DNA from: an uncultured Candidatus Saccharibacteria bacterium
GTDB taxonomy: Bacteria; Patescibacteriota; Minisyncoccia; Portnoybacterales; UBA2143
Assembly: GCA_964403725.1 (NCBI GenBank)
Contig: CAYOHI010000005.1
Span: 3,368 to 67,367 of the forward strand
DNA length: 64,000 nt
Direction: 5' to 3'
In this document: positions 1 to 64,000 of the stretch, in pieces
Numbering within the stretch: the stretch's first letter is position 1
Layout of the letters: every line of letters starts with the position of its first letter
Program-made: the position numbers and the translations under genes
The notes under the pieces: model-generated
Databases searched by the model: none
Seen by the model: the letters and a program-made list of their open reading frames with translations, nothing else
Told to the model about the DNA's origin: nothing

Positions 1-315
1 CAAGGCGATTATGGAAGTGACGATCTGCAAGTCTTTTGAAGAAGCGCTAGCTGGCACTTCGTCTTTCTTGATCTTTACATCCATCTTAACCACTCTTTGG
101 ATTAAAGGGATTTTGATGTAGAGACCCTCATCAAAAACCTTATCCTTAACAGCGCCGAATTGGAGAAGAACCCCTCTTTCTCCGGCTCCGATCGTGCCGA
201 AAGCGCCAAAGATGATAATTAGGCCGACAACGACGTAAAGACCGCGCTTGATTAAAGTCTTAGGATCAAAATTCCTCATTTTTTGATTAATTTCGACAAT
301 TCTATCTGTATCCAT
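1..315 (-). CDS. SPFH/band-7 (HflK/HflC/prohibitin-like) membrane protein, N-terminal part; runs off window start
   Basis: Minus-strand ATG at 313-315; translation MDTDRIVEINQKMRNFDPKTLIKRGLYVVVGLIIIFGAFGTIGAGERGVLLQFGAVKDKVFDEGLYIKIPLIQRVVKMDVKI has a TM anchor followed by the typical SPFH N-terminal motif (ERGVLL.FG...GLH/YIKIP). Confidence 0.6.
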   Translation of the reverse strand, partial: MDTDRIVEINQKMRNFDPKTLIKRGLYVVVGLIIIFGAFGTIGAGERGVLLQFGAVKDKVFDEGLYIKIPLIQRVVKMDVKIKKDEVPASASSKDLQIVTSIIAL

Positions 316-452
316 ATTTTTAAATTCCTTTTCAATTTATCCCCCTTACAAATTAGAAAAGAAATGATTAATGTATATTCATTTTACATAAAAAACAAAG
401 GACCGTCCAGTTGTGGACGATCCCGAGGAAAACTTCTTTCATTTGAATATGC

Positions 453-908
453 CTAGGCAAAAACCGTTTCTGGCAGGATTTGATCGATAGAATGGCTTTC
501 AGCAACCTGAGCCACCATCTCGTCAATATCAATATCAAGCCTGACAGCTTTGGTTGTCAGGGCCCTTAATACACATGCTTCCAAGGTGTCATCAATAGCC
601 TCGGATAACACTCTGGCCCATTCTTGAAGACGGTTAAGGTGGTCAGGATTTAAGGATTTTCGAATCTTGGCAAAAATTCCAGCTGCATCAAACCTATTTC
701 TGAAAACAGCTTGTTCGACACACGCCAGACAGGCCGTCTCATCGCTGTCGCTGAAGCCGGTATGCGGTCGCTCGTGATCCATGCAGTATGCATCGGATTC
801 CTCCGCACATTTGAGACAGGCCATTGTATTTAAAGACCCATCTTCTTTCTTGATCGGTAATAGGATTGATAAATCGACATCCTTGACTCCGCAAATCTCG
901 CAATTCAT
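453..908 (-). CDS. small Cys-rich zinc-ribbon-like protein (family member A), unknown function
   Basis: 151 aa ORF; N-terminus MNCEICGVK...MACLKCAEES has two CxxC pairs; RBS aaaaggggga is 6 nt upstream of the ATG; local GC is higher than the surroundings. Confidence 0.5.
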   Translation of the reverse strand: MNCEICGVKDVDLSILLPIKKEDGSLNTMACLKCAEESDAYCMDHERPHTGFSDSDETACLACVEQAVFRNRFDAAGIFAKIRKSLNPDHLNRLQEWARVLSEAIDDTLEACVLRALTTKAVRLDIDIDEMVAQVAESHSIDQILPETVFA

Positions 909-951
909 AGCATCCCCCTTTTGTAGAAGTTGACTGGATTTTAAGAAACTA

Positions 952-1425
952 CTAAGGAAACAGGTGCTTGACTGTCATCTGCACCATATATGTAATCTGA
1001 GCAATGGTCGCTGAAACTAATAGGTTAAAACTCCATTGTTCAAGCTTGAATCCGTTAAAACCAACTGCTTGGAAATATGCAAAGGCGAAAATGGCAACAG
1101 TTTCAAAAGCCAGGAAGAAGAATAGGGTGAAAAGTGAAATTTTCTTCAACTTGATATCCTGCTCAAAGGCCTTGTTTTCCAATTCTCTGGCTCGGTCATC
1201 AATTTCAGTGCTAATTTCTTTCTTGGCTACCAAAGGCGTATATGAAGTCAGATCTTCAGATTTTTTCTGATTAAGCAGAACATTAATTTGATCAAGTTCT
1301 TCTTCTTGGCGGGCTACCTCCTCTTCGATTGTGCGTCCGTCAATAAGCATGGTTATGTAATCAATCCTAATTTCTCCAAACGAAGGCTCATGATTGAAAT
1401 TGGAACCTTGAATATCTTGGCGCAC
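952..1425 (-). CDS. hypothetical membrane protein (true start probably the internal Met near 1350)
   Basis: ORF with a C-terminal hydrophobic stretch FTLFFFLAFETVAIFAFAYF; the ORF-track start overlaps the upstream gene by 73 nt, whereas an internal ATG at 1348-1350 abuts the upstream stop. Confidence 0.4.
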   Translation of the reverse strand: MRQDIQGSNFNHEPSFGEIRIDYITMLIDGRTIEEEVARQEEELDQINVLLNQKKSEDLTSYTPLVAKKEISTEIDDRARELENKAFEQDIKLKKISLFTLFFFLAFETVAIFAFAYFQAVGFNGFKLEQWSFNLLVSATIAQITYMVQMTVKHLFP

Positions 1426-1895
1426 TCTTCAACATTCTTGAATGAATTCCAGGCTTTGACAACCAGATCTTCGGGCATGATCAGGATTGAGGCGAATTGG
1501 TTCGCTTCTGCCTTGATGATTGAAGGCAGATACGAGACTGTTCCTTCCATAGGATAGGTCGAAGGCTCGTCATCTGAAAAATCACCACGGTCAACAATCA
1601 TTCCTCTCCTTTTAATGATTCCTTGGTGGAGGAAATAGTGGCCTAGTTCGTAGGCTATGATGAAATATTGGAAAGCTTCAGATCTTTTTTCATTGACTAA
1701 GATCTTGAACTTGTTGGTCGTAAAGTCATAGTTAATGACTCCTGAAATTTCATCTCCAGGAAGCTCATCTGAAACAAAGACATCCAGATCTGTCTTTTCC
1801 TTTATGATCTTTTCAAAAGGAAAAGGAGCCAGATTTTCCGGATTGTATAGCCTGGCTATTTCCTCAGCCTTTCTTTTTACATTCATTTCATTCAT
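1353..1895 (-). CDS. ImmA/IrrE-family (DUF955) metallopeptidase-like protein with non-canonical HEXXH (YELGH)
   Basis: IIAYELGHYFLH aligns to the ImmA motif (F)TLAHELGH.L.H but with Tyr at the first His; a downstream EANQFASILIMPEDLV matches the conserved ImmA E..FA..LLMP segment. Confidence 0.55.
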   Translation of the reverse strand: MNEMNVKRKAEEIARLYNPENLAPFPFEKIIKEKTDLDVFVSDELPGDEISGVINYDFTTNKFKILVNEKRSEAFQYFIIAYELGHYFLHQGIIKRRGMIVDRGDFSDDEPSTYPMEGTVSYLPSIIKAEANQFASILIMPEDLVVKAWNSFKNVEECAKIFKVPISIMSLRLEKLGLIT

Positions 1896-1899
1896 AATC

Positions 1900-2679
1900 T
1901 TAAGTCCTGTCTAAGAAAACGACAGCATGGCCTTCTTCATAGATGCTGTCATCTGTCAGCTCGATGGTTTCCGGACCACCCCAGAGGCCCATTTCCATGC
2001 CGACCCTGAAAGTATCCCCGTTGAAGATCCAATGCTTCTTGTTATCTTTGCCGATAACGTAAACTTTTTTTGAATTTGGGTTTCTTATTAATTTATTCAT
2101 AATATTTTGATTATTACTCAAACAGCTGTTGTATTCAACAACAACATCCTTTAAGAGCTGATTATAGCTTCGGCCGCTGTTGCCCAATCCGTTTTCCGGA
2201 TCAGACCTCCTGCCTGGATCCAAAATATGGTGGCCGACAATTGACTTGTTGGGATCCAGATTGAACTTATGGCAGATATATGCCAGTGTCCAGAGATATC
2301 TTTTATACGCTTCATCTGCATTGATACTGCTGCCATAGCAATATTCTACGCCGATAGCCGCGTCATTGGCATTGTGACCGTAAATTTCGTTATCCTTGGT
2401 CAATTGGTATCTGACATGCCAGGCTTTTTCAGGATCAGATGTCAAAGCTGGCACGCATTCGATAATCTCTTTGTCATCCACAAAGAGATGAGCAGAAGCA
2501 TAGATTTCATTTTGGCTGTTCTTGTAGTAATTGACGTTTCCTTGGGCAGTAGAGTTTGCATTGCCCGTATCATGGGCAACAATGAATTTTACGCTTGGTG
2601 AAATTAAAATACCTGCCCTCCTTTTCGTCCCCCTTGTTAGATAATCTGCCTTGATAGTATATTTCTGTTTAAATGCCAT
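1900..2679 (-). CDS. N-acetylmuramoyl-L-alanine amidase (amidase_2/PGRP fold, endolysin-like) with a C-terminal extra domain
   Basis: FIVAHDTGN...ASAHLFVDD...GHHILDPGRRSDP are the signature segments of zinc amidase_2/PGRP. Confidence 0.7.
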   Translation of the reverse strand: MAFKQKYTIKADYLTRGTKRRAGILISPSVKFIVAHDTGNANSTAQGNVNYYKNSQNEIYASAHLFVDDKEIIECVPALTSDPEKAWHVRYQLTKDNEIYGHNANDAAIGVEYCYGSSINADEAYKRYLWTLAYICHKFNLDPNKSIVGHHILDPGRRSDPENGLGNSGRSYNQLLKDVVVEYNSCLSNNQNIMNKLIRNPNSKKVYVIGKDNKKHWIFNGDTFRVGMEMGLWGGPETIELTDDSIYEEGHAVVFLDRT

Positions 2680-3430
2680 TTTTAATCTGTTTGATCGCTT
2701 TTAGAATAAGCTTCTTTACGTTATCTGCATTTTCCTTCATGACTGATAGGATCATTTCCCAGGTAACCGGCTCTTCGTTTTCAAGCCAACAGTCATAGTC
2801 CGTAGCCATAGCTATTGAAGCATAGCACATATTCAGTTCATTAGCCAAGATTACTTCTGGCGTAGTCGACATATTGATGACATCTGCTCCCAGTTTTCTG
2901 AACATATGGCTTTCTGCTCTGGTTGAAAACCTAGGTCCTTCAATAGTCACCATGGTTCCTTTAGTGTGATGAGGGATTTTTAATTGCTTGGCAGTTTTGA
3001 TTAAGATTTTCCTTAAATTCTCATCAAAAGGATCAGCCATAGGGGTATGCACTACTTTTTTCTTGTCGAAAAACGTCAGATCCCTGTGTTTAGTGAAATC
3101 AATAAATTGATCTAAGAAAACCAATTGCCTTGGCTTAATTTTCTTCCTTAATGAACCGCAAGCCGTAGTGGCAATGATGTGAGTCACGCCAGCCTTGTGC
3201 AGAGCCCAGATATTCGCCCTGAAAGGAACGAGTGTCGGCATAATATTGTGCTTCTTGCCATGCCTGGCCAAAACGACGACATCTGTCCCATCTATCTTGC
3301 CAGTTATCAATTTAGAAGCAGTTTTGCCATATGGCGTCTTGACTTCCTTTTCCTTGGCGTTCTTCAATATTTTAGGATCATCTATGCCGCTGCCGCCAAT
3401 GACCCCAATTTTAATCTTATTCGCTGTCAT
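2669..3430 (-). CDS. mtnP: S-methyl-5'-thioadenosine phosphorylase
   Basis: Near-colinear identity blocks with MTAP: KIGVIGGSG, VLARHG, ATTACGSL, FLDQFIDFT, GTMVTIEGPRFSTRAES, GADVINMSTTPE, YASIAMATDYDCW. Confidence 0.92.
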   Translation of the reverse strand: MTANKIKIGVIGGSGIDDPKILKNAKEKEVKTPYGKTASKLITGKIDGTDVVVLARHGKKHNIMPTLVPFRANIWALHKAGVTHIIATTACGSLRKKIKPRQLVFLDQFIDFTKHRDLTFFDKKKVVHTPMADPFDENLRKILIKTAKQLKIPHHTKGTMVTIEGPRFSTRAESHMFRKLGADVINMSTTPEVILANELNMCYASIAMATDYDCWLENEEPVTWEMILSVMKENADNVKKLILKAIKQIKNGI

Positions 3431-3947
3431 ATGATACTAGACTTCTTACCTTATACCCTCTCTCTTCTAATTTCTTAGAACCCCCGAGAAAAGGCAAGTC
3501 AATAATGAAGTGCACTTCTTTAATTTCTCCCCCTAATTCTTCAATCAGGTCACAGGCCGCTACAGATGTTCCACCAGTAGCAGATAGGTCATCAATTAAG
3601 ACAACCTTGTCTCCTTTTTTAATCGCATCCTTGTGCATCTGGATAGTGGCCTGGCCGTATTCTAAATCATAGTCAGCTTCAATCGTATTATACGGAAGCT
3701 TTCCCTTTTTTCTGACAATCGATAGGCCAATTCCCAGTTTGTAGGCTACCGGAGCGGCAAAAAGGAATCCCCTGGCATCAATACCGACAATCTTATCTAT
3801 TTCCTTATCTTTGAAAAACTCACAGAGCTGATCTATGGTTTGCTTAAAAGCTTCTGGATCTTCCAGAATAGTTGTTACATCTTTGAAATTGACGCCTTTC
3901 TTGGGCCAATCTTGCACACCTCTAATTTTATCTTTTAAATCAATCAT
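3417..3947 (-). CDS. apt: adenine phosphoribosyltransferase
   Basis: PRTase type I motif VVLIDDLSATGGTSVAAC; length 176 aa; overlaps the mtnP start by 14 nt, so the two are likely an operon. Confidence 0.9.
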   Translation of the reverse strand: MIDLKDKIRGVQDWPKKGVNFKDVTTILEDPEAFKQTIDQLCEFFKDKEIDKIVGIDARGFLFAAPVAYKLGIGLSIVRKKGKLPYNTIEADYDLEYGQATIQMHKDAIKKGDKVVLIDDLSATGGTSVAACDLIEELGGEIKEVHFIIDLPFLGGSKKLEERGYKVRSLVSYDSE

Positions 3948-4064
3948 ATTTTTTATTTAATTTATTTATTAATTACTTGACAAATTATTCCAGTTTGTTA
4001 GAATTATATTATCACGAAGGGGAAAAGACTTTAAGGTTCGTCCTTAAAGCGACGCCCCTTTTTT

Positions 4065-4565
4065 TTATTTTGATCTTTTTCCAAGTTTGTTTTCTAAATT
4101 ATCCATATAGTCCATATGTTTTCTAAATTTCCAGAGAAGACTGGAATATGCTTTTCTGTTTGGGATAATAATGCGACCCAATTTATCTCCTTTTTCCAAA
4201 TACTCAATCAGACAATGAAAATCGCCATCGCCTGAAACTATCATAGCCTTATCATAATTCTTGTATTCAATCATTGTATGCAAAACTAATTCTGCATCAA
4301 CATTACCCTTAATCCGCACACTCCCATCCTCTTCTTTTATTTCCAAAGTCGGCTTAAAGACACAAATGTATCCAGCACTTTGCAAGTATGTATAAAGGGC
4401 TTCATTGCCTGGAACATAGCCGATAAAGAGATAAGCTTTCTTTATCTTATACTTATCTTTTAGATATACAAAAAATCTGGCAAAATCTAAATCCCATCCT
4501 TGACTTTTAACGCCAAGATTTAAATTCTGACTATCTATGAAGGCATAGTTATTTTCCTTCTTCAT
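4065..4565 (-). CDS. NYN-domain (LabA/PIN-like) putative RNase
   Basis: N-terminal YAFIDSQNL and MIVSGDGDF match the NYN/DUF88 acidic motifs. Confidence 0.65.
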   Translation of the reverse strand: MKKENNYAFIDSQNLNLGVKSQGWDLDFARFFVYLKDKYKIKKAYLFIGYVPGNEALYTYLQSAGYICVFKPTLEIKEEDGSVRIKGNVDAELVLHTMIEYKNYDKAMIVSGDGDFHCLIEYLEKGDKLGRIIIPNRKAYSSLLWKFRKHMDYMDNLENKLGKRSK

Positions 4566-4585
4566 GTATGTATTTTAGCATAAAA

Positions 4586-4613
4586 AACAACCGCTTAAAA
4601 GCGGTGTTTTTTA
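4586..4613 (-). terminator. intrinsic terminator downstream of the DM13 gene
   Basis: Hairpin aaccgc-ttaaaa-gcggt; on the minus strand it is followed by a T-run (tgttttttat). Confidence 0.6.
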
Positions 4614-4627
4614 CTGTTTTTGAAATA

Positions 4628-5182
4628 TTAATTTATTTCCGCGTAGTTGAACAAAACGCTAAATGGCACGCACCAATACATGACGTACTTGTAGTCATAG
4701 ATATTAACATCTTCAGGAACAGGATAATTAATATTCCCTTTTGTTCCTTTAATTTCTCCTAAATCAACAAATTCACTGGCTTCTAAATCTTTTGCTAAAT
4801 AGACGCGCAAGTTAGGCCCATTGATTGTTTCAAATCTCTCATAACGGACAATACTCCCTGTCTCGGTTTTCAGAATCCTGACATAGCCGCTAGCTGGATG
4901 CCCTTTCGTACCCATAACTGGGAACAAGGTAATTTCTTCTGGCAATGATTCTGGTACTTCTTCGTCCATGTCAGAGACTTCCATATCTTTCATTTCTTCC
5001 ATTTCCTTGTCAAATTCCTGCTTTTGCTCATCAGTCAGATCCTCAACGCCGCTTGGCATTTCTTGGATAATATCATTTGGCAAAGCATCATCTACTTCAA
5101 TTTCATTGAATAAAGGAGAAATGGCGTAATATCCTACGCCTAGGATTATTAGAGTAATGATAACAATGATAATTTTCTTCAT
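4628..5182 (-). CDS. DM13-domain protein with N-terminal signal anchor
   Basis: GHPASGYVRILKTETGSIVRYERFETINGPNLRVYLAKD matches the DM13 consensus (GH.ASG..R...L.F.T.NGPDLRVYL); N-terminal TM helix. Confidence 0.6.
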   Translation of the reverse strand: MKKIIIVIITLIILGVGYYAISPLFNEIEVDDALPNDIIQEMPSGVEDLTDEQKQEFDKEMEEMKDMEVSDMDEEVPESLPEEITLFPVMGTKGHPASGYVRILKTETGSIVRYERFETINGPNLRVYLAKDLEASEFVDLGEIKGTKGNINYPVPEDVNIYDYKYVMYWCVPFSVLFNYAEIN

Positions 5183-5586
5183 TTTAGTCTATTAATTAAT
5201 ATTTGAATAAAGGATCCTAAGCCAGCTAAAGCAATGGCTAGGTATCCATACCAAACAAAAGGGGTTAAAAAGTAGAGGAAAGTTGTGAATAGGGCCAGCC
5301 AGACACCAGTACACCAAGGGCATCCTAATAGCTTAGAAATTGTCCTGCCTGGACCAGTCTCAAATCTTTTAAAGAAGGCTCTAACAAAATCCATGGCCAT
5401 ATCATAGACAAACAATTGAATTAGCCTAAAAACAACTAAGCCTATTAAAAAGAAATCGAACAAAGGTATGTCTGTTGGCAATTTATCAACAGAGTGGAGA
5501 TAAATACTAAAAATGATGACCAGGAATACATAGAGACAGCTGAAGATAAAGTTCCAGATATATTGTTCATTTGTCTTGTTATTCAT
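5179..5586 (-). CDS. DUF1360-family membrane protein
   Basis: GCPWCTGVWLALF motif inside a multi-TM small protein; overlaps the downstream gene by 4 nt. Confidence 0.55.
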   Translation of the reverse strand: MNNKTNEQYIWNFIFSCLYVFLVIIFSIYLHSVDKLPTDIPLFDFFLIGLVVFRLIQLFVYDMAMDFVRAFFKRFETGPGRTISKLLGCPWCTGVWLALFTTFLYFLTPFVWYGYLAIALAGLGSFIQILINRLK

Positions 5587-5590
5587 GTTT

Positions 5591-6586
5591 TTAATTTAAA
5601 AGATTAATATATTCCCTATTAGCTATTTGTGATGCTTCTCTATAATCCATCCTCTTGCCCATCCTAATATCTAGTAATTCTTCTAAATTCTGGTTAAATT
5701 CTTTTGGATTAGCAGAATTAACTAAATCACGGACAACCTCTTCACTTTCTCGTCCTGTTAAATTAATCAATTCTTCTTCAACATTATCAATTTCTTTTTT
5801 GAGTCTTTTTTCAAGTAATTCTTTTAATACATCTTTAGTTGATTCTCCTTGATTAACTCTTTTAATCATTTCAGAGACCCCTTGATACCTGATATCTTCT
5901 ACGTATTCATCCCATCTGTCTGTTAAATGATCTTCCAATTCGCTTTCAGACCAATCATTTTTCATCATTAAGTATGTTTTTAATAATTTAATATCAACGC
6001 CCCATTTAATTTCTCCTTTCCTCAGTTCGCCTTCTCTGGTCATTTCTGGATTAGATAACGTCTTGATTTTATCAAAAATCATTTCTTCTGGAGACAAGAC
6101 CAGGAATTCCTTATCTCCACTTTTGACTTCTTGTCTTGGGAAATGAGGCAGATCTTCTCTGTGCAAGACATCTATCATTTCATTACTGCCACTAACTTGT
6201 CCTCTTTTTATTCTTTTAGATTCTTTATCCCAGCCGAAATCAGTCATGATTCCATCGTGGTTTTCCAAAGATACACCGATATCAAAATCATTTTTACCGC
6301 CGGCAATCCTTTGTTCTAAGATATTCAAACCTTTGCCTTCTTCTAATTCGTTAAACATCAAGTACATTCCCATGCTGCCTAAGATAATGAATTCCCTATC
6401 TGTTGATTTTTCAATAGCTCCTATTACTTCTTCACAGTGACCAATTACAGTTTCTAATTTAGAACCTTCTGGTGCTTCAATATCATGGCTGGTTGAAGAA
6501 ATTTTTTCTGGGATTTTCTCTTCCTCTATTTGTTCAATAGAATACGGATTAAGCTCTGATTTTTGTTCTGGTGATTCAAATGACAT
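5591..6586 (-). CDS. hypothetical protein (acidic, coiled-coil C-terminus)
   Basis: 331 aa ORF, tightly packed after the upstream gene; no confident motif (ILGSMG...DFDIGV is spaced too far apart for a pol-beta nucleotidyltransferase). Confidence 0.4.
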   Translation of the reverse strand: MSFESPEQKSELNPYSIEQIEEEKIPEKISSTSHDIEAPEGSKLETVIGHCEEVIGAIEKSTDREFIILGSMGMYLMFNELEEGKGLNILEQRIAGGKNDFDIGVSLENHDGIMTDFGWDKESKRIKRGQVSGSNEMIDVLHREDLPHFPRQEVKSGDKEFLVLSPEEMIFDKIKTLSNPEMTREGELRKGEIKWGVDIKLLKTYLMMKNDWSESELEDHLTDRWDEYVEDIRYQGVSEMIKRVNQGESTKDVLKELLEKRLKKEIDNVEEELINLTGRESEEVVRDLVNSANPKEFNQNLEELLDIRMGKRMDYREASQIANREYINLLN

Positions 6587-6609
6587 ATATTGATTATATC
6601 AAAATTAAA

Positions 6610-6659
6610 AGAAGACTGGAAGTGAGCAAATGACCTATTAATTCTCATTCCAGTCTTCT
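6610..6659 (-). terminator. long-stem hairpin terminator (bidirectional in appearance)
   Basis: 12-bp stem agaagactggaa/ttccagtcttct with a T-rich tract on both sides. Confidence 0.55.
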
Positions 6660-6701
6660 ATTGTATATTACTTATGGGTCCCCCTTTTTCTTTCAAAAGA
6701 A

Positions 6702-7073
6702 CTACAGATGGATGAATTTTCTGATTTCGTCCAGGAGAATAATACCATCGCGAAGACAATCCAGATCCGCTTTGCCAGTCCTTTGACAGAAATATACTGG
6801 CTTCCCTTTGCCTCTGGCATAGCCGATCTCAGCAGTGACAAAAGTTCCAATATACCCCTGAAAGCAAAGAACATAGAGGGCTTGTGAAATGTCAATTGCC
6901 CGAAAATGGTCGAAAATGAGCCTCCTTTGCGTTTCTTCGTCAAGCTCTTCCTTACTCAATCCTGAATCCAGATTAGGAAACAGAGCTTGAATGCCAATTT
7001 CGTTAAAATGGATTATGGCTTCTCTGACTGACGACTCAAACCTCATGCTGGAACTTAGACAAATAGTTTTCAT
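6702..7073 (-). CDS. nucleoside 2-deoxyribosyltransferase-like (DNPH1/Rcl superfamily) protein
   Basis: MKTICLSSSMRF...DHFRAIDISQALYVLC..GYIGTFVTAEIGYARGKGKPVYF fits the NDT family (KIYLAGP.F ... D.GTAFE.GYA.A.GKPV); start taken at the internal Met at 7073 to avoid overlap with the upstream gene (the ORF track extends to 7133). Confidence 0.5.
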   Translation of the reverse strand: MKTICLSSSMRFESSVREAIIHFNEIGIQALFPNLDSGLSKEELDEETQRRLIFDHFRAIDISQALYVLCFQGYIGTFVTAEIGYARGKGKPVYFCQRTGKADLDCLRDGIILLDEIRKFIHL

Positions 7074-7092
7074 GACTATCCCTCTTTTGTTG

Positions 7093-8058
7093 TTAATACC
7101 AAATAGTCTTTGTTCTATGGTAGGGTTTGTCATCCGATGATTTTACCTGACCCTTAAACCAAATAATACCATCAATATTTGCTGCGTTTGCCTGTTTGAA
7201 TTTAATCTTTGCCTTTCTAGTCATTTCGTCAATAGCTTTTATGGTGAATGCTCTGATTTCAATTTCTTCATTGCTTCCAGCTGACAATTCAATTAAATTA
7301 TCAACTTTAGAAGATAATTCATCTGCATATTTAATAATTCCTAATTTCCTTAATATTTGAGGAACTTTGTAATCTGCAAAAGCTGTTATTTTATCGACAT
7401 TTGATATTTTAATTTCTGTGAGGCCAAGCTTCGTTATGTCATGAGCAACATAGGCTGGAATGAGCTGGGCTCTTTTATAGAATTTAACTAAATGACCATT
7501 GTATTCGGCTTCATCTTTAAAAACATCTGGAAAATATTTTACTAGAGTTTTAACAATATCAACAGCATCATAATTTCCTTTTTCTAATACTTTTATCCAG
7601 GAATTATTAAAATTCTTTTTCATTGATTTACCTAAGCTTCTTAAAAGCAAAAGCCTTTCTTGGAATAAAGGGATTTCAATGTTTCCCTTTAAGATATTAG
7701 CTAAATCTTTTTCTGGTAAATCTGCTAAATAATTGGGGTCAAGTAATGGATAGCTGTCATTAATAGCTGAGACTAAAGCTCTAGTTAATCCAGCACAGCC
7801 ATCATAGTATTCATTTTTATATTTAATAGTCCATTTTGGTTCGCCCCAATAGCAAAAATTAATTGTATTATATACAATCATATATCCTATGTGATCTTCT
7901 TGTTTGTTCGATGAAATGACAGTGTCAGAATTAAATTCAGATTGTTCGAAATCTGAGTCTTTTAAAGAATTAACAAAATCATCAATAGCCCTGCTATTGA
8001 TTTTTATTAATTTAGAACTATTGATTGCTGGCTTTATGGATTCTAGGATTTCTTGCAT
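7093..8058 (-). CDS. queuosine-salvage family protein (DUF2419/Q_salvage, QNG1-like)
   Basis: 321 aa; NTINFCYWGEP and ITAFADYKVPQILRKLG..Y resemble conserved blocks of the Q_salvage family as I recall them; typical size for the family. Confidence 0.5.
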   Translation of the reverse strand: MQEILESIKPAINSSKLIKINSRAIDDFVNSLKDSDFEQSEFNSDTVISSNKQEDHIGYMIVYNTINFCYWGEPKWTIKYKNEYYDGCAGLTRALVSAINDSYPLLDPNYLADLPEKDLANILKGNIEIPLFQERLLLLRSLGKSMKKNFNNSWIKVLEKGNYDAVDIVKTLVKYFPDVFKDEAEYNGHLVKFYKRAQLIPAYVAHDITKLGLTEIKISNVDKITAFADYKVPQILRKLGIIKYADELSSKVDNLIELSAGSNEEIEIRAFTIKAIDEMTRKAKIKFKQANAANIDGIIWFKGQVKSSDDKPYHRTKTIWY

Positions 8059-8059
8059 A

Positions 8060-8809
8060 TTATTCTATTAATTTAGTAAATTTCAGTATCTTTCTATACT
8101 GGAAAAAAATAAAAGACCAAGCAAAAAGAAGTAATAGATAAGCAAGAGCTACAACCCACCAACACAGAGAGATAGTAGTTACTGTATCCATCATTCCAAT
8201 CGATGTAGTTGCTAAGTTGGCAATATAATTTTTCCCTTCTAGACGTTTTTTGTTTTCAATATCATCTATATTAACTAATATGGGATATGTAAATTCTGGC
8301 GATGAAGAATTTTGCCTAAATCTGTTAATTAAAACATTTTTACAATCCTTACTTCCCTTTTCAGTAAAAAAATTATAACCATCCAACTGATTAATAGCTA
8401 CATTAGAAGCTTGATCTTCGTCTACTATGCCATTAATATAAACTACATTTTTATTAACCAAACAAACTTTATGATAAGGAAGAAATGAAAAAACACCAAG
8501 TTTTTCCGTGATGCCTCTAGAAACTTCTTTTTCAAAATTATTATTTTCTAAATCTGATTTCTGTTCACCAAATTTAACTAAAGAATCATCTTTAGTAGAT
8601 TCATAAAAATAATCTACTAATTCAAAAACCCTATCAACCTCTTCACGATTAATATTTTCCGCCCCTTTTAATTCGAAATTTGTCTTAAATAAGGGGTTTT
8701 CTTCGAATTCTATTTTATACCACAAGAAACATGGTACAACTGGCGGCAAAAATAACAAGAACAAACTCAAAGACCAAAGGATTTTTTTAAATATCTTTTT
8801 AGAAGTCAT
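8060..8809 (-). CDS. hypothetical membrane protein (N- and C-terminal TM helices)
   Basis: 249 aa ORF; stop/start coupled with the upstream gene (2-nt gap). Confidence 0.45.
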   Translation of the reverse strand: MTSKKIFKKILWSLSLFLLFLPPVVPCFLWYKIEFEENPLFKTNFELKGAENINREEVDRVFELVDYFYESTKDDSLVKFGEQKSDLENNNFEKEVSRGITEKLGVFSFLPYHKVCLVNKNVVYINGIVDEDQASNVAINQLDGYNFFTEKGSKDCKNVLINRFRQNSSSPEFTYPILVNIDDIENKKRLEGKNYIANLATTSIGMMDTVTTISLCWWVVALAYLLLLFAWSFIFFQYRKILKFTKLIE

Positions 8810-8834
8810 TATTTGTAACTATTTTGTATATTTG

Positions 8835-8907
8835 CTGGGGAGGAGGGATTCGAACCCCCGCAATGCACGGATCAAAACCGTGTGCCTTACCACTTGGCGA
8901 CTCCCCA
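8835..8907 (-). tRNA. tRNA-Gln (anticodon TTG), CCA not encoded
   Basis: Minus-strand sequence TGGGGAGTCGCCAAGTGGTAAGGCACACGGTTTTGATCCGTGCATTGCGGGGGTTCGAATCCCTCCTCCCCAG; close to E. coli tRNA-Gln (UGGGG..UCGCCAAG.GGUAAGGCAC.GG.UUUUGAU.CCG.CAUUC..GGUUCGAAUCC...CCCCAG); anticodon loop TTTTGAT. Confidence 0.85.
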
Positions 8908-8912
8908 ATATA

Positions 8913-10007
8913 TTAATTTGTACTACAACACTCAACAACAGCTAATTCCAAAGGAAGTTGCTGGAAATCAGCTGATTTAACCTCATTTTCAGCATTAACA
9001 AACAAATGAATAATTTCAATCAATTCCTTTGAATCTAACTTTTCTCCCATCTCCCTTATACCCTCCACTTGTTCTTTTGTCAACTCAGCTGTTACTAATT
9101 TAGATAAAGATGAATCAACTTTTAAAATCATCATTTTTCTAAAGTAGCTTATTAATGATTTGGTAAATTGAACCAAATCATATCCCTGATTGGCAACTTG
9201 ATTGATATGCGAGATGGCTTTGCCTGATTCTTTGTTAATTAAAAAATTAACTAGATCAGAAACTGCTTTAATGTCTGTTACTCCTAAAATAGTCTGGACT
9301 TCTTCTAGAGTAATATTCTTATCCTCCATAGACATAATCTGGCCCAAGAGGCTTTCTCCGTCTCTAACTGAACCATCGGCATTGACAGCAATCAATTCTA
9401 AGGCAGATTTTTCAATCTTTACCTTTTCTTTTCCTGTTATCCAGTCAAGTCTTTCTACGATCTTATCCAAAGTCAATTTATGGAAATCAAATTTCTGGCA
9501 TCTAGATATTATGGTCTGAGGAACTTTATGAATTTCAGTAGTAGCTAAGATGAAAATTGCATGAGCTGGAGGCTCTTCCAGGGTCTTTAAAAGCGCATTA
9601 AAAGCTTCTCTAGTCAGCATGTGAATTTCATCGATTATAAAGACCTTGTATTTTAAAGAATTAGGACTGAATTTAATACCATCTCTTAATTCCCTAATTT
9701 CATCGATACCTCTGTTTGAAGCAGCGTCAATTTCAACTAAATCCAAAGATTTGTTTTCATTGATCTCATTACAGGCATTACACTTATTACAAGGCTCCGA
9801 TTCTTTCCTATTAGTACAGTTAACAGCCTTAGCTAATAGTCTGGCTATGGTTGTCTTACCAGTTCCTCTGACACCGGTAAAAAGATAGGCGTGAGCCACC
9901 TTATCTAATTTCAAAGCATTAATCAAGGTTTTTTTAATATGATCTTGATTAGCCACTTCACCAAATGTCTTTGGCCTATATTTCCTATACAAAACTAGAT
10001 TTGCCAT
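8913..10007 (-). CDS. dnaX: DNA polymerase III subunit gamma/tau (short form, 364 aa)
   Basis: MANLVLYRKYRPKTFGEVANQDHI...AYLFTGVRGTGKTTIARLLAKAVNC (Walker A plus Zn module CNKCNAC), DEIHML, SRCQ. Confidence 0.9.
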   Translation of the reverse strand: MANLVLYRKYRPKTFGEVANQDHIKKTLINALKLDKVAHAYLFTGVRGTGKTTIARLLAKAVNCTNRKESEPCNKCNACNEINENKSLDLVEIDAASNRGIDEIRELRDGIKFSPNSLKYKVFIIDEIHMLTREAFNALLKTLEEPPAHAIFILATTEIHKVPQTIISRCQKFDFHKLTLDKIVERLDWITGKEKVKIEKSALELIAVNADGSVRDGESLLGQIMSMEDKNITLEEVQTILGVTDIKAVSDLVNFLINKESGKAISHINQVANQGYDLVQFTKSLISYFRKMMILKVDSSLSKLVTAELTKEQVEGIREMGEKLDSKELIEIIHLFVNAENEVKSADFQQLPLELAVVECCSTN

Positions 10008-10052
10008 ACATTTTTAGTATATCACAAAGAATTAAAAATTAAAGCGTTTAAC

Positions 10053-10081
10053 TTGACGACATCCAATTAATATTCTATAAA
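10053..10081 (+). promoter_or_regulatory. sigma70-like promoter for zinc-ribbon gene B
   Basis: TTGACG - 17 nt - TATAAA, followed by RBS aaaggggaggag before the ATG at 10122. Confidence 0.4.
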
Positions 10082-10121
10082 GAGGGTAACAATAACACGG
10101 TTAAAGGGGAGGAGAAAAGTT

Positions 10122-10514
10122 ATGGAATGCTCATTACAAACCTGCGATGGCAAAATCAACCTTAGAAAAAAGGTCGAAACTAGAGTAAACGGAAGAGAAA
10201 TTGAAGGGTTTGCTTGTAAGGACTGTGGCTGTATTCACAGAACCGTCCCTGTAAAGGATACAAACGATGGAATCGCTTTCCTCGATAACGGAGGAGTTGT
10301 TTTCAAATCACAGTGCCCCGCCTACGGATGCCCTGGAGTGATCAGCACCAGAAAAGTGGTAACTGTTCCGCTCGAGAGCGGTGAACAAAAAGGTAGTCCG
10401 TGTAGTGTCTGTCGGATAATTTGGCGAGGTAGCGAGCCTATTCATGATGACAAATATCAAACTGCTATACTCGGCGAACATGAACAAATTGATTTCCGAG
10501 CTCCCATTCGATAG
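10122..10514 (+). CDS. small Cys-rich zinc-ribbon-like protein (family member B)
   Basis: MECSLQTCDGK ... FACKDCGCIHRTVPVKD ... CPAYGCPG ... CSVC; strong RBS; GC-richer than neighbours; promoter and terminator both present. Confidence 0.55.
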   Translation: MECSLQTCDGKINLRKKVETRVNGREIEGFACKDCGCIHRTVPVKDTNDGIAFLDNGGVVFKSQCPAYGCPGVISTRKVVTVPLESGEQKGSPCSVCRIIWRGSEPIHDDKYQTAILGEHEQIDFRAPIR

Positions 10515-10544
10515 TCTATCTCCTCTCTTGACCTGTGAATTTAA

Positions 10545-10578
10545 AAGGCCACCAATTGAAAAAATTGGCGGCCTTTTA
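10545..10578. terminator. bidirectional intrinsic terminator between convergent genes
   Basis: aaggccaccaatt-gaaaa-aattggcggcctt hairpin flanked by an A-run and a T-run. Confidence 0.7.
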
Positions 10579-10594
10579 CGTTATCTGAATTTCC

Positions 10595-11209
10595 CTACTT
10601 TTTAAACACAAACATCTTGTATCCGATAAAATTCCAACCCATGGCTACCATCGATGCTACTATGGCCCCGATGTTACCCCATTGTCCAGCATTCAATCCA
10701 AATTGCGGTCCTACTAAATTAACAATACCTGAAGCCACTATATTGTTAACTATAAGCCCAACAACACTAACCAAGAAAAAAGTTAAAAATTGCTTGCCTG
10801 TATCTTTCTCCTTGCTGCTAAAAGCCCAATTCTTGTTGAATAAGTAACTGTTAATATTAGCAACCAAAAAGGAAATTCCTTTAAAAACTGAATACCAATA
10901 CCCTACTGCTATTCCTGAGAAAAATATTAATAAATTCAAAATTCCAATATCAACCAAGAAATTAAAACCACCTACCAGGACGAATTTACCAAATTGAAAA
11001 AGGGATTCTTTTTTCTGACTAATAAGGGAGATTAATTTAATCCAAATTAGGCAAAAAATGGGAAAGAATATTGGCAGAATCCAATACAGATGGCCTTGCT
11101 TAATAAATTCAACATTCAATTCCAAATTATTAACCATTAGAATTAGCAACCAAGCTGATATCTCGCCTATAAAAAACGTTATTAACCAATCTTTTTTAGT
11201 TAATTGCAT
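10595..11209 (-). CDS. GtrA-family membrane protein (polysaccharide synthesis/flippase-associated)
   Basis: FGKFVLVGGFNFLVDIGILNLL is the GtrA signature; 4-5 TM helices; start is 2 nt after the upstream stop. Confidence 0.7.
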   Translation of the reverse strand: MQLTKKDWLITFFIGEISAWLLILMVNNLELNVEFIKQGHLYWILPIFFPIFCLIWIKLISLISQKKESLFQFGKFVLVGGFNFLVDIGILNLLIFFSGIAVGYWYSVFKGISFLVANINSYLFNKNWAFSSKEKDTGKQFLTFFLVSVVGLIVNNIVASGIVNLVGPQFGLNAGQWGNIGAIVASMVAMGWNFIGYKMFVFKK

Positions 11210-11211
11210 AT

Positions 11212-13737
11212 TTAAAACTCTGGAGCTTTTTCAATTTCAAGCCCAAGTCCTTTCTTAAGTATTAATGTATCTCTTCTTTTTAATTTGTTTTCTAATAATA
11301 AAGTAGCTGCCTGGTTTTCAACAATATCCTGAATTACTCTTTTTAAAGGCCTAGCTCCATACAAGGGATCGTATCCCTTTTGAGCCAATTCCTCAACAGC
11401 ATCTTCTTCTGATTTAAAGAAAATTCCCTTTTCCTCCAATTTCTTTTTAAAACCATTTAAAAATAGTTTAGTAATTTTGTTCATATTATCCATACTCAAA
11501 GCCTTAAACAAAACAATTTTATCAAATCTGTTTAAAAATTCAGGCTTAAAGTATTCCAACAGGACAGTTTGCTTTAACTCCTTGTCGATTTCCTCATAAG
11601 TCGATCCACCACTAATTTTCTTCTGGACGAAATGAGTGCCGGCATTGGAGGTGGCGATAATGATGGTATTGGTAAAATTAATAGTTTCTCCTGAAATATC
11701 AGTCAATCTTCCGTCATCCATAACTTGTAAGAATAGGTTTAGAATATCCGGATGGGCTTTTTCAATTTCATCTAAAAGAATCATGGAATATGGCTGTCTT
11801 TTAACAGCCTCTGTTAAATACCCCTTATTAGTATCACTCTCAGTCCTCGAACCAATTAATCTTCTCAATCCTCTTTTTTCTTGGTATTCAGACATGTCTA
11901 AGCGAATCATTCTTTTTTCATTGCCGAAATACACTCTGGCTAATGATTTAGCTGTCTCAGTTTTACCCACGCCAGTTGGCCCCACAAAAAGAAAATTAGC
12001 AATTGGTTTTTTCCTGCCTTGTAATTCCAATCTTGAGCGCCTCATGGCATCAGCAATGCCTTTAACTGCTTCTTCTTGGTTAATTACCCTTTTATGGATT
12101 AAATTTTCTAAATTAAGTAATTTTTCTTTTTCTGTTTCTTCAATTTCCCCCAAAGGAACTTTTGTTTTTTCTGTAACCAATTCAATAATATCGCTGTCTT
12201 TGATATAGGCTCCGGCCCCCATCTGTCCTCTAACCTTGTGACCTGCTTCAGTTAACAAATCCATGGCCTTAGCTGGCAAAGCTTTGCCATAGACATATCG
12301 GTCAGCCAAATTAATAGCTTGTTCTAAAGCATCAGCTGAAAAGAAAATATTTAATTCTTTTTCAATAACATATATTTTAGTAATCAAGATTTGCCATAGA
12401 ATATTCTCTGGTGGCAAAGGCACATTAACCCGACTAAGAGATCTGCCTAAAATTTTACCTTCAATTTTAGAAGCATAATTATCAGCTGTAGTTGTGCCGA
12501 TGAAATAGAAGGCACGTTTATCTAAAGCTGATGATAAGATTTCTGACATATCAATACCTCCAGCTTGGGTTTTGAGACCTGATAGACTATCAATATTTTC
12601 AACTACTAAAACAATATTACCCGCTCTATTAACTTCAAAAACAATCTGTTTTAAATATTCTTCACCTTTTTCTCTAGCGCCGTCTAAACTGACAAGACTT
12701 CCTAAATCAAGCTCAACTAATCTTTTATCCTTTAAAAACTTAGGCACATTCTCCGTAACCATCATCTGAGCTAACTTTTTCAAAATTGCTTTTTTGCCAA
12801 TAGCACTTTCACCAACCAGAACTACGCCAATTTTGCCAGCACTAAAGAAATTAAAGGTGTCGCTAATTTCTTTTTGTCTGCCCATAACAATCTCAAATTG
12901 ACCTTGTCTCGCCAAATATGTCAAATCCCGACTAACCTTATCAAGTGTTGGCGTTAAAACAGCCGTCATAGTTCTATTCAATTTTCCTTTAGGTTTGAAA
13001 AATCTTCGCCAAGAAAAAGACTTTTCGTTCTTTTTAATTTCTCTTTCTAATTGAGACCATATAACGACTTTTTCAATTTCCTCGGGTCTAATTCCAAATT
13101 CATCAAAAATCATGCCAACCAAATTTCTTTGTTGACTAATAGCCCAAAGCAAATCCAAAGCCCCAATTTGACTCTCTTGTTTTTCTAAACAAAATCTATA
13201 CGCATCAACAAATATTTCTTTGAAATCTGAGGCCATTTTAGGACCTAGAAAAGCCACTCCTTTGTCATCCACAAAAAATGAAGAATTCTCTAAAATGCTT
13301 TTAGTTTTTTGATTAACAAGATTAGGATCACAATCTAATCTCTTAAGAATTTTTTTAAAATTCTTTTGTTTTAAAAATGAATTAAAAAGATGGATTGGCC
13401 TTAGTGAGCGATATCCTTTACGATAAGCAAAAAGCCAAGCTCTTTCTAAAGATTTCTGAGCTGAGTTATTCAAAAACAAAGAAACATCAGTTTCTTCCTT
13501 AAACACTTTAATCCTATCAATCCTCTCTTTCTTCCTTTCTAGAATATAGATAAGAAACATGTCAGTTAAAAGAGAAAGATAAAAAACAGCATCATAGCCA
13601 ATTAATAAGGCCCATAAACCATAAATTCCAAAGATTATTAAAAAGAAAAAAAGAACCCAACTTAAAACTCTTCTCAATTTCCTTTGAGTTATTCTCAATA
13701 AATTCAAATGAGGGTTGAAATATAAGTTTGGTTCCAT
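11212..13737 (-). CDS. membrane-anchored Clp/Hsp100-family AAA+ unfoldase (ClpC/ClpA-like; D1 degenerate, D2 canonical)
   Basis: N-terminal two TM helices (VLSWVLFFFLIIFGIYGLWALLIGY...), Clp_N-like LERAWLFAYRKGYRSLRPIHLFNSF, D1 Walker A GESAIGKK and Walker B VVENID (non-canonical), D2 FLFVGPTGVGKTETAKSLA, ILLDEIEKAHPD, IIATSNAG, PEFLNRFD; start taken at the ATG at 13735-13737, which is 2 nt after the upstream stop (the ORF track extends to 13818 with an overlap). Confidence 0.8.
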   Translation of the reverse strand: MEPNLYFNPHLNLLRITQRKLRRVLSWVLFFFLIIFGIYGLWALLIGYDAVFYLSLLTDMFLIYILERKKERIDRIKVFKEETDVSLFLNNSAQKSLERAWLFAYRKGYRSLRPIHLFNSFLKQKNFKKILKRLDCDPNLVNQKTKSILENSSFFVDDKGVAFLGPKMASDFKEIFVDAYRFCLEKQESQIGALDLLWAISQQRNLVGMIFDEFGIRPEEIEKVVIWSQLEREIKKNEKSFSWRRFFKPKGKLNRTMTAVLTPTLDKVSRDLTYLARQGQFEIVMGRQKEISDTFNFFSAGKIGVVLVGESAIGKKAILKKLAQMMVTENVPKFLKDKRLVELDLGSLVSLDGAREKGEEYLKQIVFEVNRAGNIVLVVENIDSLSGLKTQAGGIDMSEILSSALDKRAFYFIGTTTADNYASKIEGKILGRSLSRVNVPLPPENILWQILITKIYVIEKELNIFFSADALEQAINLADRYVYGKALPAKAMDLLTEAGHKVRGQMGAGAYIKDSDIIELVTEKTKVPLGEIEETEKEKLLNLENLIHKRVINQEEAVKGIADAMRRSRLELQGRKKPIANFLFVGPTGVGKTETAKSLARVYFGNEKRMIRLDMSEYQEKRGLRRLIGSRTESDTNKGYLTEAVKRQPYSMILLDEIEKAHPDILNLFLQVMDDGRLTDISGETINFTNTIIIATSNAGTHFVQKKISGGSTYEEIDKELKQTVLLEYFKPEFLNRFDKIVLFKALSMDNMNKITKLFLNGFKKKLEEKGIFFKSEEDAVEELAQKGYDPLYGARPLKRVIQDIVENQAATLLLENKLKRRDTLILKKGLGLEIEKAPEF

Positions 13738-13739
13738 GA

Positions 13740-14090
13740 TTAAAATAGTAATTTCCAAATAGTGAATATTGGTAAAGTAACCCAGGCAAACAGAATAAAA
13801 ACCCAAAGCAAAGCCCAAAGAAACATTAAAAACAAACGAAAAACAAGATGAATAAAATGACTGGCCAAACTTAAGACATATGCATCCCAGCCCTTTTGGC
13901 CATACATAGGTTTAAAGAAATTTTTAATAAAGATTACTAGAGCCAAATTCTGCCAACCATCTTTAATCCTTAAAAAACAAAAAAGAGCCGCTTTTTTTAA
14001 ACCACGACTATACCACCAAACTGGAAAATACAAAACTTCAACAACTGTGTCTAAGAATAAATCTTTTAAAATTATCTTGTAACTTCCCAT
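13740..14090 (-). CDS. small polytopic membrane protein, hypothetical
   Basis: 116 aa; stop TAG of the upstream gene is immediately followed by its ATG (TAGATG); 3 predicted TM segments. Confidence 0.5.
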   Translation of the reverse strand: MGSYKIILKDLFLDTVVEVLYFPVWWYSRGLKKAALFCFLRIKDGWQNLALVIFIKNFFKPMYGQKGWDAYVLSLASHFIHLVFRLFLMFLWALLWVFILFAWVTLPIFTIWKLLF

Positions 14091-16574
14091 CTATTTCACC
14101 TCCATATTTGGGTTAGCTGACTGAATTGGAGCAGCTGTTTTGTACCTAGTAGCAATTTCTTGTTCAACTACTGCCTTATCCCGACCGTACTTTAACCGAG
14201 CCAATTCTTTAATAGCTTGGGCTACTTCCGGAAAACCTTTTTCAGGCGGATAGGTCGCAATATTGAATGGCGTAGAAGTCTGATTATTAATTATTAATTT
14301 AACATGAGCATTAAAATTATCAACATTAATTAAGTCATTAGCACCAAAAACAGGTTCGAATTGCTTAATCAAAAATTCAGCATCTTCAGCCCCCACTCTA
14401 AAAGCAACTTGAGAACCTACATTGCCAAACACAGCTTCTTTAATATTATCTGACAATTGACCAATGAACTGATGAGCAGCAATTAAGCTTAACCTATATT
14501 TCCTAGCCTCAGAGAGAATAGTCGAAATACTATCCGTTGAAAAGTTCTGGAATTCATCCATGTATAGATAGAAATCTTGACGCTGCTCTTCAGGCATATC
14601 TACTCTTGAAAAAGCAGCCATTAAAAGCTTGCCTGTAACAATCATGCCTAAAAGACTACTATTAATATCCCCTAACCTTCCTTTGCTTAGATTAACTAAC
14701 AAAATCTTACGCTCGTCCATGATTTTCCTAAAATCAAGAGAGCTTTTAGCCTGACTAACAATCGGCCTCATATAGTCATTGGAAATGAAAATACTGAATT
14801 TAGAAGTAATGTATGGCACCATATTCTGTAAAGAAGCATCGCCTCCTGCTTTAGCAGCTTCTTTTTCCCAGAAATTCTTAACTACCATACTTTGGCATTT
14901 AGCTAACAACTTAGCCCGATATTCTTTATCAGCTAGAACCTTAGGAACTTCCAATAAGGTAACATCTTCACTAGGATCATCCATTAAAAGCAATAAAGCA
15001 TTGCGAGTATATTGTTCGAACATTGGTCCGCCAGTATTCTTTAAATCATACAATCTATCAAAGATGCTCATCAATTCGTTAACGGCAAAAGTTTTTTGCT
15101 CTGGATATTTAGTGTCATATTCCAGCATATTTAAAGCCAGAGGTCTTTCTAAATCAGAGGGATCAACTAGAACGACATCTTCAACTCTTTCTCTTGGAAT
15201 TAATTCCATAATTTTATCTATCTCACCATGTGGATCCAAAACGCCAATACCTTTACCTGCCCTAATATCTTGAACAATGAGATTGCGCAAGAAAGCTGAT
15301 TTACCAGTTCCCGTTTGTCCAACAATGTATAGATGGCGACGGCGATCATTATCTGTCATTCGAACAACTGATTCGACTCCTCGGTAAACATTTTTGCCTA
15401 GAATAATGCCTTCTTGAGGCATGTTAGCCGGCAAATCAGCTGACTGAGATTTCATGAATTTAACTTTAGGCGTATTAACAGTAATGCTTGGAAAATGGAA
15501 AAGACTGGTTAATTCTTCAGTATTTAAGATGGTTGATTGTTTTCTATTGAATAATCTGAAAGAAAAGTCATAAATTAATTTCTTTAAATTAGATCCTTTG
15601 AGACGAATTGATTTTATTTGATTCAAACTAGGTGCATTAAACTGAACAAAGGCACTTTCCAAATGTCCAAGTATTTGATCGGCTTTTTCTTGGTCTTCCG
15701 AAGAAACTAATAATCTAATATTAACTTCAAACCCAGGTTTACTAGCCTTATTTTCAAGTGATTTTATAATTTCTTCCTGTAAAGGAGTCAAAGAAATATT
15801 ATTTAATTTTTCTTTGTCTTTGTCTTTTTGGGAAGTTCCTTTAACTGCAAGCTCAACATTTTTTCTGACTATTCCCTTGCTAGCTTCTGAATTAGCTGCT
15901 CCAAAATCTTTACCACCTTGCATTTCTTTAGCGATTCTCAAACCCTGTTTAGCCCAGTTTTTAGACTGAGTGGGTTTAATAACGATCTGAATTGAAGCAC
16001 CTTCGCCTTCTTGCTGTAATTTAGACAAAGTATTAGTAATTTCATTCAATGGATCCATTTCCAGACTCTGATATGTTTTAAAAGGCAAAGAATAGGTTTT
16101 GGCTAGTCTTAAATATGAGCCAGCCACTACCCCTTTAGGATTAAAAATATTGTAATCATTTACTTTTTCAACTGAAGCTTCAGAATAGAAACCATGGACT
16201 TGTTTTTCAACAACTGTCTCATATTTGCGAGGTATGGACATATAGAAAGATATTTCTTCTCCTATTTGTGGTGTAGCAATTTCAAAAACAATATGCGGCT
16301 GGCCGTAAAAAAAGGTATCTTTAGTTTCCTTAATATTACTGAGACTACTATAGAATTGTTCCATAACTGAAATGATTTCTTTTTCGCTTTTGGCAGTCTC
16401 ACCTTCTTCTTTTTTATTTTTCTTAGGCAAAGTAATTAAAAACAAACTCATATTCAAAGAGCGGGTTACCTGGCCTCTTTTTTTACGAGCCATAACAAAC
16501 ATCAAAGCGCCTACTCCAATAATTCCAAGAGCAAGTAAAACAACGATACCTATTAGTATTTGATTTAAGTCCAT
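14091..16574 (-). CDS. HerA/FtsK-superfamily ATPase, VirD4/TraD/TraG-like coupling-protein homolog (DUF87-like) with N-terminal TM anchor
   Basis: N-terminal TM; Walker A RRHLYIVGQTGTGKSAFLRNL, Walker B FYLYMDEFQNF, C-terminal ARKYRLSLIAAHQFIGQL resembling the TraD/TraG C-terminal motif. Confidence 0.6.
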   Translation of the reverse strand: MDLNQILIGIVVLLALGIIGVGALMFVMARKKRGQVTRSLNMSLFLITLPKKNKKEEGETAKSEKEIISVMEQFYSSLSNIKETKDTFFYGQPHIVFEIATPQIGEEISFYMSIPRKYETVVEKQVHGFYSEASVEKVNDYNIFNPKGVVAGSYLRLAKTYSLPFKTYQSLEMDPLNEITNTLSKLQQEGEGASIQIVIKPTQSKNWAKQGLRIAKEMQGGKDFGAANSEASKGIVRKNVELAVKGTSQKDKDKEKLNNISLTPLQEEIIKSLENKASKPGFEVNIRLLVSSEDQEKADQILGHLESAFVQFNAPSLNQIKSIRLKGSNLKKLIYDFSFRLFNRKQSTILNTEELTSLFHFPSITVNTPKVKFMKSQSADLPANMPQEGIILGKNVYRGVESVVRMTDNDRRRHLYIVGQTGTGKSAFLRNLIVQDIRAGKGIGVLDPHGEIDKIMELIPRERVEDVVLVDPSDLERPLALNMLEYDTKYPEQKTFAVNELMSIFDRLYDLKNTGGPMFEQYTRNALLLLMDDPSEDVTLLEVPKVLADKEYRAKLLAKCQSMVVKNFWEKEAAKAGGDASLQNMVPYITSKFSIFISNDYMRPIVSQAKSSLDFRKIMDERKILLVNLSKGRLGDINSSLLGMIVTGKLLMAAFSRVDMPEEQRQDFYLYMDEFQNFSTDSISTILSEARKYRLSLIAAHQFIGQLSDNIKEAVFGNVGSQVAFRVGAEDAEFLIKQFEPVFGANDLINVDNFNAHVKLIINNQTSTPFNIATYPPEKGFPEVAQAIKELARLKYGRDKAVVEQEIATRYKTAAPIQSANPNMEVK

Positions 16575-16584
16575 ATGTTACCCC

Positions 16585-17019
16585 CTATTTTTGTTCCAGT
16601 TTCTTTGCTTCAACTAATTTTTCGTAAAGATCATTAGTCAAGGCATCATGAAATTCATCCAAGATATATGGATTATTAGCTTTCTTAGCTTCCTCAATCG
16701 CTTCAGTTAGGCCTTTGTCAAAGGCTATTTGAGTTAACTGCTCAACCCGCTTTTTATCAGCTGGTTCCTCAGCTGGCTGAGTAGGCTTAGCTGGAGTAGC
16801 TGGGCTTGAATCAGCTACTGGCGCTGAAGCTGTTGGAGTAATTTCTTTAGCTGACTGAAGAACTTCTGGTTTAGACACTTCCTCAACCTTTTTTTCAGGC
16901 TGAATTGGAGCTTCTTTTTTTATTGGTGGAGCCTCTTGAGGTTGGCTTGGTTGTTCAGCTGCCGCAGCTGGCCCAACACCTTCCTCAATTGGTTCATGAT
17001 ATTTATCTCGTTCTGTCAT
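16585..17019 (-). CDS. Pro/Ala/Glu-rich low-complexity protein, hypothetical
   Basis: 144 aa ORF; first gene after terminator 17078-17100; 10 nt upstream of the ATPase gene. Confidence 0.45.
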   Translation of the reverse strand: MTERDKYHEPIEEGVGPAAAAEQPSQPQEAPPIKKEAPIQPEKKVEEVSKPEVLQSAKEITPTASAPVADSSPATPAKPTQPAEEPADKKRVEQLTQIAFDKGLTEAIEEAKKANNPYILDEFHDALTNDLYEKLVEAKKLEQK

Positions 17020-17077
17020 ATTATATATATTTTACCACAAAAATATGTTCTTAACCAAAAACTTATCCCCAAACAAA

Positions 17078-17100
17078 AAACCGTTACAAAACGGTTTTTC
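17078..17100. terminator. intrinsic terminator
   Basis: aaaccgtt-acaa-aacggttt hairpin with flanking A/T runs. Confidence 0.6.
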
Positions 17101-17125
17101 TTGGAAATATGAAATTCTCTGAATT

Positions 17126-19600
17126 TTATTTAAAATCTCTCATTTGAACAATCATTTTCATAACAAATTTCTTAGCAGGTTCTACTCTATTTACGTCCGT
17201 TATGTCGTAAAGCTCATTAACTCTCTTAATTAATTCTAGTTTCTTTTTAATAATCCATTGACTTTCAGGAACTCTATTAGAATAGTATTCTACAAAATCA
17301 CTTGGTTTGATTTGACGATTAATTAGAAGATCCATTACTTTTTTAGGACTTTCATTGAATGTTTTCTCTATTATCCCTTGGACAGGATCAATACTTTCAT
17401 TTTGAACCTCTGGAGATTCTGGGAGTATAGTATCTTTCCAAAATGCATCTCTTTCATCCCACCATTCATCTGGGATTGGCTGAACCCTTGTTTTTGAAAC
17501 CTCTTCTGGAACGTCAAATTTTTCACTTATTTCTATATCATCATACCCAGCAACACTTTCTTCTAACCCTTTGGCATGGACAACTTTTTCCCAAGTTTCC
17601 AGCTTAATATTATTAACATACCTCAAGGCGCCTTTTTTCAGAGCCCCTTCATCCCAAAGCTCATCAGCATGACTATCTAATGTTTTTAAAACTTCATTAA
17701 ATTTAACATGGTCTTTAATTTCTAAAGTATTCTTTTTAGGATTCCAATTCACAGCCTCTGAAAGTTCACTGGCTTTAATTCCAATTGTATCCTTGCCTGA
17801 TAATATTCTAATTAAATTCTGTGAAATATTCAGGCTTTTAGCAGCATGTTTTTCAGTAAAATTACCAGCAGCATCTACAGGATTTTCCATGTTATTTATG
17901 GCAATCATTTGGAGAGTTCTTTCTAAATATTTAGGAGCTCCTTGTTTTCCTAATTCTAATGTAAAGTTTTCTTTAAGGCCTCTTTTACTTGATACTTCCT
18001 CTATATGCTCTCTTATTCTAGGTAATGATTCTTTTAGGCGGCTGATCATACGTTCTTTCATATTTCTAAGATTTTCTAAATGTTCTGAATCTATAGGCTT
18101 CCCTTCTGATCTCATCTTTAATAAACTGTTTATTTCCGAATCCACACGATTGTATTCTCTTTCAAGGTTTGCTAATCCAGATCCAAGATCGTTTCTCATT
18201 TCTCCTAAAGGAACTTCTCTAAGTAAAGCAAAGGCATTTCTAATTGTTTCTCTTTGTTCTGATGATTTTACTTCCCATTGCTCTTCATTTATCCTTAATC
18301 TTTCTCCTGCTTCCTTCATACCCTGCAAAAGTTCTTTAGTTCTATTAGATCCTTCATGTACAGGAGAAGTAATATCTTTTGAAGTAAAATACTGATCAGT
18401 AAATTCTCTTATGGCATAACCTGCTGTGGCAAAGCCAGCAGATATGAGGGCGCCTTTTACTGTTTCGCTAAGTAAATACTTCCCTTGTGATTTTTCTTTT
18501 TCTTTCTCTTTTTCTTCGGCAATTGATTTGAGTCTTCTCTCCTCGAATGGAATGATAATATCATCTTCATTTATTCTGACAAATCCTTTACTAAGAGTTT
18601 GCATTAAATCGTACTGTCTAGATATTCTCTCTTCGCTTTCGCCAAAATCAATTAGACCTCTTTCTAATTTATCCGTAAGCCAATCTGTACTCATTCGGAG
18701 TGATTTTTTATAGGCGAATAATTGTCCCGGAGTGAATTCTTTGCCCTGTTTTGTCTTGCCTTCTTCTAATTTTTGGATTGTTTTCTTGATCTTATTACTT
18801 ACCTTTTCAGCTTCTGAATATTTGCTAATTACTCCTTCTCTAATTGCTGATGCCTGCTCTTTTTCTAGGTCTTTTATTTTCTTCTTCTTTTCATTTATTT
18901 TAGATTTATCTAACCCTCCCTTCTCTATTTCAGCATTCAAGACTTTTATTCTATGGTTCCTTTTCCAGTATTCATCAACTTCATCCATTTTATCTCCTTT
19001 GCGAGACATTTTTTCTTTTTCTACGAGTGATTCTTTAGCTCTTTTCCTGGAAATGAAACCACCTAGACCTGCTGCTGCTAAAGGTAAACCAGCAAAACCA
19101 ATCATACTCATTGTCAAAGACCTGGCTGCAAAACCAGCTGCCATATACATTCCTCTTTCTGTAGCTATGTCTTTCATGGCATGAAGCCAGGCTTTTTTGT
19201 TTTCAGCATTAATTAATTGTTTTTCAACTTCAGGGTGAGTGTTTAAAAATTGATTTAAAGTAATCTTGTTTTCAATCTCACTTAAATCAAGCATTGCTTC
19301 TTTTCTGCCCAGCTCTGCTTCTTTGAGGTTTAATAGGTCTTTTTTGGTATTTTCAAATTTTTCCTTTGCTTTCTCATATTTCTTTCTCTCTTTGCTAGTG
19401 GCTGTAGAATATGACCATTCTTTAGGTATTCGGCTGAATTCAGTAGCAATCCTATTAAATGATTCGACTGTTTCTTTTTGTTCTGGATTTCCAGCAGTAG
19501 CATACTGTATTTCTAGCTTGCCATCTATGACTTCTACTTCTGGGCCAAATTCACTCATTCCTTTAGTTAATTGTTTTAAAATATCTCCATGTACTTCCAT
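17126..19600 (-). CDS. large (824 aa) Lys/Glu-rich coiled-coil protein with two hydrophobic segments, hypothetical
   Basis: Long ORF; hydrophobic MYMAAGFAARSLTMSMIGFAGLPLAAAGLGGFI and ALISAGFATAGYAI segments; no recognisable enzymatic motif. Confidence 0.55.
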   Translation of the reverse strand: MEVHGDILKQLTKGMSEFGPEVEVIDGKLEIQYATAGNPEQKETVESFNRIATEFSRIPKEWSYSTATSKERKKYEKAKEKFENTKKDLLNLKEAELGRKEAMLDLSEIENKITLNQFLNTHPEVEKQLINAENKKAWLHAMKDIATERGMYMAAGFAARSLTMSMIGFAGLPLAAAGLGGFISRKRAKESLVEKEKMSRKGDKMDEVDEYWKRNHRIKVLNAEIEKGGLDKSKINEKKKKIKDLEKEQASAIREGVISKYSEAEKVSNKIKKTIQKLEEGKTKQGKEFTPGQLFAYKKSLRMSTDWLTDKLERGLIDFGESEERISRQYDLMQTLSKGFVRINEDDIIIPFEERRLKSIAEEKEKEKEKSQGKYLLSETVKGALISAGFATAGYAIREFTDQYFTSKDITSPVHEGSNRTKELLQGMKEAGERLRINEEQWEVKSSEQRETIRNAFALLREVPLGEMRNDLGSGLANLEREYNRVDSEINSLLKMRSEGKPIDSEHLENLRNMKERMISRLKESLPRIREHIEEVSSKRGLKENFTLELGKQGAPKYLERTLQMIAINNMENPVDAAGNFTEKHAAKSLNISQNLIRILSGKDTIGIKASELSEAVNWNPKKNTLEIKDHVKFNEVLKTLDSHADELWDEGALKKGALRYVNNIKLETWEKVVHAKGLEESVAGYDDIEISEKFDVPEEVSKTRVQPIPDEWWDERDAFWKDTILPESPEVQNESIDPVQGIIEKTFNESPKKVMDLLINRQIKPSDFVEYYSNRVPESQWIIKKKLELIKRVNELYDITDVNRVEPAKKFVMKMIVQMRDFK

Positions 19601-19661
19601 TCCTCCTTCTTTAATTTCATTAGCTGTTTTCTTTTCTAATTTGACAATTTGATATTTTTTG

Positions 19662-21407
19662 CTAATACTGCGCCAAAATCTGCCTAGTAATTTTTGGTTT
19701 TTGGTTTTTGAGGTCTTCTTTATATTCCTTAACTGATTCTTCTTGGATTCTGCCTAAGATTAATTGTTTTAAGTTTTCTAAGACAAGTGATTTTTGACCT
19801 TCTGATAGATTATTGAAACCTTCAATATTTTCTAAATCGTTTTCGGAAATCCCAAACTCAGAAAAATCACCAGGTTTTTCTTTTGCAGATTTAGATGACT
19901 GTGGTTCTGATTCTGGCCCAGATTTAGACTCCGTAGGATTTTCTTCATTCTCTTCTTCCTGTTTTGGTTCACCTCTTCTTTCAGCTTCAGCTTCCTCTTC
20001 CTCGAATATATCGTTATATGCCCTTAATACTTCTTTTGGAAATTTGCTACGTAATCCTCTATTTATTTCCATTAACTTTCTTGCTTTTTCTTTTTCATCC
20101 ATCTCTCGATCATTAAGTATCTCATCTCGCTCCTTAAGCAATCTTTCTAATTCTTCTTTTTCCTCTTCGCTTAAATTTATTTCTGGCTCTGGTTCTTTTT
20201 CTGTTTTAGATTCTGCAGATTCTTCTTGCTGCTCTGGTTCATCTTGTCTTCCTATAAAGGATTCCATTTGACCACCTACTCTTTCATCCCTTTCTTGTTG
20301 AGTTGCATATTTCTTTAATTCTTCGCCCAGTTCTTCGGATTTATCCCTTGGCGGGGTCTCTCTTTCTATGAAAGATTCCATGAGCTTTCCTTTTTTAGTT
20401 TCTGGATTTACATATTCTGGTTCTTTGTATTCCTCTTTTCCTTGTTGAGTTTCGTTTCCTTCTGATGTTTTACTTAGTTGCCTCGCCTCCCACTCTTTTT
20501 TAGCTTTTTTATAGAAAAATTCTTCATTTCTATACTGATCAGTATTCTCTAATCCTCTTTCTTCCATTCGCTTCATAGCAGCTTTATGATTGATCATATT
20601 TTCTAAATCTTTGTTTCCGAATACCTCTTCAGATGTTAATCCTTCTTCCTGCATTGCTTTGTAGATGTATTTTGCACGACCTTCTTTTTTTGGCTCGGGT
20701 TCTTTGGGTTCAGGTTCAGGGGTTGGTTTCTCTTCAGGATTATCTGATGCAGATTCCAAAAGATCATCTACTTCTTTTTGCGAGGTTAAATCTTCTTCAG
20801 GAGTTGGTTTTAGAGATTCCGGTTCCTCTTTTGGCTGTTCTGTTGCTTTGCCTTCTATTCTATTAAAAACTTGGTCTACATTATCTCTCGCTTGCTCTAT
20901 TTTTTCTTCTTTGCCTGGTTCGACGATATCATCGTCAGTTAATTCGATAATATCATTATCTTGCTCTATTGATTCTACTCCTCTTTCTTGTTCTGTTTTT
21001 TCCTTATTTTCTGGATTAACAACATCAGTTAATTCAATTATATCATCGTCGTCTGCTTGTTCCTGTTTTACTTTCATTCTTTCCTTGGCTTCTTTGGCAT
21101 GAGCTATTCTTTCTTTCTTTTCTTTTTCTGTTGCTTTTTGTTTTTGTATTTCTCTCCTTCTTTCTTTTACTTTTCTCATGACGTTTTCATCAGCTTCTTT
21201 AGCTGATTTTACTATCTTTGGTCCTTTTTCAGTATCAGGATCATCTACAACATCAGTTAATTCAATTATTTCCTCTTGTTCTGCTGGTTTAGCAGCTTCT
21301 TGTTTTCCTTGATCGCTAAAAATACTAGCCATTGATTCACTGGCTCCTTCTAAAAGCTCTTCTTCAGTGATCGTTTCTGGTTTGTTTGTATTGGGTTTCT
21401 CTATCAT
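19662..21407 (-). CDS. highly acidic repeat protein (three IIELTDVV/IIELTDDD repeats), hypothetical
   Basis: 581 aa ORF; repeat units EEIIELTDVVDDPDTEKG / DDIIELTDVVNPENKEK / DNDIIELTDDDIVEPGKEEK; C-terminal PKxEP repeats. Confidence 0.55.
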   Translation of the reverse strand: MIEKPNTNKPETITEEELLEGASESMASIFSDQGKQEAAKPAEQEEIIELTDVVDDPDTEKGPKIVKSAKEADENVMRKVKERRREIQKQKATEKEKKERIAHAKEAKERMKVKQEQADDDDIIELTDVVNPENKEKTEQERGVESIEQDNDIIELTDDDIVEPGKEEKIEQARDNVDQVFNRIEGKATEQPKEEPESLKPTPEEDLTSQKEVDDLLESASDNPEEKPTPEPEPKEPEPKKEGRAKYIYKAMQEEGLTSEEVFGNKDLENMINHKAAMKRMEERGLENTDQYRNEEFFYKKAKKEWEARQLSKTSEGNETQQGKEEYKEPEYVNPETKKGKLMESFIERETPPRDKSEELGEELKKYATQQERDERVGGQMESFIGRQDEPEQQEESAESKTEKEPEPEINLSEEEKEELERLLKERDEILNDREMDEKEKARKLMEINRGLRSKFPKEVLRAYNDIFEEEEAEAERRGEPKQEEENEENPTESKSGPESEPQSSKSAKEKPGDFSEFGISENDLENIEGFNNLSEGQKSLVLENLKQLILGRIQEESVKEYKEDLKNQKPKITRQILAQY

Positions 21408-21420
21408 TGTGTGATTGGGA

Positions 21421-22230
21421 TTAGATATTTTTCTTTAATTCACTTTCAAATATATTTTTAGCAATAATCTGTATTGAATAGTCATCAAGACCTTGATATC
21501 TATCAACCTTTTTAGTCTTGGAAAGTATTCCTTCATACGCTTCTATTAATCTTGGTCTTAATCTTTTGTCTACAGAAGGATATTTCTCCAGCACATCATC
21601 GACACATTCCTCTGTTGATGATTCTATTTCTTCTTCTTTTGATCTTAGATTATCAACCAATAGCCCAGCAAGAGTCACGCCTCGTTCTTCTATTCGATAT
21701 ACCCTTAAAAGTTTGATTGCTTCTGCTAATTCATCTCCACTCATCCTGTCTTTGTTTTCGATATAGTGATTCATGATATCTTTGATTACCTCTCCAAGCT
21801 TTCCATCTTGATTCTCTATATATCTTAAATTCTCTAAAAGACCTAAATAGTCTACCTGGCCTTCTGGTTTACTTAACTCTCGTCTTGCTAAATCAACAGC
21901 CTTATCAGAATTTGTTTTGTCAAAATTATACATCTTATTGATAACTTTAACAAAATCACCTGCTTCCTCGTATATGGCAGCAGCTTTTTTTATTAACTCA
22001 TTTTTCTTTTCTTTATCCTCAGGTTCAGGAAAAAATCCATACTTATCCCTTGCTTCACTTAAAATATTTTTAGCTTCTTCTTTTAATTCTTCTTTTTTTT
22101 CTTCTGTTAACTTAGTCTCCTGATTTTCTGGAGTACTGCCTAATCGATCGCCAATACGCACTTGTCCTACCCTAGGTTCTTTACTAGGTCTATTTTCCAC
22201 TTCATCTTGTTTTTCTAATTTTTCAGCCAT
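21421..22230 (-). CDS. hypothetical protein
   Basis: 269 aa ORF, 13 nt upstream of the next gene. Confidence 0.45.
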   Translation of the reverse strand: MAEKLEKQDEVENRPSKEPRVGQVRIGDRLGSTPENQETKLTEEKKEELKEEAKNILSEARDKYGFFPEPEDKEKKNELIKKAAAIYEEAGDFVKVINKMYNFDKTNSDKAVDLARRELSKPEGQVDYLGLLENLRYIENQDGKLGEVIKDIMNHYIENKDRMSGDELAEAIKLLRVYRIEERGVTLAGLLVDNLRSKEEEIESSTEECVDDVLEKYPSVDKRLRPRLIEAYEGILSKTKKVDRYQGLDDYSIQIIAKNIFESELKKNI

Positions 22231-22272
22231 ACTAATATTTTAACATTTATTCAACAAAAAGTCATCCCCAGA

Positions 22273-23724
22273 TTAATCATATGTATACTCATCAACCTTT
22301 AATCCATTTTGATCATAGAGAATGACGGTATCAGAGACATTAGAAAAGGCATCTCTTGATGTCCTTCCCAAGAAAGCCCTCCATTCATCTTCATAGAAAT
22401 CAGGATCAAGGCTGTAGTCTGAGTAGCAACTGTCATAATTAAAATTCTGATTAAGAAAAGATGTACATTGACTGTCTCCACTAATATCTAAATTACCTGC
22501 ATAGTCTGGCAATTCACACCTATCCAAGTCATCAATAAATTCCTTACAATGATCTTTAAAATCACTATATTCAGAAGAATCAATCACTGGACAGTTATTA
22601 TCCAAAGATGGAACAAAATCACCTTGATCTAAATAGCCGGTACACTTGTTAGTTAAAAGGTTAACCCCTACTGGACTTAGACCAGCTGTAATTATTAACT
22701 CATCATCAGGCGCCAGTTCAATGACAACGCTATACGTACTATTAAAAGGAGCTTCTAGTTTCTTGACGGCTTGAGGGATATCTAATTCGCCCAATTTGGT
22801 CTGGATTGTCCAGCCGGCCAAATTAATATTCTGATCACTCTCATTTTCTAGGATAATATGGTCATCCTTAAAATTAAATTGCTCATATTCAATATCCTTA
22901 ATTTCAACTTTTTGGTAATATGGCGAAACGCCAATCTGAAAATTGCGACTGGCTGGGGTTGAATCATAGTATCCTTCTTTGTTTTTGGCTCTGACAAAGA
23001 ATGTATAGCTATTACCAACTTCATCTGACAAGTCATATGATTCAGTATAGCTTGAGCCTTGATTTTTCCACCCGTTATCAATCCCTTTTAAATATGTCTC
23101 GAAAGTTAAGTCAGTTACCAGGCCTATTGGATTTGTACCTGAATATCTGAATTCAATATCACCTGTATCCAAGACTTCTCCTTCACTAGGGCCATCAGTG
23201 ATGAATGTATCAGGGTATCGATTCGGCTCGTTTGAAGTTAGGTTTTCACCTGTTGAAAAACTTTTCAAATCGTTATCACTGACATTTAAGACGTATTTCC
23301 AGCCAAAATCATTATTAAAAAACACTTCTAAGCTCGGAATCCAGCGCTTCTTGCCTAGTTCTATTAAATATACTTCTGGACCTGTTCCTTTCATCAAGGT
23401 TCCGTCTGGATAATCACCCCAACTGCTCCAGTCACTGTCTTGTGGATGATTCTGGATAATCAAATCAGAATACGTCTTGATATTCTCCCACTTGAAATTG
23501 AATTTGTTAAAAATTTCGATACTAGGAATCCAATGCCTTGTTCCTGTTTCCAAGACATATACTTCCGGCCCGCTTCCTTTAACCAAATCTAGCCTTGGCA
23601 GGTATGATTCAGAAGCTTTTGTTTCAACCAAAAAGAAGCCAGTCTGAGAAACCAGCCCCAATACAATCAAGATTACTATGAAAGAAAATATTTTCCACAT
23701 GTCCTTAATGGTAGTATACCCCAT
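22273..23724 (-). CDS. secreted/anchored protein with internal ~60-aa duplicated domain and Cys-rich C-terminus, hypothetical
   Basis: N-terminal signal/TM MWKIFSFIVILIVLGLV; duplicated KGSGPEVYVLETGTRHWIPSIEIF / KGTGPEVYLIELGKKRWIPSLEVF blocks. Confidence 0.5.
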   Translation of the reverse strand: MGYTTIKDMWKIFSFIVILIVLGLVSQTGFFLVETKASESYLPRLDLVKGSGPEVYVLETGTRHWIPSIEIFNKFNFKWENIKTYSDLIIQNHPQDSDWSSWGDYPDGTLMKGTGPEVYLIELGKKRWIPSLEVFFNNDFGWKYVLNVSDNDLKSFSTGENLTSNEPNRYPDTFITDGPSEGEVLDTGDIEFRYSGTNPIGLVTDLTFETYLKGIDNGWKNQGSSYTESYDLSDEVGNSYTFFVRAKNKEGYYDSTPASRNFQIGVSPYYQKVEIKDIEYEQFNFKDDHIILENESDQNINLAGWTIQTKLGELDIPQAVKKLEAPFNSTYSVVIELAPDDELIITAGLSPVGVNLLTNKCTGYLDQGDFVPSLDNNCPVIDSSEYSDFKDHCKEFIDDLDRCELPDYAGNLDISGDSQCTSFLNQNFNYDSCYSDYSLDPDFYEDEWRAFLGRTSRDAFSNVSDTVILYDQNGLKVDEYTYD

Positions 23725-23764
23725 TTTATGGTAGAATTGAAGTGGATAAATTAAAAATTAAAAT

Positions 23765-25633
23765 ATGAACAAAATCACGACAAATATCATTACTGCCGGT
23801 CTGTTAGCTTTCATGCTCGGATTGGCTTTTTTTAGTATCCTAGGAGATGCTAATACCATGGATGAACTAGCCCATACTCCTGCAGGTTACTCATACATCG
23901 TCAAACAGGACATGCGCTTGAATCCGGAACACCCGCCCTTGCTGAAAGACATGGCCGGGTTGTCTGTCTGGCTTGGTTCTAAGATAACTGATACCCCGAT
24001 TACCTTTCCTGAACAGGATCACTCTTGGCAGAGCGATAAGAATGGACAATGGGAATTTGGCCGAGAATTGCTTTTCAGAAACGGCAATGACGCGGATATG
24101 ATAATTGCCTGGGCCCGCCTGCCAATGATGCTGATTATGATCATTTTGGGATTTTACGTATTCAAATGGGCTCGCGAACTTTATGGAAACAAAGCTGGGC
24201 TTATTGCGCTTTTCCTTTATTCATTCTCACCTACTTTCTTGGCCCATGGAAGACTGGTCACCACTGATGTTGGCGCTGCCGCTGCTTTTTTCATAGCCAT
24301 CTACTATTTGATCAAATGGCTCCAGAATCAGAATTGGAAGAATCTGTTCTTAGCCGGATTCGTCTTCGGTCTGGCCTTGCTGACTAAATTCTCTTTAGCT
24401 CTCCTGATTCCATATTTCATAATCATTACCCTGTTCTGGATGATAATTAACAGAGCCTGGAAGCCGATGTTCGGCCTAGCTCTGATTGGCATACTGTCTA
24501 TGGTTTTGGTTTATCCAGTCTATCTTTTCCATACTTGGAATCTGCCTATGGAGCGTCAAATTGCCGATGCCGAACACTATTTAGCGACTTACGGAAACAG
24601 GAAACTGGCTGATCCGACTCTTTGGATGAATACTCAAGAAGTTCTCCGTCCTTACGGTCAATTCTTTACCGGATTGCTGATGGTTATCCAGCGCGCCTCG
24701 GGCGGCAACACGACATATTTCTTGGGAGAAATATCAAGAGTTGCCTGGCCTCACTATTTCCCTCTGGTATTTTTGTTAAAAGTTCCTTTGGCTCTGCTTG
24801 CCTTGATGCTTATCGCCATAGCCTATCCTTTTGTCAAACCCAAAGTTAAGAAATCTAAATCGTTTGATATTCCTAAAACAAAAGAACAGAGCTTGTTCAA
24901 GAGAATTTCTGATTGGCTTAATAGATATTTTGTTGAAATATCCTTAATTCTTTTCTTAGGCATCTATTGGTACACCAGCATTACAAGCAATTTGAATATT
25001 GGAGTCAGACATGTCTTGCCGGTCTTCCCTGTCTTCTATGTCTTGATCAGCGGCCAGATCAGCAGATGGCTGAGGATGTCGCCTGGCCCGATACTTGAAA
25101 GAATCAAGCTATCGCCTAAGAAAATATTGGTTTCAGTCAAGATGGTTGCTAAAGATTACACTGTTTTAGTCTTCAAGTATTTAATCCTGATAGCACTGCT
25201 TGGCTGGTATGGATTCAGCGCAATCAACGTATATCCGCATTTCATAACATACTTTAATGAATCTGTTGGCGGTCCTAGTCAGGGATATCTGTACGTGACC
25301 GATTCTAATCTGGACTGGGGTCAGGATCTTAAAAGACTGACTGCTTTTGTCGAAGAGAATGGAATTGAGAATATATATATCGATTACTTTGGCGGTGATG
25401 ATCCGCGTTACAGATTGGATGAAAAATTCATGATTACCCCCTGGTGGGGCACCCGAAGTTCAGAAGAGCTGCCTAAAGGAAGCTGGCTGGCCATTTCAGC
25501 GACATTCCTGCAAGGCGGGCGCGGCGAACCGGTTCCGGAATACCATGACCCGACAGGATTCTATAACTGGCTGAATAAGTATGAGCCAGTGACAGTTATT
25601 GGCGATTCGATTTTCGTTTACCATATTCAATAG
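23765..25633 (+). CDS. PMT/ArnT-type (GT39/GT83) lipid-carrier-dependent glycosyltransferase
   Basis: DELAHTPAGYSY and NPEHPPLLK motifs in the first periplasmic loop; ~12 TM helices; 622 aa. Confidence 0.8.
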   Translation: MNKITTNIITAGLLAFMLGLAFFSILGDANTMDELAHTPAGYSYIVKQDMRLNPEHPPLLKDMAGLSVWLGSKITDTPITFPEQDHSWQSDKNGQWEFGRELLFRNGNDADMIIAWARLPMMLIMIILGFYVFKWARELYGNKAGLIALFLYSFSPTFLAHGRLVTTDVGAAAAFFIAIYYLIKWLQNQNWKNLFLAGFVFGLALLTKFSLALLIPYFIIITLFWMIINRAWKPMFGLALIGILSMVLVYPVYLFHTWNLPMERQIADAEHYLATYGNRKLADPTLWMNTQEVLRPYGQFFTGLLMVIQRASGGNTTYFLGEISRVAWPHYFPLVFLLKVPLALLALMLIAIAYPFVKPKVKKSKSFDIPKTKEQSLFKRISDWLNRYFVEISLILFLGIYWYTSITSNLNIGVRHVLPVFPVFYVLISGQISRWLRMSPGPILERIKLSPKKILVSVKMVAKDYTVLVFKYLILIALLGWYGFSAINVYPHFITYFNESVGGPSQGYLYVTDSNLDWGQDLKRLTAFVEENGIENIYIDYFGGDDPRYRLDEKFMITPWWGTRSSEELPKGSWLAISATFLQGGRGEPVPEYHDPTGFYNWLNKYEPVTVIGDSIFVYHIQ

Positions 25634-25914
25634 AAAAAGTTCATGAAAGCAAAAACCCGCTGACTCTTCGAGTAGCGGGTTTTTTGATGACAAGTGGCTT
25701 TGGAAGTTAAGCAACAGCTGGCGATCCATCGGCCTTCGCATCCCATGCACTTAACCTTGTTTTCAACAACGTTGTTGTCGCCATTTCCGCCGGGTATGAA
25801 TCTGCTTTGCGGCACTGCCTTGCCTGTACGAGCATTGCAGTCCTGACAGAAATAGATACTTTCACCTGTTTCAATGTTAACCGGGTCTTCAAACGATCCT
25901 ATCTGTCCACTCAT
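25627..25914 (-). CDS. small Cys-rich zinc-ribbon-like protein (family member C); C-terminal tail is encoded through the convergent terminator hairpin
   Basis: YFCQDCNARTGKAVPQ ... KCMGCEGRW; RBS caagggggtg 7 nt upstream of the ATG; GC-richer patch. Confidence 0.4.
   Translation of the reverse strand: MSGQIGSFEDPVNIETGESIYFCQDCNARTGKAVPQSRFIPGGNGDNNVVENKVKCMGCEGRWIASCCLTSKATCHQKTRYSKSQRVFAFMNFFY
25656..25686 (+). terminator. intrinsic terminator of the glycosyltransferase gene
   Basis: cccgctgactc-ttcg-agtagcggg hairpin followed by a TTTTTT run. Confidence 0.7.
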
Positions 25915-25961
25915 AGGACACCCCCTTGTTTAGAGAAACATCATATTACCCTTGTCACTTG

Positions 25962-26846
25962 TTACTTGTAATATACCCTACCTTCTATCCTTAAGTCAAA
26001 GTATCCGATAGAATTCAGTGATTCTTTGACTTCCTTATCAATGACTAATCTCAAGGATTCAAGCTGTGATTCTATCGAATAGACAGGGTTGAAATATATT
26101 TGCCATCCTTTGGCCGTGGTCGCTCTTAGATCTTCTAAGGACACCACTTCAAAGTCCACCACTTCAGGCAAATATCTTTTTGTCTCATTTAAATATATTT
26201 CAGGCATCTTTTCCTTGATGCTTAAAATTGATCCTATCATATCCTCTGACATGACCTTGTCCCTGATTCCAATAGGGCTTTTAGTTCCATAGACATTCAG
26301 GATCAGGCTGCCGGAAATTAAAGGTGCATCTTGAAAGATGATCCCTTCGGGATCGAAATAGAAGCATTTCTTAATATCTTTTTCTATCCTAGTCACTTCT
26401 TCAGTAGTGGTGGCTAGATTTTCGTCTTCAACTATTAATTCAAAAGTTTTTTCTCTTTTTTCAATCTGGCACCAGACACCGATATTCTCTCTTTCTTCAA
26501 TCCTAATATTCAGAATATTGGGCAATTGGCGAGAAACCGTTACATCTCTGATTTCTGGATATTCATTTAAGATATTGTCCTTGATTTGATTGACTGGCAA
26601 TACGAATATGCTTTTCTGCGGGATGTTCTTCCAATTTGAATCTTCTATCGTATTCTGCGACATCTCTTTAATTTCCTGAATGTATGAGATATCGCCTTCA
26701 ACGCCGACGCTTTCTACCCAGAAATATGGATGCCAGATAATGAAGTATGTCAAAACTCCTAACAAACAAAAAAACAGCCCTGTCAAAACATATTTCAACA
26801 GGGATGTTTTCTTACGATGTTTGTATTGATTTCTTCTAATAGCCAT
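25962..26846 (-). CDS. ftsQ: cell division protein FtsQ/DivIB (TM plus POTRA)
   Basis: N-terminal TM, then IIWHPYFWVESVGVEG... and FVLPVNQIKDNILNEYPEIRDVTVSRQLPNILNIRIEERENIGVW, typical of the POTRA_FtsQ domain. Confidence 0.7.
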   Translation of the reverse strand: MAIRRNQYKHRKKTSLLKYVLTGLFFCLLGVLTYFIIWHPYFWVESVGVEGDISYIQEIKEMSQNTIEDSNWKNIPQKSIFVLPVNQIKDNILNEYPEIRDVTVSRQLPNILNIRIEERENIGVWCQIEKREKTFELIVEDENLATTTEEVTRIEKDIKKCFYFDPEGIIFQDAPLISGSLILNVYGTKSPIGIRDKVMSEDMIGSILSIKEKMPEIYLNETKRYLPEVVDFEVVSLEDLRATTAKGWQIYFNPVYSIESQLESLRLVIDKEVKESLNSIGYFDLRIEGRVYYK

Positions 26847-26879
26847 GTTAATTTAAAGAAAAAATGAAGAAAGGAGGAA

Positions 26880-27104
26880 ATGATGGAATGCCAATGCGGC
26901 AAGCCCAAGCTGGAAAAGATGAACATCAGAGTGCTTCTTCCTATAGAAGTATTCCAAGTCTCTGATAAGGCCTTTGACGTCAGAATACCTGTCACTTTAG
27001 TATTCTGCAAGAACTGCCGAAGAACGACTCTCGCTTTCCCGAAAGAAAGCCTGGTCTCTCTTCCGCCCATTATCACCCATTCCATAGGAGAACTGTTTCA
27101 ATGA
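26880..27104 (+). CDS. small Cys-rich zinc-ribbon-like protein (family member D)
   Basis: MMECQCGKPK ... VFCKNCRRTTLAFPKE; RBS aaggagg 5 nt upstream; followed by hairpin 27104-27126. Confidence 0.5.
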   Translation: MMECQCGKPKLEKMNIRVLLPIEVFQVSDKAFDVRIPVTLVFCKNCRRTTLAFPKESLVSLPPIITHSIGELFQ

Positions 27105-27126
27105 GACCGCGCCAAAGGTGCGGTCT
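27104..27126. terminator. hairpin between convergent genes (weak T-tract)
   Basis: agaccgcgcc-aaag-gtgcggtct. Confidence 0.35.
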
Positions 27127-27132
27127 TAAGCT

Positions 27133-28362
27133 TTAACCGATCTTTTTCATTCCGCCCATGTATTCCCTCAATGCTTTAGGAATCTTGACGCTTCCGTCTT
27201 TCTGCTGGTAGTTTTCAATAATGGAGATGAGGATACGGCCGATGGCAAAGGCAGTTCCGTTCAAGGTATGGACAAGCTTTACTCCATCCTTATCCTTGTA
27301 TCTAGTATTCAATCTGCGTGACTGGTAATCAGTACAGTTGCTGGTCGAATGGGTCTCTCTGTATGTATTCTGGCCAGGCATCCAGGTTTCAATATCATAA
27401 GTTGAAGCTGAAGATGTTGAAATATCTCCGGTTGCCAGATGGACAACCTGATACGGCAGCTTTAACATCTTCATTAATTTTTCCTGCATAGCTAGAAGCA
27501 ACTCGTGCTCTTTTGGAGAATCTTCTGGCTTGCAGAAGGTGAACATTTCAATCTTATCAAATTGATGAACTCTCAGAATACCTCTGGTATCTTTGCCGTA
27601 TGCTCCAGCTTCGCGACGGAAACAGGTGGAAAAGCCGAAATATCTCTTAGGCAGATCCTTTTCATTAAACGTTTCATCTATATGCATAGCTCCGATTGAC
27701 TGTTCTGAAGTTCCTACTAGATAGAGATCGTCTTTTGCCAGATGATAGACCTCCTCACTATCAGATTTCTTATCCAAAAACCCCATGGCAGCCATAGCTT
27801 TGCCAGTAAGCATTACTGGCGGGACAACTGGCGTAAATCCTTCTTTGACTAAGACAGTTGATGCTAATTGGATCAAAGCAAATTCTAACATAGCTGCCTC
27901 GCCTTTAAGGTATCCGAATCTGGAGCCCGAGGCCCTAGCTGCTCTTTTGACGTCGATAATATCTAATTCCTCAGCAATATCCAGATAGTCTTTGGGCCCA
28001 AAACTGAATTTAGTCTTTTCGCCTTCTTGTCTCAATACCTTATTAGCGCTTTCATCTTTACCTACTGGAACATTTTCTAGTGGCATATTGGGAATGAGCT
28101 TCATTATTCCTTTGAATTCATCCTGTAGCTTATCTAATTCAGGCTCTAATTCCTTAATTTTCTTTTTTAATTCTTTGGCTTTGTCTCTGTCTTCTTTACC
28201 CAGTTTGTTCTGTTCTGCTTTTAGGCTTTCTGTTTCTTGTAATAGCTTTCTTTTCTGCTTGTCAATTTCTAGCAAACGATCAATATCGCAATGAACATTT
28301 TTCTTCTGGCATCCCTTTTTGATTTCATCGGGGTTTTCCCGAATATATTTAATATCTAACAT
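27133..28362 (-). CDS. serS: serine--tRNA ligase
   Basis: N-terminal coiled-coil MLDIKYIRENPDEI..., class II motifs FRREAGAYGKDTRGILRVHQFDKIE, GTAFAIGRIL. Confidence 0.95.
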   Translation of the reverse strand: MLDIKYIRENPDEIKKGCQKKNVHCDIDRLLEIDKQKRKLLQETESLKAEQNKLGKEDRDKAKELKKKIKELEPELDKLQDEFKGIMKLIPNMPLENVPVGKDESANKVLRQEGEKTKFSFGPKDYLDIAEELDIIDVKRAARASGSRFGYLKGEAAMLEFALIQLASTVLVKEGFTPVVPPVMLTGKAMAAMGFLDKKSDSEEVYHLAKDDLYLVGTSEQSIGAMHIDETFNEKDLPKRYFGFSTCFRREAGAYGKDTRGILRVHQFDKIEMFTFCKPEDSPKEHELLLAMQEKLMKMLKLPYQVVHLATGDISTSSASTYDIETWMPGQNTYRETHSTSNCTDYQSRRLNTRYKDKDGVKLVHTLNGTAFAIGRILISIIENYQQKDGSVKIPKALREYMGGMKKIG

Positions 28363-28382
28363 GTTTTTATCCTTTTTTAATT

Positions 28383-28682
28383 TTAATTGACTTCCAGTCC
28401 GTTGCTTTCATCTTCTTTGTCTTCGGTCTGGGAAACGCACCAGTCAATGCATTCCTCTGAATTTTTATCCTGTCCCTTCATACAGTCAATATGGCAAGAA
28501 GATTTAATAATCGGACTCTCATTGTTTTCGATATTAATTTGTTCGTTGTTTGATGGCAGATTTATGGATCCACCACCTGAATTTGATGAATAGAAAGAAT
28601 AGGCCATAAAGCCGGCTCCTGCAAAAGTACCTAGAACGACAAACCAGACAATCAAGCTCAATTTTGCAAAACCTTTGCTCAT
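28383..28682 (-). CDS. small membrane-anchored protein with paired CxxxC motifs, hypothetical
   Basis: N-terminal TM LSLIVWFVVLGTFAGAGFMAY; CHIDC ... CIDWC. Confidence 0.4.
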   Translation of the reverse strand: MSKGFAKLSLIVWFVVLGTFAGAGFMAYSFYSSNSGGGSINLPSNNEQINIENNESPIIKSSCHIDCMKGQDKNSEECIDWCVSQTEDKEDESNGLEVN

Positions 28683-29236
28683 AGACCTAATTCATCGCTA
28701 ATTTCCTGCATGGCCTTTAGGCCGATTTCAACAAATTCTTCCAGGGTCAGATCGATATCGGAACACTTAGCGATAATTTCTCTATTAGCCCCGCGGGCAA
28801 AATGGTTGTCTTTAAATCTCTTTAAAACTGATTCTGCTTTCAGATCAGTTAGCTTCTTGCTTGGCAGGACCAAAGTTGCTGCAACGATCAAGCCCGTCAA
28901 AGGATCAGCGCAATAGATTGATTTTTCCAGTTTTGTTTCTCTTTTCTTGCCAGTTTCTTCATTGTGCGCTTTGACTGCTTCAATGATGACTGGATCTACT
29001 CCTTCTTTTTCCAGCATTTCAGCAGCAATCAATCCGTGCTTTGACGGATCTTCGCGATAGTCATGGATTTCCATATCCAGATCATGGATCAGTCCGGCCA
29101 GAGCCCAGACTACCTCGTCTTCATTGAACTTGCGGGCCAAAGCCTTCATTATGGCTTCGGTAGCCAGCATATGCTTGACACTATTGCTATTCTTTACGTG
29201 GCTATGGATTAAATTTAAGGCTTGTTCCCTATTCAT
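28679..29236 (-). CDS. HD-domain phosphohydrolase
   Basis: H...HDLD metal-binding motif (LIHDLDME) and a downstream D in a ~185 aa helical protein. Confidence 0.65.
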   Translation of the reverse strand: MNREQALNLIHSHVKNSNSVKHMLATEAIMKALARKFNEDEVVWALAGLIHDLDMEIHDYREDPSKHGLIAAEMLEKEGVDPVIIEAVKAHNEETGKKRETKLEKSIYCADPLTGLIVAATLVLPSKKLTDLKAESVLKRFKDNHFARGANREIIAKCSDIDLTLEEFVEIGLKAMQEISDELGL

Positions 29237-30683
29237 TGTTTTTAGGTTTCATTAATGGGAATATTTGGCATTCTCTTACCGGCTTATTAGCCAAAAAACT
29301 GAAGACTCTTTCTGACATGCCAAAGCCGCAAGTCGGCGGCATGCCGTATTCCAAAGCCTCGACAAAATCCTTGTCATTCATCTGGGCTTCCTCATCGCCG
29401 CTTTCCCTCATTTTTTGCTGTTCGGCAAATCTTTCTGCCTGGTCTATAGGGTCATTCAATTCGCTGTATCCATTGCCTAATTCGCTGCCAGCGATAATCG
29501 GATGGAAGCGCTGGGTGATTTCAGGGTTCTTGTCATCTTTTTTAGCTAATGGAGAAACAGCTAAAGGAACATTGACCAGGAAGCCAGGTCCGGCAATCTG
29601 CTTGCGGCAGTATTTCCAAAGATTATCCACTGCTCTTGTCTTGTTGAATCCCTTCTTGTCATATTCGACTCCCAATTCTTTCAATTTGCTTTCAATTTCC
29701 TTAATATCTGCCTTAAGGATGTCTACTTTGGTCATTTTCTTGACTGTTTCTACATAATCATACCTCTCCCATTTCTTATCCAGGTCAATATTGAAATCTC
29801 TAATCTTAAATTCAAGGGTACCAAAGGTTTCTTTGGCTACTTTTTTAAACAGTTCTTCAACCAGATCCATTCCCTGATTATAGTCTGCGTAAGCCCAGTA
29901 GAATTCCATCTGGGAATAATCCTGCAGGTGTTCTGCATCCATGCCTTCGTTCCTGAATTGCCTACCGATTTCAAAGGTTTTTTCAAAGCCAGCTACCATC
30001 AATCTCTTTTGCCATAGCTCACCCATGGAAATCCTTAAGAATATTTCCATATCCAAGGCATTGTGATGGGTTACGAACGGCTTGGCATCGGCTCCGCCAG
30101 TAGTCACTTCCAGAACTGGTGTCTCTACTTCTATGAATTCCTTATCAAGCATGAAATTGCGGATGCTATTCCAGAATTTTGCCTTTTTGATGAATAGGTC
30201 TTTGATTTCCGGATTAAAAAGGATATCCAGATATCTTTTTCTTAATTTCTCTTCTTCATCCTTTATTCCATGGAATTTCTCCGGCAAGGGAGAGATGCTT
30301 TTGGTCAGCATCTTGTATTCTTTTGCCAAAAGCGTCTTTTCTTCCTTTTTAGTTACAAAAAGATTTCCTTTTATCTCAATGAAGTCTCCAATATCGAAAT
30401 TGTCTTGGAAGAATTTGTATTCCTTATCCCCTAGTTCGTCTTTTTTGAAATATGCCTGGAATTTAGCTGTGCCATCCTCGATATGGACGAAGCAGGATCC
30501 GCCATGGCCCCGGATGGTCCTCAGTCTTCCGACTAAAGTCATTTCTTGTCCATCTTTAAAATCATCTATTGCCTCTTGGCAAGTATGGGTCCTGTCAGTC
30601 GTGGCTGGATAGGGATTAATTCCGGATTTCTTAATCCTTTCGAGCTTCTCTATTCTATTTTGTTTGATTTCATCGATAGCCAT
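29229..30683 (-). CDS. lysS: lysine--tRNA ligase (class II)
   Basis: OB-fold N-terminus, FIEVETPVL, FEIGRQFRNEG, GFGMSERV...; 484 aa. Confidence 0.95.
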   Translation of the reverse strand: MAIDEIKQNRIEKLERIKKSGINPYPATTDRTHTCQEAIDDFKDGQEMTLVGRLRTIRGHGGSCFVHIEDGTAKFQAYFKKDELGDKEYKFFQDNFDIGDFIEIKGNLFVTKKEEKTLLAKEYKMLTKSISPLPEKFHGIKDEEEKLRKRYLDILFNPEIKDLFIKKAKFWNSIRNFMLDKEFIEVETPVLEVTTGGADAKPFVTHHNALDMEIFLRISMGELWQKRLMVAGFEKTFEIGRQFRNEGMDAEHLQDYSQMEFYWAYADYNQGMDLVEELFKKVAKETFGTLEFKIRDFNIDLDKKWERYDYVETVKKMTKVDILKADIKEIESKLKELGVEYDKKGFNKTRAVDNLWKYCRKQIAGPGFLVNVPLAVSPLAKKDDKNPEITQRFHPIIAGSELGNGYSELNDPIDQAERFAEQQKMRESGDEEAQMNDKDFVEALEYGMPPTCGFGMSERVFSFLANKPVRECQIFPLMKPKNNE

Positions 30684-30684
30684 A

Positions 30685-31149
30685 TTATTTTATGCCCATA
30701 ATTTTGTATTTAACTTTGCCTTTTGGTGTTTCCACCTCTATTATATCACCAATTTCCCTATCTAAAAAGGCCTTGCCCAAAGGAGATTCATTGGATATCT
30801 TTCCTTCCATTGGATCTGCTTCCTGGGATCCCACGATCATGAAGGTCTGCTTGCTCGAACCGTTGCTCATCATCTTCACTTCAATGACAGCTCCTACCTT
30901 GACTCTCTTCTGGCCTTTTCTGGCCGGTTTGAGAACAGCTGATTCCTTAATGATGGTATCCAGTTCCATAATCTTGCCTTCATTAAAAGATTGGGCTTCC
31001 TTAGCTGAAGTGTATTCTGCATTTTCACTTAAATCACCTAGTGATTTGGCTTCATCCAAACGCCTAGCAATCTCTTGTCGTTTGGTTGTCTGCCTATCTT
31101 TCAACTCTTTTTTGAGTTTCTCTAGGCCCTCTGGTGAAATATATTTCAT
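30685..31149 (-). CDS. greA: transcription elongation factor GreA
   Basis: MKYISPEGLEKLKKELKDR...GDLSENAEY...; 154 aa; stop of lysS abuts it. Confidence 0.9.
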   Translation of the reverse strand: MKYISPEGLEKLKKELKDRQTTKRQEIARRLDEAKSLGDLSENAEYTSAKEAQSFNEGKIMELDTIIKESAVLKPARKGQKRVKVGAVIEVKMMSNGSSKQTFMIVGSQEADPMEGKISNESPLGKAFLDREIGDIIEVETPKGKVKYKIMGIK

Positions 31150-31209
31150 ATATTTTGTTTTTTGTAACCATGAATGTTTAAGAAATTAAACATTTAAGCC
31201 ACTTGTTAT

Positions 31210-33141
31210 TTAATTTTTTTCTTTGAAATACCAATTTAAGATTTGTTTGGCTGTAGGTACAGCCGCTTCATGTCCTTCGCCTCCGGCTTCTACCAGGACG
31301 ACGATGGCGATCTCTGGACTGTCATACGGCGCGTAGCCGATAAACCAGGAATGCGTTTCTCCTTGGTTTCCGAATTGGGCTGTTCCTGTCTTGCCGGCCG
31401 CTTTGACTGGCAGACTGGATAAGGATCTGGCTGAGCCGCTGATGACTGCTTCCCGCATGCCTTTTTGAACCATTTCAATGTTTGAAGGTGAAACGAAGTC
31501 TTGGTTAGCTGCCTGACTAGGGACATCTTTAACCAAACGGCCGTCTGTGTCAATGATTTTATCAATAATTTGGGGTTGATACAAGGTACCCCCGTTGGCG
31601 ATACTGGCTGCAGCCGAGGCCATCTGCAATGGAGTCACTAGGATATCTCCTTGGCCGATTGACAGATGATACGTATCACCCAAATACCATTCTTCATCTT
31701 TGTTCTCTTCTTTCCATTGCTTGTCTGGAATCAGTCCTTCTTCTTCATGGGGCAGATCAATGCCGGTAGCTTTGCCTAATCCGAATTTTGACAGATATTC
31801 CTTGATCCTATCGATCCCCAGCCCCTCTATGTTGTTATGCCCGCCGCCCACGGCATAGAAGAAGACATTGCAAGATTCAGCAATGGCGTGGATGACATCA
31901 GCCGAGCCGTGCGTTTTCCAGTCAGGAAAACGGTAAACAATCTCTGGATTATACTTATTATATATATTAATCACTCCTGGGCAGCTGACTTGCTGATAAG
32001 GACCCACAATATTCTCTTCCAGAGCAGCGGCAGCGATAAGGGGCTTGATGATTGAGCCTGATGGATATTGGCCTGACAAGGCCCTGTTTAGAAAAGGCTC
32101 GCTTGGATCGCTCTCCAGATCCTCTAAGTCGCTTTTTGAAATCCCTGAAGCAAACATATTGTTATCAAAGCTAGGTAGACTGACCAGAGCCAGTATTCCT
32201 CCGTTCCTCGGATCGATAGCTACGGCTGTAGCCTTCCTTTTCCTAGGATAGCCTAATTTCTTTAAAGTTTCACTTAAGCTGTCATACAGCTGGATCTGCA
32301 ATTCTTTGTTAACATGCAGAACCATGCCAAGTCCGGGACTTGCCGGCTTATCGGCCAGCAAGCGATGTGTCTTACCCAAAGAATCGACTTCAATCTGCTC
32401 TTGTCCAGGCTCTCCCCTCAGGATATCTTCATAGGAACACTCTAATCCGTCTTTGCCAATCTGGTCATTGAGCCAATAGTCCGGATTGTCCTTTAGATCT
32501 GACTGGTCGACTTGTCCGGTATAGCCGAGAATATGGGAGAAATATGGGCCAGAGACATATTGGCGCTGAGCATTCTTTTCCAAACGGATGCCGGGCCATT
32601 CGCCAACCAGAGTCTCTAAAACCAAAGCTGAAGACCTTTCAATTCCCTTGACTAGAGTCGCCTGACTGACCTCTCCCTTGGCCTCCTCTATTACATCCGT
32701 CAACTCTTCATTCTCTTTGCTCAATATTTCAGCTGTCGTATCAAGGATTTCTTTCTGCAGCTCTTCCGTGTTGTCAAAAAAATCATTCAAGCTTATGACC
32801 AAGTCAAAACTGGGAATATTGTAAACCAAGGGCTTTAATTCCTTATCATAGATGATGCCCCGGGGAGCGCTGATAGGATATATTCTCAAGCGGTTGCCTT
32901 GAGACAGGTCATGATAGTAGCTTCCCTTGACGACTTGCAGGTAGCCGGCCCGGCAGAATAGGGCGAAAAGACAGAGAGTGATGAAAGCAAAGAAAATTAT
33001 GAAGTTACGCGATTTGATGGGCTGTTCCAGTTTGCCTTTTTCTTCCATGGAACGGACTGCTTGGGCATCCAAAAAGATCTCCTCCGCTTCAATGCTTTCC
33101 CGATTGACATGCTTAACGAAATATTTTTTTAATCCCAACAT
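31210..33141 (-). CDS. mrdA: penicillin-binding protein 2 (peptidoglycan D,D-transpeptidase)
   Basis: N-terminal TM; SxxK (SIIK), SxN (SCN), KTG (KTGTAQ); immediately downstream of mreC-mreD. Confidence 0.85.
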   Translation of the reverse strand: MLGLKKYFVKHVNRESIEAEEIFLDAQAVRSMEEKGKLEQPIKSRNFIIFFAFITLCLFALFCRAGYLQVVKGSYYHDLSQGNRLRIYPISAPRGIIYDKELKPLVYNIPSFDLVISLNDFFDNTEELQKEILDTTAEILSKENEELTDVIEEAKGEVSQATLVKGIERSSALVLETLVGEWPGIRLEKNAQRQYVSGPYFSHILGYTGQVDQSDLKDNPDYWLNDQIGKDGLECSYEDILRGEPGQEQIEVDSLGKTHRLLADKPASPGLGMVLHVNKELQIQLYDSLSETLKKLGYPRKRKATAVAIDPRNGGILALVSLPSFDNNMFASGISKSDLEDLESDPSEPFLNRALSGQYPSGSIIKPLIAAAALEENIVGPYQQVSCPGVINIYNKYNPEIVYRFPDWKTHGSADVIHAIAESCNVFFYAVGGGHNNIEGLGIDRIKEYLSKFGLGKATGIDLPHEEEGLIPDKQWKEENKDEEWYLGDTYHLSIGQGDILVTPLQMASAAASIANGGTLYQPQIIDKIIDTDGRLVKDVPSQAANQDFVSPSNIEMVQKGMREAVISGSARSLSSLPVKAAGKTGTAQFGNQGETHSWFIGYAPYDSPEIAIVVLVEAGGEGHEAAVPTAKQILNWYFKEKN

Positions 33142-33589
33142 AGAGAATGGAAGAAATTAATAGATTGTATCCGACTTCTATTAATAGATGCTTAAAATTA
33201 AAGAATATATCAAATTGGAAAACCTTGCCTAGGCCAAATACTAGGAGGGCGTAAGCCAGGGTGCCTAGGATAACGAGGCTGTTCATTGTCCAGAACTTGA
33301 CCCCGGAGAAAATACTTCGATTGAAGCTATGGATCAGATACGCAGTTGTGACCAGGGCAAGGCTGGCTAATCCGAAAGGTAAACCCAAAAACAAATCGGC
33401 AAACAAGCCAGTCAGAAGCATCATCCACCAGACGCGCTCAAATCTTTTCAAGATTACCAGGAATAGGGATAGGATCAGGATTAAATTAGGCCCTGCTCCC
33501 CAAATGTCCATAAAAGGAATCAGAGTAGTCTGAAGAATGACTGAGAATATTAGGATGATAATAGCTAAGATCTTCTTAACGGCGCTCAT
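33113..33589 (-). CDS. mreD: rod shape-determining protein MreD
   Basis: 158 aa polytopic membrane protein between mreC and PBP2. Confidence 0.55.
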   Translation of the reverse strand: MSAVKKILAIIILIFSVILQTTLIPFMDIWGAGPNLILILSLFLVILKRFERVWWMMLLTGLFADLFLGLPFGLASLALVTTAYLIHSFNRSIFSGVKFWTMNSLVILGTLAYALLVFGLGKVFQFDIFFNFKHLLIEVGYNLLISSILYVGIKKIFR

Positions 33590-33591
33590 GA

Positions 33592-34386
33592 TTAATCCTT
33601 AATTACGAAAACTTTTATTAATTGATTGAAATTGACAGCTGGCTTTAGCCTGGCCATCTGGGAAATCTGGACATCTGAAGATATGATTTCTTCAATCTGG
33701 CCGATCAGTAAGCCGCCAGGCAAAAAACCGGCTAATCCTGAACTGATTACCAGCTGACCTTCCTCAATGGATTCACTTTGGGGCAACAGATCGATAATTA
33801 GGCCTTCGCCTTTTTCTCCCTTAACTAATCCTGTTATGGATGATTCCTGAATCAAGGCATTGACCCTAGCGCTCGAATCAACAATTGCCTGGACTTTAGA
33901 AAATGATCTGTTAACTTCTGTTACCTGGCCTACCAGAAGATTGCCGGCAGCAATGACGACTGATTTTTCTTTAATTCCATCCCTGTATCCCTTGTTAATT
34001 AAGAAATATCTCCTTAAGTCCGATGAATCCTGACCAACAATATTGGCCATGATCAATTCTTCCGGCTGATTTTCAGTCACGCTGATCTGCTGGCGAAGCA
34101 GCCCATTCTCACGGGCCACTTCATTTAACTGGCTCAATTCGCCCAAAAGCCTTTGGTTTTCTTCCTTCAGCTCATTATTCTGATTCTCTAGCTCATTAAC
34201 TGAAGAAAGAAAGTCAAAGAACCTATTAACTTGAAAAGAAACCCGGTAAGAAAGTTCTTCTCCGGGTGTAATGACAGAATACAAAATATTTTTTATCGGA
34301 TTAAGCCATCCTTGAGTATTGAATACGATAAGGGAACCGATAATCAGAAGGGATAAGACAAAAGGATGTGAAAAAATCTTTTTCAT
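33592..34386 (-). CDS. mreC: rod shape-determining protein MreC
   Basis: N-terminal TM, coiled coil LENQNNELKEENQRLLGELSQLNE, and a beta-domain with GQVTEV...GLIIDLLPQ. Confidence 0.8.
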   Translation of the reverse strand: MKKIFSHPFVLSLLIIGSLIVFNTQGWLNPIKNILYSVITPGEELSYRVSFQVNRFFDFLSSVNELENQNNELKEENQRLLGELSQLNEVARENGLLRQQISVTENQPEELIMANIVGQDSSDLRRYFLINKGYRDGIKEKSVVIAAGNLLVGQVTEVNRSFSKVQAIVDSSARVNALIQESSITGLVKGEKGEGLIIDLLPQSESIEEGQLVISSGLAGFLPGGLLIGQIEEIISSDVQISQMARLKPAVNFNQLIKVFVIKD

Positions 34387-34479
34387 GTGACCATTTTAAC
34401 AGAAAAACAAAAACCTGACAATCAAAGCAGACCGCCAGGCTTATGCGCCTGTTTTAAGTCAAACAATTAAGCTTGTATC

Positions 34480-34746
34480 TTACATTCCAGAACCATCTGC
34501 CGGCTTATTTTCCTCAGCAACTGGAGCCTCAGGCTCAACTGCCGGAGCTTCAGGTGCAGCTGGGGCTTCTGGGGCAGCTGGCGTTTCCGGAGAGACCGGA
34601 GCTTCAGGCATTTCGGGAGCAGCTGGAGCAACTGGAGTTTCTGGCATATCAGCAGCAACTGATGAACCGCTATCTTTTTTTCCAGACATCATCCAGAAAG
34701 CTAAGCCTCCGATGACTACTACAGCGATAATGATTATCCACCACAT
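34480..34746 (-). CDS. small membrane-anchored Pro/Ala/Glu repeat protein
   Basis: MWWIIIIAVVVIGGLAFWMM followed by (A/P)PE(A/M)P repeats. Confidence 0.45.
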   Translation of the reverse strand: MWWIIIIAVVVIGGLAFWMMSGKKDSGSSVAADMPETPVAPAAPEMPEAPVSPETPAAPEAPAAPEAPAVEPEAPVAEENKPADGSGM

Positions 34747-34843
34747 AAGTTAATCTCCTTTCTTCCCGTTAAAAACGAGAACTACTTATTAAGTTAATTC
34801 TAACACACCATTTGCAAAACAAAAAATATCAATTGTGGATAAG

Positions 34844-35557
34844 CTAAATTTTAGATCTGATGACTAAATATGGGAATTTAATGACCGCGTTATACATCCT
34901 TTTCACCCGCCAAGGCTGGCAGATCAGTCGCCAAAGCCATTCCAGTCCAATTTTTCTTACTGATTTGGGCGCTCTTTTGACTTTTCCTGAAATGAAATCA
35001 AAAGAGCCGCCTACTCCCATAGCCAGTCTGACTGAAGGAAGCTTGCTCAAATTATTTCTAATCCATTTTTCCTGCTTGGGAGCCCCTAGGGCTACGAAAA
35101 GAATCTCTGGCTGGCCTGAAACTTCTTCATGGCCTGATGAGATCTTTAAATCCGGATATTTTTCTTTCAATTTTTCAGCTGCTTTGTCTGAAATTCCCAT
35201 CTCAGCACCCATTAAAAAAACTGACCATTCTTTTTGGGCAGCTTGCTTGCAGATCTTATCCATCAGATCGACTCCCTGGATTCTTTCCTTTATCGGTTCT
35301 CTTAAGAATATTGAGGCATAAGTGAGACCGACTCCGTCAGGCACGCAAATATCGGCAGAGTTAAGGATTCTCTTAAAATCCTCATCTTTCTGGGCTTTGA
35401 CTAAGAATTCCGGATTAGGCGTGGTCAGATAGTGCTGGTCGCTGCTCTTTAAAAAGCCATTCACTTTCTCAAGGATTTCTCTTTTATTTAAATTATCGAT
35501 TTTTACATCTAATATCTTCATTCTTTCTTGTTTATAAAATAAAACTCCGCGGGGCAC
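34844..35557 (-). CDS. WecB/TagA/CpsF-family (GT26) glycosyltransferase (probable start at the internal Met, 35521)
   Basis: TTPNPEF, ICVPDGVG, ILFVALGAPKQEKW, MGVGGSFDFISGKVKRAP, GLEWLWRLICQPWRVKR - all signature blocks of GT26. Confidence 0.8.
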   Translation of the reverse strand: MPRGVLFYKQERMKILDVKIDNLNKREILEKVNGFLKSSDQHYLTTPNPEFLVKAQKDEDFKRILNSADICVPDGVGLTYASIFLREPIKERIQGVDLMDKICKQAAQKEWSVFLMGAEMGISDKAAEKLKEKYPDLKISSGHEEVSGQPEILFVALGAPKQEKWIRNNLSKLPSVRLAMGVGGSFDFISGKVKRAPKSVRKIGLEWLWRLICQPWRVKRMYNAVIKFPYLVIRSKI

Positions 35558-35575
35558 GAAGCGACGCGGAGGGAG
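35543..35575 (-). terminator. GC-rich hairpin terminator downstream of the toxin gene
   Basis: ctccgcg...cgcggag stem; on the minus strand followed by ttttatttt. Confidence 0.5.
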
Positions 35576-35616
35576 TTAACCACTAAAGCATATCAAAATA
35601 TAAGTCGCTTGGCAAG

Positions 35617-36009
35617 CTATTTTATTTTTTTCCACTCTCTAACAATAGTTGCCATCAAATAAGCATCATTAGTTCCATAAAGAATACATTTGAGTACTTT
35701 AAAAGATTTCTTAATATCTATTCTATCAAGTTTTCCTAGAGGCTGTTTATTGCTTAGGTCATGTATAGAATTCGTATCTCTACGATTAAAACAAATATAA
35801 CTATCTTTACTAAAGCACCGATATTTATCCTTAGATAGAACCACGGAAAATTGAAAAGTTTTCTTAGAGGTAATCACAGAACACAATAGATTATGTTCAT
35901 AATTCATAATCGCTGGAGGTAGCAAAACCAGAGCAAAGTGTGGAGCTGATTTATTTGTATCAGTAAAAAAATATTTCTTAAAATGCAAAATGTTAGCAAT
36001 ATTATACAT
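35617..36009 (-). CDS. putative toxin partnered with the Panacea antitoxin (PanT-like; no confident family, weak MazF/PemK-like pattern)
   Basis: 130 aa; ATG is 2 nt after the stop of the upstream Panacea gene; basic; HFALVLLP ... ITSK ... LGKLDRIDIKKSFKVLKCIL loosely fits the PemK topology. Confidence 0.5.
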   Translation of the reverse strand: MYNIANILHFKKYFFTDTNKSAPHFALVLLPPAIMNYEHNLLCSVITSKKTFQFSVVLSKDKYRCFSKDSYICFNRRDTNSIHDLSNKQPLGKLDRIDIKKSFKVLKCILYGTNDAYLMATIVREWKKIK

Positions 36010-36011
36010 TT

Positions 36012-36542
36012 TTAGCCAGCAACCAAATCAACTATATCTTCATCTAAAGGAATTAAACTAAAATCTAGTTGATGTCCTTTTAAAACACCTCTTTTGCCTT
36101 TCTTCTCTTCTTTTTGTATATCTTTCATCGGCTCAGTATCATAAGCTATCTTTTTAAGATTAGTAATTGTTAGATACATATATGATTCAAGAATACTATT
36201 AATGAACAGTTTTTCTGATTCCTCAAGATTAAAATTCTTAATATTCTTTTTCAAAGAAATACAATGCCTAGCATAGGGATAATTTTGCTTTTTAACTTCT
36301 TTTATTTCTATGAATTTATTTTCTAAATCAGATAATGCATTATAAATATCGATAGATATTGGCCCATTTTTATCTCGGACAAAAGAGACATTAGAATCGA
36401 AAAAAGTCTTACCAGTAAATTTATAAGACTCAACCTCCAATAAGTAAAGCAGCTTGAACAGCTCAATCTTGGAAAGATTATCTTTCTCTTTTTGCTTTGC
36501 TCTAGTTAATAAGTATAAAATTATACTCTCTATCCTAGTCAT
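36012..36542 (-). CDS. Panacea-domain (DUF4065, SocA/PanA-like) antitoxin
   Basis: IESIILYLLTRAKQKEKDNLSKIELFKLLYLLEVESYKFTGKTFFDSNVSFVRDKNGPISIDIYNAL matches the DUF4065 core (L.KLKLqKLLY... F.AW..GPV...Y). Confidence 0.7.
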   Translation of the reverse strand: MTRIESIILYLLTRAKQKEKDNLSKIELFKLLYLLEVESYKFTGKTFFDSNVSFVRDKNGPISIDIYNALSDLENKFIEIKEVKKQNYPYARHCISLKKNIKNFNLEESEKLFINSILESYMYLTITNLKKIAYDTEPMKDIQKEEKKGKRGVLKGHQLDFSLIPLDEDIVDLVAG

Positions 36543-36595
36543 AAACTAAACTTTTATACGGATATTATAACAAAAAAAATAGAAATAGGCAACAA

Positions 36596-37162
36596 CTACA
36601 TTCCCAGTTCAATTGATTCTAAAACGGAATATTCAGCCCCACCTCTTGATAAGCGGCTTTCCATAACCTTGATTTCCTCAACAGGTATGATAAAGGAAAC
36701 TTCTTTTTTAATCTTTGGCTGTTCTGCTAATTCTTTCCATTCGCTCTGCTTGATTCTAGCTAAGGTAATATGGGGATTAAAAGCCTTTTCTATCTTACTA
36801 TTAAAGCCGCTGCCGCTTGAATTGAGCAGAGTGCCTTCTAGATTGCCTCTTAATCTGGCAAGTTCATCGCTTTTTTCGCCTGCCAGCCAGATCATCCTGG
36901 GCGGCCGTCCTGGCGGACCGAAAAGAATTTGCTTGAATTTAATTTCAAAAGGATTATGTTCTCCTCCGACTTGTTTTGCCAGATTGCAAACTTCCAGCAT
37001 TTCATCATCGCTAACATAGCCGATGAAGACCAGGGTAATATGGAGATTATTCTTCCTGATCCAGCGCACTGGCAAATCAAACCATTTTTCCTGGAATGAT
37101 ACTAGTTTCTTCTTAACCTTATCAGGCAGGTCTATGGCAATAAAGAGGCGTCTTCTGTTCAT
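36596..37162 (-). CDS. thpR: RNA 2',3'-cyclic phosphodiesterase (2H phosphoesterase, LigT/ThpR)
   Basis: Two H-x-T-x motifs (NLHITLVFIG and NPHITLARI); start taken at the internal Met (MNRRRLFIAIDLP); the ORF track extends to 37222. Confidence 0.75.
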   Translation of the reverse strand: MNRRRLFIAIDLPDKVKKKLVSFQEKWFDLPVRWIRKNNLHITLVFIGYVSDDEMLEVCNLAKQVGGEHNPFEIKFKQILFGPPGRPPRMIWLAGEKSDELARLRGNLEGTLLNSSGSGFNSKIEKAFNPHITLARIKQSEWKELAEQPKIKKEVSFIIPVEEIKVMESRLSRGGAEYSVLESIELGM

Positions 37163-37204
37163 ACTTGAAGTATAGCAGAAGGGATGTATAATGGAAATAG
37201 AGAT

Positions 37205-37642
37205 ATGCCAAAGAAAAAACAAACAAAAAAAGAAACGGATATCCAGAAAGTAGTCAATTACTACTTCAAGACCAAAGGCCTGGACATCACTGAATTAAAG
37301 CGTGATATTAAAAAGAAAAAAATTGTCTATTCCCGCTACGTTCGCCCAGCCAAGCAGCTATTGGAACTGGCTGGATCCCTGCGCGAGGCAAAAAAAGCCA
37401 TCACTAAGGTATCCAAATGGGCCAAATCAAGGAATCTGGACTATGCTATTGAAACCGTCTTTAAAAAATGGTTAGAATTAGACAAGCTTAAGCCGAAAGA
37501 AGTCGTCAAGAAGCCGTTTTTCAGAGGAGACCATATGGTCTGGTCTCAAAGCAGAAAGAAATGGTTTGTCATTACTGAGGATGATGAATGGAAGGAATTT
37601 GCCGGCAAGGAAGAGGACATTGAATGGAAGGTGGTGAAATAG
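37205..37642 (+). CDS. hypothetical basic protein
   Basis: ORF 37184-37642; start probably MPKKKQ at 37205; divergent from thpR. Confidence 0.4.
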   Translation: MPKKKQTKKETDIQKVVNYYFKTKGLDITELKRDIKKKKIVYSRYVRPAKQLLELAGSLREAKKAITKVSKWAKSRNLDYAIETVFKKWLELDKLKPKEVVKKPFFRGDHMVWSQSRKKWFVITEDDEWKEFAGKEEDIEWKVVK

Positions 37643-37700
37643 GAAATCCCTGTCGCCTTTTAGACAACAGGGATCTGTTAAACGAAATTTGTGATCGGCT

Positions 37701-37982
37701 TTAGATTTCATACGCGTAAGCCTTTCCGGTTAAAGCGTTGAAAAGCATCCAGCCGATCAAAGCAACTATTGCTGGCAACCAGCCGACCAGCATCATAATA
37801 ATCTGGACTGTAATTACCAGCCGGTACCACGATTTCCTGTCTCTTCGACAGTCCCTGTACCCAGCGATAAAGTAATCTTTCCAGTTTAGCCGTACCACAC
37901 CAATGCCAGCATTAATGTAGATACAAACCAGATAAGCGATTGCCGAGATGATAATAATCCTGATCATAACTCCCCCTTTCAA
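37701..37982 (-). CDS. small membrane protein, hypothetical
   Basis: 93 aa, 3 hydrophobic helices. Confidence 0.35.
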   Translation of the reverse strand: MKGGVMIRIIIISAIAYLVCIYINAGIGVVRLNWKDYFIAGYRDCRRDRKSWYRLVITVQIIMMLVGWLPAIVALIGWMLFNALTGKAYAYEI

Positions 37983-37986
37983 GTTA

Positions 37987-38211
37987 TTAATCCAGCGTTT
38001 CCACCCTTACCCGATTTTTCCTGACTACAGAAAACAAACTCCACAGAATAATCAAGAACCAGAACAGAGTCCAGATAAGAAGCCACTTCCGGGCGTTCCA
38101 GACAGTTTTCCCAGACCGACATTTCAGACGAGAGCCTTCAGATCTCAAACCTAAGTAAAAACCAATCAGGCAAGAGACAATGACAATCACCCATAAATTA
38201 TCCAATATCAT
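37987..38211 (-). CDS. small membrane protein, hypothetical
   Basis: 74 aa, 2 hydrophobic helices; 4 nt after the downstream ORF. Confidence 0.35.
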   Translation of the reverse strand: MILDNLWVIVIVSCLIGFYLGLRSEGSRLKCRSGKTVWNARKWLLIWTLFWFLIILWSLFSVVRKNRVRVETLD

Positions 38212-38229
38212 AATCTCCTCCCAAAAAAT

Positions 38230-38673
38230 ATGTTAAAGATTGAACAAGGTGCTAATAATCAAATATTACGCAAAAAAGCTGACAAAGTCAAAGAGATTAC
38301 ACCTGAAATTAAGAGGCTCGTTTTAGATATGGTCAAGACAATCGAGAATGATTCAAACAGCATTGGCTTGGCTGCTCCCCAAATTGGACATTCATTGCGC
38401 ATTATCATTGTCAGACCATCATTAAATGAAAAGCCTCTGGTTCTAATCAACCCTGAAATTAAAAGGAAATCTTTCTTAAAAGAAACAGTTGAGGAAGGAT
38501 GCTTGAGCCTGCCTGAATTCTCTGTCTTAGTCAAAAGGCATAAAAGCATCACTGTCGAAGCCTTGAATATCGATGGCCAATTGATGAGAATCAAAACCAA
38601 AGGCCTACTAGCCAGGATTATCCAGCATGAAATCGACCATTTAGACGGAATCCTAATTTGCGATTATGAATAA
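38230..38673 (+). CDS. def: peptide deformylase
   Basis: GLAAPQIG, EGCLSLPEF, HEIDHLDG motifs. Confidence 0.92.
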   Translation: MLKIEQGANNQILRKKADKVKEITPEIKRLVLDMVKTIENDSNSIGLAAPQIGHSLRIIIVRPSLNEKPLVLINPEIKRKSFLKETVEEGCLSLPEFSVLVKRHKSITVEALNIDGQLMRIKTKGLLARIIQHEIDHLDGILICDYE

Positions 38674-39550
38674 GCCAAGACAAAAAATCATATTCATCGG
38701 CACATCTTCTTTTGCTCTACCAGCATTGGAAAAACTAATTGAAGACAATTACGTAATTTTAGCCGTGGTTACCGCGCCAGATAAGCCGGCTGGCCGCAAG
38801 CAGGAATTAACCATGTCACCTATCAAAGAGATGTCTTCGAAATATGGCTTAAACATTTTACAGCCAGAAGACATATTAGATATCAGAAAAGAAATCAAAG
38901 AATTGAAAGCAGATTTGATTGTTACTGCCTCTTACGGACAGATATTACCAGAAAATATCCTTAATATCCCCAAGAAAAGATCGATTAATCTGCATCCCTC
39001 CCTATTGCCGAAATACCGCGGACCTTCACCTATCCAAACAACCATCCTCAATGGCGACGAAAAGACTGGCGTCAGCATTATCCAGATGGATGAAAAAATG
39101 GACCATGGACCCATCATTGCCCAGCAAGAATCAGAAATCAATCCTGATGACACCTATCAGAGCTTGGAAATCAGATTAGCTGAACAATCAGCTGACCTAT
39201 TGATCGAAATATTGCCAAGATACTTTAAGAATAAATTAGAGATTAAAGAACAAGACGAAAATCAATCAACCTATACTAAGATCTTAACTAGGGATGATGG
39301 CAAGATTGACTGGCAGAAAAGCGCCATAGAGATTGAAAGGCAGATACGGGGCCTTTATCCCTGGCCGGGCACTTGGACAGAATTAAACGGCCAGAGAATT
39401 AAGATTATCAAAGCCAAGGCAGTTGACCAGGAAAGCGAAACTACGGTCAAGACAAGGAATGGATACCTTTCCTTGGAATCAGTCCAGCCAGCTGGCAAAA
39501 AGTCAATGACTGGGGAAGAATTCCTGAGGGGATATGAATTCAAGGTCTAA
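38666..39550 (+). CDS. fmt: methionyl-tRNA formyltransferase
   Basis: IIFIGTSSFALPALEKL ... formyltransferase N-domain with SLLPKYRGPSPIQ; overlaps def by 8 nt. Confidence 0.9.
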   Translation: MNKPRQKIIFIGTSSFALPALEKLIEDNYVILAVVTAPDKPAGRKQELTMSPIKEMSSKYGLNILQPEDILDIRKEIKELKADLIVTASYGQILPENILNIPKKRSINLHPSLLPKYRGPSPIQTTILNGDEKTGVSIIQMDEKMDHGPIIAQQESEINPDDTYQSLEIRLAEQSADLLIEILPRYFKNKLEIKEQDENQSTYTKILTRDDGKIDWQKSAIEIERQIRGLYPWPGTWTELNGQRIKIIKAKAVDQESETTVKTRNGYLSLESVQPAGKKSMTGEEFLRGYEFKV

Positions 39551-39587
39551 TCTTGACCTATCTGCTTTTCTTTGATAGTCTAAGGAC

Positions 39588-40094
39588 ATGAATGAAGATA
39601 ATAAAAAATATCAAATAGTGATGGTCTTCCCCCCTATCCTTGAACCGAAAGAATTAGAACAGGAAATTAACAAGGTCAAGCAAATCATTGCCAGTTATCA
39701 AGGAACGTTTTCTGAAGAAAAGAATTCAGAACCACAGCTAAAAAAGCTATCTTATCCGATTAATAAATACGAAGAAGCCTTCTATTTAACCCTTAATTTC
39801 TCACTGCCTCCTCAGGAAATGGAAGAAGTTAACAAGCAGTTGAATCTGGAGGATAATCTCATTCGTTTCGTCATTACTGCATATGACGAAACAAAAGATA
39901 AGCCTGAACAGACTGTGGATTACAGCAAGATGGTTGAAAAGATAGAACCATTGGCTACTCCAAGAAAACCTAAACCAGAACCAGTCTTAAAAGCAAAAGA
40001 AGAGGCTCCTGAAAAGAAGAAGTCATCTGAAAAATCATCTAAAGCTGAAATAGAAGACTTAGATAAAAAATTAGAGGAAATATTAAACGATTAA
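39588..40094 (+). CDS. rpsF: 30S ribosomal protein S6 with Lys/Glu-rich C-terminal extension
   Basis: YQIVMVFPPILEPKELEQEINKVKQII...; sits in the rpsF-ssb-rpsR arrangement. Confidence 0.8.
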   Translation: MNEDNKKYQIVMVFPPILEPKELEQEINKVKQIIASYQGTFSEEKNSEPQLKKLSYPINKYEEAFYLTLNFSLPPQEMEEVNKQLNLEDNLIRFVITAYDETKDKPEQTVDYSKMVEKIEPLATPRKPKPEPVLKAKEEAPEKKKSSEKSSKAEIEDLDKKLEEILND

Positions 40095-40098
40095 ATAT

Positions 40099-40602
40099 AT
40101 GAATTTTAATAAAGCTATTATCGTCGGAAACTTAACCAGAGACCCAGAAGTAAGGACCACAACCAATGGTCAGCCAATCGCCTCTTTTAGCATCGCTACT
40201 AATCGCGTTTGGACAGGCCAGGACGGAAATAAGCAAGAAGCTACTGAATTCCATAATATCGTTGCCTTTGGTAAATTAGCCGATATTTGTTCAAAATATT
40301 TAAATAAAGGGAGATTAGTGTTGATTGAAGGAAGAATCCAGACAAGGTCCTGGCAGGACCAGAGCGGAAACAAGAAGTATTGGACTGAAATCATTGCTGA
40401 AAACATGCAAATGGGTCCGAGAAATGATGGTAGCGGAGGCGGAGCTCCAAGCCCAAATCCAGCGCCTAGCCAGCCACAGTCGAATAAGCAGCCGAATACT
40501 CCATCTCCTGATGAAATTCCAGTAATTGACGCTGATGAGCCTGAGGCTCCAGCTGAAGACAAGAAAGAAGATGGCGTTGATGTTAAAAACATACCTTTTT
40601 AA
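40099..40602 (+). CDS. ssb: single-stranded DNA-binding protein
   Basis: MNFNKAIIVGNLTRDPEVRTTTNGQPIASFSIATNR ... acidic tail ending DVKNIPF. Confidence 0.92.
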   Translation: MNFNKAIIVGNLTRDPEVRTTTNGQPIASFSIATNRVWTGQDGNKQEATEFHNIVAFGKLADICSKYLNKGRLVLIEGRIQTRSWQDQSGNKKYWTEIIAENMQMGPRNDGSGGGAPSPNPAPSQPQSNKQPNTPSPDEIPVIDADEPEAPAEDKKEDGVDVKNIPF

Positions 40603-40605
40603 ATT

Positions 40606-40806
40606 ATGAAAGCTTGTCATTTTTGCCAACAAAAGAATATTGATATTGATTACAAAGATACCGAACTTTTGCGTCGGTTCATTTCTGGTCAAGCCAAGAT
40701 CATATCTCCTCGACGTACCGGTACTTGTGCCCGGCATCAGAGAAGATTGGCTAACGCCATAAAAAAAGCCCGGATTGCCGGACTTCTTCCATTTACCAGA
40801 AAGTAA
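40606..40806 (+). CDS. rpsR: 30S ribosomal protein S18
   Basis: [60 protein letters not shown]. Confidence 0.92.
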
Positions 40807-40829
40807 TTTGGTAGAAAATTTCTTATCTC

Positions 40830-41855
40830 TTAAGCCTGCTCCCGAGCGGCTTTTTTGATTTCCTTAATAATCTCTTTGGCAGTTTTTGGATTTTCTTTCA
40901 AGTATGTCTTAGCACCTTCAATTCCTTGGCCTAATTTTTCACTCCCGTAATTAAACCAGGCCCCTGCTCTGTTGACTACCCCTAATTTGACTCCGGTATT
41001 TACAACATCTGCAAAGCGAGAAATGCCCTCATTGTAAAAGATATCAAATTCAGTCTGCTGGAAAGGCGGCGCTACTTTGTTTTTAACTACTTTAGCTCTG
41101 ACTCTGTTTCCAATAATCCTGTCGCCTTGCTTGATTTGAGCACTGCGTCTCAATTCCAATCTGACTGAAGAATAGAATTTTAAGGCTTTACCACCTGGGG
41201 TATCTTCAGGATTACCATAGACTACTCCAATTTTCATTCTAATCTGGTTAATGAAAATTACAGTAGTACCGCTTTTAGCTACTAAAGAAGTAAGTTTGCG
41301 ACATGCTTGGCTCATAAGACGAGCCTGAAGTCCCATATGTGATTGTCCCATTTCACCTTCAATTTCAACTCTTGGAGTTAGAGCTGCCACTGAATCAATA
41401 ACCACTACATCAACTACATCAGCCTTAACCAAGCTTTCTAATATCTCCAAAGCCTGTTCACCAGTATCTGGCTGGGAAATCAATAGATCATTGACTTTAA
41501 CGCCAATTTTTTTAGCGTATTCTGGATCTAGAGCATGTTCAGCATCGATAAAGGCGGCTAGACCTCCTTTTCTCTGAGCTTCAGCTACAATATGCAAGGC
41601 TAAAGTGGTCTTACCGCCTGATTCAGGACCATATATTTCAACTATTCTTCCTTTAGGCATACCACCTACTCCTAAAGCCATATCTAGGGATATGGATCCA
41701 GTAGGAATAGCGTCAACATCAACATGTTTAGCCTCGCCTAATTTCATTATTGAACCATCACCGAAGCGTCCTTTAATATCATCAACGGTTGCTTCTAATA
41801 TTTTTTCTCTTTCTTCTTTTGTAGATTTGCCCTCCGCCTTTTTTTGTTTTGTCAT
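40830..41855 (-). CDS. recA: recombinase RecA
   Basis: [24 protein letters not shown]2 loop, etc. Confidence 0.97.
40834..40862 (+). terminator. intrinsic terminator of rpsF-ssb-rpsR, overlapping the last codons of convergent recA
   Basis: gcctgctc-ccga-gcggc hairpin followed by a TTTTTT run. Confidence 0.55.
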
Positions 41856-41897
41856 ATCTTGTATTTTATTCTAATTACATTTCTTTGTCAAAATAAA

Positions 41898-42956
41898 TTA
41901 GAGAAAATAATTATTCAATGAAAATTCAAACTGTTCTGTGAATAATTTCTTAAAGAATCTAACATTATTTTGCTCGTAAAACAAAAGTGCAGCTTTTTTG
42001 TATTCATTCTCATCAACACTTCTGTAAGATAAAGGACAATAATTATTAGCTAATAGGATAGCGTTACCAAGCAATCTAGCTGTCCGTTTATTCCCATCTT
42101 CAAAAGGCTGGATATATGATATCAGCAAAATGGACACAAGAGATTTAACTAAAGGATGAACCTCTTTTTTATTGATAAATAAAATCATTTTTTCTAATGC
42201 CTCTTTTATCTGAAACTCATTATCAAGCGGCTTGTATTTAGTTCCTGTAATACCCACTAATCGTTTTCTAATTCCTTTCTTAATATTCATGTCTTCTACA
42301 ATCAAGCTATGGATATTTTCTATTTTACCTAAAGTTAATTTTTTGAAATCACTTTTTTTATTCAGAATATATTCTAAGGCTTCTTTATGGTTCAAAATCA
42401 TTTGAGCTTCTTCTTTAGTATGTCCTTCTGCTTCTTTATTCTCCTTGATTAAAATTTCTGTATCAATCAAGGAATATGTATTACCTTCAATTTGGGATGA
42501 TTTCCAACTTAATTCAATAGTCAATCTTTCAAATTCTTTTTTAAGTATGGTCGAAGAAAGGCTTTTTATTCTTTCTTGGTAGTTGTTATTAAGTTTATCT
42601 AATCTATTTAATTCTGTCTCTGAAAAAAGATTGTTATCTAAATTTTCAAAAATTTCAAAATTAAAACCTTCATTTACGAGATTCCTTTGGTCAACTGGAA
42701 CACTAAAATATTCATCAATATTAAAAAAACGAAGTAATTCATTTTTAATATTCTCTTTGTACTTAATATTTCTACCCTTACCTGTTTTTTTAACTAAATC
42801 ATGAGACATTAGAATCTCTAAATCTCGAATAATGGTCGTTCTATCTAAAAGACCAACTTCTTTTTCAAGATATTCTCTAATCTCCTTATTACTGGCCTCG
42901 CCTTTAGCTCTAATGAAATTCAATATTAAATTTTGCCTATTGGAAATTTTTGTCAT
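41898..42956 (-). CDS. Fic-family protein with N-terminal DeoR-like wHTH and non-canonical Fic motif (QPFEDGNKR, catalytic His replaced by Gln)
   Basis: N-terminal LNFIRAKGEASNKEIREYLEKEVGLLDRTTIIRDLEILMSHDLV (wHTH); C-terminal LISYIQPFEDGNKRTARLLGNAILL aligns to the Fic core HPFx(D/E)GNGRxxR with Q at the His position. Confidence 0.75.
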   Translation of the reverse strand: MTKISNRQNLILNFIRAKGEASNKEIREYLEKEVGLLDRTTIIRDLEILMSHDLVKKTGKGRNIKYKENIKNELLRFFNIDEYFSVPVDQRNLVNEGFNFEIFENLDNNLFSETELNRLDKLNNNYQERIKSLSSTILKKEFERLTIELSWKSSQIEGNTYSLIDTEILIKENKEAEGHTKEEAQMILNHKEALEYILNKKSDFKKLTLGKIENIHSLIVEDMNIKKGIRKRLVGITGTKYKPLDNEFQIKEALEKMILFINKKEVHPLVKSLVSILLISYIQPFEDGNKRTARLLGNAILLANNYCPLSYRSVDENEYKKAALLFYEQNNVRFFKKLFTEQFEFSLNNYFL

Positions 42957-42991
42957 TTTTTATTAATTTTTAATTATTGCATTTATTTTCC

Positions 42992-43030
42992 TTAATTGTA
43001 GCATTTTGCAACAATTAATGCAACAATTAA
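42992..43030. repeat. three copies of the 8-bp core TTAATTGT/ACAATTAA (TTAATTGTAGCA ttt TGCAACAATTAA TGCAACAATTAA) in the Fic promoter region; putative operator
   Basis: Directly visible; overlaps a TTGCAT-17-TACAAT promoter on the minus strand; the same core is repeated upstream of the paralog at 58679-58740. Confidence 0.5.
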
Positions 43031-43180
43031 TTTTATTCTACTTCTTTAATAATTTCTTCTATTGAATCTGTTGTGATTTCTGATTCTAGTTCAATATCTT
43101 CCTCTATTATCTCTTCAACTACTTCTTCTGGATCCTCTATTCTTTGATCCTTTTTTATTTAAACCTAATCAATATATTAA

Positions 43181-43208
43181 AAATAAAAAAACTGTAGAAA
43201 ACTACAGA
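43181..43208 (-). terminator. intrinsic terminator of ftsK
   Basis: ctgtag-aaaa-ctacag hairpin with a T-run on the minus strand. Confidence 0.6.
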
Positions 43209-43254
43209 TTAAAACCTTAAAAAGATTAATAAACTTTAATAAAGCACAATATAA

Positions 43255-45483
43255 TTACCGCTCTTCTACGCCCATTTCAGCTCCCTCATCAACAAATACC
43301 TCTCTTGGCTTGGCCCCATCAGCAGGTCCAACTATGCCTTGTTCCTCTAAGATATCCAATAACCTAGCTGCTCTGGCATAACCCACGCGCAAACGACGCT
43401 GTAATAAGGAAGCAGAAGCCTTGCCAGCCTGAACCACAACATTCTTAGCCTCACCTAATAATTCATCCTCTGTATCGCCTCCTGCCGCATTATCGCCAAA
43501 ATTTAGCCCTGGAGCAGGCTGTCCTTGGGTAACTTGGGAAGCTGTGGTTACTTCTTCCATATATTCAGGTTCAGCTGCACCTTTTAGATAATTAGTTACT
43601 TTGCCAACTTCGCGCTCTGAAACATAGGCTCCCTGGACACGACGCGGCCTGGCTGAATTCCCTGCTAGGAAAAGCATATCTCCATTGCCTAATAGTTTTT
43701 CTGCTCCAGCCATATCCAAAATTGTCCTGGAATCAATCTGGGAAGCTACCTGAAAGGCCATACGTGAGGTAATGTTTGCTTTAATCAGCCCAGTAATGAC
43801 TTCAACTGACGGACGCTGGGTTGAAACAATCAAATGAATACCAATAGCCCTGGCCATCTGGGCTAATCTAACAATTGAAGCTTCCACTTCTCGGCCATAG
43901 GTAGACATCAAGTCAGCTAATTCATCGATAACTACAACAATATATGGCAGGGCTTCATCTTCAAAATCCTTATTCTTCTTCGCATTGCGAGCCACCCAGC
44001 TGTTATAACCACCAATATCTCTCTTCCCTGCTGCTTGGAGAACGCTAAAGCGCCTTTCCATTTCGCTAACTGCCCAGCGCAATGCTCCAACAGCTTTGTC
44101 TGGCTGGACAATAACTGGTGAGATCAAATGAGGAATTGACTCATAGGCCGAAAGCTCTACTCTCTTAGGATCAATCATAATCATCTTCATATCCTCTGGG
44201 AAATTCCTGTATAGAAGACTGGTAATGACATTGTTCAGAGCCACTGTCTTACCAGTACCAGTTGCTCCAGCTACTAATAAGTGAGGCATTTTAGATAGTT
44301 CTGCAAAGATAGGATTGCCTGCCACATCTCTTCCCAAAGCAAAAGTCAATCTTCCAGCTGATTCCTGGAAAGCTGGCCTTTCCAGCAATGAACGCAGCCT
44401 GACAGTAACAATAGACTTGTTGGGAATCTCAATTCCTACTAAAGATTTGCCTGGAATAGGCGCTTCAATCCTTAAAGGATGAGCTGCTAGAGCCAAAGAT
44501 AAGTCGTTTTGCAAACCTGTTATTTTAGTTAATTTAATACCTTGGGCCGGGCGCAATGTATATTGCGTTACTGTTGGACCAACATTAACTTCAGCCATTT
44601 CTACATTAATGCCAAAATTCTCTAAAGTTCCTTTAATGATATTGATATTAGCCTTAATATCTCCAGATGTAGGATGACCCTTATCTTTTTCTAAATAATC
44701 GAGTGTTGGAAGCTTGTAATTGCTTTTTTGCTTAGCCAGTACCGTAGCCTTAACCCTCTCAGCAGCAGCTTTGGTTAAGGGCGCTGCTCCAATAACCTCC
44801 TTTGTTTCATCCTGCTTTTTACTAACTACTTTATTTTCTTCTTTCTTTTTAATCTTAATGCCTTCCTTAGCTTTATCCTTAATCTTTGACCAAAGACCTG
44901 GCTTTTTCTCTACTGGCTTGGCTTCTGGTAAAGGAACTACTGGTTTTATCTCTTCCTCTTCTTTCTTGCTTGGCAGCAAGGAAACGTTAAAGGTAATCAA
45001 AAACGAGATTATTAAAAGACCTATTAGAACAACTAGGCTAGCCCAAAAGCCAAAAAAGTTTTCTAAAGGATACCCTAGAGCCATACCCAAATATCCGCCA
45101 CCCATGCCATTAGAAGCAACTACATGGAAGAAACCCAAGACACTCAATACAAAAAGCAAAATGCCAATGAAAATAGTGGAATACATTGGCTTTCTCTTTT
45201 TTTGCAAATTAAGGCGAGGCATTAGGATAGCCAAACCGATTAGAATGAAAGTAACAGCTACAAGAAAGAATCCTTTGCCAAAAAGTGATTTACTAGCCTT
45301 TAGGAAGTATTGCCCAAAGGATCCAGCAACACCAAAAAAACTCAAGACACTGATCATTGCCAGAGTAAAAGAAATTACCACTAGAATCCCCTTTTTAGTA
45401 TCAGAATGGAGAGTTGGCTTTTTCTTTGCGCTTTTCAAACTCTTCTTTTTTCCAGAACTTTTCTTTTTAGGCATAATATACAA
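43255..45483 (-). CDS. ftsK: DNA translocase FtsK/SpoIIIE
   Basis: N-terminal 4 TM helices, linker, motor domain with HLLVAGATGTGKTV, IVVVIDELADL, and a C-terminal gamma domain wHTH. Confidence 0.9.
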   Translation of the reverse strand: MYIMPKKKSSGKKKSLKSAKKKPTLHSDTKKGILVVISFTLAMISVLSFFGVAGSFGQYFLKASKSLFGKGFFLVAVTFILIGLAILMPRLNLQKKRKPMYSTIFIGILLFVLSVLGFFHVVASNGMGGGYLGMALGYPLENFFGFWASLVVLIGLLIISFLITFNVSLLPSKKEEEEIKPVVPLPEAKPVEKKPGLWSKIKDKAKEGIKIKKKEENKVVSKKQDETKEVIGAAPLTKAAAERVKATVLAKQKSNYKLPTLDYLEKDKGHPTSGDIKANINIIKGTLENFGINVEMAEVNVGPTVTQYTLRPAQGIKLTKITGLQNDLSLALAAHPLRIEAPIPGKSLVGIEIPNKSIVTVRLRSLLERPAFQESAGRLTFALGRDVAGNPIFAELSKMPHLLVAGATGTGKTVALNNVITSLLYRNFPEDMKMIMIDPKRVELSAYESIPHLISPVIVQPDKAVGALRWAVSEMERRFSVLQAAGKRDIGGYNSWVARNAKKNKDFEDEALPYIVVVIDELADLMSTYGREVEASIVRLAQMARAIGIHLIVSTQRPSVEVITGLIKANITSRMAFQVASQIDSRTILDMAGAEKLLGNGDMLFLAGNSARPRRVQGAYVSEREVGKVTNYLKGAAEPEYMEEVTTASQVTQGQPAPGLNFGDNAAGGDTEDELLGEAKNVVVQAGKASASLLQRRLRVGYARAARLLDILEEQGIVGPADGAKPREVFVDEGAEMGVEER

Positions 45484-45516
45484 GCAGGAGCAGCCAATAT
45501 TTGAATATATTGACCC

Positions 45517-48500
45517 CTATTTCTTGTATCCTGTTCCTGCTGGTATTAGTTTACCAATAATTACGTTTTCTTTCAATCCCTTTAATTCATCTTTTTTACC
45601 AGCAATAGCTGCATCAATAAGTACGCGAGTTGTTTCAATGAAGGAAGCAGCTGACAAGAAGCTTTCTGTGGTTAAAGAAACCTTAGTTACACCCAGAAGT
45701 AAAGTCTCAGCTGTAGCCGTCTGGCCACTCTTCTTGGTTATCTTCTTATTTTCTTTTTGGAAACGACTCCATTCAACCATTTCGCCTGATAACAGCTTAG
45801 TGTTGCCAGGATTAATAATCTTCAGCCTTGAGAACATCTGGCGGATAATCATTTCGATATGCTTATCGTTAATGTTTTCACCAGCGAAGGTATAGATCTT
45901 CTGAACTTCTCTAATGATATACCTATGGACAGTCTCTCTGTCAGACATCTTATATAATTCCCTAAGATCAATATGACCTTCGTTTAGTTGCTGTCCCTTG
46001 GCTATCAGATCGCCTTTCTCTACCCGCAAGACAACATTGGTCGGGAAGCTATATTCAACAATCTTATCTTTTTTCTTAGAAGTCTTGCCTTTCTTTTTAG
46101 CTTCATCAGATAATTTAATTTGAATAACCTTATTACCATTACGTTCGATAATATTAGCGACTTGCCCATCAATTTCTGAAATAGTGGCTTTGCCTTTAGG
46201 TGGTCGACATTCAAAAATTTCCTCTACTCTAGGCAAACCCTGGGTAATATCACCACCACCGGCTACTCCACCAGTATGGAAAGTTCGAAGAGTCAGCTGA
46301 GTTCCCGGTTCACCGATAGCTTGAGCAGTAACGATACCGATAGCCTCACCCATCTTGATCAGTTCATTTCTTCCTAAATCATAGCCATAACATTTCTGAC
46401 AGATACCACTAGTTGATTGACAGCTAATAGTTGAGCGAACATTTAATTTCTCTATGCCAGTCTCATCGATCTTTTGAGCTATATCCTTATCAATCATCTG
46501 ACCAGACTTGATAAGAACCTCGTCTTTTCCTTTTTCGTTCTTAGCCGTAACCTTTTCCAAGGAAATACGTCCAGTAATTCTTAAGGCTAAGGTATTGCCC
46601 ATATCTTCTTCATCCTGCCTATAGATATATATTCCCTTTCTATCGCCACAATCAGTTTCCCTAATAACTACGTCTTGACAGACATCGACCAGACGCCTGG
46701 TCAAATATCCGGCTGTAGCAGTTTTTAGAGCTGTATCGGCCATACCTTTACGTCCACCGTGAGTTGAAATGAAGTATTCTAGAACGCTTAAGCCTTCCTT
46801 ATATGAATTCCTAATTGGCAGCTCAATAATTTCACCGGAAGGATTGACAACTAATCCTTTCATCCCGCTCATCTGCCTTAGCTGTTCAAGTGATCCCCTG
46901 GCTTTTGAATCAAAGATATTAAAGACAGAGCCTTTAGGATCTAGAGTATCTGGAGTTTTCTTGGCAATCCGGTCAGTAATATTATTCCAAGCCTCGATAA
47001 CCCTGGATTTTCTCTCAGCATCAGTTAGAAGACCGTTGTCATACTGATTCTGAACCTGGTCCAGATCCCTATGGATTTCCTTCAGCCATTGCTTCTTCTC
47101 TTCTGGTACTTGGATATCATCCATACCCCAGCTGATTCCTGAAGTAGTGGCGTACTTGAATCCCATTCTTTTTACCTTATCTAAAATGACAGCTGCTTCC
47201 TTAATGCCGAATTTGTCAATAATGCTGGCTATCAGCTTGCGCAAGTCTTTGGACTTCATGGTCTTGTTAATATATTCCATGTCTTCAGGCATTGAATAGT
47301 TGAAATATATTCTGCCGACTGAAGTTTCAACCAGATTATCTTCCCCTTCCTCAACAGCATCCGGCATTCGCACTTTAATCCTAGCTTTCAAATGAATATG
47401 ACCAAAGGTCTTGGCTAGTAAAGCTTCTGAACGATTGGCAAATATCTTGCCTTCGCCTTTCAGGCCATCTTCAATCTTGGTCATCCAGTAACAGCCCAAA
47501 ACCATATCTTGGGTTGGAATAGCGACCGGTTCGCCAGTAGCCGGCTTGAGCAAGTTATTAGCTGACAGCATCACGTTATTAGCTTCCAATTGCGCCTCTT
47601 CTGATAAGGGCAAGTGAACAGCCATCTGGTCGCCATCAAAGTCAGCATTAAAAGCGCGACAAACCAGAGGATGAAGCCTAATAGCTTTTCCTTCAATCAA
47701 AACCGGCTGGAAAGCCTGGATTCCTAATCTATGCAAAGTCGGCGCTCTGTTCAAGAAGACGCATCTTCCCTTAGTTACTTCTTCCAAGATTGCCCAAACT
47801 TCATCAATTTCTTCTTCAATCAAGCGCCCTGCTCCCCTGACATTATGGGCTAGGCCTCCCTCAACAAGCTTGTTGATGACAAAAGGCTTGAACAGCTCTA
47901 AAGCCATATATTTAGGCAAGCCGCATTGGTGAACTTTCAAATCTGGGCCAACGACAATAACGGAACGGCCTGAGTAGTCAACACGCTTACCTAGTAAGTT
48001 TTGCCTAAAGCGTCCTTGTTTTCCCTTAAGCATGTCAGCTAGAGATTTAAGCACTCTTTTCTGGCCGGTTGAAGCAGCAACCATGACCTGTCCTCTTCTG
48101 GAACTGTTATCGATCAAGGCATCAACTGCTTCTTGAAGCATTCTTTTTTCATTTCTGCAAATGACTTCAGGAGCATTCAGTTCAATCAGTCTCTTCAACC
48201 TGTTATTTCGGTTAATCACTCTTCGGTATAGGTCATTGACATCTGAAGTAGCGTAACGCCCGCCATCCAATTGGACCATTGGTCTCAAGTCAGGCGGCAG
48301 AACAGGAAGAACAGTCAAGAACATCCATTCTGGTCGGAGCTTAGCTCTAATCATGCCTTCAACCAATCTTAATCTTTTTAAAATTTTAAGCTTGACGCCT
48401 GGATTAGCTTTCTTACTCAAATCGCTTAATTCTTTAGCCAGCGACTCCAGGTTAATGCTTTCAAAAATATTTCTTAAAGTTTCAGCACCAGTTCCTGCTT

Positions 48501-49152
48501 CAAAGACCTGTCCATATTTCATACTTAAATCGCGATACTCAATTTCAGGAAGAATCTGATGCATATATAAAGATCTGACTTGCTTAACAGCCTGGTCACG
48601 CTGATCTTTTAGAGAAACCTTTTCAGTAGCAGTTAATTTCTCTAACTTGCCATCATCATCCTTCTTGCCTTTGAGCTTTGTCTTGTACTCTTTCTTGATC
48701 TCATCAATCACTTTCTTTCTTTCATCTTCATTGATATTGGTAATGATATATCCGGCAAAGTAAATTACTTTTTCCAGGTCTATAATAGAGCGGTCTAGAA
48801 TCAATCCCATCTTAGAAGGAATGCCTCTTAAAAACCAGATATGGGAAACTGGAACAGCCAGGCCGATATGGCCCATTCTCTCTCGACGGACCAAAGCTCT
48901 GGTTACCTCTACTCCGCATTTATCACAAACCACTCCTTTGTATCTGATCCTTCGATATTTACCGCAATAACATTCCCAATCTTTTTCCGGGCCAAAGATT
49001 TTCTCACAGAACAAACCGTCCTTTTCAGCACGCTGAGTTCGGTAGTTGATGGTTTCGGGCTTGGTTACCTCGCCATGCGACCAATCTAAAATATTCTCGG
49101 GAGACGCGAGCTTTAGGACTATTGATTTGAAATCTGATACTTTGATAGACAT
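45517..49152 (-). CDS. rpoC: DNA-directed RNA polymerase subunit beta'
   Basis: Zn finger CxxC...CxxC, NADFDGD catalytic motif, 1211 aa. Confidence 0.98.
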   Translation of the reverse strand: MSIKVSDFKSIVLKLASPENILDWSHGEVTKPETINYRTQRAEKDGLFCEKIFGPEKDWECYCGKYRRIRYKGVVCDKCGVEVTRALVRRERMGHIGLAVPVSHIWFLRGIPSKMGLILDRSIIDLEKVIYFAGYIITNINEDERKKVIDEIKKEYKTKLKGKKDDDGKLEKLTATEKVSLKDQRDQAVKQVRSLYMHQILPEIEYRDLSMKYGQVFEAGTGAETLRNIFESINLESLAKELSDLSKKANPGVKLKILKRLRLVEGMIRAKLRPEWMFLTVLPVLPPDLRPMVQLDGGRYATSDVNDLYRRVINRNNRLKRLIELNAPEVICRNEKRMLQEAVDALIDNSSRRGQVMVAASTGQKRVLKSLADMLKGKQGRFRQNLLGKRVDYSGRSVIVVGPDLKVHQCGLPKYMALELFKPFVINKLVEGGLAHNVRGAGRLIEEEIDEVWAILEEVTKGRCVFLNRAPTLHRLGIQAFQPVLIEGKAIRLHPLVCRAFNADFDGDQMAVHLPLSEEAQLEANNVMLSANNLLKPATGEPVAIPTQDMVLGCYWMTKIEDGLKGEGKIFANRSEALLAKTFGHIHLKARIKVRMPDAVEEGEDNLVETSVGRIYFNYSMPEDMEYINKTMKSKDLRKLIASIIDKFGIKEAAVILDKVKRMGFKYATTSGISWGMDDIQVPEEKKQWLKEIHRDLDQVQNQYDNGLLTDAERKSRVIEAWNNITDRIAKKTPDTLDPKGSVFNIFDSKARGSLEQLRQMSGMKGLVVNPSGEIIELPIRNSYKEGLSVLEYFISTHGGRKGMADTALKTATAGYLTRRLVDVCQDVVIRETDCGDRKGIYIYRQDEEDMGNTLALRITGRISLEKVTAKNEKGKDEVLIKSGQMIDKDIAQKIDETGIEKLNVRSTISCQSTSGICQKCYGYDLGRNELIKMGEAIGIVTAQAIGEPGTQLTLRTFHTGGVAGGGDITQGLPRVEEIFECRPPKGKATISEIDGQVANIIERNGNKVIQIKLSDEAKKKGKTSKKKDKIVEYSFPTNVVLRVEKGDLIAKGQQLNEGHIDLRELYKMSDRETVHRYIIREVQKIYTFAGENINDKHIEMIIRQMFSRLKIINPGNTKLLSGEMVEWSRFQKENKKITKKSGQTATAETLLLGVTKVSLTTESFLSAASFIETTRVLIDAAIAGKKDELKGLKENVIIGKLIPAGTGYKK

Positions 49153-49153
49153 A

Positions 49154-52100
49154 TTAATTCTCCACTAATTCAACATCTAAGCTTAGTGCTTTTAATTCGC
49201 TGACTAAAACATTAAATGAAGCTGGTACATTAGGAGCTTGGATCTTCTTGCCACGGATGATGGCATCGTATGCTCCGGCCCTGCCAGTTACATCATCTGA
49301 TTTAAAGGTCAGCATTTCTTGCAAGCTATGGGCTGCCCCATAGCCTTCCAAGGCCCAGACTTCCATTTCTCCAAAACGCTGCCCGCCAAACTGGGCCTTA
49401 CCGCCCAATGGCTGCTGGGTAATCAAAGAGTATGGGCCAACTGATCTCATATGCATCTTGTCTTCAACTAAATGCAAGAGCTTCATGACATAAATATATC
49501 CGACGGTCACTGGTTGCTCAAAAGCTTCTCCATTTCTTCCGTCATACAGAGTTACCTTGCCGCTTTCCGGCAGGCCAGCTTTCTTTAATTCATCCTTAAT
49601 ATCATCTTCGGTGATTCCATTAAGTGACGGACTGATCCCGTCATAGCCCAAAGAATTAGCAGCCCAGCCAAAGTGAGTTTCTAAAATCTGGCCAATGTTC
49701 ATACGAGAAGCAACACCTAAAGGATTAAGCACTACGTCAACCGGTGTTCCATCAGCTAGATATGGCATATCTTGTTCTGGCAGGACTTTAGAGATGACGC
49801 CCTTGTTTCCGTGACGTCCAGCTAGCTTATCACCAACTGAAATCTTTCTTAACTGGGCGATTTCAACTTGAATTGTCTTGATGACGCCGCTTGGCAGCTT
49901 ATCTCCCTTATCTCTTGAGAATACCTTGATGCCGACTACCCTGCCTCTCTTGCCATGCGACATTCTCTTGGAAGTATCCTTGACATCCCTGGCTTTCTCG
50001 CCGAAGATTGCTTGGAGCAATCTTTCTTCAGCAGTCAGGTCAGTCTCACCTTTAGGAGAAATCTTACCAACCAGAATATCGTTGGGACCGACTTCAGCTC
50101 CGACTCTGACAATTCCTTCTTCATCCAAGTCTTTTAATCTTTCTTCTCCGACATTTGGAATATCTGGAGTGGTAACTTCAGGTCCTAGTTTAGTTTCCCT
50201 GACATCACAGTCAAAGCTTTCAATATGGATTGAAGTATACCTGTCTTCTTTGACTAATTTTTCAGATAGGATAATAGCGTCTTCAAAGTTGCTACCTCTC
50301 AGAGACATAAAGGCAACTAGCAAGTTTTGACCTAAAGCCAATCTTCCGTTATCAGTAGCTGCTCCATCAGCCAGAACATCGCCCTTCTTAATTTTCTGGC
50401 CCTTTTTGACCAAGGGCCTTTGACAAATGCAGGTATATTGGTTAGTCCTGACAAAAGAGCGCAAAGGATATTCCTTAATCGCTTTCTTAGACTTACTGTT
50501 AACGCCCTTGATCCTTACTTTAATCATATCGGCATCAACTGCTGCAATCGTTCCATCTTCTTCAGCAATCATCATTTCCCCTGAATCTTCAGCTGCTTTG
50601 GCTTCCATGCCAGTACCGACTACTGGAGCTTGCGGCCTGACACAAGCCACAGCCTGGCGTTGCATGTTTGATCCCATTAATGCGCGGTTTGAATCATCGT
50701 GTTCTAAGAAAGGAATCAAGGCTGTAGCAATACTGATTGGCTGCTGCGGGATAACATCAATGAAATCAACGTCTTTTCGAGGAACCGTACTAGGTTCGCT
50801 ATGGACTCTAGCTTCGACTTCCTTATCCAAAAGCTTTCCTTTGTTATCAATTTTTACTCCGGCATGGGCAATGTTGTATTTCTCTTCTTCTGAAGCATTG
50901 AGATAAATAATTTCCTTGGTCAGTCTCCCCTTGTTAACTTTCCTGTATGGGGTTTCAATGAAGCCGTATTCATTCAGACGGGCACAGCTGGCCAAGTGAC
51001 CGACCAGTCCAATATTAGGACCTTCAGAAGTTTCAATCGGACAGATCCTTCCATAGTGAGATGAGTGCACGTCACGCACTTCAAAGCCAGCTCTTTCTCT
51101 GGTCAGTCCGCCTGGACCCATGGCTGACAGACGCCTCTTGTGTTCCAGTTCAGCTAAAGGATTATGCTGATCCATGAATTGTGAAAGCTGGGATGAAGTA
51201 AAGAATTCTTTAATAGAGGCAATGAAAGGCCGGGCATTGATCAACTGGCCCGGGACCAAGTCATGAAGCTCTAGAGTAGACATCCTGTCTCGAATGATTT
51301 TCTCGGTTCGAGCCATACCTACTCTTAATTTATTCTGCAATAGCTCTCCGAAAGCCTTGACTCGACGGTTGCCCAAGTGGTCAATATCATCTACTGTAGC
51401 CAATGGATTGTTGTTTAGTTCAATGATCTCTTTAATGATGCTGACCAAATCATCAAAACGCAAAACACGATCTTCTTGCTTGATCTTGCCTTCAGGCATA
51501 CTTAATCTCTGTCTCATCTTCCAACGCCCAACTTCGCCCAAATCATATCTTTCAAAAGAAAACATTGCTTCAATAAATCCCTGGGCATTGTCTTCAGTAG
51601 CCAGATCTCCTGGCCTGATCCTTTTGTAAATTTCAACGAAAGCCTGGCCGGTGGTTTTAGCAATGTCCTTTTCAATGGTCTTTTCGATATAGTCGATTTC
51701 CGTATCTACTTTTTCAAAAAGCTTCTTGATATCGCTGTTAGCCAGCTCTCCATTCTTAAAGCATTTTGGACTTTCAACTTCCATAGCTGCAAAAGCTCTC
51801 AATACTGAAGTGACAGGAACTTTTCTTTTCCGGTCGATCTTGACGCTGATTGATCCATCTGAATCAGTTTCAAATTCTAGCCAGGCACCTCTATTAGGAA
51901 TGACCTTGGCACCGAATAATTGGACGCCTTTGGACATCTGTGAAGTAAAGAAAGCGCCTGAAGATCTGATTAACTGAGAAATGACGACGCGTTCTACAGC
52001 GTTAACAATGAAAGTACCGCGCTGAGTCATCAAAGGAAAATCGCCCAAGAAAATATCTTGCTCTTTCTCTTCCTTAGTCTTGCTATTAGTCAGCTTGACC

Positions 52101-52342
52101 CGACAATACAAAGGAGCCTCATATGATACGTTATGAGTCTTTGCTTCAATCTCATTGTATTTTGGTTCCTCCAAATGATAGTCCAGAAAACGGAGTTCTA
52201 ACTCCTTATTACCCCAAGGGCGAATTGGCGAGAATTCATCCAAGAGCTCTCTTAAGCCTTTATCCCAGAACCATTGATAAGATTTTTTTTGAACTTCAAC
52301 TAGATCAGGCAGTTGAAAGTTAAATGGGGAGGTTTTTTTCAT
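49154..52342 (-). CDS. rpoB: DNA-directed RNA polymerase subunit beta
   Basis: 1062 aa with conserved beta blocks ([14 protein letters not shown] etc.); stop is 2 nt from the rpoC start. Confidence 0.98.
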
Positions 52343-52391
52343 ATTATCTAAAAAATATTATGACCAAACAGACCATATACACAAAAACACG

Positions 52392-52417
52392 CCCTTCCCT
52401 GTCTTTTGGAAGGGGCT
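52392..52417 (-). terminator. hairpin terminator/attenuator between the small upstream gene and rpoB
   Basis: gcccttcc-ctgtctttt-ggaagggc; minus strand followed by tgtttttgtg. Confidence 0.5.
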
Positions 52418-52527
52418 TTTCATCTTACAAAATTGTCTTATCTGCAAAAAGTATTAATGGTTTTAATACCTCTCTAAAAACTACTTAATTCAAGTATATA
52501 TGAATGTGAAAAAATGTCAAGTTAAAA

Positions 52528-52788
52528 TTACTTAATACCCTTGAGTCCCAGTTTGAATTCTAACTTCTTAACTCTTTTCTCTAAATCCTCCACTTCAAAA
52601 CGATATGCGACATTGCTTAATTTTGACTGAATATCTTCTTGACCTTGCTTTAGATCAAAAAAATTTATCTCCATTTTCTCAAAGCGCTTATCTATCTTTT
52701 CAAAGCGCTTATTATTTCTTTTATCTGCATCATCAAATCCCTTTTGGATCATGATAGCTAATTTTTCATTTGTCATTTCTCTCTTCAT
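52528..52788 (-). CDS. small Lys/Glu-rich coiled-coil protein, hypothetical
   Basis: 86 aa ORF; compositional paralog of the next ORF. Confidence 0.4.
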   Translation of the reverse strand: MKREMTNEKLAIMIQKGFDDADKRNNKRFEKIDKRFEKMEINFFDLKQGQEDIQSKLSNVAYRFEVEDLEKRVKKLEFKLGLKGIK

Positions 52789-52846
52789 AGCTTTTTATCG
52801 GTTTAGTTGATATATATATTATTCCAATTACAAAAACCAAATATAT

Positions 52847-53083
52847 TTAAGAAGTTGCTTTTAAATCCAAATGCCCTTTTATTTGATCTATTTCCCCTTG
52901 CATGCGATCATGAGCTAGCTTGTCCATTTTTGATTCTTGATCAATCTTATCAAATTGACCAGCTATACCATCAATAGCATTCATCATATTATTAAAATCA
53001 CCTTTCGAAGGCATTTTTTCCTCTAAGTTTTTTAAATCTTCTTTAGTAGCTAACTTATTAAATTGTTCTGGTGTTAGAGTCAT
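52847..53083 (-). CDS. small coiled-coil protein, hypothetical
   Basis: 78 aa ORF. Confidence 0.4.
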   Translation of the reverse strand: MTLTPEQFNKLATKEDLKNLEEKMPSKGDFNNMMNAIDGIAGQFDKIDQESKMDKLAHDRMQGEIDQIKGHLDLKATS

Positions 53084-53124
53084 GTATATATTTTAACTCA
53101 TTGGAAATTCTTGTCAAATAAAAA

Positions 53125-53151
53125 TGAGCTCCCGTTGAAGAACGAGAGCTC
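53125..53151 (-). terminator. intrinsic terminator of the O-antigen-ligase-like gene
   Basis: tgagctcccgtt-gaag-aacgagagctca (12-bp stem, one mismatch), then tttttattt on the minus strand. Confidence 0.65.
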
Positions 53152-53174
53152 ACCTTATGAAGTCTTACAATGAC

Positions 53175-55748
53175 TTACTCTTCTGCCGGAGCTACTTCTG
53201 GATTTGGAATTGAAGTTTCTTCAGTTCCTCCTCCGCCCAGCTGCTGAATCTTAGCCTTAATATTCTCGTCATTAGGCATCATTTGCTCTAGAATCTGATA
53301 CTGAATCAAAGCATCTTCAATTCTATTATCTGATTCATAGGAAAGAGCCAAGGCATAACGGGCATTAGCATACTGTGGAGTGATGATAACGGCTTGTTCA
53401 AACATCGGAATCGCTTCCTTTGTTCTCTCAAGGTTGAAATACAACCTGCCAGTCTGGAAATATATTTCAGTGGCTGCCCCAGCAAAATCTGATCCTCGCT
53501 GGAAGCTAACACCCCTTAATTTTTCCAAAATGGCTTCCATTTTCTCCAAAGCTATCTCTAAATCGCCTTTTTGCTCATAAACCAAAGCTAATTGGACATG
53601 GGCATCAAGATAGTTATCCTTCAGTTCGACAGAGCGCTGACAATGGCCAATGGTCTCATCCCAGTCCTTTTCTTCGCTAATCAGGTTCAAACGACACCTT
53701 TCGCGATAGAAAAACGGATTATTAGGCTCTAATTCAGCCGCTTTGGCAAAAGCTTCTAGGGAAAACGGCAATGTTCCCCCTACCAGACCCCTGGCATCAC
53801 GGTAAATTGCGCCTAAATTCTCCCAAGCAGCTACTGAATTAGGGCTTAGAGTCGTCGCTAACCTGGCCTGCTGGATAGAACCGGCTGCCAGAGCTTGCAA
53901 GAGCTGTACATTCTGCTCTGCTTCCGGCTTATTCGCCTCAGCCCAAGCTGTAATCAGATATGCTTGGGAAAGAGCTCTTCGGTAGCTTTCCTGGTAGTTG
54001 TTCAGGATAACGCTGCGCTCCAATTTAGCCACTAATTCTTCGTTAGTTTCAACCGGATCTAGGAATTTGACATCCGCCCAGTAGAATCTTCCTCCTAAAT
54101 AGAAGAAACCTGCCAGAGCGAAGACTAAGATGAGCAAAACTACGTTTAGAACCAATCCGATTTCAGGCATCTTATCGAAGGAAAAACTGATCTTTTTGAA
54201 GGGCTGGTTCTGAACTCCCTGCCAAACTACTACTCCTAAGGCCATAAAGAACCAGAAATAGAAGGAAAGGACCGTATTTTGCATATACACGAATTGTGCC
54301 ACCAAAAGCGATAACCAAGCCAAAATTAGAGGGAAAACCGATATCGGATGACGCTTATCCGATATCGGATAAGTGGAAGATAGGGCTTTTAAGCGCTTTC
54401 TGCTCAAGAAAACCAGTCCAATAAGCAAGAATACCCCTAAAATCATGATATATGAGAGAATTCCCAAAATACCCATGGTTCCAATAGTCTCTAAGATATG
54501 GTTCGGACCCCTGTCAAACCTGACATTCCAGAAATCAGTATTGTTAAACTCTACTGGCTTGAACTTCGAGAAATCTGCAATATATGTCCCTGGACCTGAT
54601 CCAAGAATCGGATAATCCTTCAAGCTCTGCCAAGCAACTGTTCTTGATACCTGGGAATCAAGGATCAATTCCTGCGGCAATGGAAGCAATTGGTTCAAAT
54701 CGCTCAAAAAACCAATCTTACCTGGCAGATTAAACCAGAAAAAACCGGAAATTAGGAGCAAAATTATTGGCAGAGTTAATAAGTTAACTCTTTCTTTGAA
54801 TAACCTGGTCCAAAAGGCAATAACTAGCAAAATGAACATAGTCAGGCCCAGAATTGCCCAAGCAGCAGAGAAATTGATCAAAAGCAGCAAAATCAATGAT
54901 GCTACTAGGAATAGAACCTTGCTTCTCATTCCAGAAGCGCTACCTTTGGATTTCTTCCAAAACATCAGTAATCCCAATATTTTCTTAAAGAATCCTTTCT
55001 TAGTAGCCCCTAGGTCACCTTTAGCAATGCTTTTCTTTGGTACTTGGCTTAAGATCAAACCAACTACCAAGCTCATAGCCATAGCTAAGAAAATAGCCAG
55101 GCCCTCTAGAGAGCCACTGACCGTGTTAAAGGAACGGAAAGTCATCATTTGGGGAAGACCCGGAATCTTGCTCCAAATATTAAAGACGGACAGATAAGCT
55201 GTAACTACAACTATCCAGCTGGAAATCAAGAACAAGCTATAAACCTTTTCCAAAGAAAGACCCCAGATTGTCTTGATTGTTCCCCCACTTGAGGAACTTG
55301 GCTTTACGCTCTTCACATTATTAACCACCACAAAGTACATAACTATCAAAGCCAAGGCTCCGATAACCGAACCTGAGAAGCGGCCGTAGAATCCAAACCA
55401 AGAAGATATTGAATCAATAGAAAAAACTGCACTTAGGACTAAGATCAAAACAAAGACCAGAATCCAAACATCAAGTGCAGTTCGACGAAAGAATAGCTTC
55501 TTGCGGACAACCGCCAATTTGCCCAGCCAAGCCATAAAGGCTATGCTGACCAAAAAGATTAATAAGTATTGCTTGTTAAACTCATATGCTTCGACTGTGA
55601 AAGGCAGCCAAAACAAAGGCATGAGAAAAACTAAGGCGTAAAGCGGAAACTTAATCAAGAAATTGATTATTTTACGCATATTTTTTACCACCCTGCTCGT
55701 AGTTAAGGAATCACAGAAATTATGGAATCTCTGATGACTTGTAGTCAT
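53175..55748 (-). CDS. O-antigen ligase/polymerase-like (Wzy_C) polytopic membrane protein fused to C-terminal TPR repeats
   Basis: >10 TM helices in the first ~600 aa; C-terminal ~250 aa have TPR-like repeats (AIYRDARG..., LALVYEQKGDLEIALEKM, YALALSYESDNRIEDALIQYQ). Confidence 0.55.
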   Translation of the reverse strand: MTTSHQRFHNFCDSLTTSRVVKNMRKIINFLIKFPLYALVFLMPLFWLPFTVEAYEFNKQYLLIFLVSIAFMAWLGKLAVVRKKLFFRRTALDVWILVFVLILVLSAVFSIDSISSWFGFYGRFSGSVIGALALIVMYFVVVNNVKSVKPSSSSGGTIKTIWGLSLEKVYSLFLISSWIVVVTAYLSVFNIWSKIPGLPQMMTFRSFNTVSGSLEGLAIFLAMAMSLVVGLILSQVPKKSIAKGDLGATKKGFFKKILGLLMFWKKSKGSASGMRSKVLFLVASLILLLLINFSAAWAILGLTMFILLVIAFWTRLFKERVNLLTLPIILLLISGFFWFNLPGKIGFLSDLNQLLPLPQELILDSQVSRTVAWQSLKDYPILGSGPGTYIADFSKFKPVEFNNTDFWNVRFDRGPNHILETIGTMGILGILSYIMILGVFLLIGLVFLSRKRLKALSSTYPISDKRHPISVFPLILAWLSLLVAQFVYMQNTVLSFYFWFFMALGVVVWQGVQNQPFKKISFSFDKMPEIGLVLNVVLLILVFALAGFFYLGGRFYWADVKFLDPVETNEELVAKLERSVILNNYQESYRRALSQAYLITAWAEANKPEAEQNVQLLQALAAGSIQQARLATTLSPNSVAAWENLGAIYRDARGLVGGTLPFSLEAFAKAAELEPNNPFFYRERCRLNLISEEKDWDETIGHCQRSVELKDNYLDAHVQLALVYEQKGDLEIALEKMEAILEKLRGVSFQRGSDFAGAATEIYFQTGRLYFNLERTKEAIPMFEQAVIITPQYANARYALALSYESDNRIEDALIQYQILEQMMPNDENIKAKIQQLGGGGTEETSIPNPEVAPAEE

Positions 55749-56044
55749 ACAAAGATTCTCTAAACCTCTAAGGCTTACTTTAAGCCACAGGGGTTTATAA
55801 AGACCTCCGGAAGGGTTGAGAGCTGTACTCTCAATAAGCTAAAGGTTGAACCTATAACCCTTTGTCCTCCTGGATTCTTTACTCGTTTCAGGATGATTGT
55901 TAATGTTTTATTTATTTGTTTTCGACCTTTATCTTTTCCATTTATTGTTTTAATTATACTCTATTTCTATGTTCTTTAGAAGTGGATAACTAGAATATAA
56001 AATTGATGAAATCTTTGCCAGTATAACTATCCCTAACTAAACTA

Positions 56045-56072
56045 TTGACAAAATTTTTTAATTTGTTATACT
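56045..56072 (+). promoter_or_regulatory. sigma70-like promoter (TTGACA-16-TATACT) with no downstream plus-strand ORF
   Basis: Consensus -35 and near-consensus -10 hexamers visible in sequence. Confidence 0.35.
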
Positions 56073-56079
56073 TTTAATA

Positions 56080-56162
56080 TAAATCTCCGGCCGGAGCGTA
56101 ACTCCATTTTATGGTCTTCTTATGACCAGGAGCCAACCTCCCACTTGGCGGGAGGTTTTTTA
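56080..56162 (+). ncRNA. candidate ~80-nt small RNA (promoter to intrinsic terminator, three hairpins)
   Basis: Bounded by promoter 56045-56072 and terminator 56137-56162; hairpins CUCCGG/CCGGAG, GGUC-uucuuau-GACC, CCUCCC-acuuggc-GGGAGG followed by UUUUUU; no ORF >4 codons. Confidence 0.3.
56137..56162 (+). terminator. plus-oriented intrinsic terminator
   Basis: cctccc-acttggc-gggagg followed by ttttttat; on the minus strand the hairpin is not followed by a T-tract. Confidence 0.7.
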
Positions 56163-56570
56163 TTCAAGAGGGAAACAAGACATGAAATATTTTCTTTTAC
56201 TTCTTTTATTCTCTTTTATTTGAACATAAAACAGCTCTCTATCTTTAGTAAGGCCCAAGAATCTGTATAAGATTTCTGTTTTCTTATTTCTATTGACCTC
56301 AATAGATGGCTTATTGCGAGAATTCTTCATTAATTCAATCGCACAATTGAAATATCTCAACCTTATAATTCTTTCCCTGTGTCTTTTTTGATGCAAATGA
56401 ATCCAAAAATAGTTGAAAAATATTTTTTGTTTTCCAAAATAAGCAGAACGGATATAAGGATTCCTCTTGGTTCTTTTCTTAATACGGTTAAATATGACTA
56501 AGGCATTTTTTCTTACTTCCTTGTAACTCGTTCCTGGTATTTTCTTTTTATTAGTTTGATATGGAATCAT
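56160..56570 (-). CDS. small highly basic protein, hypothetical
   Basis: 136 aa ORF, pI clearly basic (KR-rich); no motif recognised. Confidence 0.4.
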   Translation of the reverse strand: MIPYQTNKKKIPGTSYKEVRKNALVIFNRIKKRTKRNPYIRSAYFGKQKIFFNYFWIHLHQKRHRERIIRLRYFNCAIELMKNSRNKPSIEVNRNKKTEILYRFLGLTKDRELFYVQIKENKRSKRKYFMSCFPLE

Positions 56571-56631
56571 AAAATCATTTTGGCATACTGATAATAATCT
56601 TAAATAACGTTTCGATTTTTAACAAGATTTT

Positions 56632-57639
56632 TTACCTTAATAATTGTGTAACTAAAGCAATCATCTGTTCTTTTTCTTTAGGGTTGCTTTCAGCTATTAA
56701 GAGAGCTAAAGCAGTTAAGGTGTTGTCATTAATTTTCTTTTCCCCGTTTAATCTATGCAAAAAATCATTCTTATCTAAGAAATAGACGAATAAAAATGAT
56801 CCAATTCTTTTATTTCCATCAGAAAAAGGATGATCTTTAATTGTTAAATACAAAAGATTAGCTGCTTTTTCTTCTATACTTTTGTATAATTCTTTCTTAT
56901 TGAATGTCTGGTAGATATTTTTGACAACACCCTCAAACTTGTGATTAATTTCATTTCCAAATATATCCCCTGCTTCTTTCTTATCAATTAATTTCTTTTT
57001 TAACTCAACTATTATCTCTAAGCAATCTTGATATTCTAAAACAAATTTTGATTTGCTCTTCTTAATCTGTTTGATTTTATTCTTATCATATTGCTCTAAT
57101 AGAGTTAGAGTTTTGGAGTAATCGGATAATAAATCTAAAATTCCTTTTTCTTGACCTTTTAATAGTTTCTTTTGAGATTTCTTTTTTAGAAAAGAAATAG
57201 TATTTTGTAATTTATTGAATTGCTTTTCTGTTTCTAGTAGTCTTTCTCGATTTATTACATAACCCCTTAAAAGATAATTTTTGAGAGTTTTGGTTGCCCA
57301 GATTCTGAATTGAGTAGCTTTTTTTGAATTAACCCGATAGCCTACTGAGATGATCGCATCTAAATTATAAAATTTAGTTTTGTAGGTTTTATTATCAGCA
57401 GCAGTATGTTCCAAAATGGAACTAACTGAATTTTCATTTAGTTCTTTACTTTTGAATATATTATTTAAATGCTTGGTTATAGCTGGACGCTGCGTACCGA
57501 AAAGCAGAGATATTTGTCCTTGTGTAAGCCAAATACTTTCTTTATTAAATTTAACTTTTAACTCAACGTCACCACCCTTTGGCTGATAAATAATAATTTC
57601 TCCATTATTCAATTGTCTTTTGTTTAAAGTCATATTCAA
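56632..57639 (-). CDS. RhuM-family N-terminal domain fused to Fic/Doc domain (canonical HPFSDGNKR)
   Basis: N-terminal IIIYQPKGGDVELKVKFNKESIWLTQGQISLLFGTQRPAITKHLNNIF...FYNLDAIISVGYRVNSKKATQFRIWATKTLKNYL matches Virulence_RhuM; C-terminal DHPFSDGNKRIGSFLFVYFL is a Doc/Fic motif. Confidence 0.8.
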   Translation of the reverse strand: MNMTLNKRQLNNGEIIIYQPKGGDVELKVKFNKESIWLTQGQISLLFGTQRPAITKHLNNIFKSKELNENSVSSILEHTAADNKTYKTKFYNLDAIISVGYRVNSKKATQFRIWATKTLKNYLLRGYVINRERLLETEKQFNKLQNTISFLKKKSQKKLLKGQEKGILDLLSDYSKTLTLLEQYDKNKIKQIKKSKSKFVLEYQDCLEIIVELKKKLIDKKEAGDIFGNEINHKFEGVVKNIYQTFNKKELYKSIEEKAANLLYLTIKDHPFSDGNKRIGSFLFVYFLDKNDFLHRLNGEKKINDNTLTALALLIAESNPKEKEQMIALVTQLLR

Positions 57640-58691
57640 ACCAAAAAATAACTATCAATAGAAAATTTAAACTGTTCAACGAATAATTCCTTAAAATTCC
57701 TCAAGCTGTTCTGCTCATAGAAAACAATTAAGGCTTTCTTGTATTCAGCTTCATCAACGCTTCTAAAAGAAAGAGGACAAATGTCACTAGCCATCAATAA
57801 GGCATTGCCTAATAGACGAGCTGTCCTTTTGTTCCCATCTACAAACGGCTGGATATATGAAATAAAGACGACAGCAAAAAATGATTTTGAAAAAGGATCG
57901 GATAATTCATTAATCATCTCAACGAACTTATCCATCGCCTCCCTGATTTGATGCTGATTATCCAAAGGCAGATATTCAGTTCCGATTATCCTAACTGGAT
58001 TCTTGCGCAATCCTTTTTCTATGCCTAGCCTATCAACAATTAAATCATGAATTCTTTCGATCTTTGGAATGGAAATCTTTTTGAAGTCATTTTTCTTTTC
58101 AGAGATATAGCCTAAGGCATTCTTATGATTTAAAATCATAATCGCCTCTTCTTTTTTGTGTCCAATAGCCTCCTTATTCTCCTTAATCAATACTTCTGTA
58201 TCTATTAGCGAATATGTATTGCCCTCAATTTTTGATGATTTCCAGCTTAATTCAATAGTTAATCTTTCAAATTCCTTCTTTAGAATATCATTGGGCATCT
58301 TTTTAATCCTGCTCTTATATTCTCTATTAAGCTCATTTAGTTCCTCTAATTCCTGGTTATCGAAAACACTTTCAATATCTTTGAAAATATTAAAATTAAA
58401 GGATTTGAACTTTAATTTCCTCTGTTCGGCTTCTTTTTGGAAATATTTGTCAATGTCAATGTATTGTAGAAAATCGTTTTTAACCTTTTCTTCATAGTAA
58501 ACGCTCCTCCCCTTTCCTTTCTTATCAATTAATCCATCCTTTAGGAGAAAATTCAGATCACGAACAACAGTAATCCGAGAAGTATTTCTCAAGTACTCCT
58601 TGATTTCCTGATTACTAACTTTATTTGATCTTTTAATAAATTCCAGAATCTTCAGTTGTCTGTCATTTAATTTAGTCATTAATTGTATCAT
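57636..58691 (-). CDS. Fic-family protein paralog with N-terminal wHTH and Q-variant Fic motif (QPFVDGNKR); true start possibly Met at 58679
   Basis: Highly similar to the 41898-42956 protein (e.g. KKEFERLTIELSWKSS.IEGNTYSLIDTE.LIKENKEA.GH.KEEA.MILNHK); 4-nt ATGA overlap with the downstream RhuM-Doc gene. Confidence 0.75.
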   Translation of the reverse strand: MIQLMTKLNDRQLKILEFIKRSNKVSNQEIKEYLRNTSRITVVRDLNFLLKDGLIDKKGKGRSVYYEEKVKNDFLQYIDIDKYFQKEAEQRKLKFKSFNFNIFKDIESVFDNQELEELNELNREYKSRIKKMPNDILKKEFERLTIELSWKSSKIEGNTYSLIDTEVLIKENKEAIGHKKEEAIMILNHKNALGYISEKKNDFKKISIPKIERIHDLIVDRLGIEKGLRKNPVRIIGTEYLPLDNQHQIREAMDKFVEMINELSDPFSKSFFAVVFISYIQPFVDGNKRTARLLGNALLMASDICPLSFRSVDEAEYKKALIVFYEQNSLRNFKELFVEQFKFSIDSYFLV

Positions 58692-58740
58692 TTAATACGT
58701 CTTAATTGTATCATAATTAGTTAAAAAATGAAACAATTAA
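58679..58740. repeat. TTAATTGTATCA x2 plus an inverted ACAATTAA copy at the 5' end of the Fic paralog; same 8-bp core as at 42992-43030
   Basis: Directly visible. Confidence 0.5.
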
Positions 58741-58752
58741 AAGACTGATTCC

Positions 58753-59142
58753 CTATTCATTTTTTCTGTATTGTTTCAAATAAGATCTAATTCTGTCTCT
58801 GTTCTCATTCTGTTTCTTACCCTTGAAATATACTTCAATAAATTCAATGCCAATCACATCTATAGTCTCATGATCTTCTGCATAGGCATAAATAATTCTC
58901 AAGCTCTTTTTCTTTAAGCTTCTACAAAAGAATCTGGCTTTGACAATATACACAGATTCAGATTTTGTAATAACATTAAAATGCTTGCCAATCCCTAAAG
59001 GAGATGCTCTTAAAACTTTCTTGAATTCATTTAAATCATCTTTGAGTGATCTGAATTTCTTGAATAGCTTTTTAAAATCTCTTTTAAACTCTTGAGTTTC
59101 TTTAAAGTTCATCTTCATAGTTCCTGATTGAATGATCGTCAT
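58753..59142 (-). CDS. RelE/ParE-superfamily-like toxin (YafQ/HigB-like pattern)
   Basis: FKRDFKKL...YIVKARFFCRSLKKKSLRIIYAYAEDHETIDVIGIEFIEVYFKG fits the RelE/ParE fold signature (K.R...RIIY...I.H..Y); overlaps the upstream HTH-Panacea gene. Confidence 0.5.
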   Translation of the reverse strand: MTIIQSGTMKMNFKETQEFKRDFKKLFKKFRSLKDDLNEFKKVLRASPLGIGKHFNVITKSESVYIVKARFFCRSLKKKSLRIIYAYAEDHETIDVIGIEFIEVYFKGKKQNENRDRIRSYLKQYRKNE

Positions 59143-59875
59143 CGCGATAGAAAACAGTCTCGTAACTTATCTCTTCACCCATCTCATGAACTCGCCAAGG
59201 AGTATCTGAATGGGAATAATCACTCAATTCAGCAGCGTTCTTCCAAGCCAAACGTATCAAAACATCATCAATGTGCTTAATTTCTTGGGCTGACAGGATG
59301 TTTAAGTCAGCTGATCTTCTTGGCAAGTATTTTTTCTGCTCATGCTGGAAGTACTTGCTTTTAATCTTCTCAATTTCACCTTTCCTTATCATTTGATCAA
59401 CTATCTTTTTGAATTCAATCGGTGTTGGGCCGAAATGGTTCTTAATATACTTGGCGCCGATCAGCTGCTCTTCAAATTTTTCATAATAGTCAAAATCTGT
59501 AAAATACAATAATTTGTAAAGTGCTGTTTCGCCAATATTGGGCCTGGCGCCAACTTTTTCTAGAATATATAGGAATACTTCTTTAAATTTCTTAACATTT
59601 GCTCGGGACATAATAATTCTCATTTCAGGCTTATTTGTCTTCTTAGTTTTCTTTTCCTCTTTCAGGTTAACTTTAATTTCCTTTTTCCCTCCACTTAACA
59701 AATCCTTTAACGACATACTAAAAATGGAGGCTAATTTCTGTGCTTCTGGAATAGTTAATTCTCGCTTTCCTTTTTCAACTTGGATATATGTCGGTCTGGA
59801 GATACCAAGTTGATCAGCTAGATACTGTTGAGAATAATTATTTTTCTTTCTTAATTTTTGGATGAATAAAGTCAT
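59102..59875 (-). CDS. XRE-family HTH fused to Panacea (DUF4065) domain - PanA-type antitoxin
   Basis: N-terminal LRKKNNYSQQYLADQLGISRPTYIQVEKGKRELTIPEAQKLASIF (HTH_XRE); C-terminal ETALYKLLYFTDFDYYEKFEEQLIGAKYIKNHFGPTPIEF (DUF4065 core). Confidence 0.7.
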   Translation of the reverse strand: MTLFIQKLRKKNNYSQQYLADQLGISRPTYIQVEKGKRELTIPEAQKLASIFSMSLKDLLSGGKKEIKVNLKEEKKTKKTNKPEMRIIMSRANVKKFKEVFLYILEKVGARPNIGETALYKLLYFTDFDYYEKFEEQLIGAKYIKNHFGPTPIEFKKIVDQMIRKGEIEKIKSKYFQHEQKKYLPRRSADLNILSAQEIKHIDDVLIRLAWKNAAELSDYSHSDTPWRVHEMGEEISYETVFYRDDDHSIRNYEDEL

Positions 59876-59981
59876 GATTTAATTCTATCAATTGTAAAAT
59901 ATATTGTCAAGTGGATAAGTAAATATATTTTACATATTGACAGTATATTTATAATACCTTGTTATGATATAATATTAATAC

Positions 59982-60290
59982 ATGAAAACTAAGCAAACAG
60001 ATAAATTGCCTTCTTTTTTCAAGCCAATTCTTTGGTCTTATGATTTTAATTCCATTAATTTAGAAAAGAATAAGAAAGCTATTATTATCAACTCAATAAA
60101 CTACGGCGATTTGAAGCATTGGCGCTGGATCGTCAAACACTACGGGAAAAAAGAGGTTAAAAAAATATTAACAACTATCCCCTTTACTGAAATTAGACCC
60201 AGGGTTGTCCCTTTAGTTTCTCTGTTATTCTCCATCGATGAATTCAATTATATACCTAGAGGCGTTTCTCAAAAAAAAGCTAATAGATAA
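59982..60290 (+). CDS. hypothetical protein
   Basis: 102 aa ORF with an upstream AT-rich promoter-like region. Confidence 0.4.
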   Translation: MKTKQTDKLPSFFKPILWSYDFNSINLEKNKKAIIINSINYGDLKHWRWIVKHYGKKEVKKILTTIPFTEIRPRVVPLVSLLFSIDEFNYIPRGVSQKKANR

Positions 60291-60767
60291 TCACTTCCTA
60301 TAAGGATTATCCTTCCTCTCAAACCCGCCCTTATCCTCATAAACCCTCATCCAGGCTCTCCTCAAGTTGTTGATCTTAACTCTTTGTCTTTGGTATTTGT
60401 TTAATATCTTGTTAAGCATCTCCTTAATCTCTGCGCTTTCAGTCGTAGCAACGATGAAATCAATCTTAGTCACAATATTGGCAATTATCCTCATAGTCTG
60501 CTCTAATTTACCGAATGCCAGTTGCTTGTCTGAAAACCTGTCGCCATAGCTTTCAGCAGTCAGTTTGGGAATCAGTTTAGATAGAGAGTAAAGGATTTCA
60601 AATTCATCCAATAGATATTTGTTTTTCTTGCTTTTCTTAATTTCAGGGATGAACTTGAATATTTCTGAAGATAGAAGAGTGGTTTGCCTGTATACTTCCA
60701 GATCCCTGAAGCTCTTGACTGGCGATTTGATGCGATACTTTTTGTATTCAGTCTTTTGGTAAGACAT
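60291..60767 (-). CDS. hypothetical helical protein, weak resemblance to the four-helix-bundle (Avd/23S-IVS protein) family
   Basis: SFRDLEVYRQTTLLSSEIFKFI resembles the F.DL.VWQ.A..L...IY N-terminus of TIGR02436, but the QLRRAA.S...NIAEG block is absent. Confidence 0.3.
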   Translation of the reverse strand: MSYQKTEYKKYRIKSPVKSFRDLEVYRQTTLLSSEIFKFIPEIKKSKKNKYLLDEFEILYSLSKLIPKLTAESYGDRFSDKQLAFGKLEQTMRIIANIVTKIDFIVATTESAEIKEMLNKILNKYQRQRVKINNLRRAWMRVYEDKGGFERKDNPYRK

Positions 60768-60843
60768 AGAATTTATACTTAATCAATTTTTTAAACTGAT
60801 ATGTTAATTGCATCAGATTATATCAGATTAGTAAATAGATATT

Positions 60844-61911
60844 CTACTTGTACTTCTTCCTCTTCTTTTTCTTCTTCATGACTACATGCAGTGGAAAGAA
60901 TTCAAAGTAATCACTCTCATCAAACCAGGCGCACTTGAAATGGAAAAGCCGCAAGGATGTCAGGCGGCTCATGGCTAATGCATAAATTGTCAATTGGTCA
61001 ATCGGTTTGACCTTCCTGGCGCTAGGCTTGTAATCCATAATGTGGATTGTTCCGTTTCTGATTTGGATCAGATCGATGTGCCCGGTAACCACTTCTCCTT
61101 CCTTTAAATCCAATGGTACTTGCCAGTTCAATTGATTTTCAAAATGCATTACATCCTCATAATCTAGTAATATTGGCACTTCAGTAGCTACGGTTACCGA
61201 ATCATTGGCCAGCATGAATTCCTGCAGTATCTGATGCCTTAATTTATTGTTGGTTACTGCTTGGATGACAAAGCGGGTAATCTTGTTAGCGCTGTTTTCT
61301 TTCTTGATTATCTTGACCTCATCAGGGTTGAAGAAATCCTTGTACATGGAAGCCCTGTTTTCTGATTCTCTGAATATGTGATGGGGGCATTCAGCTGAAA
61401 CTAGCTCGAGAAATTCCTTAATCTGCCTTAATTTGTAGTGCTTGAAATCTTCTTCTAGGATGCAGTCTGTCTTGGCCCTATGATATTTGAAATCATATAT
61501 CTGGCCGTGCATCAGATGGACTTCGTCAATGATTTCCTTGGGAGAATATTTCTTATTCACAAAATCTCTGATTCTTAAGAATGGCAGGTATTCTCTGTAT
61601 CCTTTAGCCCAGTTAAGGACAGTCTGCTCGCTTAAATCAAATCCATACCTGTCTTTAATCTTAACTATGATATCCTTAGTTGTGAAAAGGCGGTTGTATA
61701 GGGTGATTGTGTCTAGAATAATCCTTAGAGGATATGTTCTGCTTTTAGTAATTTGCGGAGTGAATTTCTTTTGACAGTCTTTGCAGAAATATATTTGGAT
61801 TTCCTCCAGTTTCTTCTTTCTTCTTCCTTTCTTGGTAATATTTTTACCCTGGCAATACGGGCAAGTCTCAACTTTTTTCTCTAATTTTTCATTTTGCTTG
61901 TCTAAAAGCAT
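60844..61911 (-). CDS. IS1595/InsA-type zinc-ribbon + HTH N-terminus fused to RecB-family PD-(D/E)xK nuclease-like domain
   Basis: CPYCQGKNITKKGRRKKKLEEIQIYFCKDCQKKFT (Zn_Tnp_IS1595-like); C-terminal GHIDLIQI...IHIMDYKPS...QLTIYALAM corresponds to RecB-nuclease motifs II, III and QhxxY. Confidence 0.55.
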   Translation of the reverse strand: MLLDKQNEKLEKKVETCPYCQGKNITKKGRRKKKLEEIQIYFCKDCQKKFTPQITKSRTYPLRIILDTITLYNRLFTTKDIIVKIKDRYGFDLSEQTVLNWAKGYREYLPFLRIRDFVNKKYSPKEIIDEVHLMHGQIYDFKYHRAKTDCILEEDFKHYKLRQIKEFLELVSAECPHHIFRESENRASMYKDFFNPDEVKIIKKENSANKITRFVIQAVTNNKLRHQILQEFMLANDSVTVATEVPILLDYEDVMHFENQLNWQVPLDLKEGEVVTGHIDLIQIRNGTIHIMDYKPSARKVKPIDQLTIYALAMSRLTSLRLFHFKCAWFDESDYFEFFPLHVVMKKKKKRKKYK

Positions 61912-62134
61912 ATTTAGGTCTCACATTTTAGAAAAAAATGTGCTTAATTTATTTAAATTCTTTAAAAAAGGCTTGAAATGCATATATTTGGCTTGGTTAT
62001 GGGGTAAATATTTACATACCCTTATTTTACTGATAGATAAGCCGAGTATTGGAAACCAGGTCCTTGATTCTATTAGTGAAAAGCATCGAATACTATAAAA
62101 TTACAACCACTTTCCACAATGCGAGACCTGGAAA

Positions 62135-64000
62135 TTAAAGAATATCTTCCGTGGTACTGGCAGTTTCTTCAGCTACTGGTTCTTCAATAATTTCTTCTTC
62201 AACCACTGGTTCTTCTATTATTGGTTCAGTAATTTCCTCAATTTCTTTCTCAACAGATTCCTCTATTATTTCCTCTTCGACTGGTTCTTCTGTCGTATCT
62301 TCAATAATGAATATTTCCGTGCTTGTTGAAGTTGGCTCAACTATCGGCTCTTCGATAATTTCTTCTGTTGTTGTAGAAGTTTCTTCTGGATCTTCAATCC
62401 CTTCCAGAATATTATTACACTCCCCTGACCTGGTCATAGGCATACCGTATTCAGTGTATAGGCAATATGGAGTTCCAGTCTTGCTGTCATAGATCGTAAT
62501 TCCGCTCTCGGTAGCTGATTCAGACTTAATCTTAAGATTTTCAGTTTCAATGTATTTAGCCTTAATCTTATCAGCTACCAGGGTTCCTTCTGAATCAACT
62601 CTTAATTCAACTCTTTCTCCATCTTCGTTGATAACTACTACTCCTGTATCTTCTTGAACTTCTGAATCAGGATTAGTTAGATAACCATTAGCTTCTAAGA
62701 CAGCTTTTAATTCATCTACTTCGCTCTTTAGGGCTTTAACACCGGCGATAGCAAAGGTAGCGTAATCGTATAGGGATACTGATTTGCCATTTTCACTTAA
62801 GACTTGTTCTGGTGCTTCTTCAGCGATGACGCCAAGATTAAATCCTTTAGATGAAGTGCCAGTATTATGGGCTTGAGAATTATAGTTAACTACTGGACCT
62901 TGGGCTACATCTTTCTTCCATTTGTATGTAGCTACATCCATATCCTCAATTTCATCTAGAATATCTTCATAATCTTTTTCTTCTAGATATGTAATATCTG
63001 TTTTGTATTCTTTAGATGAATATACCTCCCAACCATCAGCAATGGCATTACCCATTCCTTGTCCAACGGTTAAGACATGAGTTGGACTATTGGTGGCAAT
63101 ACCAAAGTTGCCATTATTTAGAAGCATCATTAATGGACTTGATGAAGAATTATACATAGCCATAGCTGGCGTGTTATCTGTATTATCTGTTTGCATGGAT
63201 AGCTTGGCCATTGGGGTGGTTGTTCCAATGCCAACATTGCCAATTATATCTATTGTCAATGAAGGAGTGGTTGTTGGAGCAGAAGCTAGATCAACTGTTT
63301 CTAAGATTCCTTTAATCCCAGCTAAAGCTACGCCTGCCATGTCTGTAGCTTTAATTCGGGTGTCTTTAGCGCCTAAGCCGAATAGCTTGTAGAAATCCTG
63401 GGCAGTTGGTCCGATATGTTTGACTGTACTGGAACTCATTTCATTGTAATCGCCATCATCAATGAAGTTGTATTGACTGATTGGCATCAATGATAATCTA
63501 TTCAATAATTCATTGTTAGTTAGATTGACGTTAGAACCAGTATCGTACTCGATTGAATTAATAGTTGAGCCGTTGCCAGTCCAGCTGCCTGTTGTGACTG
63601 GATTTAGTGAAATACTATTCAAGTTAATGAAGTTCTCTTTTTTGTTCCTGTCTGATGAATCTGTCCAGCCTGATGTTGTGCCGTAGGTGTCTGAGTCTAG
63701 TTGAATCAAGCGAGTAGGGTTTGTTATACCGATGCCGACGTTGCCGGAGCTGTCCATCGTCATCTTAACGGCATTGTTTATCAACCACTCATTACTTGTA
63801 TCAGTAGTATGGCGAATTGCCCAATTACCATCATCATCTAAAAAACCTATTTTGCCAGCTTCTGCATATACAGAACCATCAGTAGCACCGCCAGAATCAA
63901 TAAATTTAATAAACCCAGCAGAACTAGCGCTATGGAGCTCTATCATCTGGCTATCGCCATCTTGTAGTTTAACGCCACTATGAAATTTAATAGCACTATC
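62135..64000 (-). CDS. tail-fibre-like surface protein with GNVGIG(T/I)T(T/N)P repeats, two Peptidase_S74 intramolecular-chaperone domains and acidic C-terminal repeats; N-terminus beyond the window
   Basis: SDRNKKENF...KHIGPTAQDFYKLFGLG...GVALAGIKGIL and KEYKTDITYLEE...YKWKKD...GVIAEEAPEQVL...YDYATFAIAGVKALKSEVDELKAV both match the S74 (chaperone of endosialidase) consensus; ORF is open to the window edge. Confidence 0.7.
   Translation of the reverse strand, partial: DSAIKFHSGVKLQDGDSQMIELHSASSAGFIKFIDSGGATDGSVYAEAGKIGFLDDDGNWAIRHTTDTSNEWLINNAVKMTMDSSGNVGIGITNPTRLIQLDSDTYGTTSGWTDSSDRNKKENFINLNSISLNPVTTGSWTGNGSTINSIEYDTGSNVNLTNNELLNRLSLMPISQYNFIDDGDYNEMSSSTVKHIGPTAQDFYKLFGLGAKDTRIKATDMAGVALAGIKGILETVDLASAPTTTPSLTIDIIGNVGIGTTTPMAKLSMQTDNTDNTPAMAMYNSSSSPLMMLLNNGNFGIATNSPTHVLTVGQGMGNAIADGWEVYSSKEYKTDITYLEEKDYEDILDEIEDMDVATYKWKKDVAQGPVVNYNSQAHNTGTSSKGFNLGVIAEEAPEQVLSENGKSVSLYDYATFAIAGVKALKSEVDELKAVLEANGYLTNPDSEVQEDTGVVVINEDGERVELRVDSEGTLVADKIKAKYIETENLKIKSESATESGITIYDSKTGTPYCLYTEYGMPMTRSGECNNILEGIEDPEETSTTTEEIIEEPIVEPTSTSTEIFIIEDTTEEPVEEEIIEESVEKEIEEITEPIIEEPVVEEEIIEEPVAEETASTTEDIL

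Follow-up and report, generated by a model that had tools for sequence, protein, structure and literature searches.

A recurring pair of a small protein and a coupling-protein-type ATPase in Patescibacteria, probably juxtaposed with a membrane Clp protein and a GtrA protein in one lineage

Five adjacent genes in the 64-kb stretch of DNA analyzed here (the window) are best read, with a probability of about 0.6, as a lineage-specific juxtaposition: one transcription unit on the core chromosome of a Candidatus Portnoybacteria bacterium, in which three units with separable functions are joined, and no single dedicated machine. The first unit would be a widely recurring pair, a 144-aa soluble protein and a membrane-tethered T4CP-family ATPase whose DUF8128 N-terminal domain appears VirB4-like and whose P-loop motor resembles TrwB/VirD4. 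The second would comprise a 116-aa membrane protein and a membrane-anchored AAA+ protein, apparently derived from ClpC and devoid of the ClpP-docking loop, which were inserted behind the ATPase in one Portnoybacteria subclade only. The third, a GtrA-family protein, would more plausibly serve envelope glycosylation with the nearby GT-C (PMT_2) glycosyltransferase. Patescibacteria are host-dependent, and how they live is to be learned mainly from their envelope machines; VirD4-type ATPases located away from T4SS genes occur in nearly every genome of the phylum. The window lets one such orphan be described concretely: a predicted VirB4-like N-terminal domain precedes a coupling-protein motor, and some loci have the small partner fused to the ATPase. 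Its relatives occupy the coupling-protein position of Bacillus plasmids and include phage SPP1 gp32, and the description leads to testable predictions (partner binding, ring formation, co-occurrence with T4SS genes).

Table 1. Positions of the genes, ATPase domains and flanking hairpins in the window.
Feature	Position	Strand	Remark
Hairpin with U-run, likely terminator, 5' boundary of the unit	17075-17099	minus	3' of the upstream 824-aa gene
ORF, 144 aa (small partner protein)	16585-17019	minus	
ORF, 827 aa (T4CP-family ATPase, whole gene)	14091-16574	minus	
ATPase, N-terminal TM helix, aa 6-28	16491-16559	minus	from sequence; helix modelled over residues 3-40
ATPase, DUF8128 domain, aa 33-392	15399-16478	minus	precomputed Pfam PF26449
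ATPase, P-loop translocase domain, aa ~393-815	14130-15398	minus	Pfam/NCBIfam/PDB-sequence matches
ORF, 116 aa (small membrane protein)	13740-14090	minus	
ORF, 841 aa from ATG (membrane-anchored ClpC-like AAA+ protein)	11212-13737	minus	
ORF, 204 aa (GtrA-family membrane protein)	10595-11209	minus	
Strong hairpin, possible bidirectional terminator, 3' boundary	10542-10578	minus	between GtrA and a convergent 130-aa ORF

All five ORFs of the original prediction are present (Table 1), and the junction sequences agree with its gaps of 10, 0, 2, and 2 nt. The 10-nt gap between the 144-aa gene and the ATPase gene holds a GGGGGT Shine-Dalgarno site, the ATPase and 116-aa genes meet as TAGATG, and the two downstream junctions (116-aa/Clp and Clp/GtrA) read TAA-tc-ATG and TAA-at-ATG; an alternative TTG start at 13818 would extend the Clp ORF to 868 aa. 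Terminators had been placed at both ends of the set, and both flanking hairpins are real as judged by folding against 200 shuffles. The core stem at the 5' boundary (dG -19.7 kcal/mol, z -3.9) is followed by UUUUUUGUUU, the stem at the 3' boundary is stronger still (dG -23.1 kcal/mol, z -5.6), and none of the 200 shuffles folds as well in either case; neither hairpin is among the calls of a consensus terminator scan. The locus is probably one transcription unit. Tight packing is common in the window, where 23 of the 51 same-strand junctions measure 10 nt or less and 55 of the 66 genes lie on the minus strand, so that four tight junctions in a row are only mildly improbable (roughly 0.04). The window also carries housekeeping genes (rpoB/C, ftsK, PBP2, aminoacyl-tRNA synthetases, dnaX), and the organism labels of homologs are Portnoybacteria/Patescibacteria.

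By sequence, the ATPase shares with T4CPs a P-loop NBD whose Walker A and B motifs are related to those of TrwB/VirD4. Walker A reads GQTGTGKS (residues 419-426) and Walker B DEFQN (673-677), and the Walker residues (GxxGxGKS, DE) are invariant across 39 diverse orthologs. A helical insertion between the two motifs (491-597) is a further likeness to TrwB/VirD4 and to DotL (6SZ9, matched by Foldseek with E 1e-3). Profile searches, which had been proposed as a check, match T4SS-DNA_transf (5.5e-8, 32.5 bits against a cut-off of 20.1), DUF87 (5.7e-8), TrwB_AAD_bind (28.3 bits) and TraG-D_C (1.2e-4, 22.5 bits against a cut-off of 22), as well as DUF8128. Matches to NCBIfam SXT_TraD (1.6e-11) and the CD1115 VirD4-like family (9.6e-10) lie far below the curated equivalog thresholds (43 bits vs. 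366 and 38 vs. 250, respectively), and among PDB sequences TrwB/VirD4 (1E9R, 1GL6) aligns at the Walker A and B regions with E 5e-8. The family is large, comprising 7,446 clusters at 50% identity (E<=1e-30). The TM anchor inferred earlier is likewise found, as a single hydrophobic N-terminal helix, whereas a typical T4CP anchor has two TM helices. Because the helix is followed by the basic stretch ARKKRG, the positive-inside rule predicts that the bulk of the protein is cytoplasmic. TrwB/VirD4 has two N-terminal TM helices and is not known to carry a VirB4-like N-terminal domain.

The DUF8128 domain sets the ATPase apart from TrwB/VirD4 in this respect. Its AF2 model (pLDDT 79, pTM 0.79) was compared with the PDB by Foldseek, and all 14 matches at E<=1e-3 are TrwK/VirB4 chains (best E 1.3e-6, probability 1.0; TMq 0.42-0.47); the first match past these chains drops to E 6e-3 and a probability of 0.28. 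The modelled domain thereby resembles the VirB4 N-terminal domain at the level of fold only (TM about 0.45), and a sequence-level search of DUF8128 against that domain gave no match. The full-length ATPase model is mediocre (pLDDT 67, with region 681-776 poorly modelled) and matches full-length TrwK/VirB4 of plasmid R388 (PDB 7O42, 7O43, 8RTD), which shares the two-domain architecture. By sequence, the ATPase has no match to a VirB4-family Pfam entry and reaches 16.5 bits vs. 590 for NCBIfam VirB4_plasma.

Neighborhoods were compared in 80 species-level loci plus metagenome contigs, of which 73 informative loci provided the partner counts. What recurs beside the ATPase is the small protein encoded upstream. 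It had been described as PAE-rich, which fits its composition (18% P, 16% E and 16% A in the first 90 residues, a region that is probably disordered), but its status as a recurring partner had been missed. The C-terminal part is a helical domain of ~55 aa with the consensus ...G[IL]..A..V...L.DP[YH].LD.FHD.L..., and searches of Pfam, NCBIfam, PHROG, and PADLOC gave no match to the protein. With an HMM built on the C-terminal domain, the partner is located directly upstream of the ATPase in 40 of the 73 loci and fused to it in 7, and tblastn adds 7 further loci, which brings the adjacent or fused cases to about 54. All 7 fusions carry the partner at the ATPase N-terminus, and in 6 of them the partner domain replaces the TM helix. 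The partner is not universal, since an unrelated small protein (family c9) lies upstream of the ATPase instead in 13 loci. The ATPase may form a membrane-associated ring that uses ATP to deliver a macromolecule, either DNA or protein, into a membrane channel, and the 144-aa protein would be its putative adaptor or a regulatory subunit. The most likely candidate for this channel would be the chromosomal T4SS of Patescibacteria, with its genes in another part of the genome, and a different channel is the alternative.

Within the 64-kb window there are no substrate, channel, relaxase, or T4SS genes, and no relaxase or T4SS gene is named in the ATPase neighborhoods inspected in relatives. The lack of VirB4 and VirB6 nearby that had been noted is borne out, given that no window ORF of at least 580 aa matches a VirB4 family and that the neighbors lack the VirB3, VirB6, and VirB8 Pfam families. 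A recent survey counts 5,713 VirD4-type homologs in 2,918 of 3,035 Patescibacteria genomes (about 96%), only 148 of them near virB4, and suggests exaptation (Quinonero-Coronel et al., 2025, PMC12102498). The window ATPase most likely belongs to these orphans. It comes from the same phylum, is located away from virB4 and falls in the same annotation class, as NCBI calls its close homologs 'type IV secretory system conjugative DNA transfer family protein'. As far as consulted, the survey offers only counts and does not describe the DUF8128/VirB4-like domain, the small partner, the fusions or the neighborhood.

It is possible, though on balance not probable, that the ATPase and its small partner instead constitute an autonomous, T4SS-independent machine exapted from a conjugative coupling protein, for example a DNA translocase, a segregation factor, or a membrane regulator. 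According to the same survey, T4CP homologs outnumber VirB4 (2,918 vs. 2,417 genomes) and mostly lie far from virB4. In the one genetically tractable Patescibacterium, a T4CP homolog (not necessarily of the DUF8128 family) was reported to be non-essential while the T4SS was essential, which argues against an obligatory T4SS coupling role (PMC12102498). The loss of the TM helix in fused-form lineages points the same way, as does dnaX, which in about 25 of the 80 loci follows the ATPase at a distance of no more than about 4 kb, although this synteny may merely mirror the conserved gene order of streamlined genomes. Phage and plasmid homologs also occur in minimal pairs, where a single small membrane protein accompanies the ATPase and a full T4SS is absent; examples are TrbC/VirB2 with the ATPase on a Clostridium sporogenes plasmid and gp31.1/31.2 with gp32 in SPP1. 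The closest plasmid homologs, however, reside in classical conjugation operons beside the relaxase.

These are 'DUF87 domain-containing' ATPases of Bacillus Tcp-like plasmids (e.g., WP_121549396.1 on NZ_CP032854.1 and WP_144625398.1 on NZ_OX419581.1), with 24% identity over 91% coverage by tblastn (E 6e-40). Aligned by hhalign to a profile of 39 ATPase orthologs, the plasmid ATPase scores a probability of 100% (E 1.7e-44, 671 columns), and the homology is full-length, running through the DUF8128-type N-terminal domain as well as the P-loop motor; the TcpF/VirB4-like ATPase of the same plasmid reaches 3%, at Walker A only. The plasmid ATPases head the conjugation operon, directly before the relaxase and upstream of TcpC/D/E/F-like genes. 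In contrast, the window ATPase is chromosomal, has no relaxase or T4SS gene nearby, carries a TM helix at its N-terminus, and has a small partner that is soluble.

Homologs are also found in 61 Bacillales phages. SPP1 gp32 is a full-length homolog (probability 99.2%, E 1.5e-19, 706 columns), as is phage G gp156 over 92% coverage (E 2e-49), and PHROG phrog_5156 matches the window ATPase full length (2.3e-93, residues 62-812). Like the window ATPase, gp32 has small proteins encoded directly upstream, with which it was proposed to build a translocon, and HHpred linked it to TrwB, VirB4, and FtsK (PMC6316719). It differs in having no TM segment and in having membrane proteins, gp31.1 and gp31.2, as proposed partners, neither of which is related to the 144-aa protein; gp32 itself is encoded by an early phage gene that is not essential. 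The homologs on plasmids and phages, together with the phrog_5156 match, could indicate that the ATPase is a defense-system or mobile-element gene (HerA/MADS-like, or left behind by a prophage or integrative element) rather than a host core function. PADLOC matches to mad8 (2.5e-12) and HerA (1.3e-7), on the P-loop part only, and an AbiE toxin-antitoxin pair adjoining in metagenome contig L087 would fit this origin. Nevertheless, it is very improbable: many of the 80 loci have homologs of the housekeeping genes that flank the ATPase here, with PMT_2 and POTRA on the upstream side and GtrA and dnaX on the downstream side, the window holds no integrase, relaxase, or other defense partner, the GC content of the cluster resembles that of its flanks, and according to PMC12102498 the family is near-universal in the phylum.

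The 841-aa protein was correctly recognized as a membrane Clp-type AAA+ protein. Two hydrophobic N-terminal segments can be read from its sequence, followed by Clp_N (precomputed Pfam) and two AAA modules (AAA_2 1.7e-53), with ClpB_D2-small (1.4e-21). Among solved structures, ClpC (S. aureus 6EM8, B. subtilis 3J3S; E 1.2e-125) is closest to it, and the two share Clp_N, the two AAA+ modules and D2-small. In contrast to ClpC, it has hydrophobic N-terminal TM segments, and the alignment reveals neither an M-domain nor a VGF ClpP-docking loop, the ClpC 'FAGFGG' being aligned to 'IS--GGS'. The D1 module is degenerate (Walker A GKK and Walker B VVEN, vs. GKT and FIDE in ClpC) and D2 is canonical; from these motifs, the second ATPase ring alone looks catalytic. 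The degenerate D1 and the absence of M-domain and docking loop are kept in most of 110 homologs, down to 37% identity, and an [LIV]-G-[FL] tripeptide occurs in the aligned loop of none of the 110 homologs listed.

The original prediction was that the set looks like a membrane translocation module. If all five products worked together in this way, Clp would unfold substrates, the ATPase would push them across, and GtrA and the 116-aa protein would be membrane components. An unfoldase feeding a translocase is mechanistically plausible, the tight junctions and the hairpin at each end agree with it, and many Clp matches carry the same longest-contig figures as ATPase matches. The gene order is moreover shared by L007 and by metagenome contigs L087, L094, and L096 (63-70% ATPase identity in the contigs, 63-72% in all four), which could reflect a functional connection of ATPase and Clp in this lineage. 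Yet L007 is the sole species-level locus, out of 80, in which the Clp and 116-aa genes come after the ATPase, and relatives at 56-61% ATPase identity are without them there; their position behind the ATPase is confined to a Portnoybacteria subclade. Even within it, an AbiEii/DUF6922 toxin-antitoxin pair lies between ATPase and Clp in L087. Conversely, two distant Patescibacteria loci (L088 and L089) carry TM-Clp and a homolog of the 116-aa protein (121 aa; BLASTP E 8e-25 and 3e-13) on one contig, directly upstream of TM-Clp in L089 and about 2 kb upstream in L088, with no ATPase within 7 kb. Tight spacing is usual in this genome, and in L094 even dnaX lies 2 nt from GtrA. As the gene order is not conserved in relatives, the inference of a single module fails the prediction's own refutation test, and this arrangement is quite unlikely. 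That an apparent machine of ATPase, unfoldase, and GtrA should be a lineage-specific juxtaposition calls for caution about tight packing in streamlined genomes.

A bolder combination, which we consider unlikely, is that the partner and the DUF8128 ATPase are a Patescibacteria-wide, T4SS-independent motor descended from a domesticated coupling protein, to which Clp and the 116-aa protein were recruited in the one Portnoybacteria subclade. If so, the motor would move, for example, DNA or proteins at the epibiont-host interface, and the ClpP-independent membrane-anchored Clp with its 116-aa membrane partner would prepare the substrates.

For the lineage-specific juxtaposition, the remaining member of the cluster is the GtrA protein, whose earlier identification is confirmed by Pfam GtrA_DPMS_TM (PF04138, 1.4e-20, 74 bits against a cut-off of 26, residues 75-202). 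It is an occasional neighbor of the ATPase, with a homolog downstream of it in 13 other loci.

The five minus-strand reading frames lie exactly at the coordinates first proposed for them (see table), and the gene identities assigned in the original prediction, which had read them as one membrane substrate-translocation module, are confirmed. The junctions are likewise as described: 10 nt before the ATPase gene, with a GGGGGT ribosome-binding site inside the gap, TAGATG between the ATPase and 116-aa genes, 2 nt before the Clp gene (counted with the ATG at 13737 as start) and 2 nt before the GtrA gene. The bounding hairpins are real, as both fold far better than shuffled controls. They are missed by a consensus terminator scan, and consensus promoter and terminator scans gave counts no higher than the shuffle expectation. 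Genes in the window are as a rule co-directional and closely packed: 23 of 51 same-strand junctions measure at most 10 nt, and the minus strand carries 55 of 66 genes, so that the spacing of the unit, real as it is, is weak evidence of a functional link. The 144-aa gene lacks a Shine-Dalgarno site. Its ATG directly follows a TATAAT and has a TGgTAAAAT some 12 nt upstream; from this placement, the transcript may start leaderless or nearly so.

Coordinates of the features in the window and in related loci (L numbers, contigs or loci of relatives)
Feature	Location	Strand	Remarks
Five-gene unit	10595-17019	-	144-aa, ATPase, 116-aa, Clp and GtrA genes
Small partner (144 aa)	16585-17019	-	just upstream of the ATPase gene
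Region 5' of the 144-aa gene	17019-17045		TATAAT, TGgTAAAAT
ATPase (827 aa)	14091-16574	-	DUF8128 and P-loop domain
Clp pair (841-aa Clp and 116-aa protein)	11212-14090	-
Clp pair, L088	4496-9748
Clp pair, L089	6632-9709
Upstream hairpin	17075-17099		dG -19.7, z -3.9, then U-run
Downstream hairpin	10542-10578		dG -23.1, z -5.6
Cys-rich 130-aa ORF	10122-10514	+	several CxxC-like motifs; convergent with GtrA
824-aa protein	17126-19600		no family match; by eye largely charged, helical
581-aa E/K-rich protein	19662-21407		two genes upstream of the unit; DIIELTD motif three times; no family match
FtsK	43255-45483		genuine FtsK
857-aa protein	53175-55748		O-antigen-ligase (Wzy_C) membrane domain, C-terminal TPR repeats
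603-aa protein	62135-63946		Peptidase_S74 domain, unusual for a bacterial core region
Toxin-antitoxin pair, L087	5769-6654		AbiEii/DUF6922
Clostridium sporogenes plasmid, L097	4672-7472		TrbC/VirB2-family gene and ATPase homologue
Phage G, L098	2291-6433		gp155 and gp156

Gene order does not bear out a single five-gene module. Neighbours were compared over 80 species-level loci by tblastn, clustering and HMMs: the Clp and 116-aa genes lie beside the ATPase in one locus (L007), a GtrA homologue lies downstream in 13, and dnaX occurs within about 4 kb downstream in about 25. Outside L007, three metagenome contigs show the full order (L096, L094 and L087, ATPase identity 63-70%), and it is missing in relatives at 56-61% ATPase identity. 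In L087 (63% identity) a toxin-antitoxin pair sits between the ATPase and Clp genes, and this junction therefore tolerates insertions. The five-gene arrangement is a subclade-specific juxtaposition. The unit cannot be extended upstream either, because the adjacent 824-aa protein has a single homologue (L029) among 56 loci by jackhmmer; by eye, it has hydrophobic segments near residues 150-185 and 385-405. Many relatives carry large proteins (700 to >1,400 aa), unrelated by sequence, at the same position, and DUF5663 proteins are found upstream in just 10 of the 56 loci.

The Clp and 116-aa genes also occur without the ATPase, which points to an independent pair inserted into the unit. Homologues of the 116-aa protein (121 aa, E 3e-13 and 8e-25) are encoded near two distant Clp homologues (38-39% identity): the one in L089 immediately precedes the Clp gene, the one in L088 lies some 2 kb upstream of it, and no ATPase occurs within 7 kb of either Clp homologue. 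For the 841-aa protein, ClpC is the nearest match (E 1.2e-125). In contrast to ClpC, it has hydrophobic N-terminal TM segments and lacks both the M-domain and the VGF ClpP-docking loop, and its first AAA+ module (D1) carries GKK in Walker A and VVEN in Walker B where ClpC has GKT and DE. Most of 110 Patescibacteria homologues, down to 37% identity, share these features. The family is a Patescibacteria-wide set of membrane-anchored ClpC-like AAA+ proteins with a degenerate D1 (Walker B E-N or D-N) and a canonical D2, for which no link to ClpP is evident; a conserved membrane protein of 116-121 aa is repeatedly encoded close by. The most plausible reading, by inference, is a ClpP-independent membrane-associated unfoldase.

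The association that persists is that of the ATPase with its small partner. The C-terminal helical domain of the 144-aa protein is encoded immediately upstream of the ATPase in 40 of 73 informative loci and is fused to the ATPase N-terminus in 7 of the 73, giving products of 911-925 aa; in six of these seven fusions it replaces the TM helix (L024 is ambiguous owing to a run of Ns). The partner was detected by tblastn in 7 further loci, and an unrelated small protein (family c9) occupies the same upstream position in 13. By hhalign no relation was detected between the 144-aa family, family c9 and DUF5663, and HMM searches linked the 144-aa family neither to SPP1 gp31, gp31.1 or gp31.2 nor to their 0105phi7-2 counterparts. 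What is biologically meaningful as a unit is the T4CP-family ATPase together with its small partner.

The ATPase begins with a hydrophobic helix (residues 6-28) followed by basic residues, and from about residue 390 it matches T4SS-DNA_transf, DUF87, TrwB_AAD_bind and TraG-D_C; TraD/VirD4-type NCBIfam models also match, with scores far below the cut-offs. Among solved structures the coupling protein TrwB is nearest in sequence, the match falling on the Walker A and B regions, and both motifs (GQTGTGKS and DEFQN) are invariant across 39 orthologues of 45-72% identity. Precomputed annotation assigns the N-terminal 360 residues to Pfam DUF8128. Modelled alone by AlphaFold (pLDDT 79, pTM 0.79), this domain retrieves TrwK/VirB4 chains as all 14 PDB hits with E<=1e-3 (best match E 1.3e-6, probability 1.0, TM ~0.45), the next match having probability 0.28. 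Full-length VirB4 is likewise the top match of a full-length model of lower quality. The N-terminal domain profile finds no VirB4 match among PDB sequences, that is, the likeness carries no sequence-level signal. A separate ftsK gene in the window rules out that the 827-aa protein is the FtsK of the cell. PADLOC mad8 and HerA hits span the P-loop region only and were not taken for a defence role, because the core-chromosome context is conserved.

The family is large (7,446 clusters at 50% identity, E<=1e-30) and extends to mobile elements. One PHROG family matches the ATPase over its full length (2.3e-93), and homologues occur in 61 Bacillus and Geobacillus phages, including phage G gp156 (E 2e-49, 92% coverage) and SPP1 gene 32, to which the orthologue profile aligns over 706 columns (probability 99.2%, E 1.5e-19). 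SPP1 gp32 has been described as an early protein, dispensable for the phage, with a C-terminus similar to TrwB, VirB4 and FtsK, and was proposed to form a translocon together with gp31.1 and gp31.2, small membrane proteins whose genes lie just upstream (Godinho et al., PMC6316719). A further 252 plasmids of Bacillus, Streptomyces, Clostridium, Sulfolobus and haloarchaea carry homologues. In two Bacillus plasmids a Tcp-like conjugation operon opens with the homologue, which lies directly 5' of the relaxase, and a separate TcpF/VirB4-like ATPase is encoded downstream. The profile matches the relaxase-adjacent protein over 671 columns (probability 100%, E 1.7e-44), whereas the TcpF-like ATPase is matched at Walker A only (probability 3%). 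From these plasmid and phage alignments, the label "coupling-protein-like" is therefore right, and the family is a monoderm-type T4CP lineage keeping a VirB4-like N-terminal domain. On the Clostridium sporogenes plasmid, a TrbC/VirB2-family gene overlaps the start of the ATPase homologue and nothing else nearby is annotated as T4SS, and in phage G gp155, annotated as VirB-like, directly precedes gp156; these are minimal pairs outside Patescibacteria.

The partner and ATPase most likely form a ring-shaped membrane-associated motor or receptor serving a channel encoded elsewhere. As predicted, no VirB4 is encoded nearby: window ORFs of at least 580 aa match no VirB4 family. In a survey of 3,035 Patescibacteria genomes, VirB4 is present in 2,417, and 5,713 VirD4-type homologues are counted in 2,918, of which just 148 lie near virB4 (Quinonero-Coronel et al., PMC12102498); that such orphans exist was therefore already known. 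An autonomous role gained by exaptation must be taken seriously as an alternative. Exaptation is raised as a possibility in the same paper, which notes that the VirD4-type homologue of S. epibionticum was non-essential although the T4SS is essential (PMC12102498). The accessible text of the literature searched describes neither the N-terminal fold, the small partner and its fusions nor the plasmid and phage links; DUF8128 is not mentioned in the literature searched, and DUF87 is not combined with Patescibacteria.

The window is core chromosome. It encodes rpoB, rpoC, ftsK, a PBP2-type transpeptidase, two aminoacyl-tRNA synthetases, dnaX and tRNA-Gln; close homologues are named Candidatus Portnoybacteria or Patescibacteria, and the same contig is present in JGI and ENA metagenomes. 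The 824-aa, 581-aa, 144-aa and 116-aa proteins match nothing in Pfam, NCBIfam, PHROGs or PADLOC. The Cys-rich ORF is absent from all 80 related loci, and in relatives dnaX directly follows GtrA. Peptidase_S74 is an intramolecular chaperone of endosialidase and tail fibres. Some ATPase homologues (P0354, P0352, P0347 and P0348) bear P/A-rich, low-complexity C-terminal extensions of 450 to ~1,200 aa without Pfam domains, the longest proteins reaching 2,006 aa. These extensions contain the short recurring motifs PPIGAPPVD and ITDI[TM]GGR, and in composition they are similar to the probably disordered N-terminal part of the 144-aa protein.

Follow-up and report, generated by a model that had tools for sequence, protein, structure and literature searches.

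By the usual account, Hsp100/Clp proteins are soluble threading motors lined with tyrosines. ClpB carries an M-domain that couples it to DnaK, and ClpV recognises VipB via its N-domain. FtsH and Msp1/ATAD1 are single-ring proteins with aromatic pore loops (and, in FtsH, an M41 metalloprotease domain), whose N-terminal membrane anchor aims the entrance of the ring at the bilayer. For the ClpP partners ClpC, ClpA and ClpE, a ClpP-docking [ILV]-G-[FL] tripeptide in the helix-loop-helix of the second ring, D2, is a requirement (PMC5540906). Then there are the Torsins of the eukaryotic ER and nuclear envelope, membrane-associated AAA+ proteins whose closest relatives are Clp/Hsp100 and which need the transmembrane cofactors LAP1/LULL1. 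Loss of the aromatic pore loop distinguishes them from the processive Clp/Hsp100 unfoldases, whose processive unfolding needs these loops (PMC5425593).

The subject of this article is a protein we call TM-Clp, encoded in a 64,000-nucleotide stretch of Patescibacterial DNA (the window, for short). Relatives confirmed by a D1-alignment scan occur at 270 places in a collection of species-representative genomes (one genome per species). The traits set out below hold in 76 distinct sequences from such genomes of Patescibacteria, and gene-neighbourhood counts were taken over 82 related loci that we fetched. A full-text literature search turned up no account of any Patescibacterial Clp/Hsp100 with a membrane anchor. 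Our proposal, which we regard as about an even bet, is that TM-Clp is a membrane-anchored, ClpP-independent Hsp100 paralogue working with a small membrane protein encoded upstream. A preliminary description of the gene had cast it as a membrane-tethered unfoldase with an inactive first ring and a dedicated translocation or extraction role. The tether and the inactive ring have stood up well; the role, in the form it was given, has not.

The protein and its membrane hairpin

TM-Clp has the class I Clp/Hsp100 layout, with tandem D1 (AAA + AAA_lid_9) and D2 (AAA_2 + ClpB_D2-small) modules (Table 1). Its Pfam matches are AAA_2 (1.6e-53), ClpB_D2-small and AAA_lid_9, and the Pfam scan found no peptidase domain. 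The closest solved relative by sequence is S. aureus ClpC (PDB 6em8; 1e-125), which has the same ring modules (D2 ~40% identical; ~580 aligned residues) behind an N-domain that TM-Clp may share. ClpC is also the best fold match, and together with ClpB it heads the Foldseek matches of the AF2 model (pLDDT 87.3), with a TM-score of ~0.8 over 580 residues. The NCBIfam models for the named families score far below their cutoffs: 528 bits against 1232 for ClpB (TIGR03346), 462 against 993 for ClpA (TIGR02639) and 400 against 885 for ClpV (TIGR03345). TM-Clp differs from ClpV/TssH in its surroundings too, no T6SS genes being present among the scanned window ORFs or the recurrent neighbour families. 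ClpA resembles it in the N-D1-D2 order that TM-Clp seems to have, and in being without an M-domain, but TM-Clp lacks the IGL loop and the pore tyrosines of ClpA, and is set apart by its predicted dead D1 and membrane anchor.

Table 1. Features of the TM-Clp locus (window coordinates)
Feature	Coordinates	Strand	Basis
TM-Clp, two-ring Clp/Hsp100 paralogue, predicted membrane-anchored, 841 aa	11212..13737	-	Pfam, ClpC alignment, AF2
N-terminal TM helical hairpin, ~residues 24-46 and 49-66	13537..13668	-	Hydropathy, AF2, homologue conservation, codon constraint
Clp_N-like helical domain, highly divergent, ~residues 85-215	13093..13485	-	ClpA-model alignment, weak PF02861, AF2 helices
D1 AAA+ module, catalytically degenerate, ~residues 263-510	12208..12949	-	ClpC/ClpB alignments
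D2 AAA+ module, full catalytic set, ~residues 511-830	11248..12207	-	Pfam, ClpC/ClpB alignments
Small partner membrane protein, 116 aa	13740..14090	-	Adjacency conservation, AF2
GtrA-family membrane protein, starts 2 nt after TM-Clp stop	10595..11209	-	Pfam GtrA_DPMS_TM 1.4e-20
VirD4/TraD-like ATPase, 827 aa	14091..16574	-	Abuts small gene, no gap

The same genomes hold a paralogue with a homologous two-ring core, a ClpB of 879 aa. This ClpB is soluble and has a full M-domain, the pore loops KFRG and GY[IV]G, a DE pair in each of its two Walker B motifs and an SIGF loop, a set of traits of which TM-Clp has none. Recent duplication of the neighbouring ClpB was considered as the origin of TM-Clp and rejected: TM-Clp scores 373 bits against the Patescibacterial ClpBs (by phmmer) but 424 against S. 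aureus ClpC.

Whether the hydrophobic N-terminus belongs to the protein depends on where translation begins. The ATG comes 2 nt after the 116-aa ORF upstream has ended at its stop codon, and the alternative start, a TTG at 13818, would give a longer ORF overlapping it. Homologues keep the residues that precede the hydrophobic stretch (NLxFxPxLNLLRIxQRK), and codons 1-70 differ from those of the orthologue in locus L006 by 25 synonymous and 17 non-synonymous changes. Start placement, upstream conservation and codon pattern therefore show together that the hydrophobic region is translated, and that the true start is not downstream of it.

That region has the look of a helical hairpin. A Kyte-Doolittle scan with a 19-residue window peaks at 2.69 around residues 24-46 and reaches ~1.4 at 49-66, a second helix that contains two Asp and is only moderately hydrophobic. 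AF2 places helices at 13-46 and 49-71 and arranges them as a hairpin, with GYD as its loop and RKLRR and ERKKERIDRIK at its flanks. In all 76 distinct family members the N-terminal 19-residue window reaches at least 1.83, whereas the highest such window anywhere in 33 neighbouring ClpBs is 1.79, below every N-terminal value in the TM-Clp family. Of the 76, 47 have a further window, not overlapping the first, that scores 1.6 or more, and the hairpin is kept in every full-length homologue, with the TM2 motif SLLxDMFLFY. Hydropathy, model and conservation thus agree on the two N-terminal helices of the preliminary description. A cytoplasmic N-terminus is favoured by the CxxC..CxxC extension that precedes the hairpin in some distant members. 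The hairpin would tether the protein N-in/C-in, so that its N-domain and D1 side lies against the membrane from the cytoplasm. We had considered an intramembrane charge pair between Asp58 of TM-Clp and Arg85 of the small partner and dropped it; the ABY1-type L086 and L087 have no TM2 Asp, and therefore no such pair can be universal.

The domain that follows was described at the outset as a Clp_N-like repeat, and here the verdict is mixed. The ClpA model aligns to TM-Clp in a single stretch, residues 91-821, there are precomputed, if weak, PF02861 matches, and the AF2 model has eight helices in this domain, all of which favours the assignment. The sequence, however, is very divergent: the domain on its own as query retrieves a single match, the ClpV1 N-domain, at E=0.51.

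The two rings and their pore loops

Alignment to S. aureus ClpC and Patescibacterial ClpBs leaves little of the D1 active site in its conventional form. Walker A (residues 309-316) reads GESAIGKK where the relatives have GEPGVGKT, Walker B (378-383) reads VVENID in place of FIDELH, and the tandem Arg fingers have gone from ERRF to GRSL. The P-loop glycines and lysine are retained; the Thr of Walker A is gone, and so are the catalytic Glu, most of the Arg fingers and the pore Tyr. At the position of the catalytic Glu, the family has Asn in 66 of 76 members, Asp in six, Gly in three and Gln in one, and Glu in none. As far as sequence can say, D1 is catalytically dead, as first described. The domain is still under constraint, judging by the mean pairwise identity of its large part (0.49 across the family) and by codon differences from the L006 orthologue, 69 of them synonymous and 29 non-synonymous. 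The long coiled-coil M-domain that ClpB has within D1-small is missing, also as described: aligned to the Patescibacterial ClpBs, TM-Clp shows a gap of ~125 aa.

D2 is another matter. Its motifs are canonical, from GPTGVGKT and LLDEIEKAHPD through ATSNAG and NRFD to the sensor-2 GARPLKR, with N698 as sensor-1 and R737 as Arg finger, which bears out the preliminary account of this ring. No family member among the 76 departs from Walker A GPTGVGKT or from the DE of Walker B, and an alignment of 85 sequences shows no change at R737, N698 or R796.

What D2 has lost, along with D1, is the residue with which Clp rings grip. In D1 the pore-loop KYR has become GAR (SLDGAREKG), with an aromatic residue in none of the 76. 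In D2, the window protein has SRTESDTNKG in place of PPGYVG; across the family GYVG is replaced by RTES or DVDG, an aromatic residue occurs in six of 76, and only one has it at the canonical Tyr position. Conservation is lower in the loops, with identities of 0.35 and 0.39 for D1 and D2, than in the domains around them, where it is 0.49 and 0.62. Non-aromatic loops are no proof that threading is absent, and the aliphatic versions of certain members, G-L-L-G or G-T-L-G, might keep some grip.

The preliminary description had raised the question of a ClpP-binding IGF loop. There is none: the docking tripeptide [ILVM]G[FLM] is absent from the D2 loop in all 76 TM-Clp members and present in 32 of 32 neighbouring ClpBs, where the motif-bearing segment is 51-56 aa long against a fixed 45 aa in the TM-Clp family. 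Since the loop is missing, the database name for TM-Clp, 'ATP-dependent Clp protease ATP-binding subunit', is probably misleading. Relative to ClpC, then, TM-Clp has a predicted TM hairpin and is without the M-domain, the VGF/IGF loop and GYVG, with Walker A, Walker B, Arg fingers and pore loop all degenerate in D1.

These features bear directly on the role first suggested, in which TM-Clp would be a true membrane-protein extractase or unfoldase, D2 alone pulling substrates through the channel to the cytosol in the manner of FtsH or Msp1. The geometry suits it, and indeed suits any role at the membrane, as the N-terminal anchor, like that of FtsH and Msp1/ATAD1, sets the channel entrance on the N-domain and D1 side against the bilayer. 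D2 has everything it needs for catalysis, with an Arg finger that points to ring assembly, and the small partner, which looks tail-anchored, could serve as adaptor or substrate. Extraction nevertheless presumes a threading pore. Both rings are without the aromatic pore-1 residue family-wide and the loops differ between lineages, so the reading is not supported as stated; processive Clp/Hsp100 unfolding needs aromatic pore loops (PMC5425593). TM-Clp also lacks both a protease domain and the ClpP loop, and it differs from FtsH and Msp1/ATAD1 in having two Clp-type rings as well as no aromatic loops. We consider extraction possible but unlikely.

The small membrane protein and the neighbouring genes

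In 77 of the 82 related loci the gene directly upstream of TM-Clp, on the same strand and at a median distance of 3 nt, encodes the same small protein. The preliminary description made no mention of this gene. Pfam, NCBIfam and the PDB contain no relative of its product, which belongs to a family that, clustered at 50% identity, has 565 representatives, almost all of them stand-alone proteins of 105-160 aa. (An apparent fusion of the small protein to the hairpin, the 414-aa P0284, looks like a miscalled ORF.) Its conserved features are YFPxWWYSRG, KNxFxPMYGQ, S74, R85, W103 and P107, and an AF2 model has a pLDDT of 81.5. With a hydrophobic C-terminal part (~residues 70-116) preceded by what would be a cytoplasmic N-terminal part, it looks tail-anchored. 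The adjacency persists over subgroups that are 37-45% identical and in Magasanikbacteria, and even remote members, at 31-34% identity, still precede a TM-Clp. The two genes might, on the other hand, be neighbours because their products serve one pathway, without physical contact between the two proteins.

Downstream, GtrA follows in 29 of the 82 loci and a WecA-like Glycos_transf_4 gene in 39 others, with one or the other within two genes of TM-Clp in 68. The WecA/TagO-like and GtrA neighbours hint at a cell-envelope role for the module, although the link may be no more than inherited gene order in small, syntenic genomes.

A canonical ClpB (1180 bits; cutoff 1232) adjoins the module in 33 fetched loci, and because of this TM-Clp is not redundant with ClpB. 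In 23 loci the module and clpB are head-to-head, and the shared intergenic region of 109-434 nt holds a near-perfect CIRCE in every case. This arrangement is what might recommend TM-Clp as a membrane-bound heat-shock disaggregase, controlled with ClpB through HrcA/CIRCE and assisted by DnaK in rescuing aggregated membrane proteins. The element, though, is placed for clpB, 14-38 nt from its start (85 nt in L072 alone); its distance to the small gene is 63-163 nt, and that gene has its own TGTTATAAT box nearer its ATG than CIRCE. The window has no CIRCE at all, and on these grounds we rejected the element as evidence for HrcA control of the module. With the M-domain and the aromatic pore loops absent as well, a disaggregase seems to us improbable. 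Two loci apparently without clpB, L079 and L082, turn out to carry an uncalled clpB start, and a promoter and terminator scan of 10000..23900 gave counts equal to the shuffle expectation.

On the other side of the small gene in the window sits the VirD4/TraD-like gene, which might make TM-Clp an accessory ATPase of type IV secretion, conjugation or DNA uptake, working with the coupling protein encoded immediately upstream. The arrangement is repeated in 14 loci. The VirD4-like family, however, occurs in no more than 17 of the loci fetched, every one in the close subgroup, and is missing from close relatives such as L002 and from the entire distant subgroup, where the pair of small gene and TM-Clp is retained. 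Its pattern is that of an insertion, variably present, that separates the LTD gene from the TM-Clp module, and we rejected a functional tie between them; a secretion role is in our estimation highly improbable.

That TM-Clp might be a decaying, functionless ClpC/ClpB remnant in a reduced genome, as the lost canonical motifs and poor NCBIfam scores could suggest, we give next to no chance, given relatives at so many places, full-length ORFs in the fetched loci, invariant D2 catalytic residues, a conserved hairpin and partner gene, and an excess of synonymous over non-synonymous codon differences in the closest pairs for D1 and D2, and for the hairpin against L006.

A possible mechanism and its meaning

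Our preferred reading, a ClpP-independent Hsp100 paralogue at the membrane acting with its small neighbour, would work as follows. D1, in the manner of NSF-D2 or p97-D1, would be a scaffold ring that does not hydrolyse ATP, though it may retain nucleotide binding. D2 would be the sole motor, and would need ring assembly, R737 being assigned by sequence as the Arg finger that acts on the adjacent subunit. With six subunits, 12 transmembrane helices would span the membrane, and the small partner would add its own. ATP hydrolysis is probably not spent on ordinary processive threading of polypeptides, because the pore-1 loops of the two rings have no aromatic residue, are polar or acidic, and show poor conservation. 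Instead, TM-Clp probably remodels, gates or releases the small partner, or a client presented by it. The YFPxWWY and FxPMYGQ motifs, in the positively charged and presumably cytoplasmic N-terminal part of the partner, may dock on the divergent N-domain. Such an action could be likened to that of Torsin with LAP1/LULL1, or to the N-domain recognition of VipB by ClpV. The process served is probably one of the cell envelope, because the next downstream genes are nearly always WecA/TagO-like or GtrA.

The resemblance to Torsins is an analogy, not a membership based on homology. TM-Clp too appears membrane-associated, is without aromatic pore loops and has a co-encoded membrane partner. Torsin, by contrast, is single-ringed and luminal and takes its Arg finger from its cofactor, whereas TM-Clp has a dead D1 in addition and a D2 that keeps its own R737, and its small partner is a 116-aa helical protein without an AAA-like fold.

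A bolder version, which we think distinctly unlikely, would have the hexamer and the small partner form an ATP-driven membrane machine, a ring of at least 12 TM helices over a polar or acidic, non-threading channel that gates, assembles or moves something that is not an unfolded polypeptide; the cargo might be an envelope component, say, or a lipid-linked glycan intermediate. If it were true, the Hsp100 scaffold would have been turned to a use of which we have found no description.

The lineage is widespread and conserved, and it departs from the Clp pattern threefold, with an apparent membrane anchor, a first ring that is predicted dead, and loss of the gripping residue in both rings while the D2 ATPase is complete. 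Its job is probably something other than ordinary protein unfolding, because the working parts of the first ring and the gripping tyrosines of both are lost and the gene for a small membrane protein adjoins it. With TM-Clp, nature has set up a trial of how far a Clp ring can go once its pore-loop tyrosines are lost, and has provided a bacterial parallel to the Torsin question. For the Patescibacteria, it offers a candidate function for two abundant proteins that the databases label 'ClpC' or 'hypothetical'.

A membrane-anchored Clp protein and its two rings

The 841-aa protein that we call TM-Clp is clearly a Clp/Hsp100 homologue, with two AAA+ rings, D1 and D2. The ORF list begins its gene at a TTG, and an ATG at 13737 lies 2 nt past the stop codon (13742..13740) of the ORF upstream. 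The preliminary description had allowed that the real start might fall downstream of the hydrophobic region. The residues preceding that stretch are kept across homologues, and codons 1–70 carry 25 synonymous against 17 non-synonymous differences from the closest fetched orthologue; we therefore take the hydrophobic N terminus to be translated. Hydropathy peaks at 2.69 over residues 24–46 and reaches ~1.4 over residues 49–66. The AlphaFold2 model (alignment of 85 sequences; pLDDT 87.3, pTM 0.79) folds helices 13–46 and 49–71 into a hairpin, in keeping with the transmembrane helices first proposed. Beyond the hairpin come an eight-helix domain (85–213), a long helix (218–246), D1 and D2. The Clp_N-like repeat of the preliminary description has fared less evenly: the eight-helix domain is modelled, but searched alone it gave nothing significant, its best match being the ClpV1 N-domain at E=0.51.

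Coordinates of the features discussed
Feature	Sequence	Position	Strand	Length
TM-Clp, from ATG	window	11212..13737	-	841 aa
TM-Clp ORF as listed, from TTG	window	11212..13818	-	
Small partner	window	13740..14090	-	116 aa
VirD4/TraD-like coupling ATPase	window	14091..16574	-	827 aa
Four-gene block	window	14091..21407	-	
GtrA-family protein	window	10595..11209	-	
Cysteine-rich ORF	window	10122..10514	+	130 aa
Glycos_transf_4–QueH fusion	L034	9797-11368	+	~520 aa
Neighbouring ClpB	L034	3934-6573	-	
TM-Clp with CxxC...CxxC extension	L086	6367-9141		

Pfam recognizes AAA_2 (residues 577–741, 1.6e-53), ClpB_D2-small and AAA_lid_9. All NCBIfam Clp models score the protein far under cutoff (ClpB 528 bits against 1232, ClpA 462 against 993, ClpV 400 against 885). 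ClpC and ClpB structures rank top in Foldseek, and the closest solved relative is Staphylococcus aureus ClpC (1e-125). Residue-by-residue alignments to this ClpC and to Patescibacterial ClpBs bear out a degenerate D1, with Walker A GESAIGKK for canonical GEPGVGKT, Walker B VVENID for FIDELH and GRSL for the tandem Arg fingers of ERRF. They agree with the preliminary description, too, that D2 is canonical (GPTGVGKT, LLDEIEKAHPD, ATSNAG, NRFD and GARPLKR all intact) and that the ClpB M-domain (~125 aa) is absent. On these motifs D1, its P-loop Lys kept, is predicted to be unable to hydrolyse ATP, and D2 to hold a full catalytic set, including an Arg finger acting across subunits. The tether should set the N-domain and the D1 face at the membrane.

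Aligned to ClpC, the pore loops read SLDGAREKGEE against AGTKYRGEFEE in D1 and LIGSRTE--SDTNKGYLTE against LVGAPPGYVGHDDGGQLTE in D2, so the substrate-gripping aromatic residue is gone from both. ClpP binding requires an IGL/F motif (PMC5540906); no [ILV]G[FL] was found in the ClpP-docking segment of TM-Clp, which is 11 residues shorter than in neighbouring ClpBs. The missing aromatics, the missing ClpP loop and a constant small partner go beyond what had been described. The extraction machine or unfoldase originally envisaged would suit the geometry of TM-Clp, but its pore loops speak against such a role, and we think it unlikely.

A Patescibacterial family with a constant partner

A protein search returned 368 relatives, all from Patescibacteria, in two subgroups (55–83% identity, 833–891 aa; 37–45%, ~855–925 aa). 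When one genome per species was scanned with a D1 alignment, relatives proved to be present at 270 places, and 80 loci were fetched. Informative titles place these in Portnoybacteria, Falkowbacteria, Paceibacterota and Parcubacteria, with Magasanikbacteria added later; a protein identical to TM-Clp and its close relatives belong to Patescibacteria, Portnoybacteria among them, found in metagenomes. Many species-representative MAGs with the locus (records L006-L085), some under 'binchicken' titles, are labelled 'uncultured Candidatus Saccharibacteria', 'Gammaproteobacteria' or 'Nitrososphaerota archaeon', probably placeholder or wrong taxonomy in the deposited records.

Among 76 distinct full-length sequences, the catalytic-Glu position of D1 is never Glu (N 66, D 6, G 3, Q 1) and its Walker A ends in K 35, S 15, R 14, T 9, G 2 or N 1, while D2 keeps GPTGVGKT and the Walker B DE in all 76. 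An aromatic residue occurs in no D1 pore loop and in six D2 loops, once at the canonical position. The ClpP tripeptide is found in 0/76, against 32/32 neighbouring ClpBs. Every N terminus has a hydrophobic window of at least 1.83; the maximum anywhere in 33 ClpB controls is 1.79. Mean pairwise identity is 0.49 for the D1 large domain against 0.62 for D2, and the pore loops (0.35 and 0.39) fall below their host domains. Decay of D1 is ruled out by that 0.49 and by the excess of synonymous over non-synonymous changes in the closest pairs. Some distant members (P0071, P0075, P0085, P0089 and one at locus L086) carry a zinc-ribbon-like CxxC...CxxC before the hairpin, an extension not in the window's protein; it argues for a cytoplasmic N terminus and hence two spans.

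The partner emerged from calling ORFs in all fetched loci and clustering them by BLASTP. In 77 of 82 loci the Clp gene is immediately preceded, in the same orientation, by a member of one cluster (114–127 aa), at a median gap of 3 nt (interquartile range -4 to 9); the exceptions are three Clp genes at contig ends, one locus with two genes inserted and one split Clp gene. The small protein has no relative in Pfam, NCBIfam or the PDB. Searched with a profile, 1.84 billion representatives yielded 565 members at E<=0.001, nearly all stand-alone and of 105–160 aa, and remote ones (31–34% identity, one from Magasanikbacteria) again precede a TM-Clp of 924 or 856 aa. Invariant or near-invariant are YFPxWWYSRG, KNxFxPMYGQ, S74, R85, W103 and P107. 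AlphaFold2 (pLDDT 81.5) gives helices 3–29, 31–48, 51–56 and 68–115. Since strong hydrophobicity is confined to residues 70–116 and the loops ahead are positively charged, the N-terminal part is probably cytoplasmic and the C-terminal end a membrane anchor. One 414-aa ORF from the representative search, P0284, joins partner-like and TM-Clp-hairpin-like segments. Its first 150 residues resemble out-of-frame translation, and it is probably a miscalled gene, not a natural fusion; a genuine fusion would speak directly for an interaction between the two.

The company the module keeps

Around TM-Clp lie chromosomal core genes (dnaX, tRNA-Gln, seryl- and lysyl/aspartyl-type tRNA synthetases, a PBP, an FtsQ-like gene, ftsK, rpoB/rpoC) at ~30–44% G+C. 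Between dnaX and the GtrA gene, on the opposite strand, sits an ORF rich in cysteine; it has several CxxC-like pairs and matches nothing in Pfam. Among the next one or two same-strand genes downstream, a GtrA-family protein is encoded in 29 loci, the window among them, and a WecA/TagO-like Glycos_transf_4 in 39; the link to the envelope is no more than suggestive. In L034 and similar loci the Glycos_transf_4 is fused to the epoxyqueuosine reductase QueH, and it is odd to find an envelope enzyme joined to one that modifies tRNA.

In 33 loci the gene adjoining the module upstream encodes a canonical ClpB, which scores 1180 bits for a cutoff of 1232 and has the M-domain, the DE motifs and the pore loops KFRG and GY[IV]G, so TM-Clp is no substitute for ClpB. 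Nor is it a recent copy of this neighbour, scoring 373 bits against Patescibacterial ClpB and 424 against ClpC. The neighbouring ClpBs (L034 and 32 other loci) combine a full-length M-domain with a ClpC-like YSIGFN loop in D2 (32/32), features that point to a hybrid of ClpB and ClpC, perhaps able to dock ClpP. Every divergent intergenic region from clpB to the small partner (L034 and 22 other loci) carries a near-perfect CIRCE, TTAGCA[CG]TC-N9-GA[CG]TGCTAA, upstream of the clpB start codon. Its closeness to that codon (14–38 nt; 85 nt in L072 alone) assigns it to clpB, which in these Patescibacteria would then be under HrcA control. No CIRCE occurs in the 64-kb window.

Between an LTD-domain gene and the small partner, the window has a four-gene block: the VirD4/TraD-like ATPase and proteins of 144, 824 and 581 aa, these three without a Pfam match. 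The ATPase gene abuts the partner here, but its family occurs in 17 fetched loci only, directly before the partner in 14; it is missing from close relatives such as L002, where the whole block is absent. The block is perhaps a variable insertion of T4SS-like or DNA-transfer type.

A ring that may not thread

In public annotation TM-Clp goes by 'ATP-dependent Clp protease ATP-binding subunit (ClpC)', its partner by 'hypothetical protein'. TM-Clp does not show the functional features by which ClpA, ClpB, ClpC and ClpV are defined. Full-text literature searches returned no description of a membrane-anchored Clp/Hsp100 of this type. As a working analogy, Torsin with LAP1/LULL1 comes closest: this membrane-associated AAA+ protein has the Clp/Hsp100 proteins as its nearest relatives, lacks aromatic pore loops and depends on transmembrane cofactors (PMC5425593). 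All that we say of function draws on the sequence, the predicted structures and the genomic context. TM-Clp is without M-domain, ClpP loop and aromatic pore loops, and its small neighbour gene we call obligate. In the general model, to which we give an even chance, D1 would be the scaffold and D2 the sole motor of the ring, and ATP hydrolysis, not tied to processive threading, would remodel or gate the small partner, or a client that the partner presents.

Follow-up and report, generated by a model that had tools for sequence, protein, structure and literature searches.

The question raised by this locus is whether a small basic protein encoded next to a Panacea-domain gene represents a toxin class of its own, as proposed in an earlier note on the same DNA, or whether it belongs to a toxin fold already described as a partner of Panacea antitoxins. 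The window, that is, the whole stretch of DNA analyzed, comprises 64,000 nucleotides of one contig from an uncultured Candidatus Saccharibacteria bacterium. The features of the locus are the following:

36012-36542, minus strand: panA, coding for a 176-aa stand-alone Panacea-domain antitoxin (predicted), without an extra N-terminal domain
35617-36009, minus strand: panT, coding for a 130-aa basic protein, the putative toxin, with a predicted MazF/PemK fold
36564-36592, minus strand: sigma-70-type promoter, TTGCCT, 17-nt spacer, TATAAT, with TG upstream (extended -10, TG-n-TATAAT)
35536-35571, minus strand: intrinsic terminator, GC-rich 7-bp stem (CUCCGCG/CGCGGAG) plus two inner pairs, followed by a UUUUAUUUU tail
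approx. 35600-36560, no strand: low-GC insert containing the cassette, set off from the flanking genes by its GC content

The analysis of the locus confirmed both open reading frames at these positions and on the minus strand; the stop codon of panA (TAA) is followed by two nucleotides (aa) and then by the ATG of the 130-aa ORF, so that the 2-nt spacing reported in the earlier note is exact. The two promoter hexamers show 10 matches out of 12, with the TG present, and the TG-n-TATAAT element is found again upstream of panA at other loci; operator-like repeats, whether inverted or direct, were searched for at the promoter (seed 6) and none was retrieved. The GC-rich terminator that had been noticed after the pair corresponds to the hairpin and tail listed above: the region has a minimum free energy of -20.3 kcal/mol over an 82-nt stretch (folding z = -2.61), and the hairpin sits before ATG 35521, the probable start of the downstream WecG/TagA glycosyltransferase gene. 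As for this latter gene, the mechanical ORF list places its start at GTG 35557, overlapping the terminator hairpin; ATG 35521 (MKILDV...) appears to be the more plausible start, and the length of the protein varies between gene callers on identical contigs (237 aa vs. 225 aa). The base composition of the cassette is foreign to its surroundings: the pair has a GC content of 28.3% and a GC3 of 0.22-0.24, whereas the LigT-family and WecG/TagA genes on either side reach a GC content of about 41% and a GC3 of 0.42-0.43. On the basis of this difference, the cassette looks like a small insert, apparently acquired horizontally.

Concerning the upstream gene, the Panacea/DUF4065 core recognized by eye in its product was fully supported by an HMM search. 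The 176-aa protein matches Pfam PF13274 SocA_Panacea (formerly DUF4065) with 44.2 bits (E = 4.1e-11), the gathering score being 25.7, and the match covers residues 28-137 of the protein and positions 1-110 of the 113 of the profile; by this score, it is a member of the Panacea family. Panacea is the sole domain found by Pfam and, since an extra N-terminal domain is absent, PanA belongs to the stand-alone class. Its homologues fall into 41 clusters, mostly of 174-200 aa (a few being truncated or longer), all of them with PF13274. The AF2 model of PanA is confident (pLDDT 92.8, pTM 0.89), also in its C-terminal segment, and its best match in the PDB is the toxin-binding C-terminal domain of DarG from the M. 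tuberculosis DarTG complex (7yk3, E = 7.4e-4, prob 1.00), the next structural matches being PadR/Pex-type winged-helix proteins. The last 21 residues of PanA (156-176) are acidic, with 5 D+E and 0 K+R, and the family alignment revealed a conserved C-terminal segment, LDEDVVDLIA. Weak matches were also obtained with NCBIfam SocA (E = 0.009) and PADLOC DarG (E = 2.4e-5), as well as with NCBIfam DarG in the same region, and PanA matches PHROG families.

The partner protein is basic, as previously noticed (pI 9.67; 22 K+R vs. 10 D+E). It has no above-threshold match in Pfam, NCBIfam, PADLOC, or PHROGs, and the sole trace retrieved from these libraries is NCBIfam MazF (E = 0.092, 12.7 bits vs. a cut-off of 120), which shows that the remark of a "faint MazF/PemK-like" topology was right. 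Against PF02452 PemK_toxin, the window protein gives no match at E<=1 and thus falls short of the gathering score. When the 48 members of the expanded toxin alignment were scanned singly against Pfam, PF02452 was by far the commonest sub-threshold family, with such matches in 11 of the 48 relatives (best E = 0.001). Plain HMM searches of the toxin and of two toxin-family profiles against the PDB chain sequences retrieved no MazF chain and chance matches only (UDP-glycosyltransferase, the RNA polymerase alpha C-terminal domain, and NCS-1), which were discarded as relatives of the toxin.

The comparison of the toxin family with a small MazF/Kid alignment, carried out with hhalign, gave E = 3.6e-5 and a probability of 71.5% over 105 columns. 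This alignment embeds B. subtilis MazF together with the MazF proteins of S. aureus and E. coli, Kid, and ChpBK; of the sequences used in these comparisons, that of B. subtilis alone was confirmed (100% identity). A search for homologues of B. subtilis MazF had yielded, among the best 120 matches, only EndoA proteins 94-100% identical to it, which left the diversity of the alignment unchanged, and the four classic sequences were therefore added. In head-to-head comparisons with single sequences, the MazF of the B. subtilis type reached E = 0.0029 over 55 columns vs. E = 0.16 over 10 columns for CcdB. The predicted model of the toxin is confident, as is that of PanA, and displays the beta-barrel of MazF/Kid with a C-terminal helix. 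Since the hhalign probability is 71.5% and no library threshold is reached, the homology with MazF rests mainly on the predicted structure. According to this model, the toxin is a highly diverged protein of the MazF/PemK fold, a member at the level of the fold and not of PF02452 in the strict sense. Its relatives number 38 representative clusters at 50% identity among 1.84 billion, and they appear to form a separate and rare sequence family, missed by the present family libraries.

If the toxin possesses the fold of MazF, then the question arises of whether the catalytic residues are also retained. In both hhalign alignments, Thr47 corresponds to the catalytic threonine (Thr48 in B. subtilis MazF, Thr52 in E. 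coli MazF), and the position of the catalytic arginine (Arg25 and Arg29, respectively) is occupied by His24. Arg25 and Thr48 of MazF are essential, as shown by mutagenesis, and they have been proposed to act as the general acid/base and as the stabilizer of the transition state, respectively (PMC7354611); natural Lys and Ser variants exist in MazF4 and MazF7 of M. tuberculosis, whose mutation impairs the activity, as in the case of MazF4, which carries a Lys at the position of the catalytic Arg (PMC7354611). Among the 48 relatives of the window toxin, column 24 contains His (38 sequences) or Arg (10) and nothing else, and column 47 contains Thr in 43 sequences and Ser in two of them. This restricted choice suggests that selection acts on the putative catalytic pair and not on the scaffold only; judging from the alignment, His24 and Thr47 should also be close in space. 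Other parts of the protein diverge from MazF. The beta1-beta2 loop is shortened in the toxin family, hhalign placing a 3-residue deletion there, and it lacks the G-S/H-E-Q motif, in whose place an invariant Y13 and D17 are found inside "Y-x-F-T-D"; the Q-x-R-T-x-D stretch of MazF is represented by R-R-D; and the last helix of the toxin (residues 116-129), which lies beyond the region aligned with MazF, contains a near-invariant R-E-W-K. Given the replacement of Arg by His, the shortening of the loop, and the R-R-D stretch, the chemistry or the target of the toxin may differ from that of MazF.

The association of the two genes was then sought in related genomes. In five independent contigs with gene calls, a toxin homologue lies directly 3' of a 176-177-aa Panacea gene, even though the neighboring genes differ in each of them (an IS200-type Y1 transposase; TPR/Wzy genes; rubrerythrin; ribosomal protein S15; a resolvase and an integrase). 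A scan of species-representative genomes added 11 loci. Using HMMs for both proteins, PanA was found directly upstream of the toxin in 17 of the 18 loci fetched up to that point and in the window; between the panA stop and the toxin ATG there is at one extreme an overlap of 8 nt and at the other a gap of 6 nt. The same PanA subfamily is still found upstream of the two most distant toxin relatives that were looked up (27% and 34% identity), one of these PanAs being missed by Pfam and recovered by hhalign with a probability of 99.5%. Hence, the conservation of the pair, which the earlier note proposed as a check, and the antitoxin-then-toxin order described there hold across the intact loci, and the two-gene arrangement is that of Panacea antitoxins. 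The pairwise divergences of PanA and toxin are correlated (r = 0.90, Mantel p~2e-4, 14 distinct pairs); such co-divergence is expected for any co-inherited linked genes and so is no proof of a contact between the two proteins. Two loci have decayed: in L016 (2863-3392), the exception among the 18 loci, panA is reduced to its last ~22 codons and the toxin gene is split into fragments of 86 and 34 aa, a single case that fits the idea that the toxin is not retainable without its antitoxin; in L018 (1967-2364), panA is intact and the toxin gene is frameshifted into two overlapping pieces.

As for the distribution of the module, most of the 11 added loci belong to the CPR (Falkowbacteria, Portnoybacteria, Minisyncoccales, "Patescibacteria group"), with a few bins labelled Gammaproteobacteria or Omnitrophota. 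Several of the named relatives are CPR/Patescibacteria MAGs, which makes the reduced genome attributed to the host in the earlier note plausible, if indirectly so. Intact cassettes are found outside the CPR at L010, L012, and L017, in MAGs labelled "uncultured Gammaproteobacteria" (two bins) and Candidatus Omnitrophota; these copies could be due to mis-binning, to mislabelled CPR contigs, or to inter-phylum transfer. In the toxin of L017, the match with the family profile ends at position 119 and the C-terminus is different. Searches for the toxin family among the viral contigs of IMG/VR, the phages of GenBank, and the plasmids of PLSDB retrieved nothing, and an origin from phages or plasmids is therefore unsupported.

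The pairing of a Panacea antitoxin with a MazF-like toxin has been described previously. In the survey of DUF4065 neighborhoods in which PanA and PanT were named, PemK is among the PanA partner domains recognized by CDD (Kurata et al. 2022, PNAS, PMC8832971). In addition, two PanTs without a CDD hit, from Pseudomonas moraviensis and Bifidobacterium ruminantium, are EndoA/PemK/MazF-like by HHpred; both are toxic, are neutralized by the cognate PanA, and inhibit protein synthesis (PMC8832971). The examined part of Dataset S1 of the same paper includes the MazF-like clusters T5 and T6, with "noNTD" PanAs and an A|T order. The locus of the window resembles these systems in having a stand-alone PanA first, followed within a few nucleotides by a small toxin that has no Pfam match and is MazF-like by structure-aware comparison. 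It follows that its architecture is a known one and that the partner does not represent a new toxin class. The window family differs from the published PanATs in the His found at the catalytic Arg position of most members, in the extra C-terminal helix, and in its named relatives, which are mainly CPR/Patescibacteria MAGs; no CPR phylum name occurs in the part of Dataset S1 examined and, as far as that part goes, the CPR lineage probably lies outside the survey. The novelty here lies in the sequence family as such, which occurs mainly in CPR-type MAGs and is distinguished by the His at the catalytic Arg position and the extra helix.

In contrast to the canonical MazEF, PemIK, and Kis-Kid modules, every intact locus has a Panacea protein as its upstream antitoxin and not a MazE/PemI of the AbrB/SpoVT or RHH type, and the toxin departs from MazF/PemK in scoring below the PF02452 threshold, in a loop three residues shorter and without GSEQ, in the Arg-to-His replacement, and in the added helix 116-129. 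The model of PanA best matches a DarG chain (7yk3), as mentioned above; however, PanA is a 176-aa protein with a single Panacea domain and no macrodomain in Pfam, its partner is not a DarT ADP-ribosyltransferase, and its score against NF048014 (17.9 bits vs. a cut-off of 250, in the C-terminal region only) places it outside DarTG. With SocAB, the type VI toxin-antitoxin system of Caulobacter, the module shares the Panacea domain (PF13274 is named after SocA), but its toxin has the predicted MazF fold and is not SocB, no sign of a ClpXP adaptor mechanism was found, and the score against NF047745 (15.7 bits vs. a cut-off of 190) excludes membership.

Different explanations have to be weighed against the reading of the locus as a PanAT module with a MazF-fold toxin. 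According to one of them, which is that of the earlier note, the partner is a truly new PanT class unrelated to any known toxin family. The empty searches of Pfam, NCBIfam, PADLOC, PHROGs, and the PDB sequences and the small, isolated nature of the family would agree with this idea, but it is contradicted by the fold and by the profile evidence, both of which point to a divergent MazF/PemK protein, so that the idea is largely refuted and we consider it extremely improbable. Hence, of the earlier interpretation, the antitoxin-then-toxin cassette stands and the new toxin class does not. Another possibility is that the toxin has the fold of the MazF/CcdB superfamily and is no endoribonuclease, acting on another target (DNA gyrase, as CcdB does) or by binding. 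The His substitution, the loss of the loop, and the conserved C-terminal Trp would be compatible with such a change; however, CcdB scores lower than MazF in the structural comparison and not at all by profile, so that the toxin is not closer to CcdB either by structure or by sequence, and the residues under constraint are those that are catalytic in MazF. The re-use of the fold for a non-RNase activity is thus the less likely option, and we regard it as rather unlikely.

A further explanation concerns the antitoxin and the route by which it acts. PanA might work outside the type II scheme, either as the proteolytic adaptor of a SocAB-like type VI system, delivering the toxin to ClpXP, or as the sensor of an abortive infection system releasing the toxin upon phage infection. 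SocA is the founding Panacea protein, PanA matches PHROG families, a sensor role for Panacea has been proposed (Ernits et al., PMC10440598), and the cassette at L007 stands beside recombinase and integrase genes; moreover, the weak SocA and DarG matches reported above reflect a common domain. Nevertheless, the SocA equivalog score lies far below its cut-off and the toxin is not SocB-like; the viral contigs, phage genomes, and plasmids searched contain no relatives; and direct neutralization by the Panacea domain itself has been shown for stand-alone Panacea antitoxins through AlphaFold models and mutagenesis (Ernits et al. 2023, PMC10440598), and PanA-PanT complexes have been reported (PMC8832971). 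A non-type-II route appears very unlikely, slightly more so than a non-RNase toxin, and a role in defence is in any case compatible with type II neutralization.

The reading that we consider likely is that of a PanAT module with a MazF-fold toxin, supported by the domain identity of PanA, the fold of the toxin, the conservation at the catalytic positions, the anatomy of the operon, the fact that the two genes are strictly linked and diverge together, and the foreign base composition. On this basis, the cassette would be a horizontally acquired and self-contained type II PanA-PanT toxin-antitoxin system, in which a bicistronic panA-panT transcript would start from a single promoter and end at the intrinsic terminator, with panT translationally coupled to panA across the 2-nt gap. 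PanT would be toxic as a ribosome-independent, sequence-specific endoribonuclease, probably dimeric like MazF, with Thr47 as the stabilizer of the transition state and with His24, which is an Arg in one fifth of the relatives, serving as the general acid/base in place of the MazF Arg; we hold this specific RNase chemistry somewhat less firmly than the module itself, favoring it by a limited degree. The cleavage of RNA by PanT would in turn block translation, and PanA would most likely neutralize PanT by binding directly to it, the mode reported for Panacea antitoxins of the stand-alone class; the module might serve in phage defence or in the stabilization of the cassette.

It is also conceivable, although doubtful, that this MazF-fold lineage of mainly CPR-type MAGs has been altered in both chemistry and control, with a catalytic His in place of Arg, a shortened substrate-gating beta1-beta2 loop, and a new C-terminal helix, and with the toxin blocked directly by the globular Panacea domain or by the acidic C-terminal helix. 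If this were true, the RNA target of the toxin or the specificity of its cleavage may be unusual, and the pair would illustrate the neutralization of a MazF-type toxin by a Panacea domain, a mode for which no structure was found in the literature searched.

Other genes of the window deserve mention. Immediately upstream of the cassette lies a gene for a phosphoesterase of the LigT/2',5'-RNA-ligase family (36596-37222, minus strand; PF02834, E = 7.9e-22). The cleavage of RNA by MazF-type enzymes leaves 2',3'-cyclic phosphate ends, which makes this adjacency suggestive. A functional link with a LigT-family 2',3'-cyclic phosphodiesterase was discarded, as LigT is absent beside the cassette at the other independent loci with neighbors examined and as the cassette is, by its GC content, an insert; the adjacency is probably a coincidence. 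Divergent from the LigT gene, a 152-aa lysine-rich ORF (37184-37642, plus strand) has no Pfam match. Between the MreC-like gene and WecG, an 88-aa ORF (34480-34746, minus strand) codes for a hydrophobic segment at the N-terminus and, after it, a repeat rich in Pro, Ala, and Glu (PEAP/PETP units). Two large ORFs of 824 and 581 aa (17126-21407, minus strand) have no Pfam match at E<=0.001, in a region whose AT skew is strongly negative (-0.31 to -0.40).

The window also contains another locus of the Panacea type:

58753-59875, minus strand: second, unrelated Panacea module, in the ~30% GC stretch 56000-60000

Its first gene (59102-59875) codes for a 257-aa protein embedding an HTH_3 and a Panacea domain (PF13274, E = 6.6e-17; HTH_3, E = 5.3e-14), which shares only about 23% identity over 64 residues with the PanA described above. 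Next to it comes a 129-aa basic ORF (58753-59142), which overlaps the gene, has no match in Pfam or NCBIfam, and by eye looks RelE/ParE-like; as a relative of the MazF-like toxin family, it was rejected (hhalign probability 0.9%). Directly downstream of the module, two adjacent Fic-domain proteins are encoded (56632-58691, minus strand), one with RhuM and Fic (335 aa) and one with a DeoR-type HTH and Fic (351 aa), and a 136-aa ORF at 56160-56570 has no match. The two Fic proteins and the 136-aa ORF together look like a low-GC toxin/defence islet.

The understanding of the PanAT and MazF systems is left unchanged by these data, whose main value lies in correcting a "new toxin class" to a "divergent MazF". 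With a model for Pfam or NCBIfam derived from the family alignment, these genes could be annotated, and the natural alternation between His and Arg at a catalytic position of MazF poses a simple structure-function question. Finally, the known pairing between Panacea and MazF-like proteins is extended into the CPR/Patescibacteria, ultra-small uncultured bacteria whose toxin-antitoxin content has been little studied.
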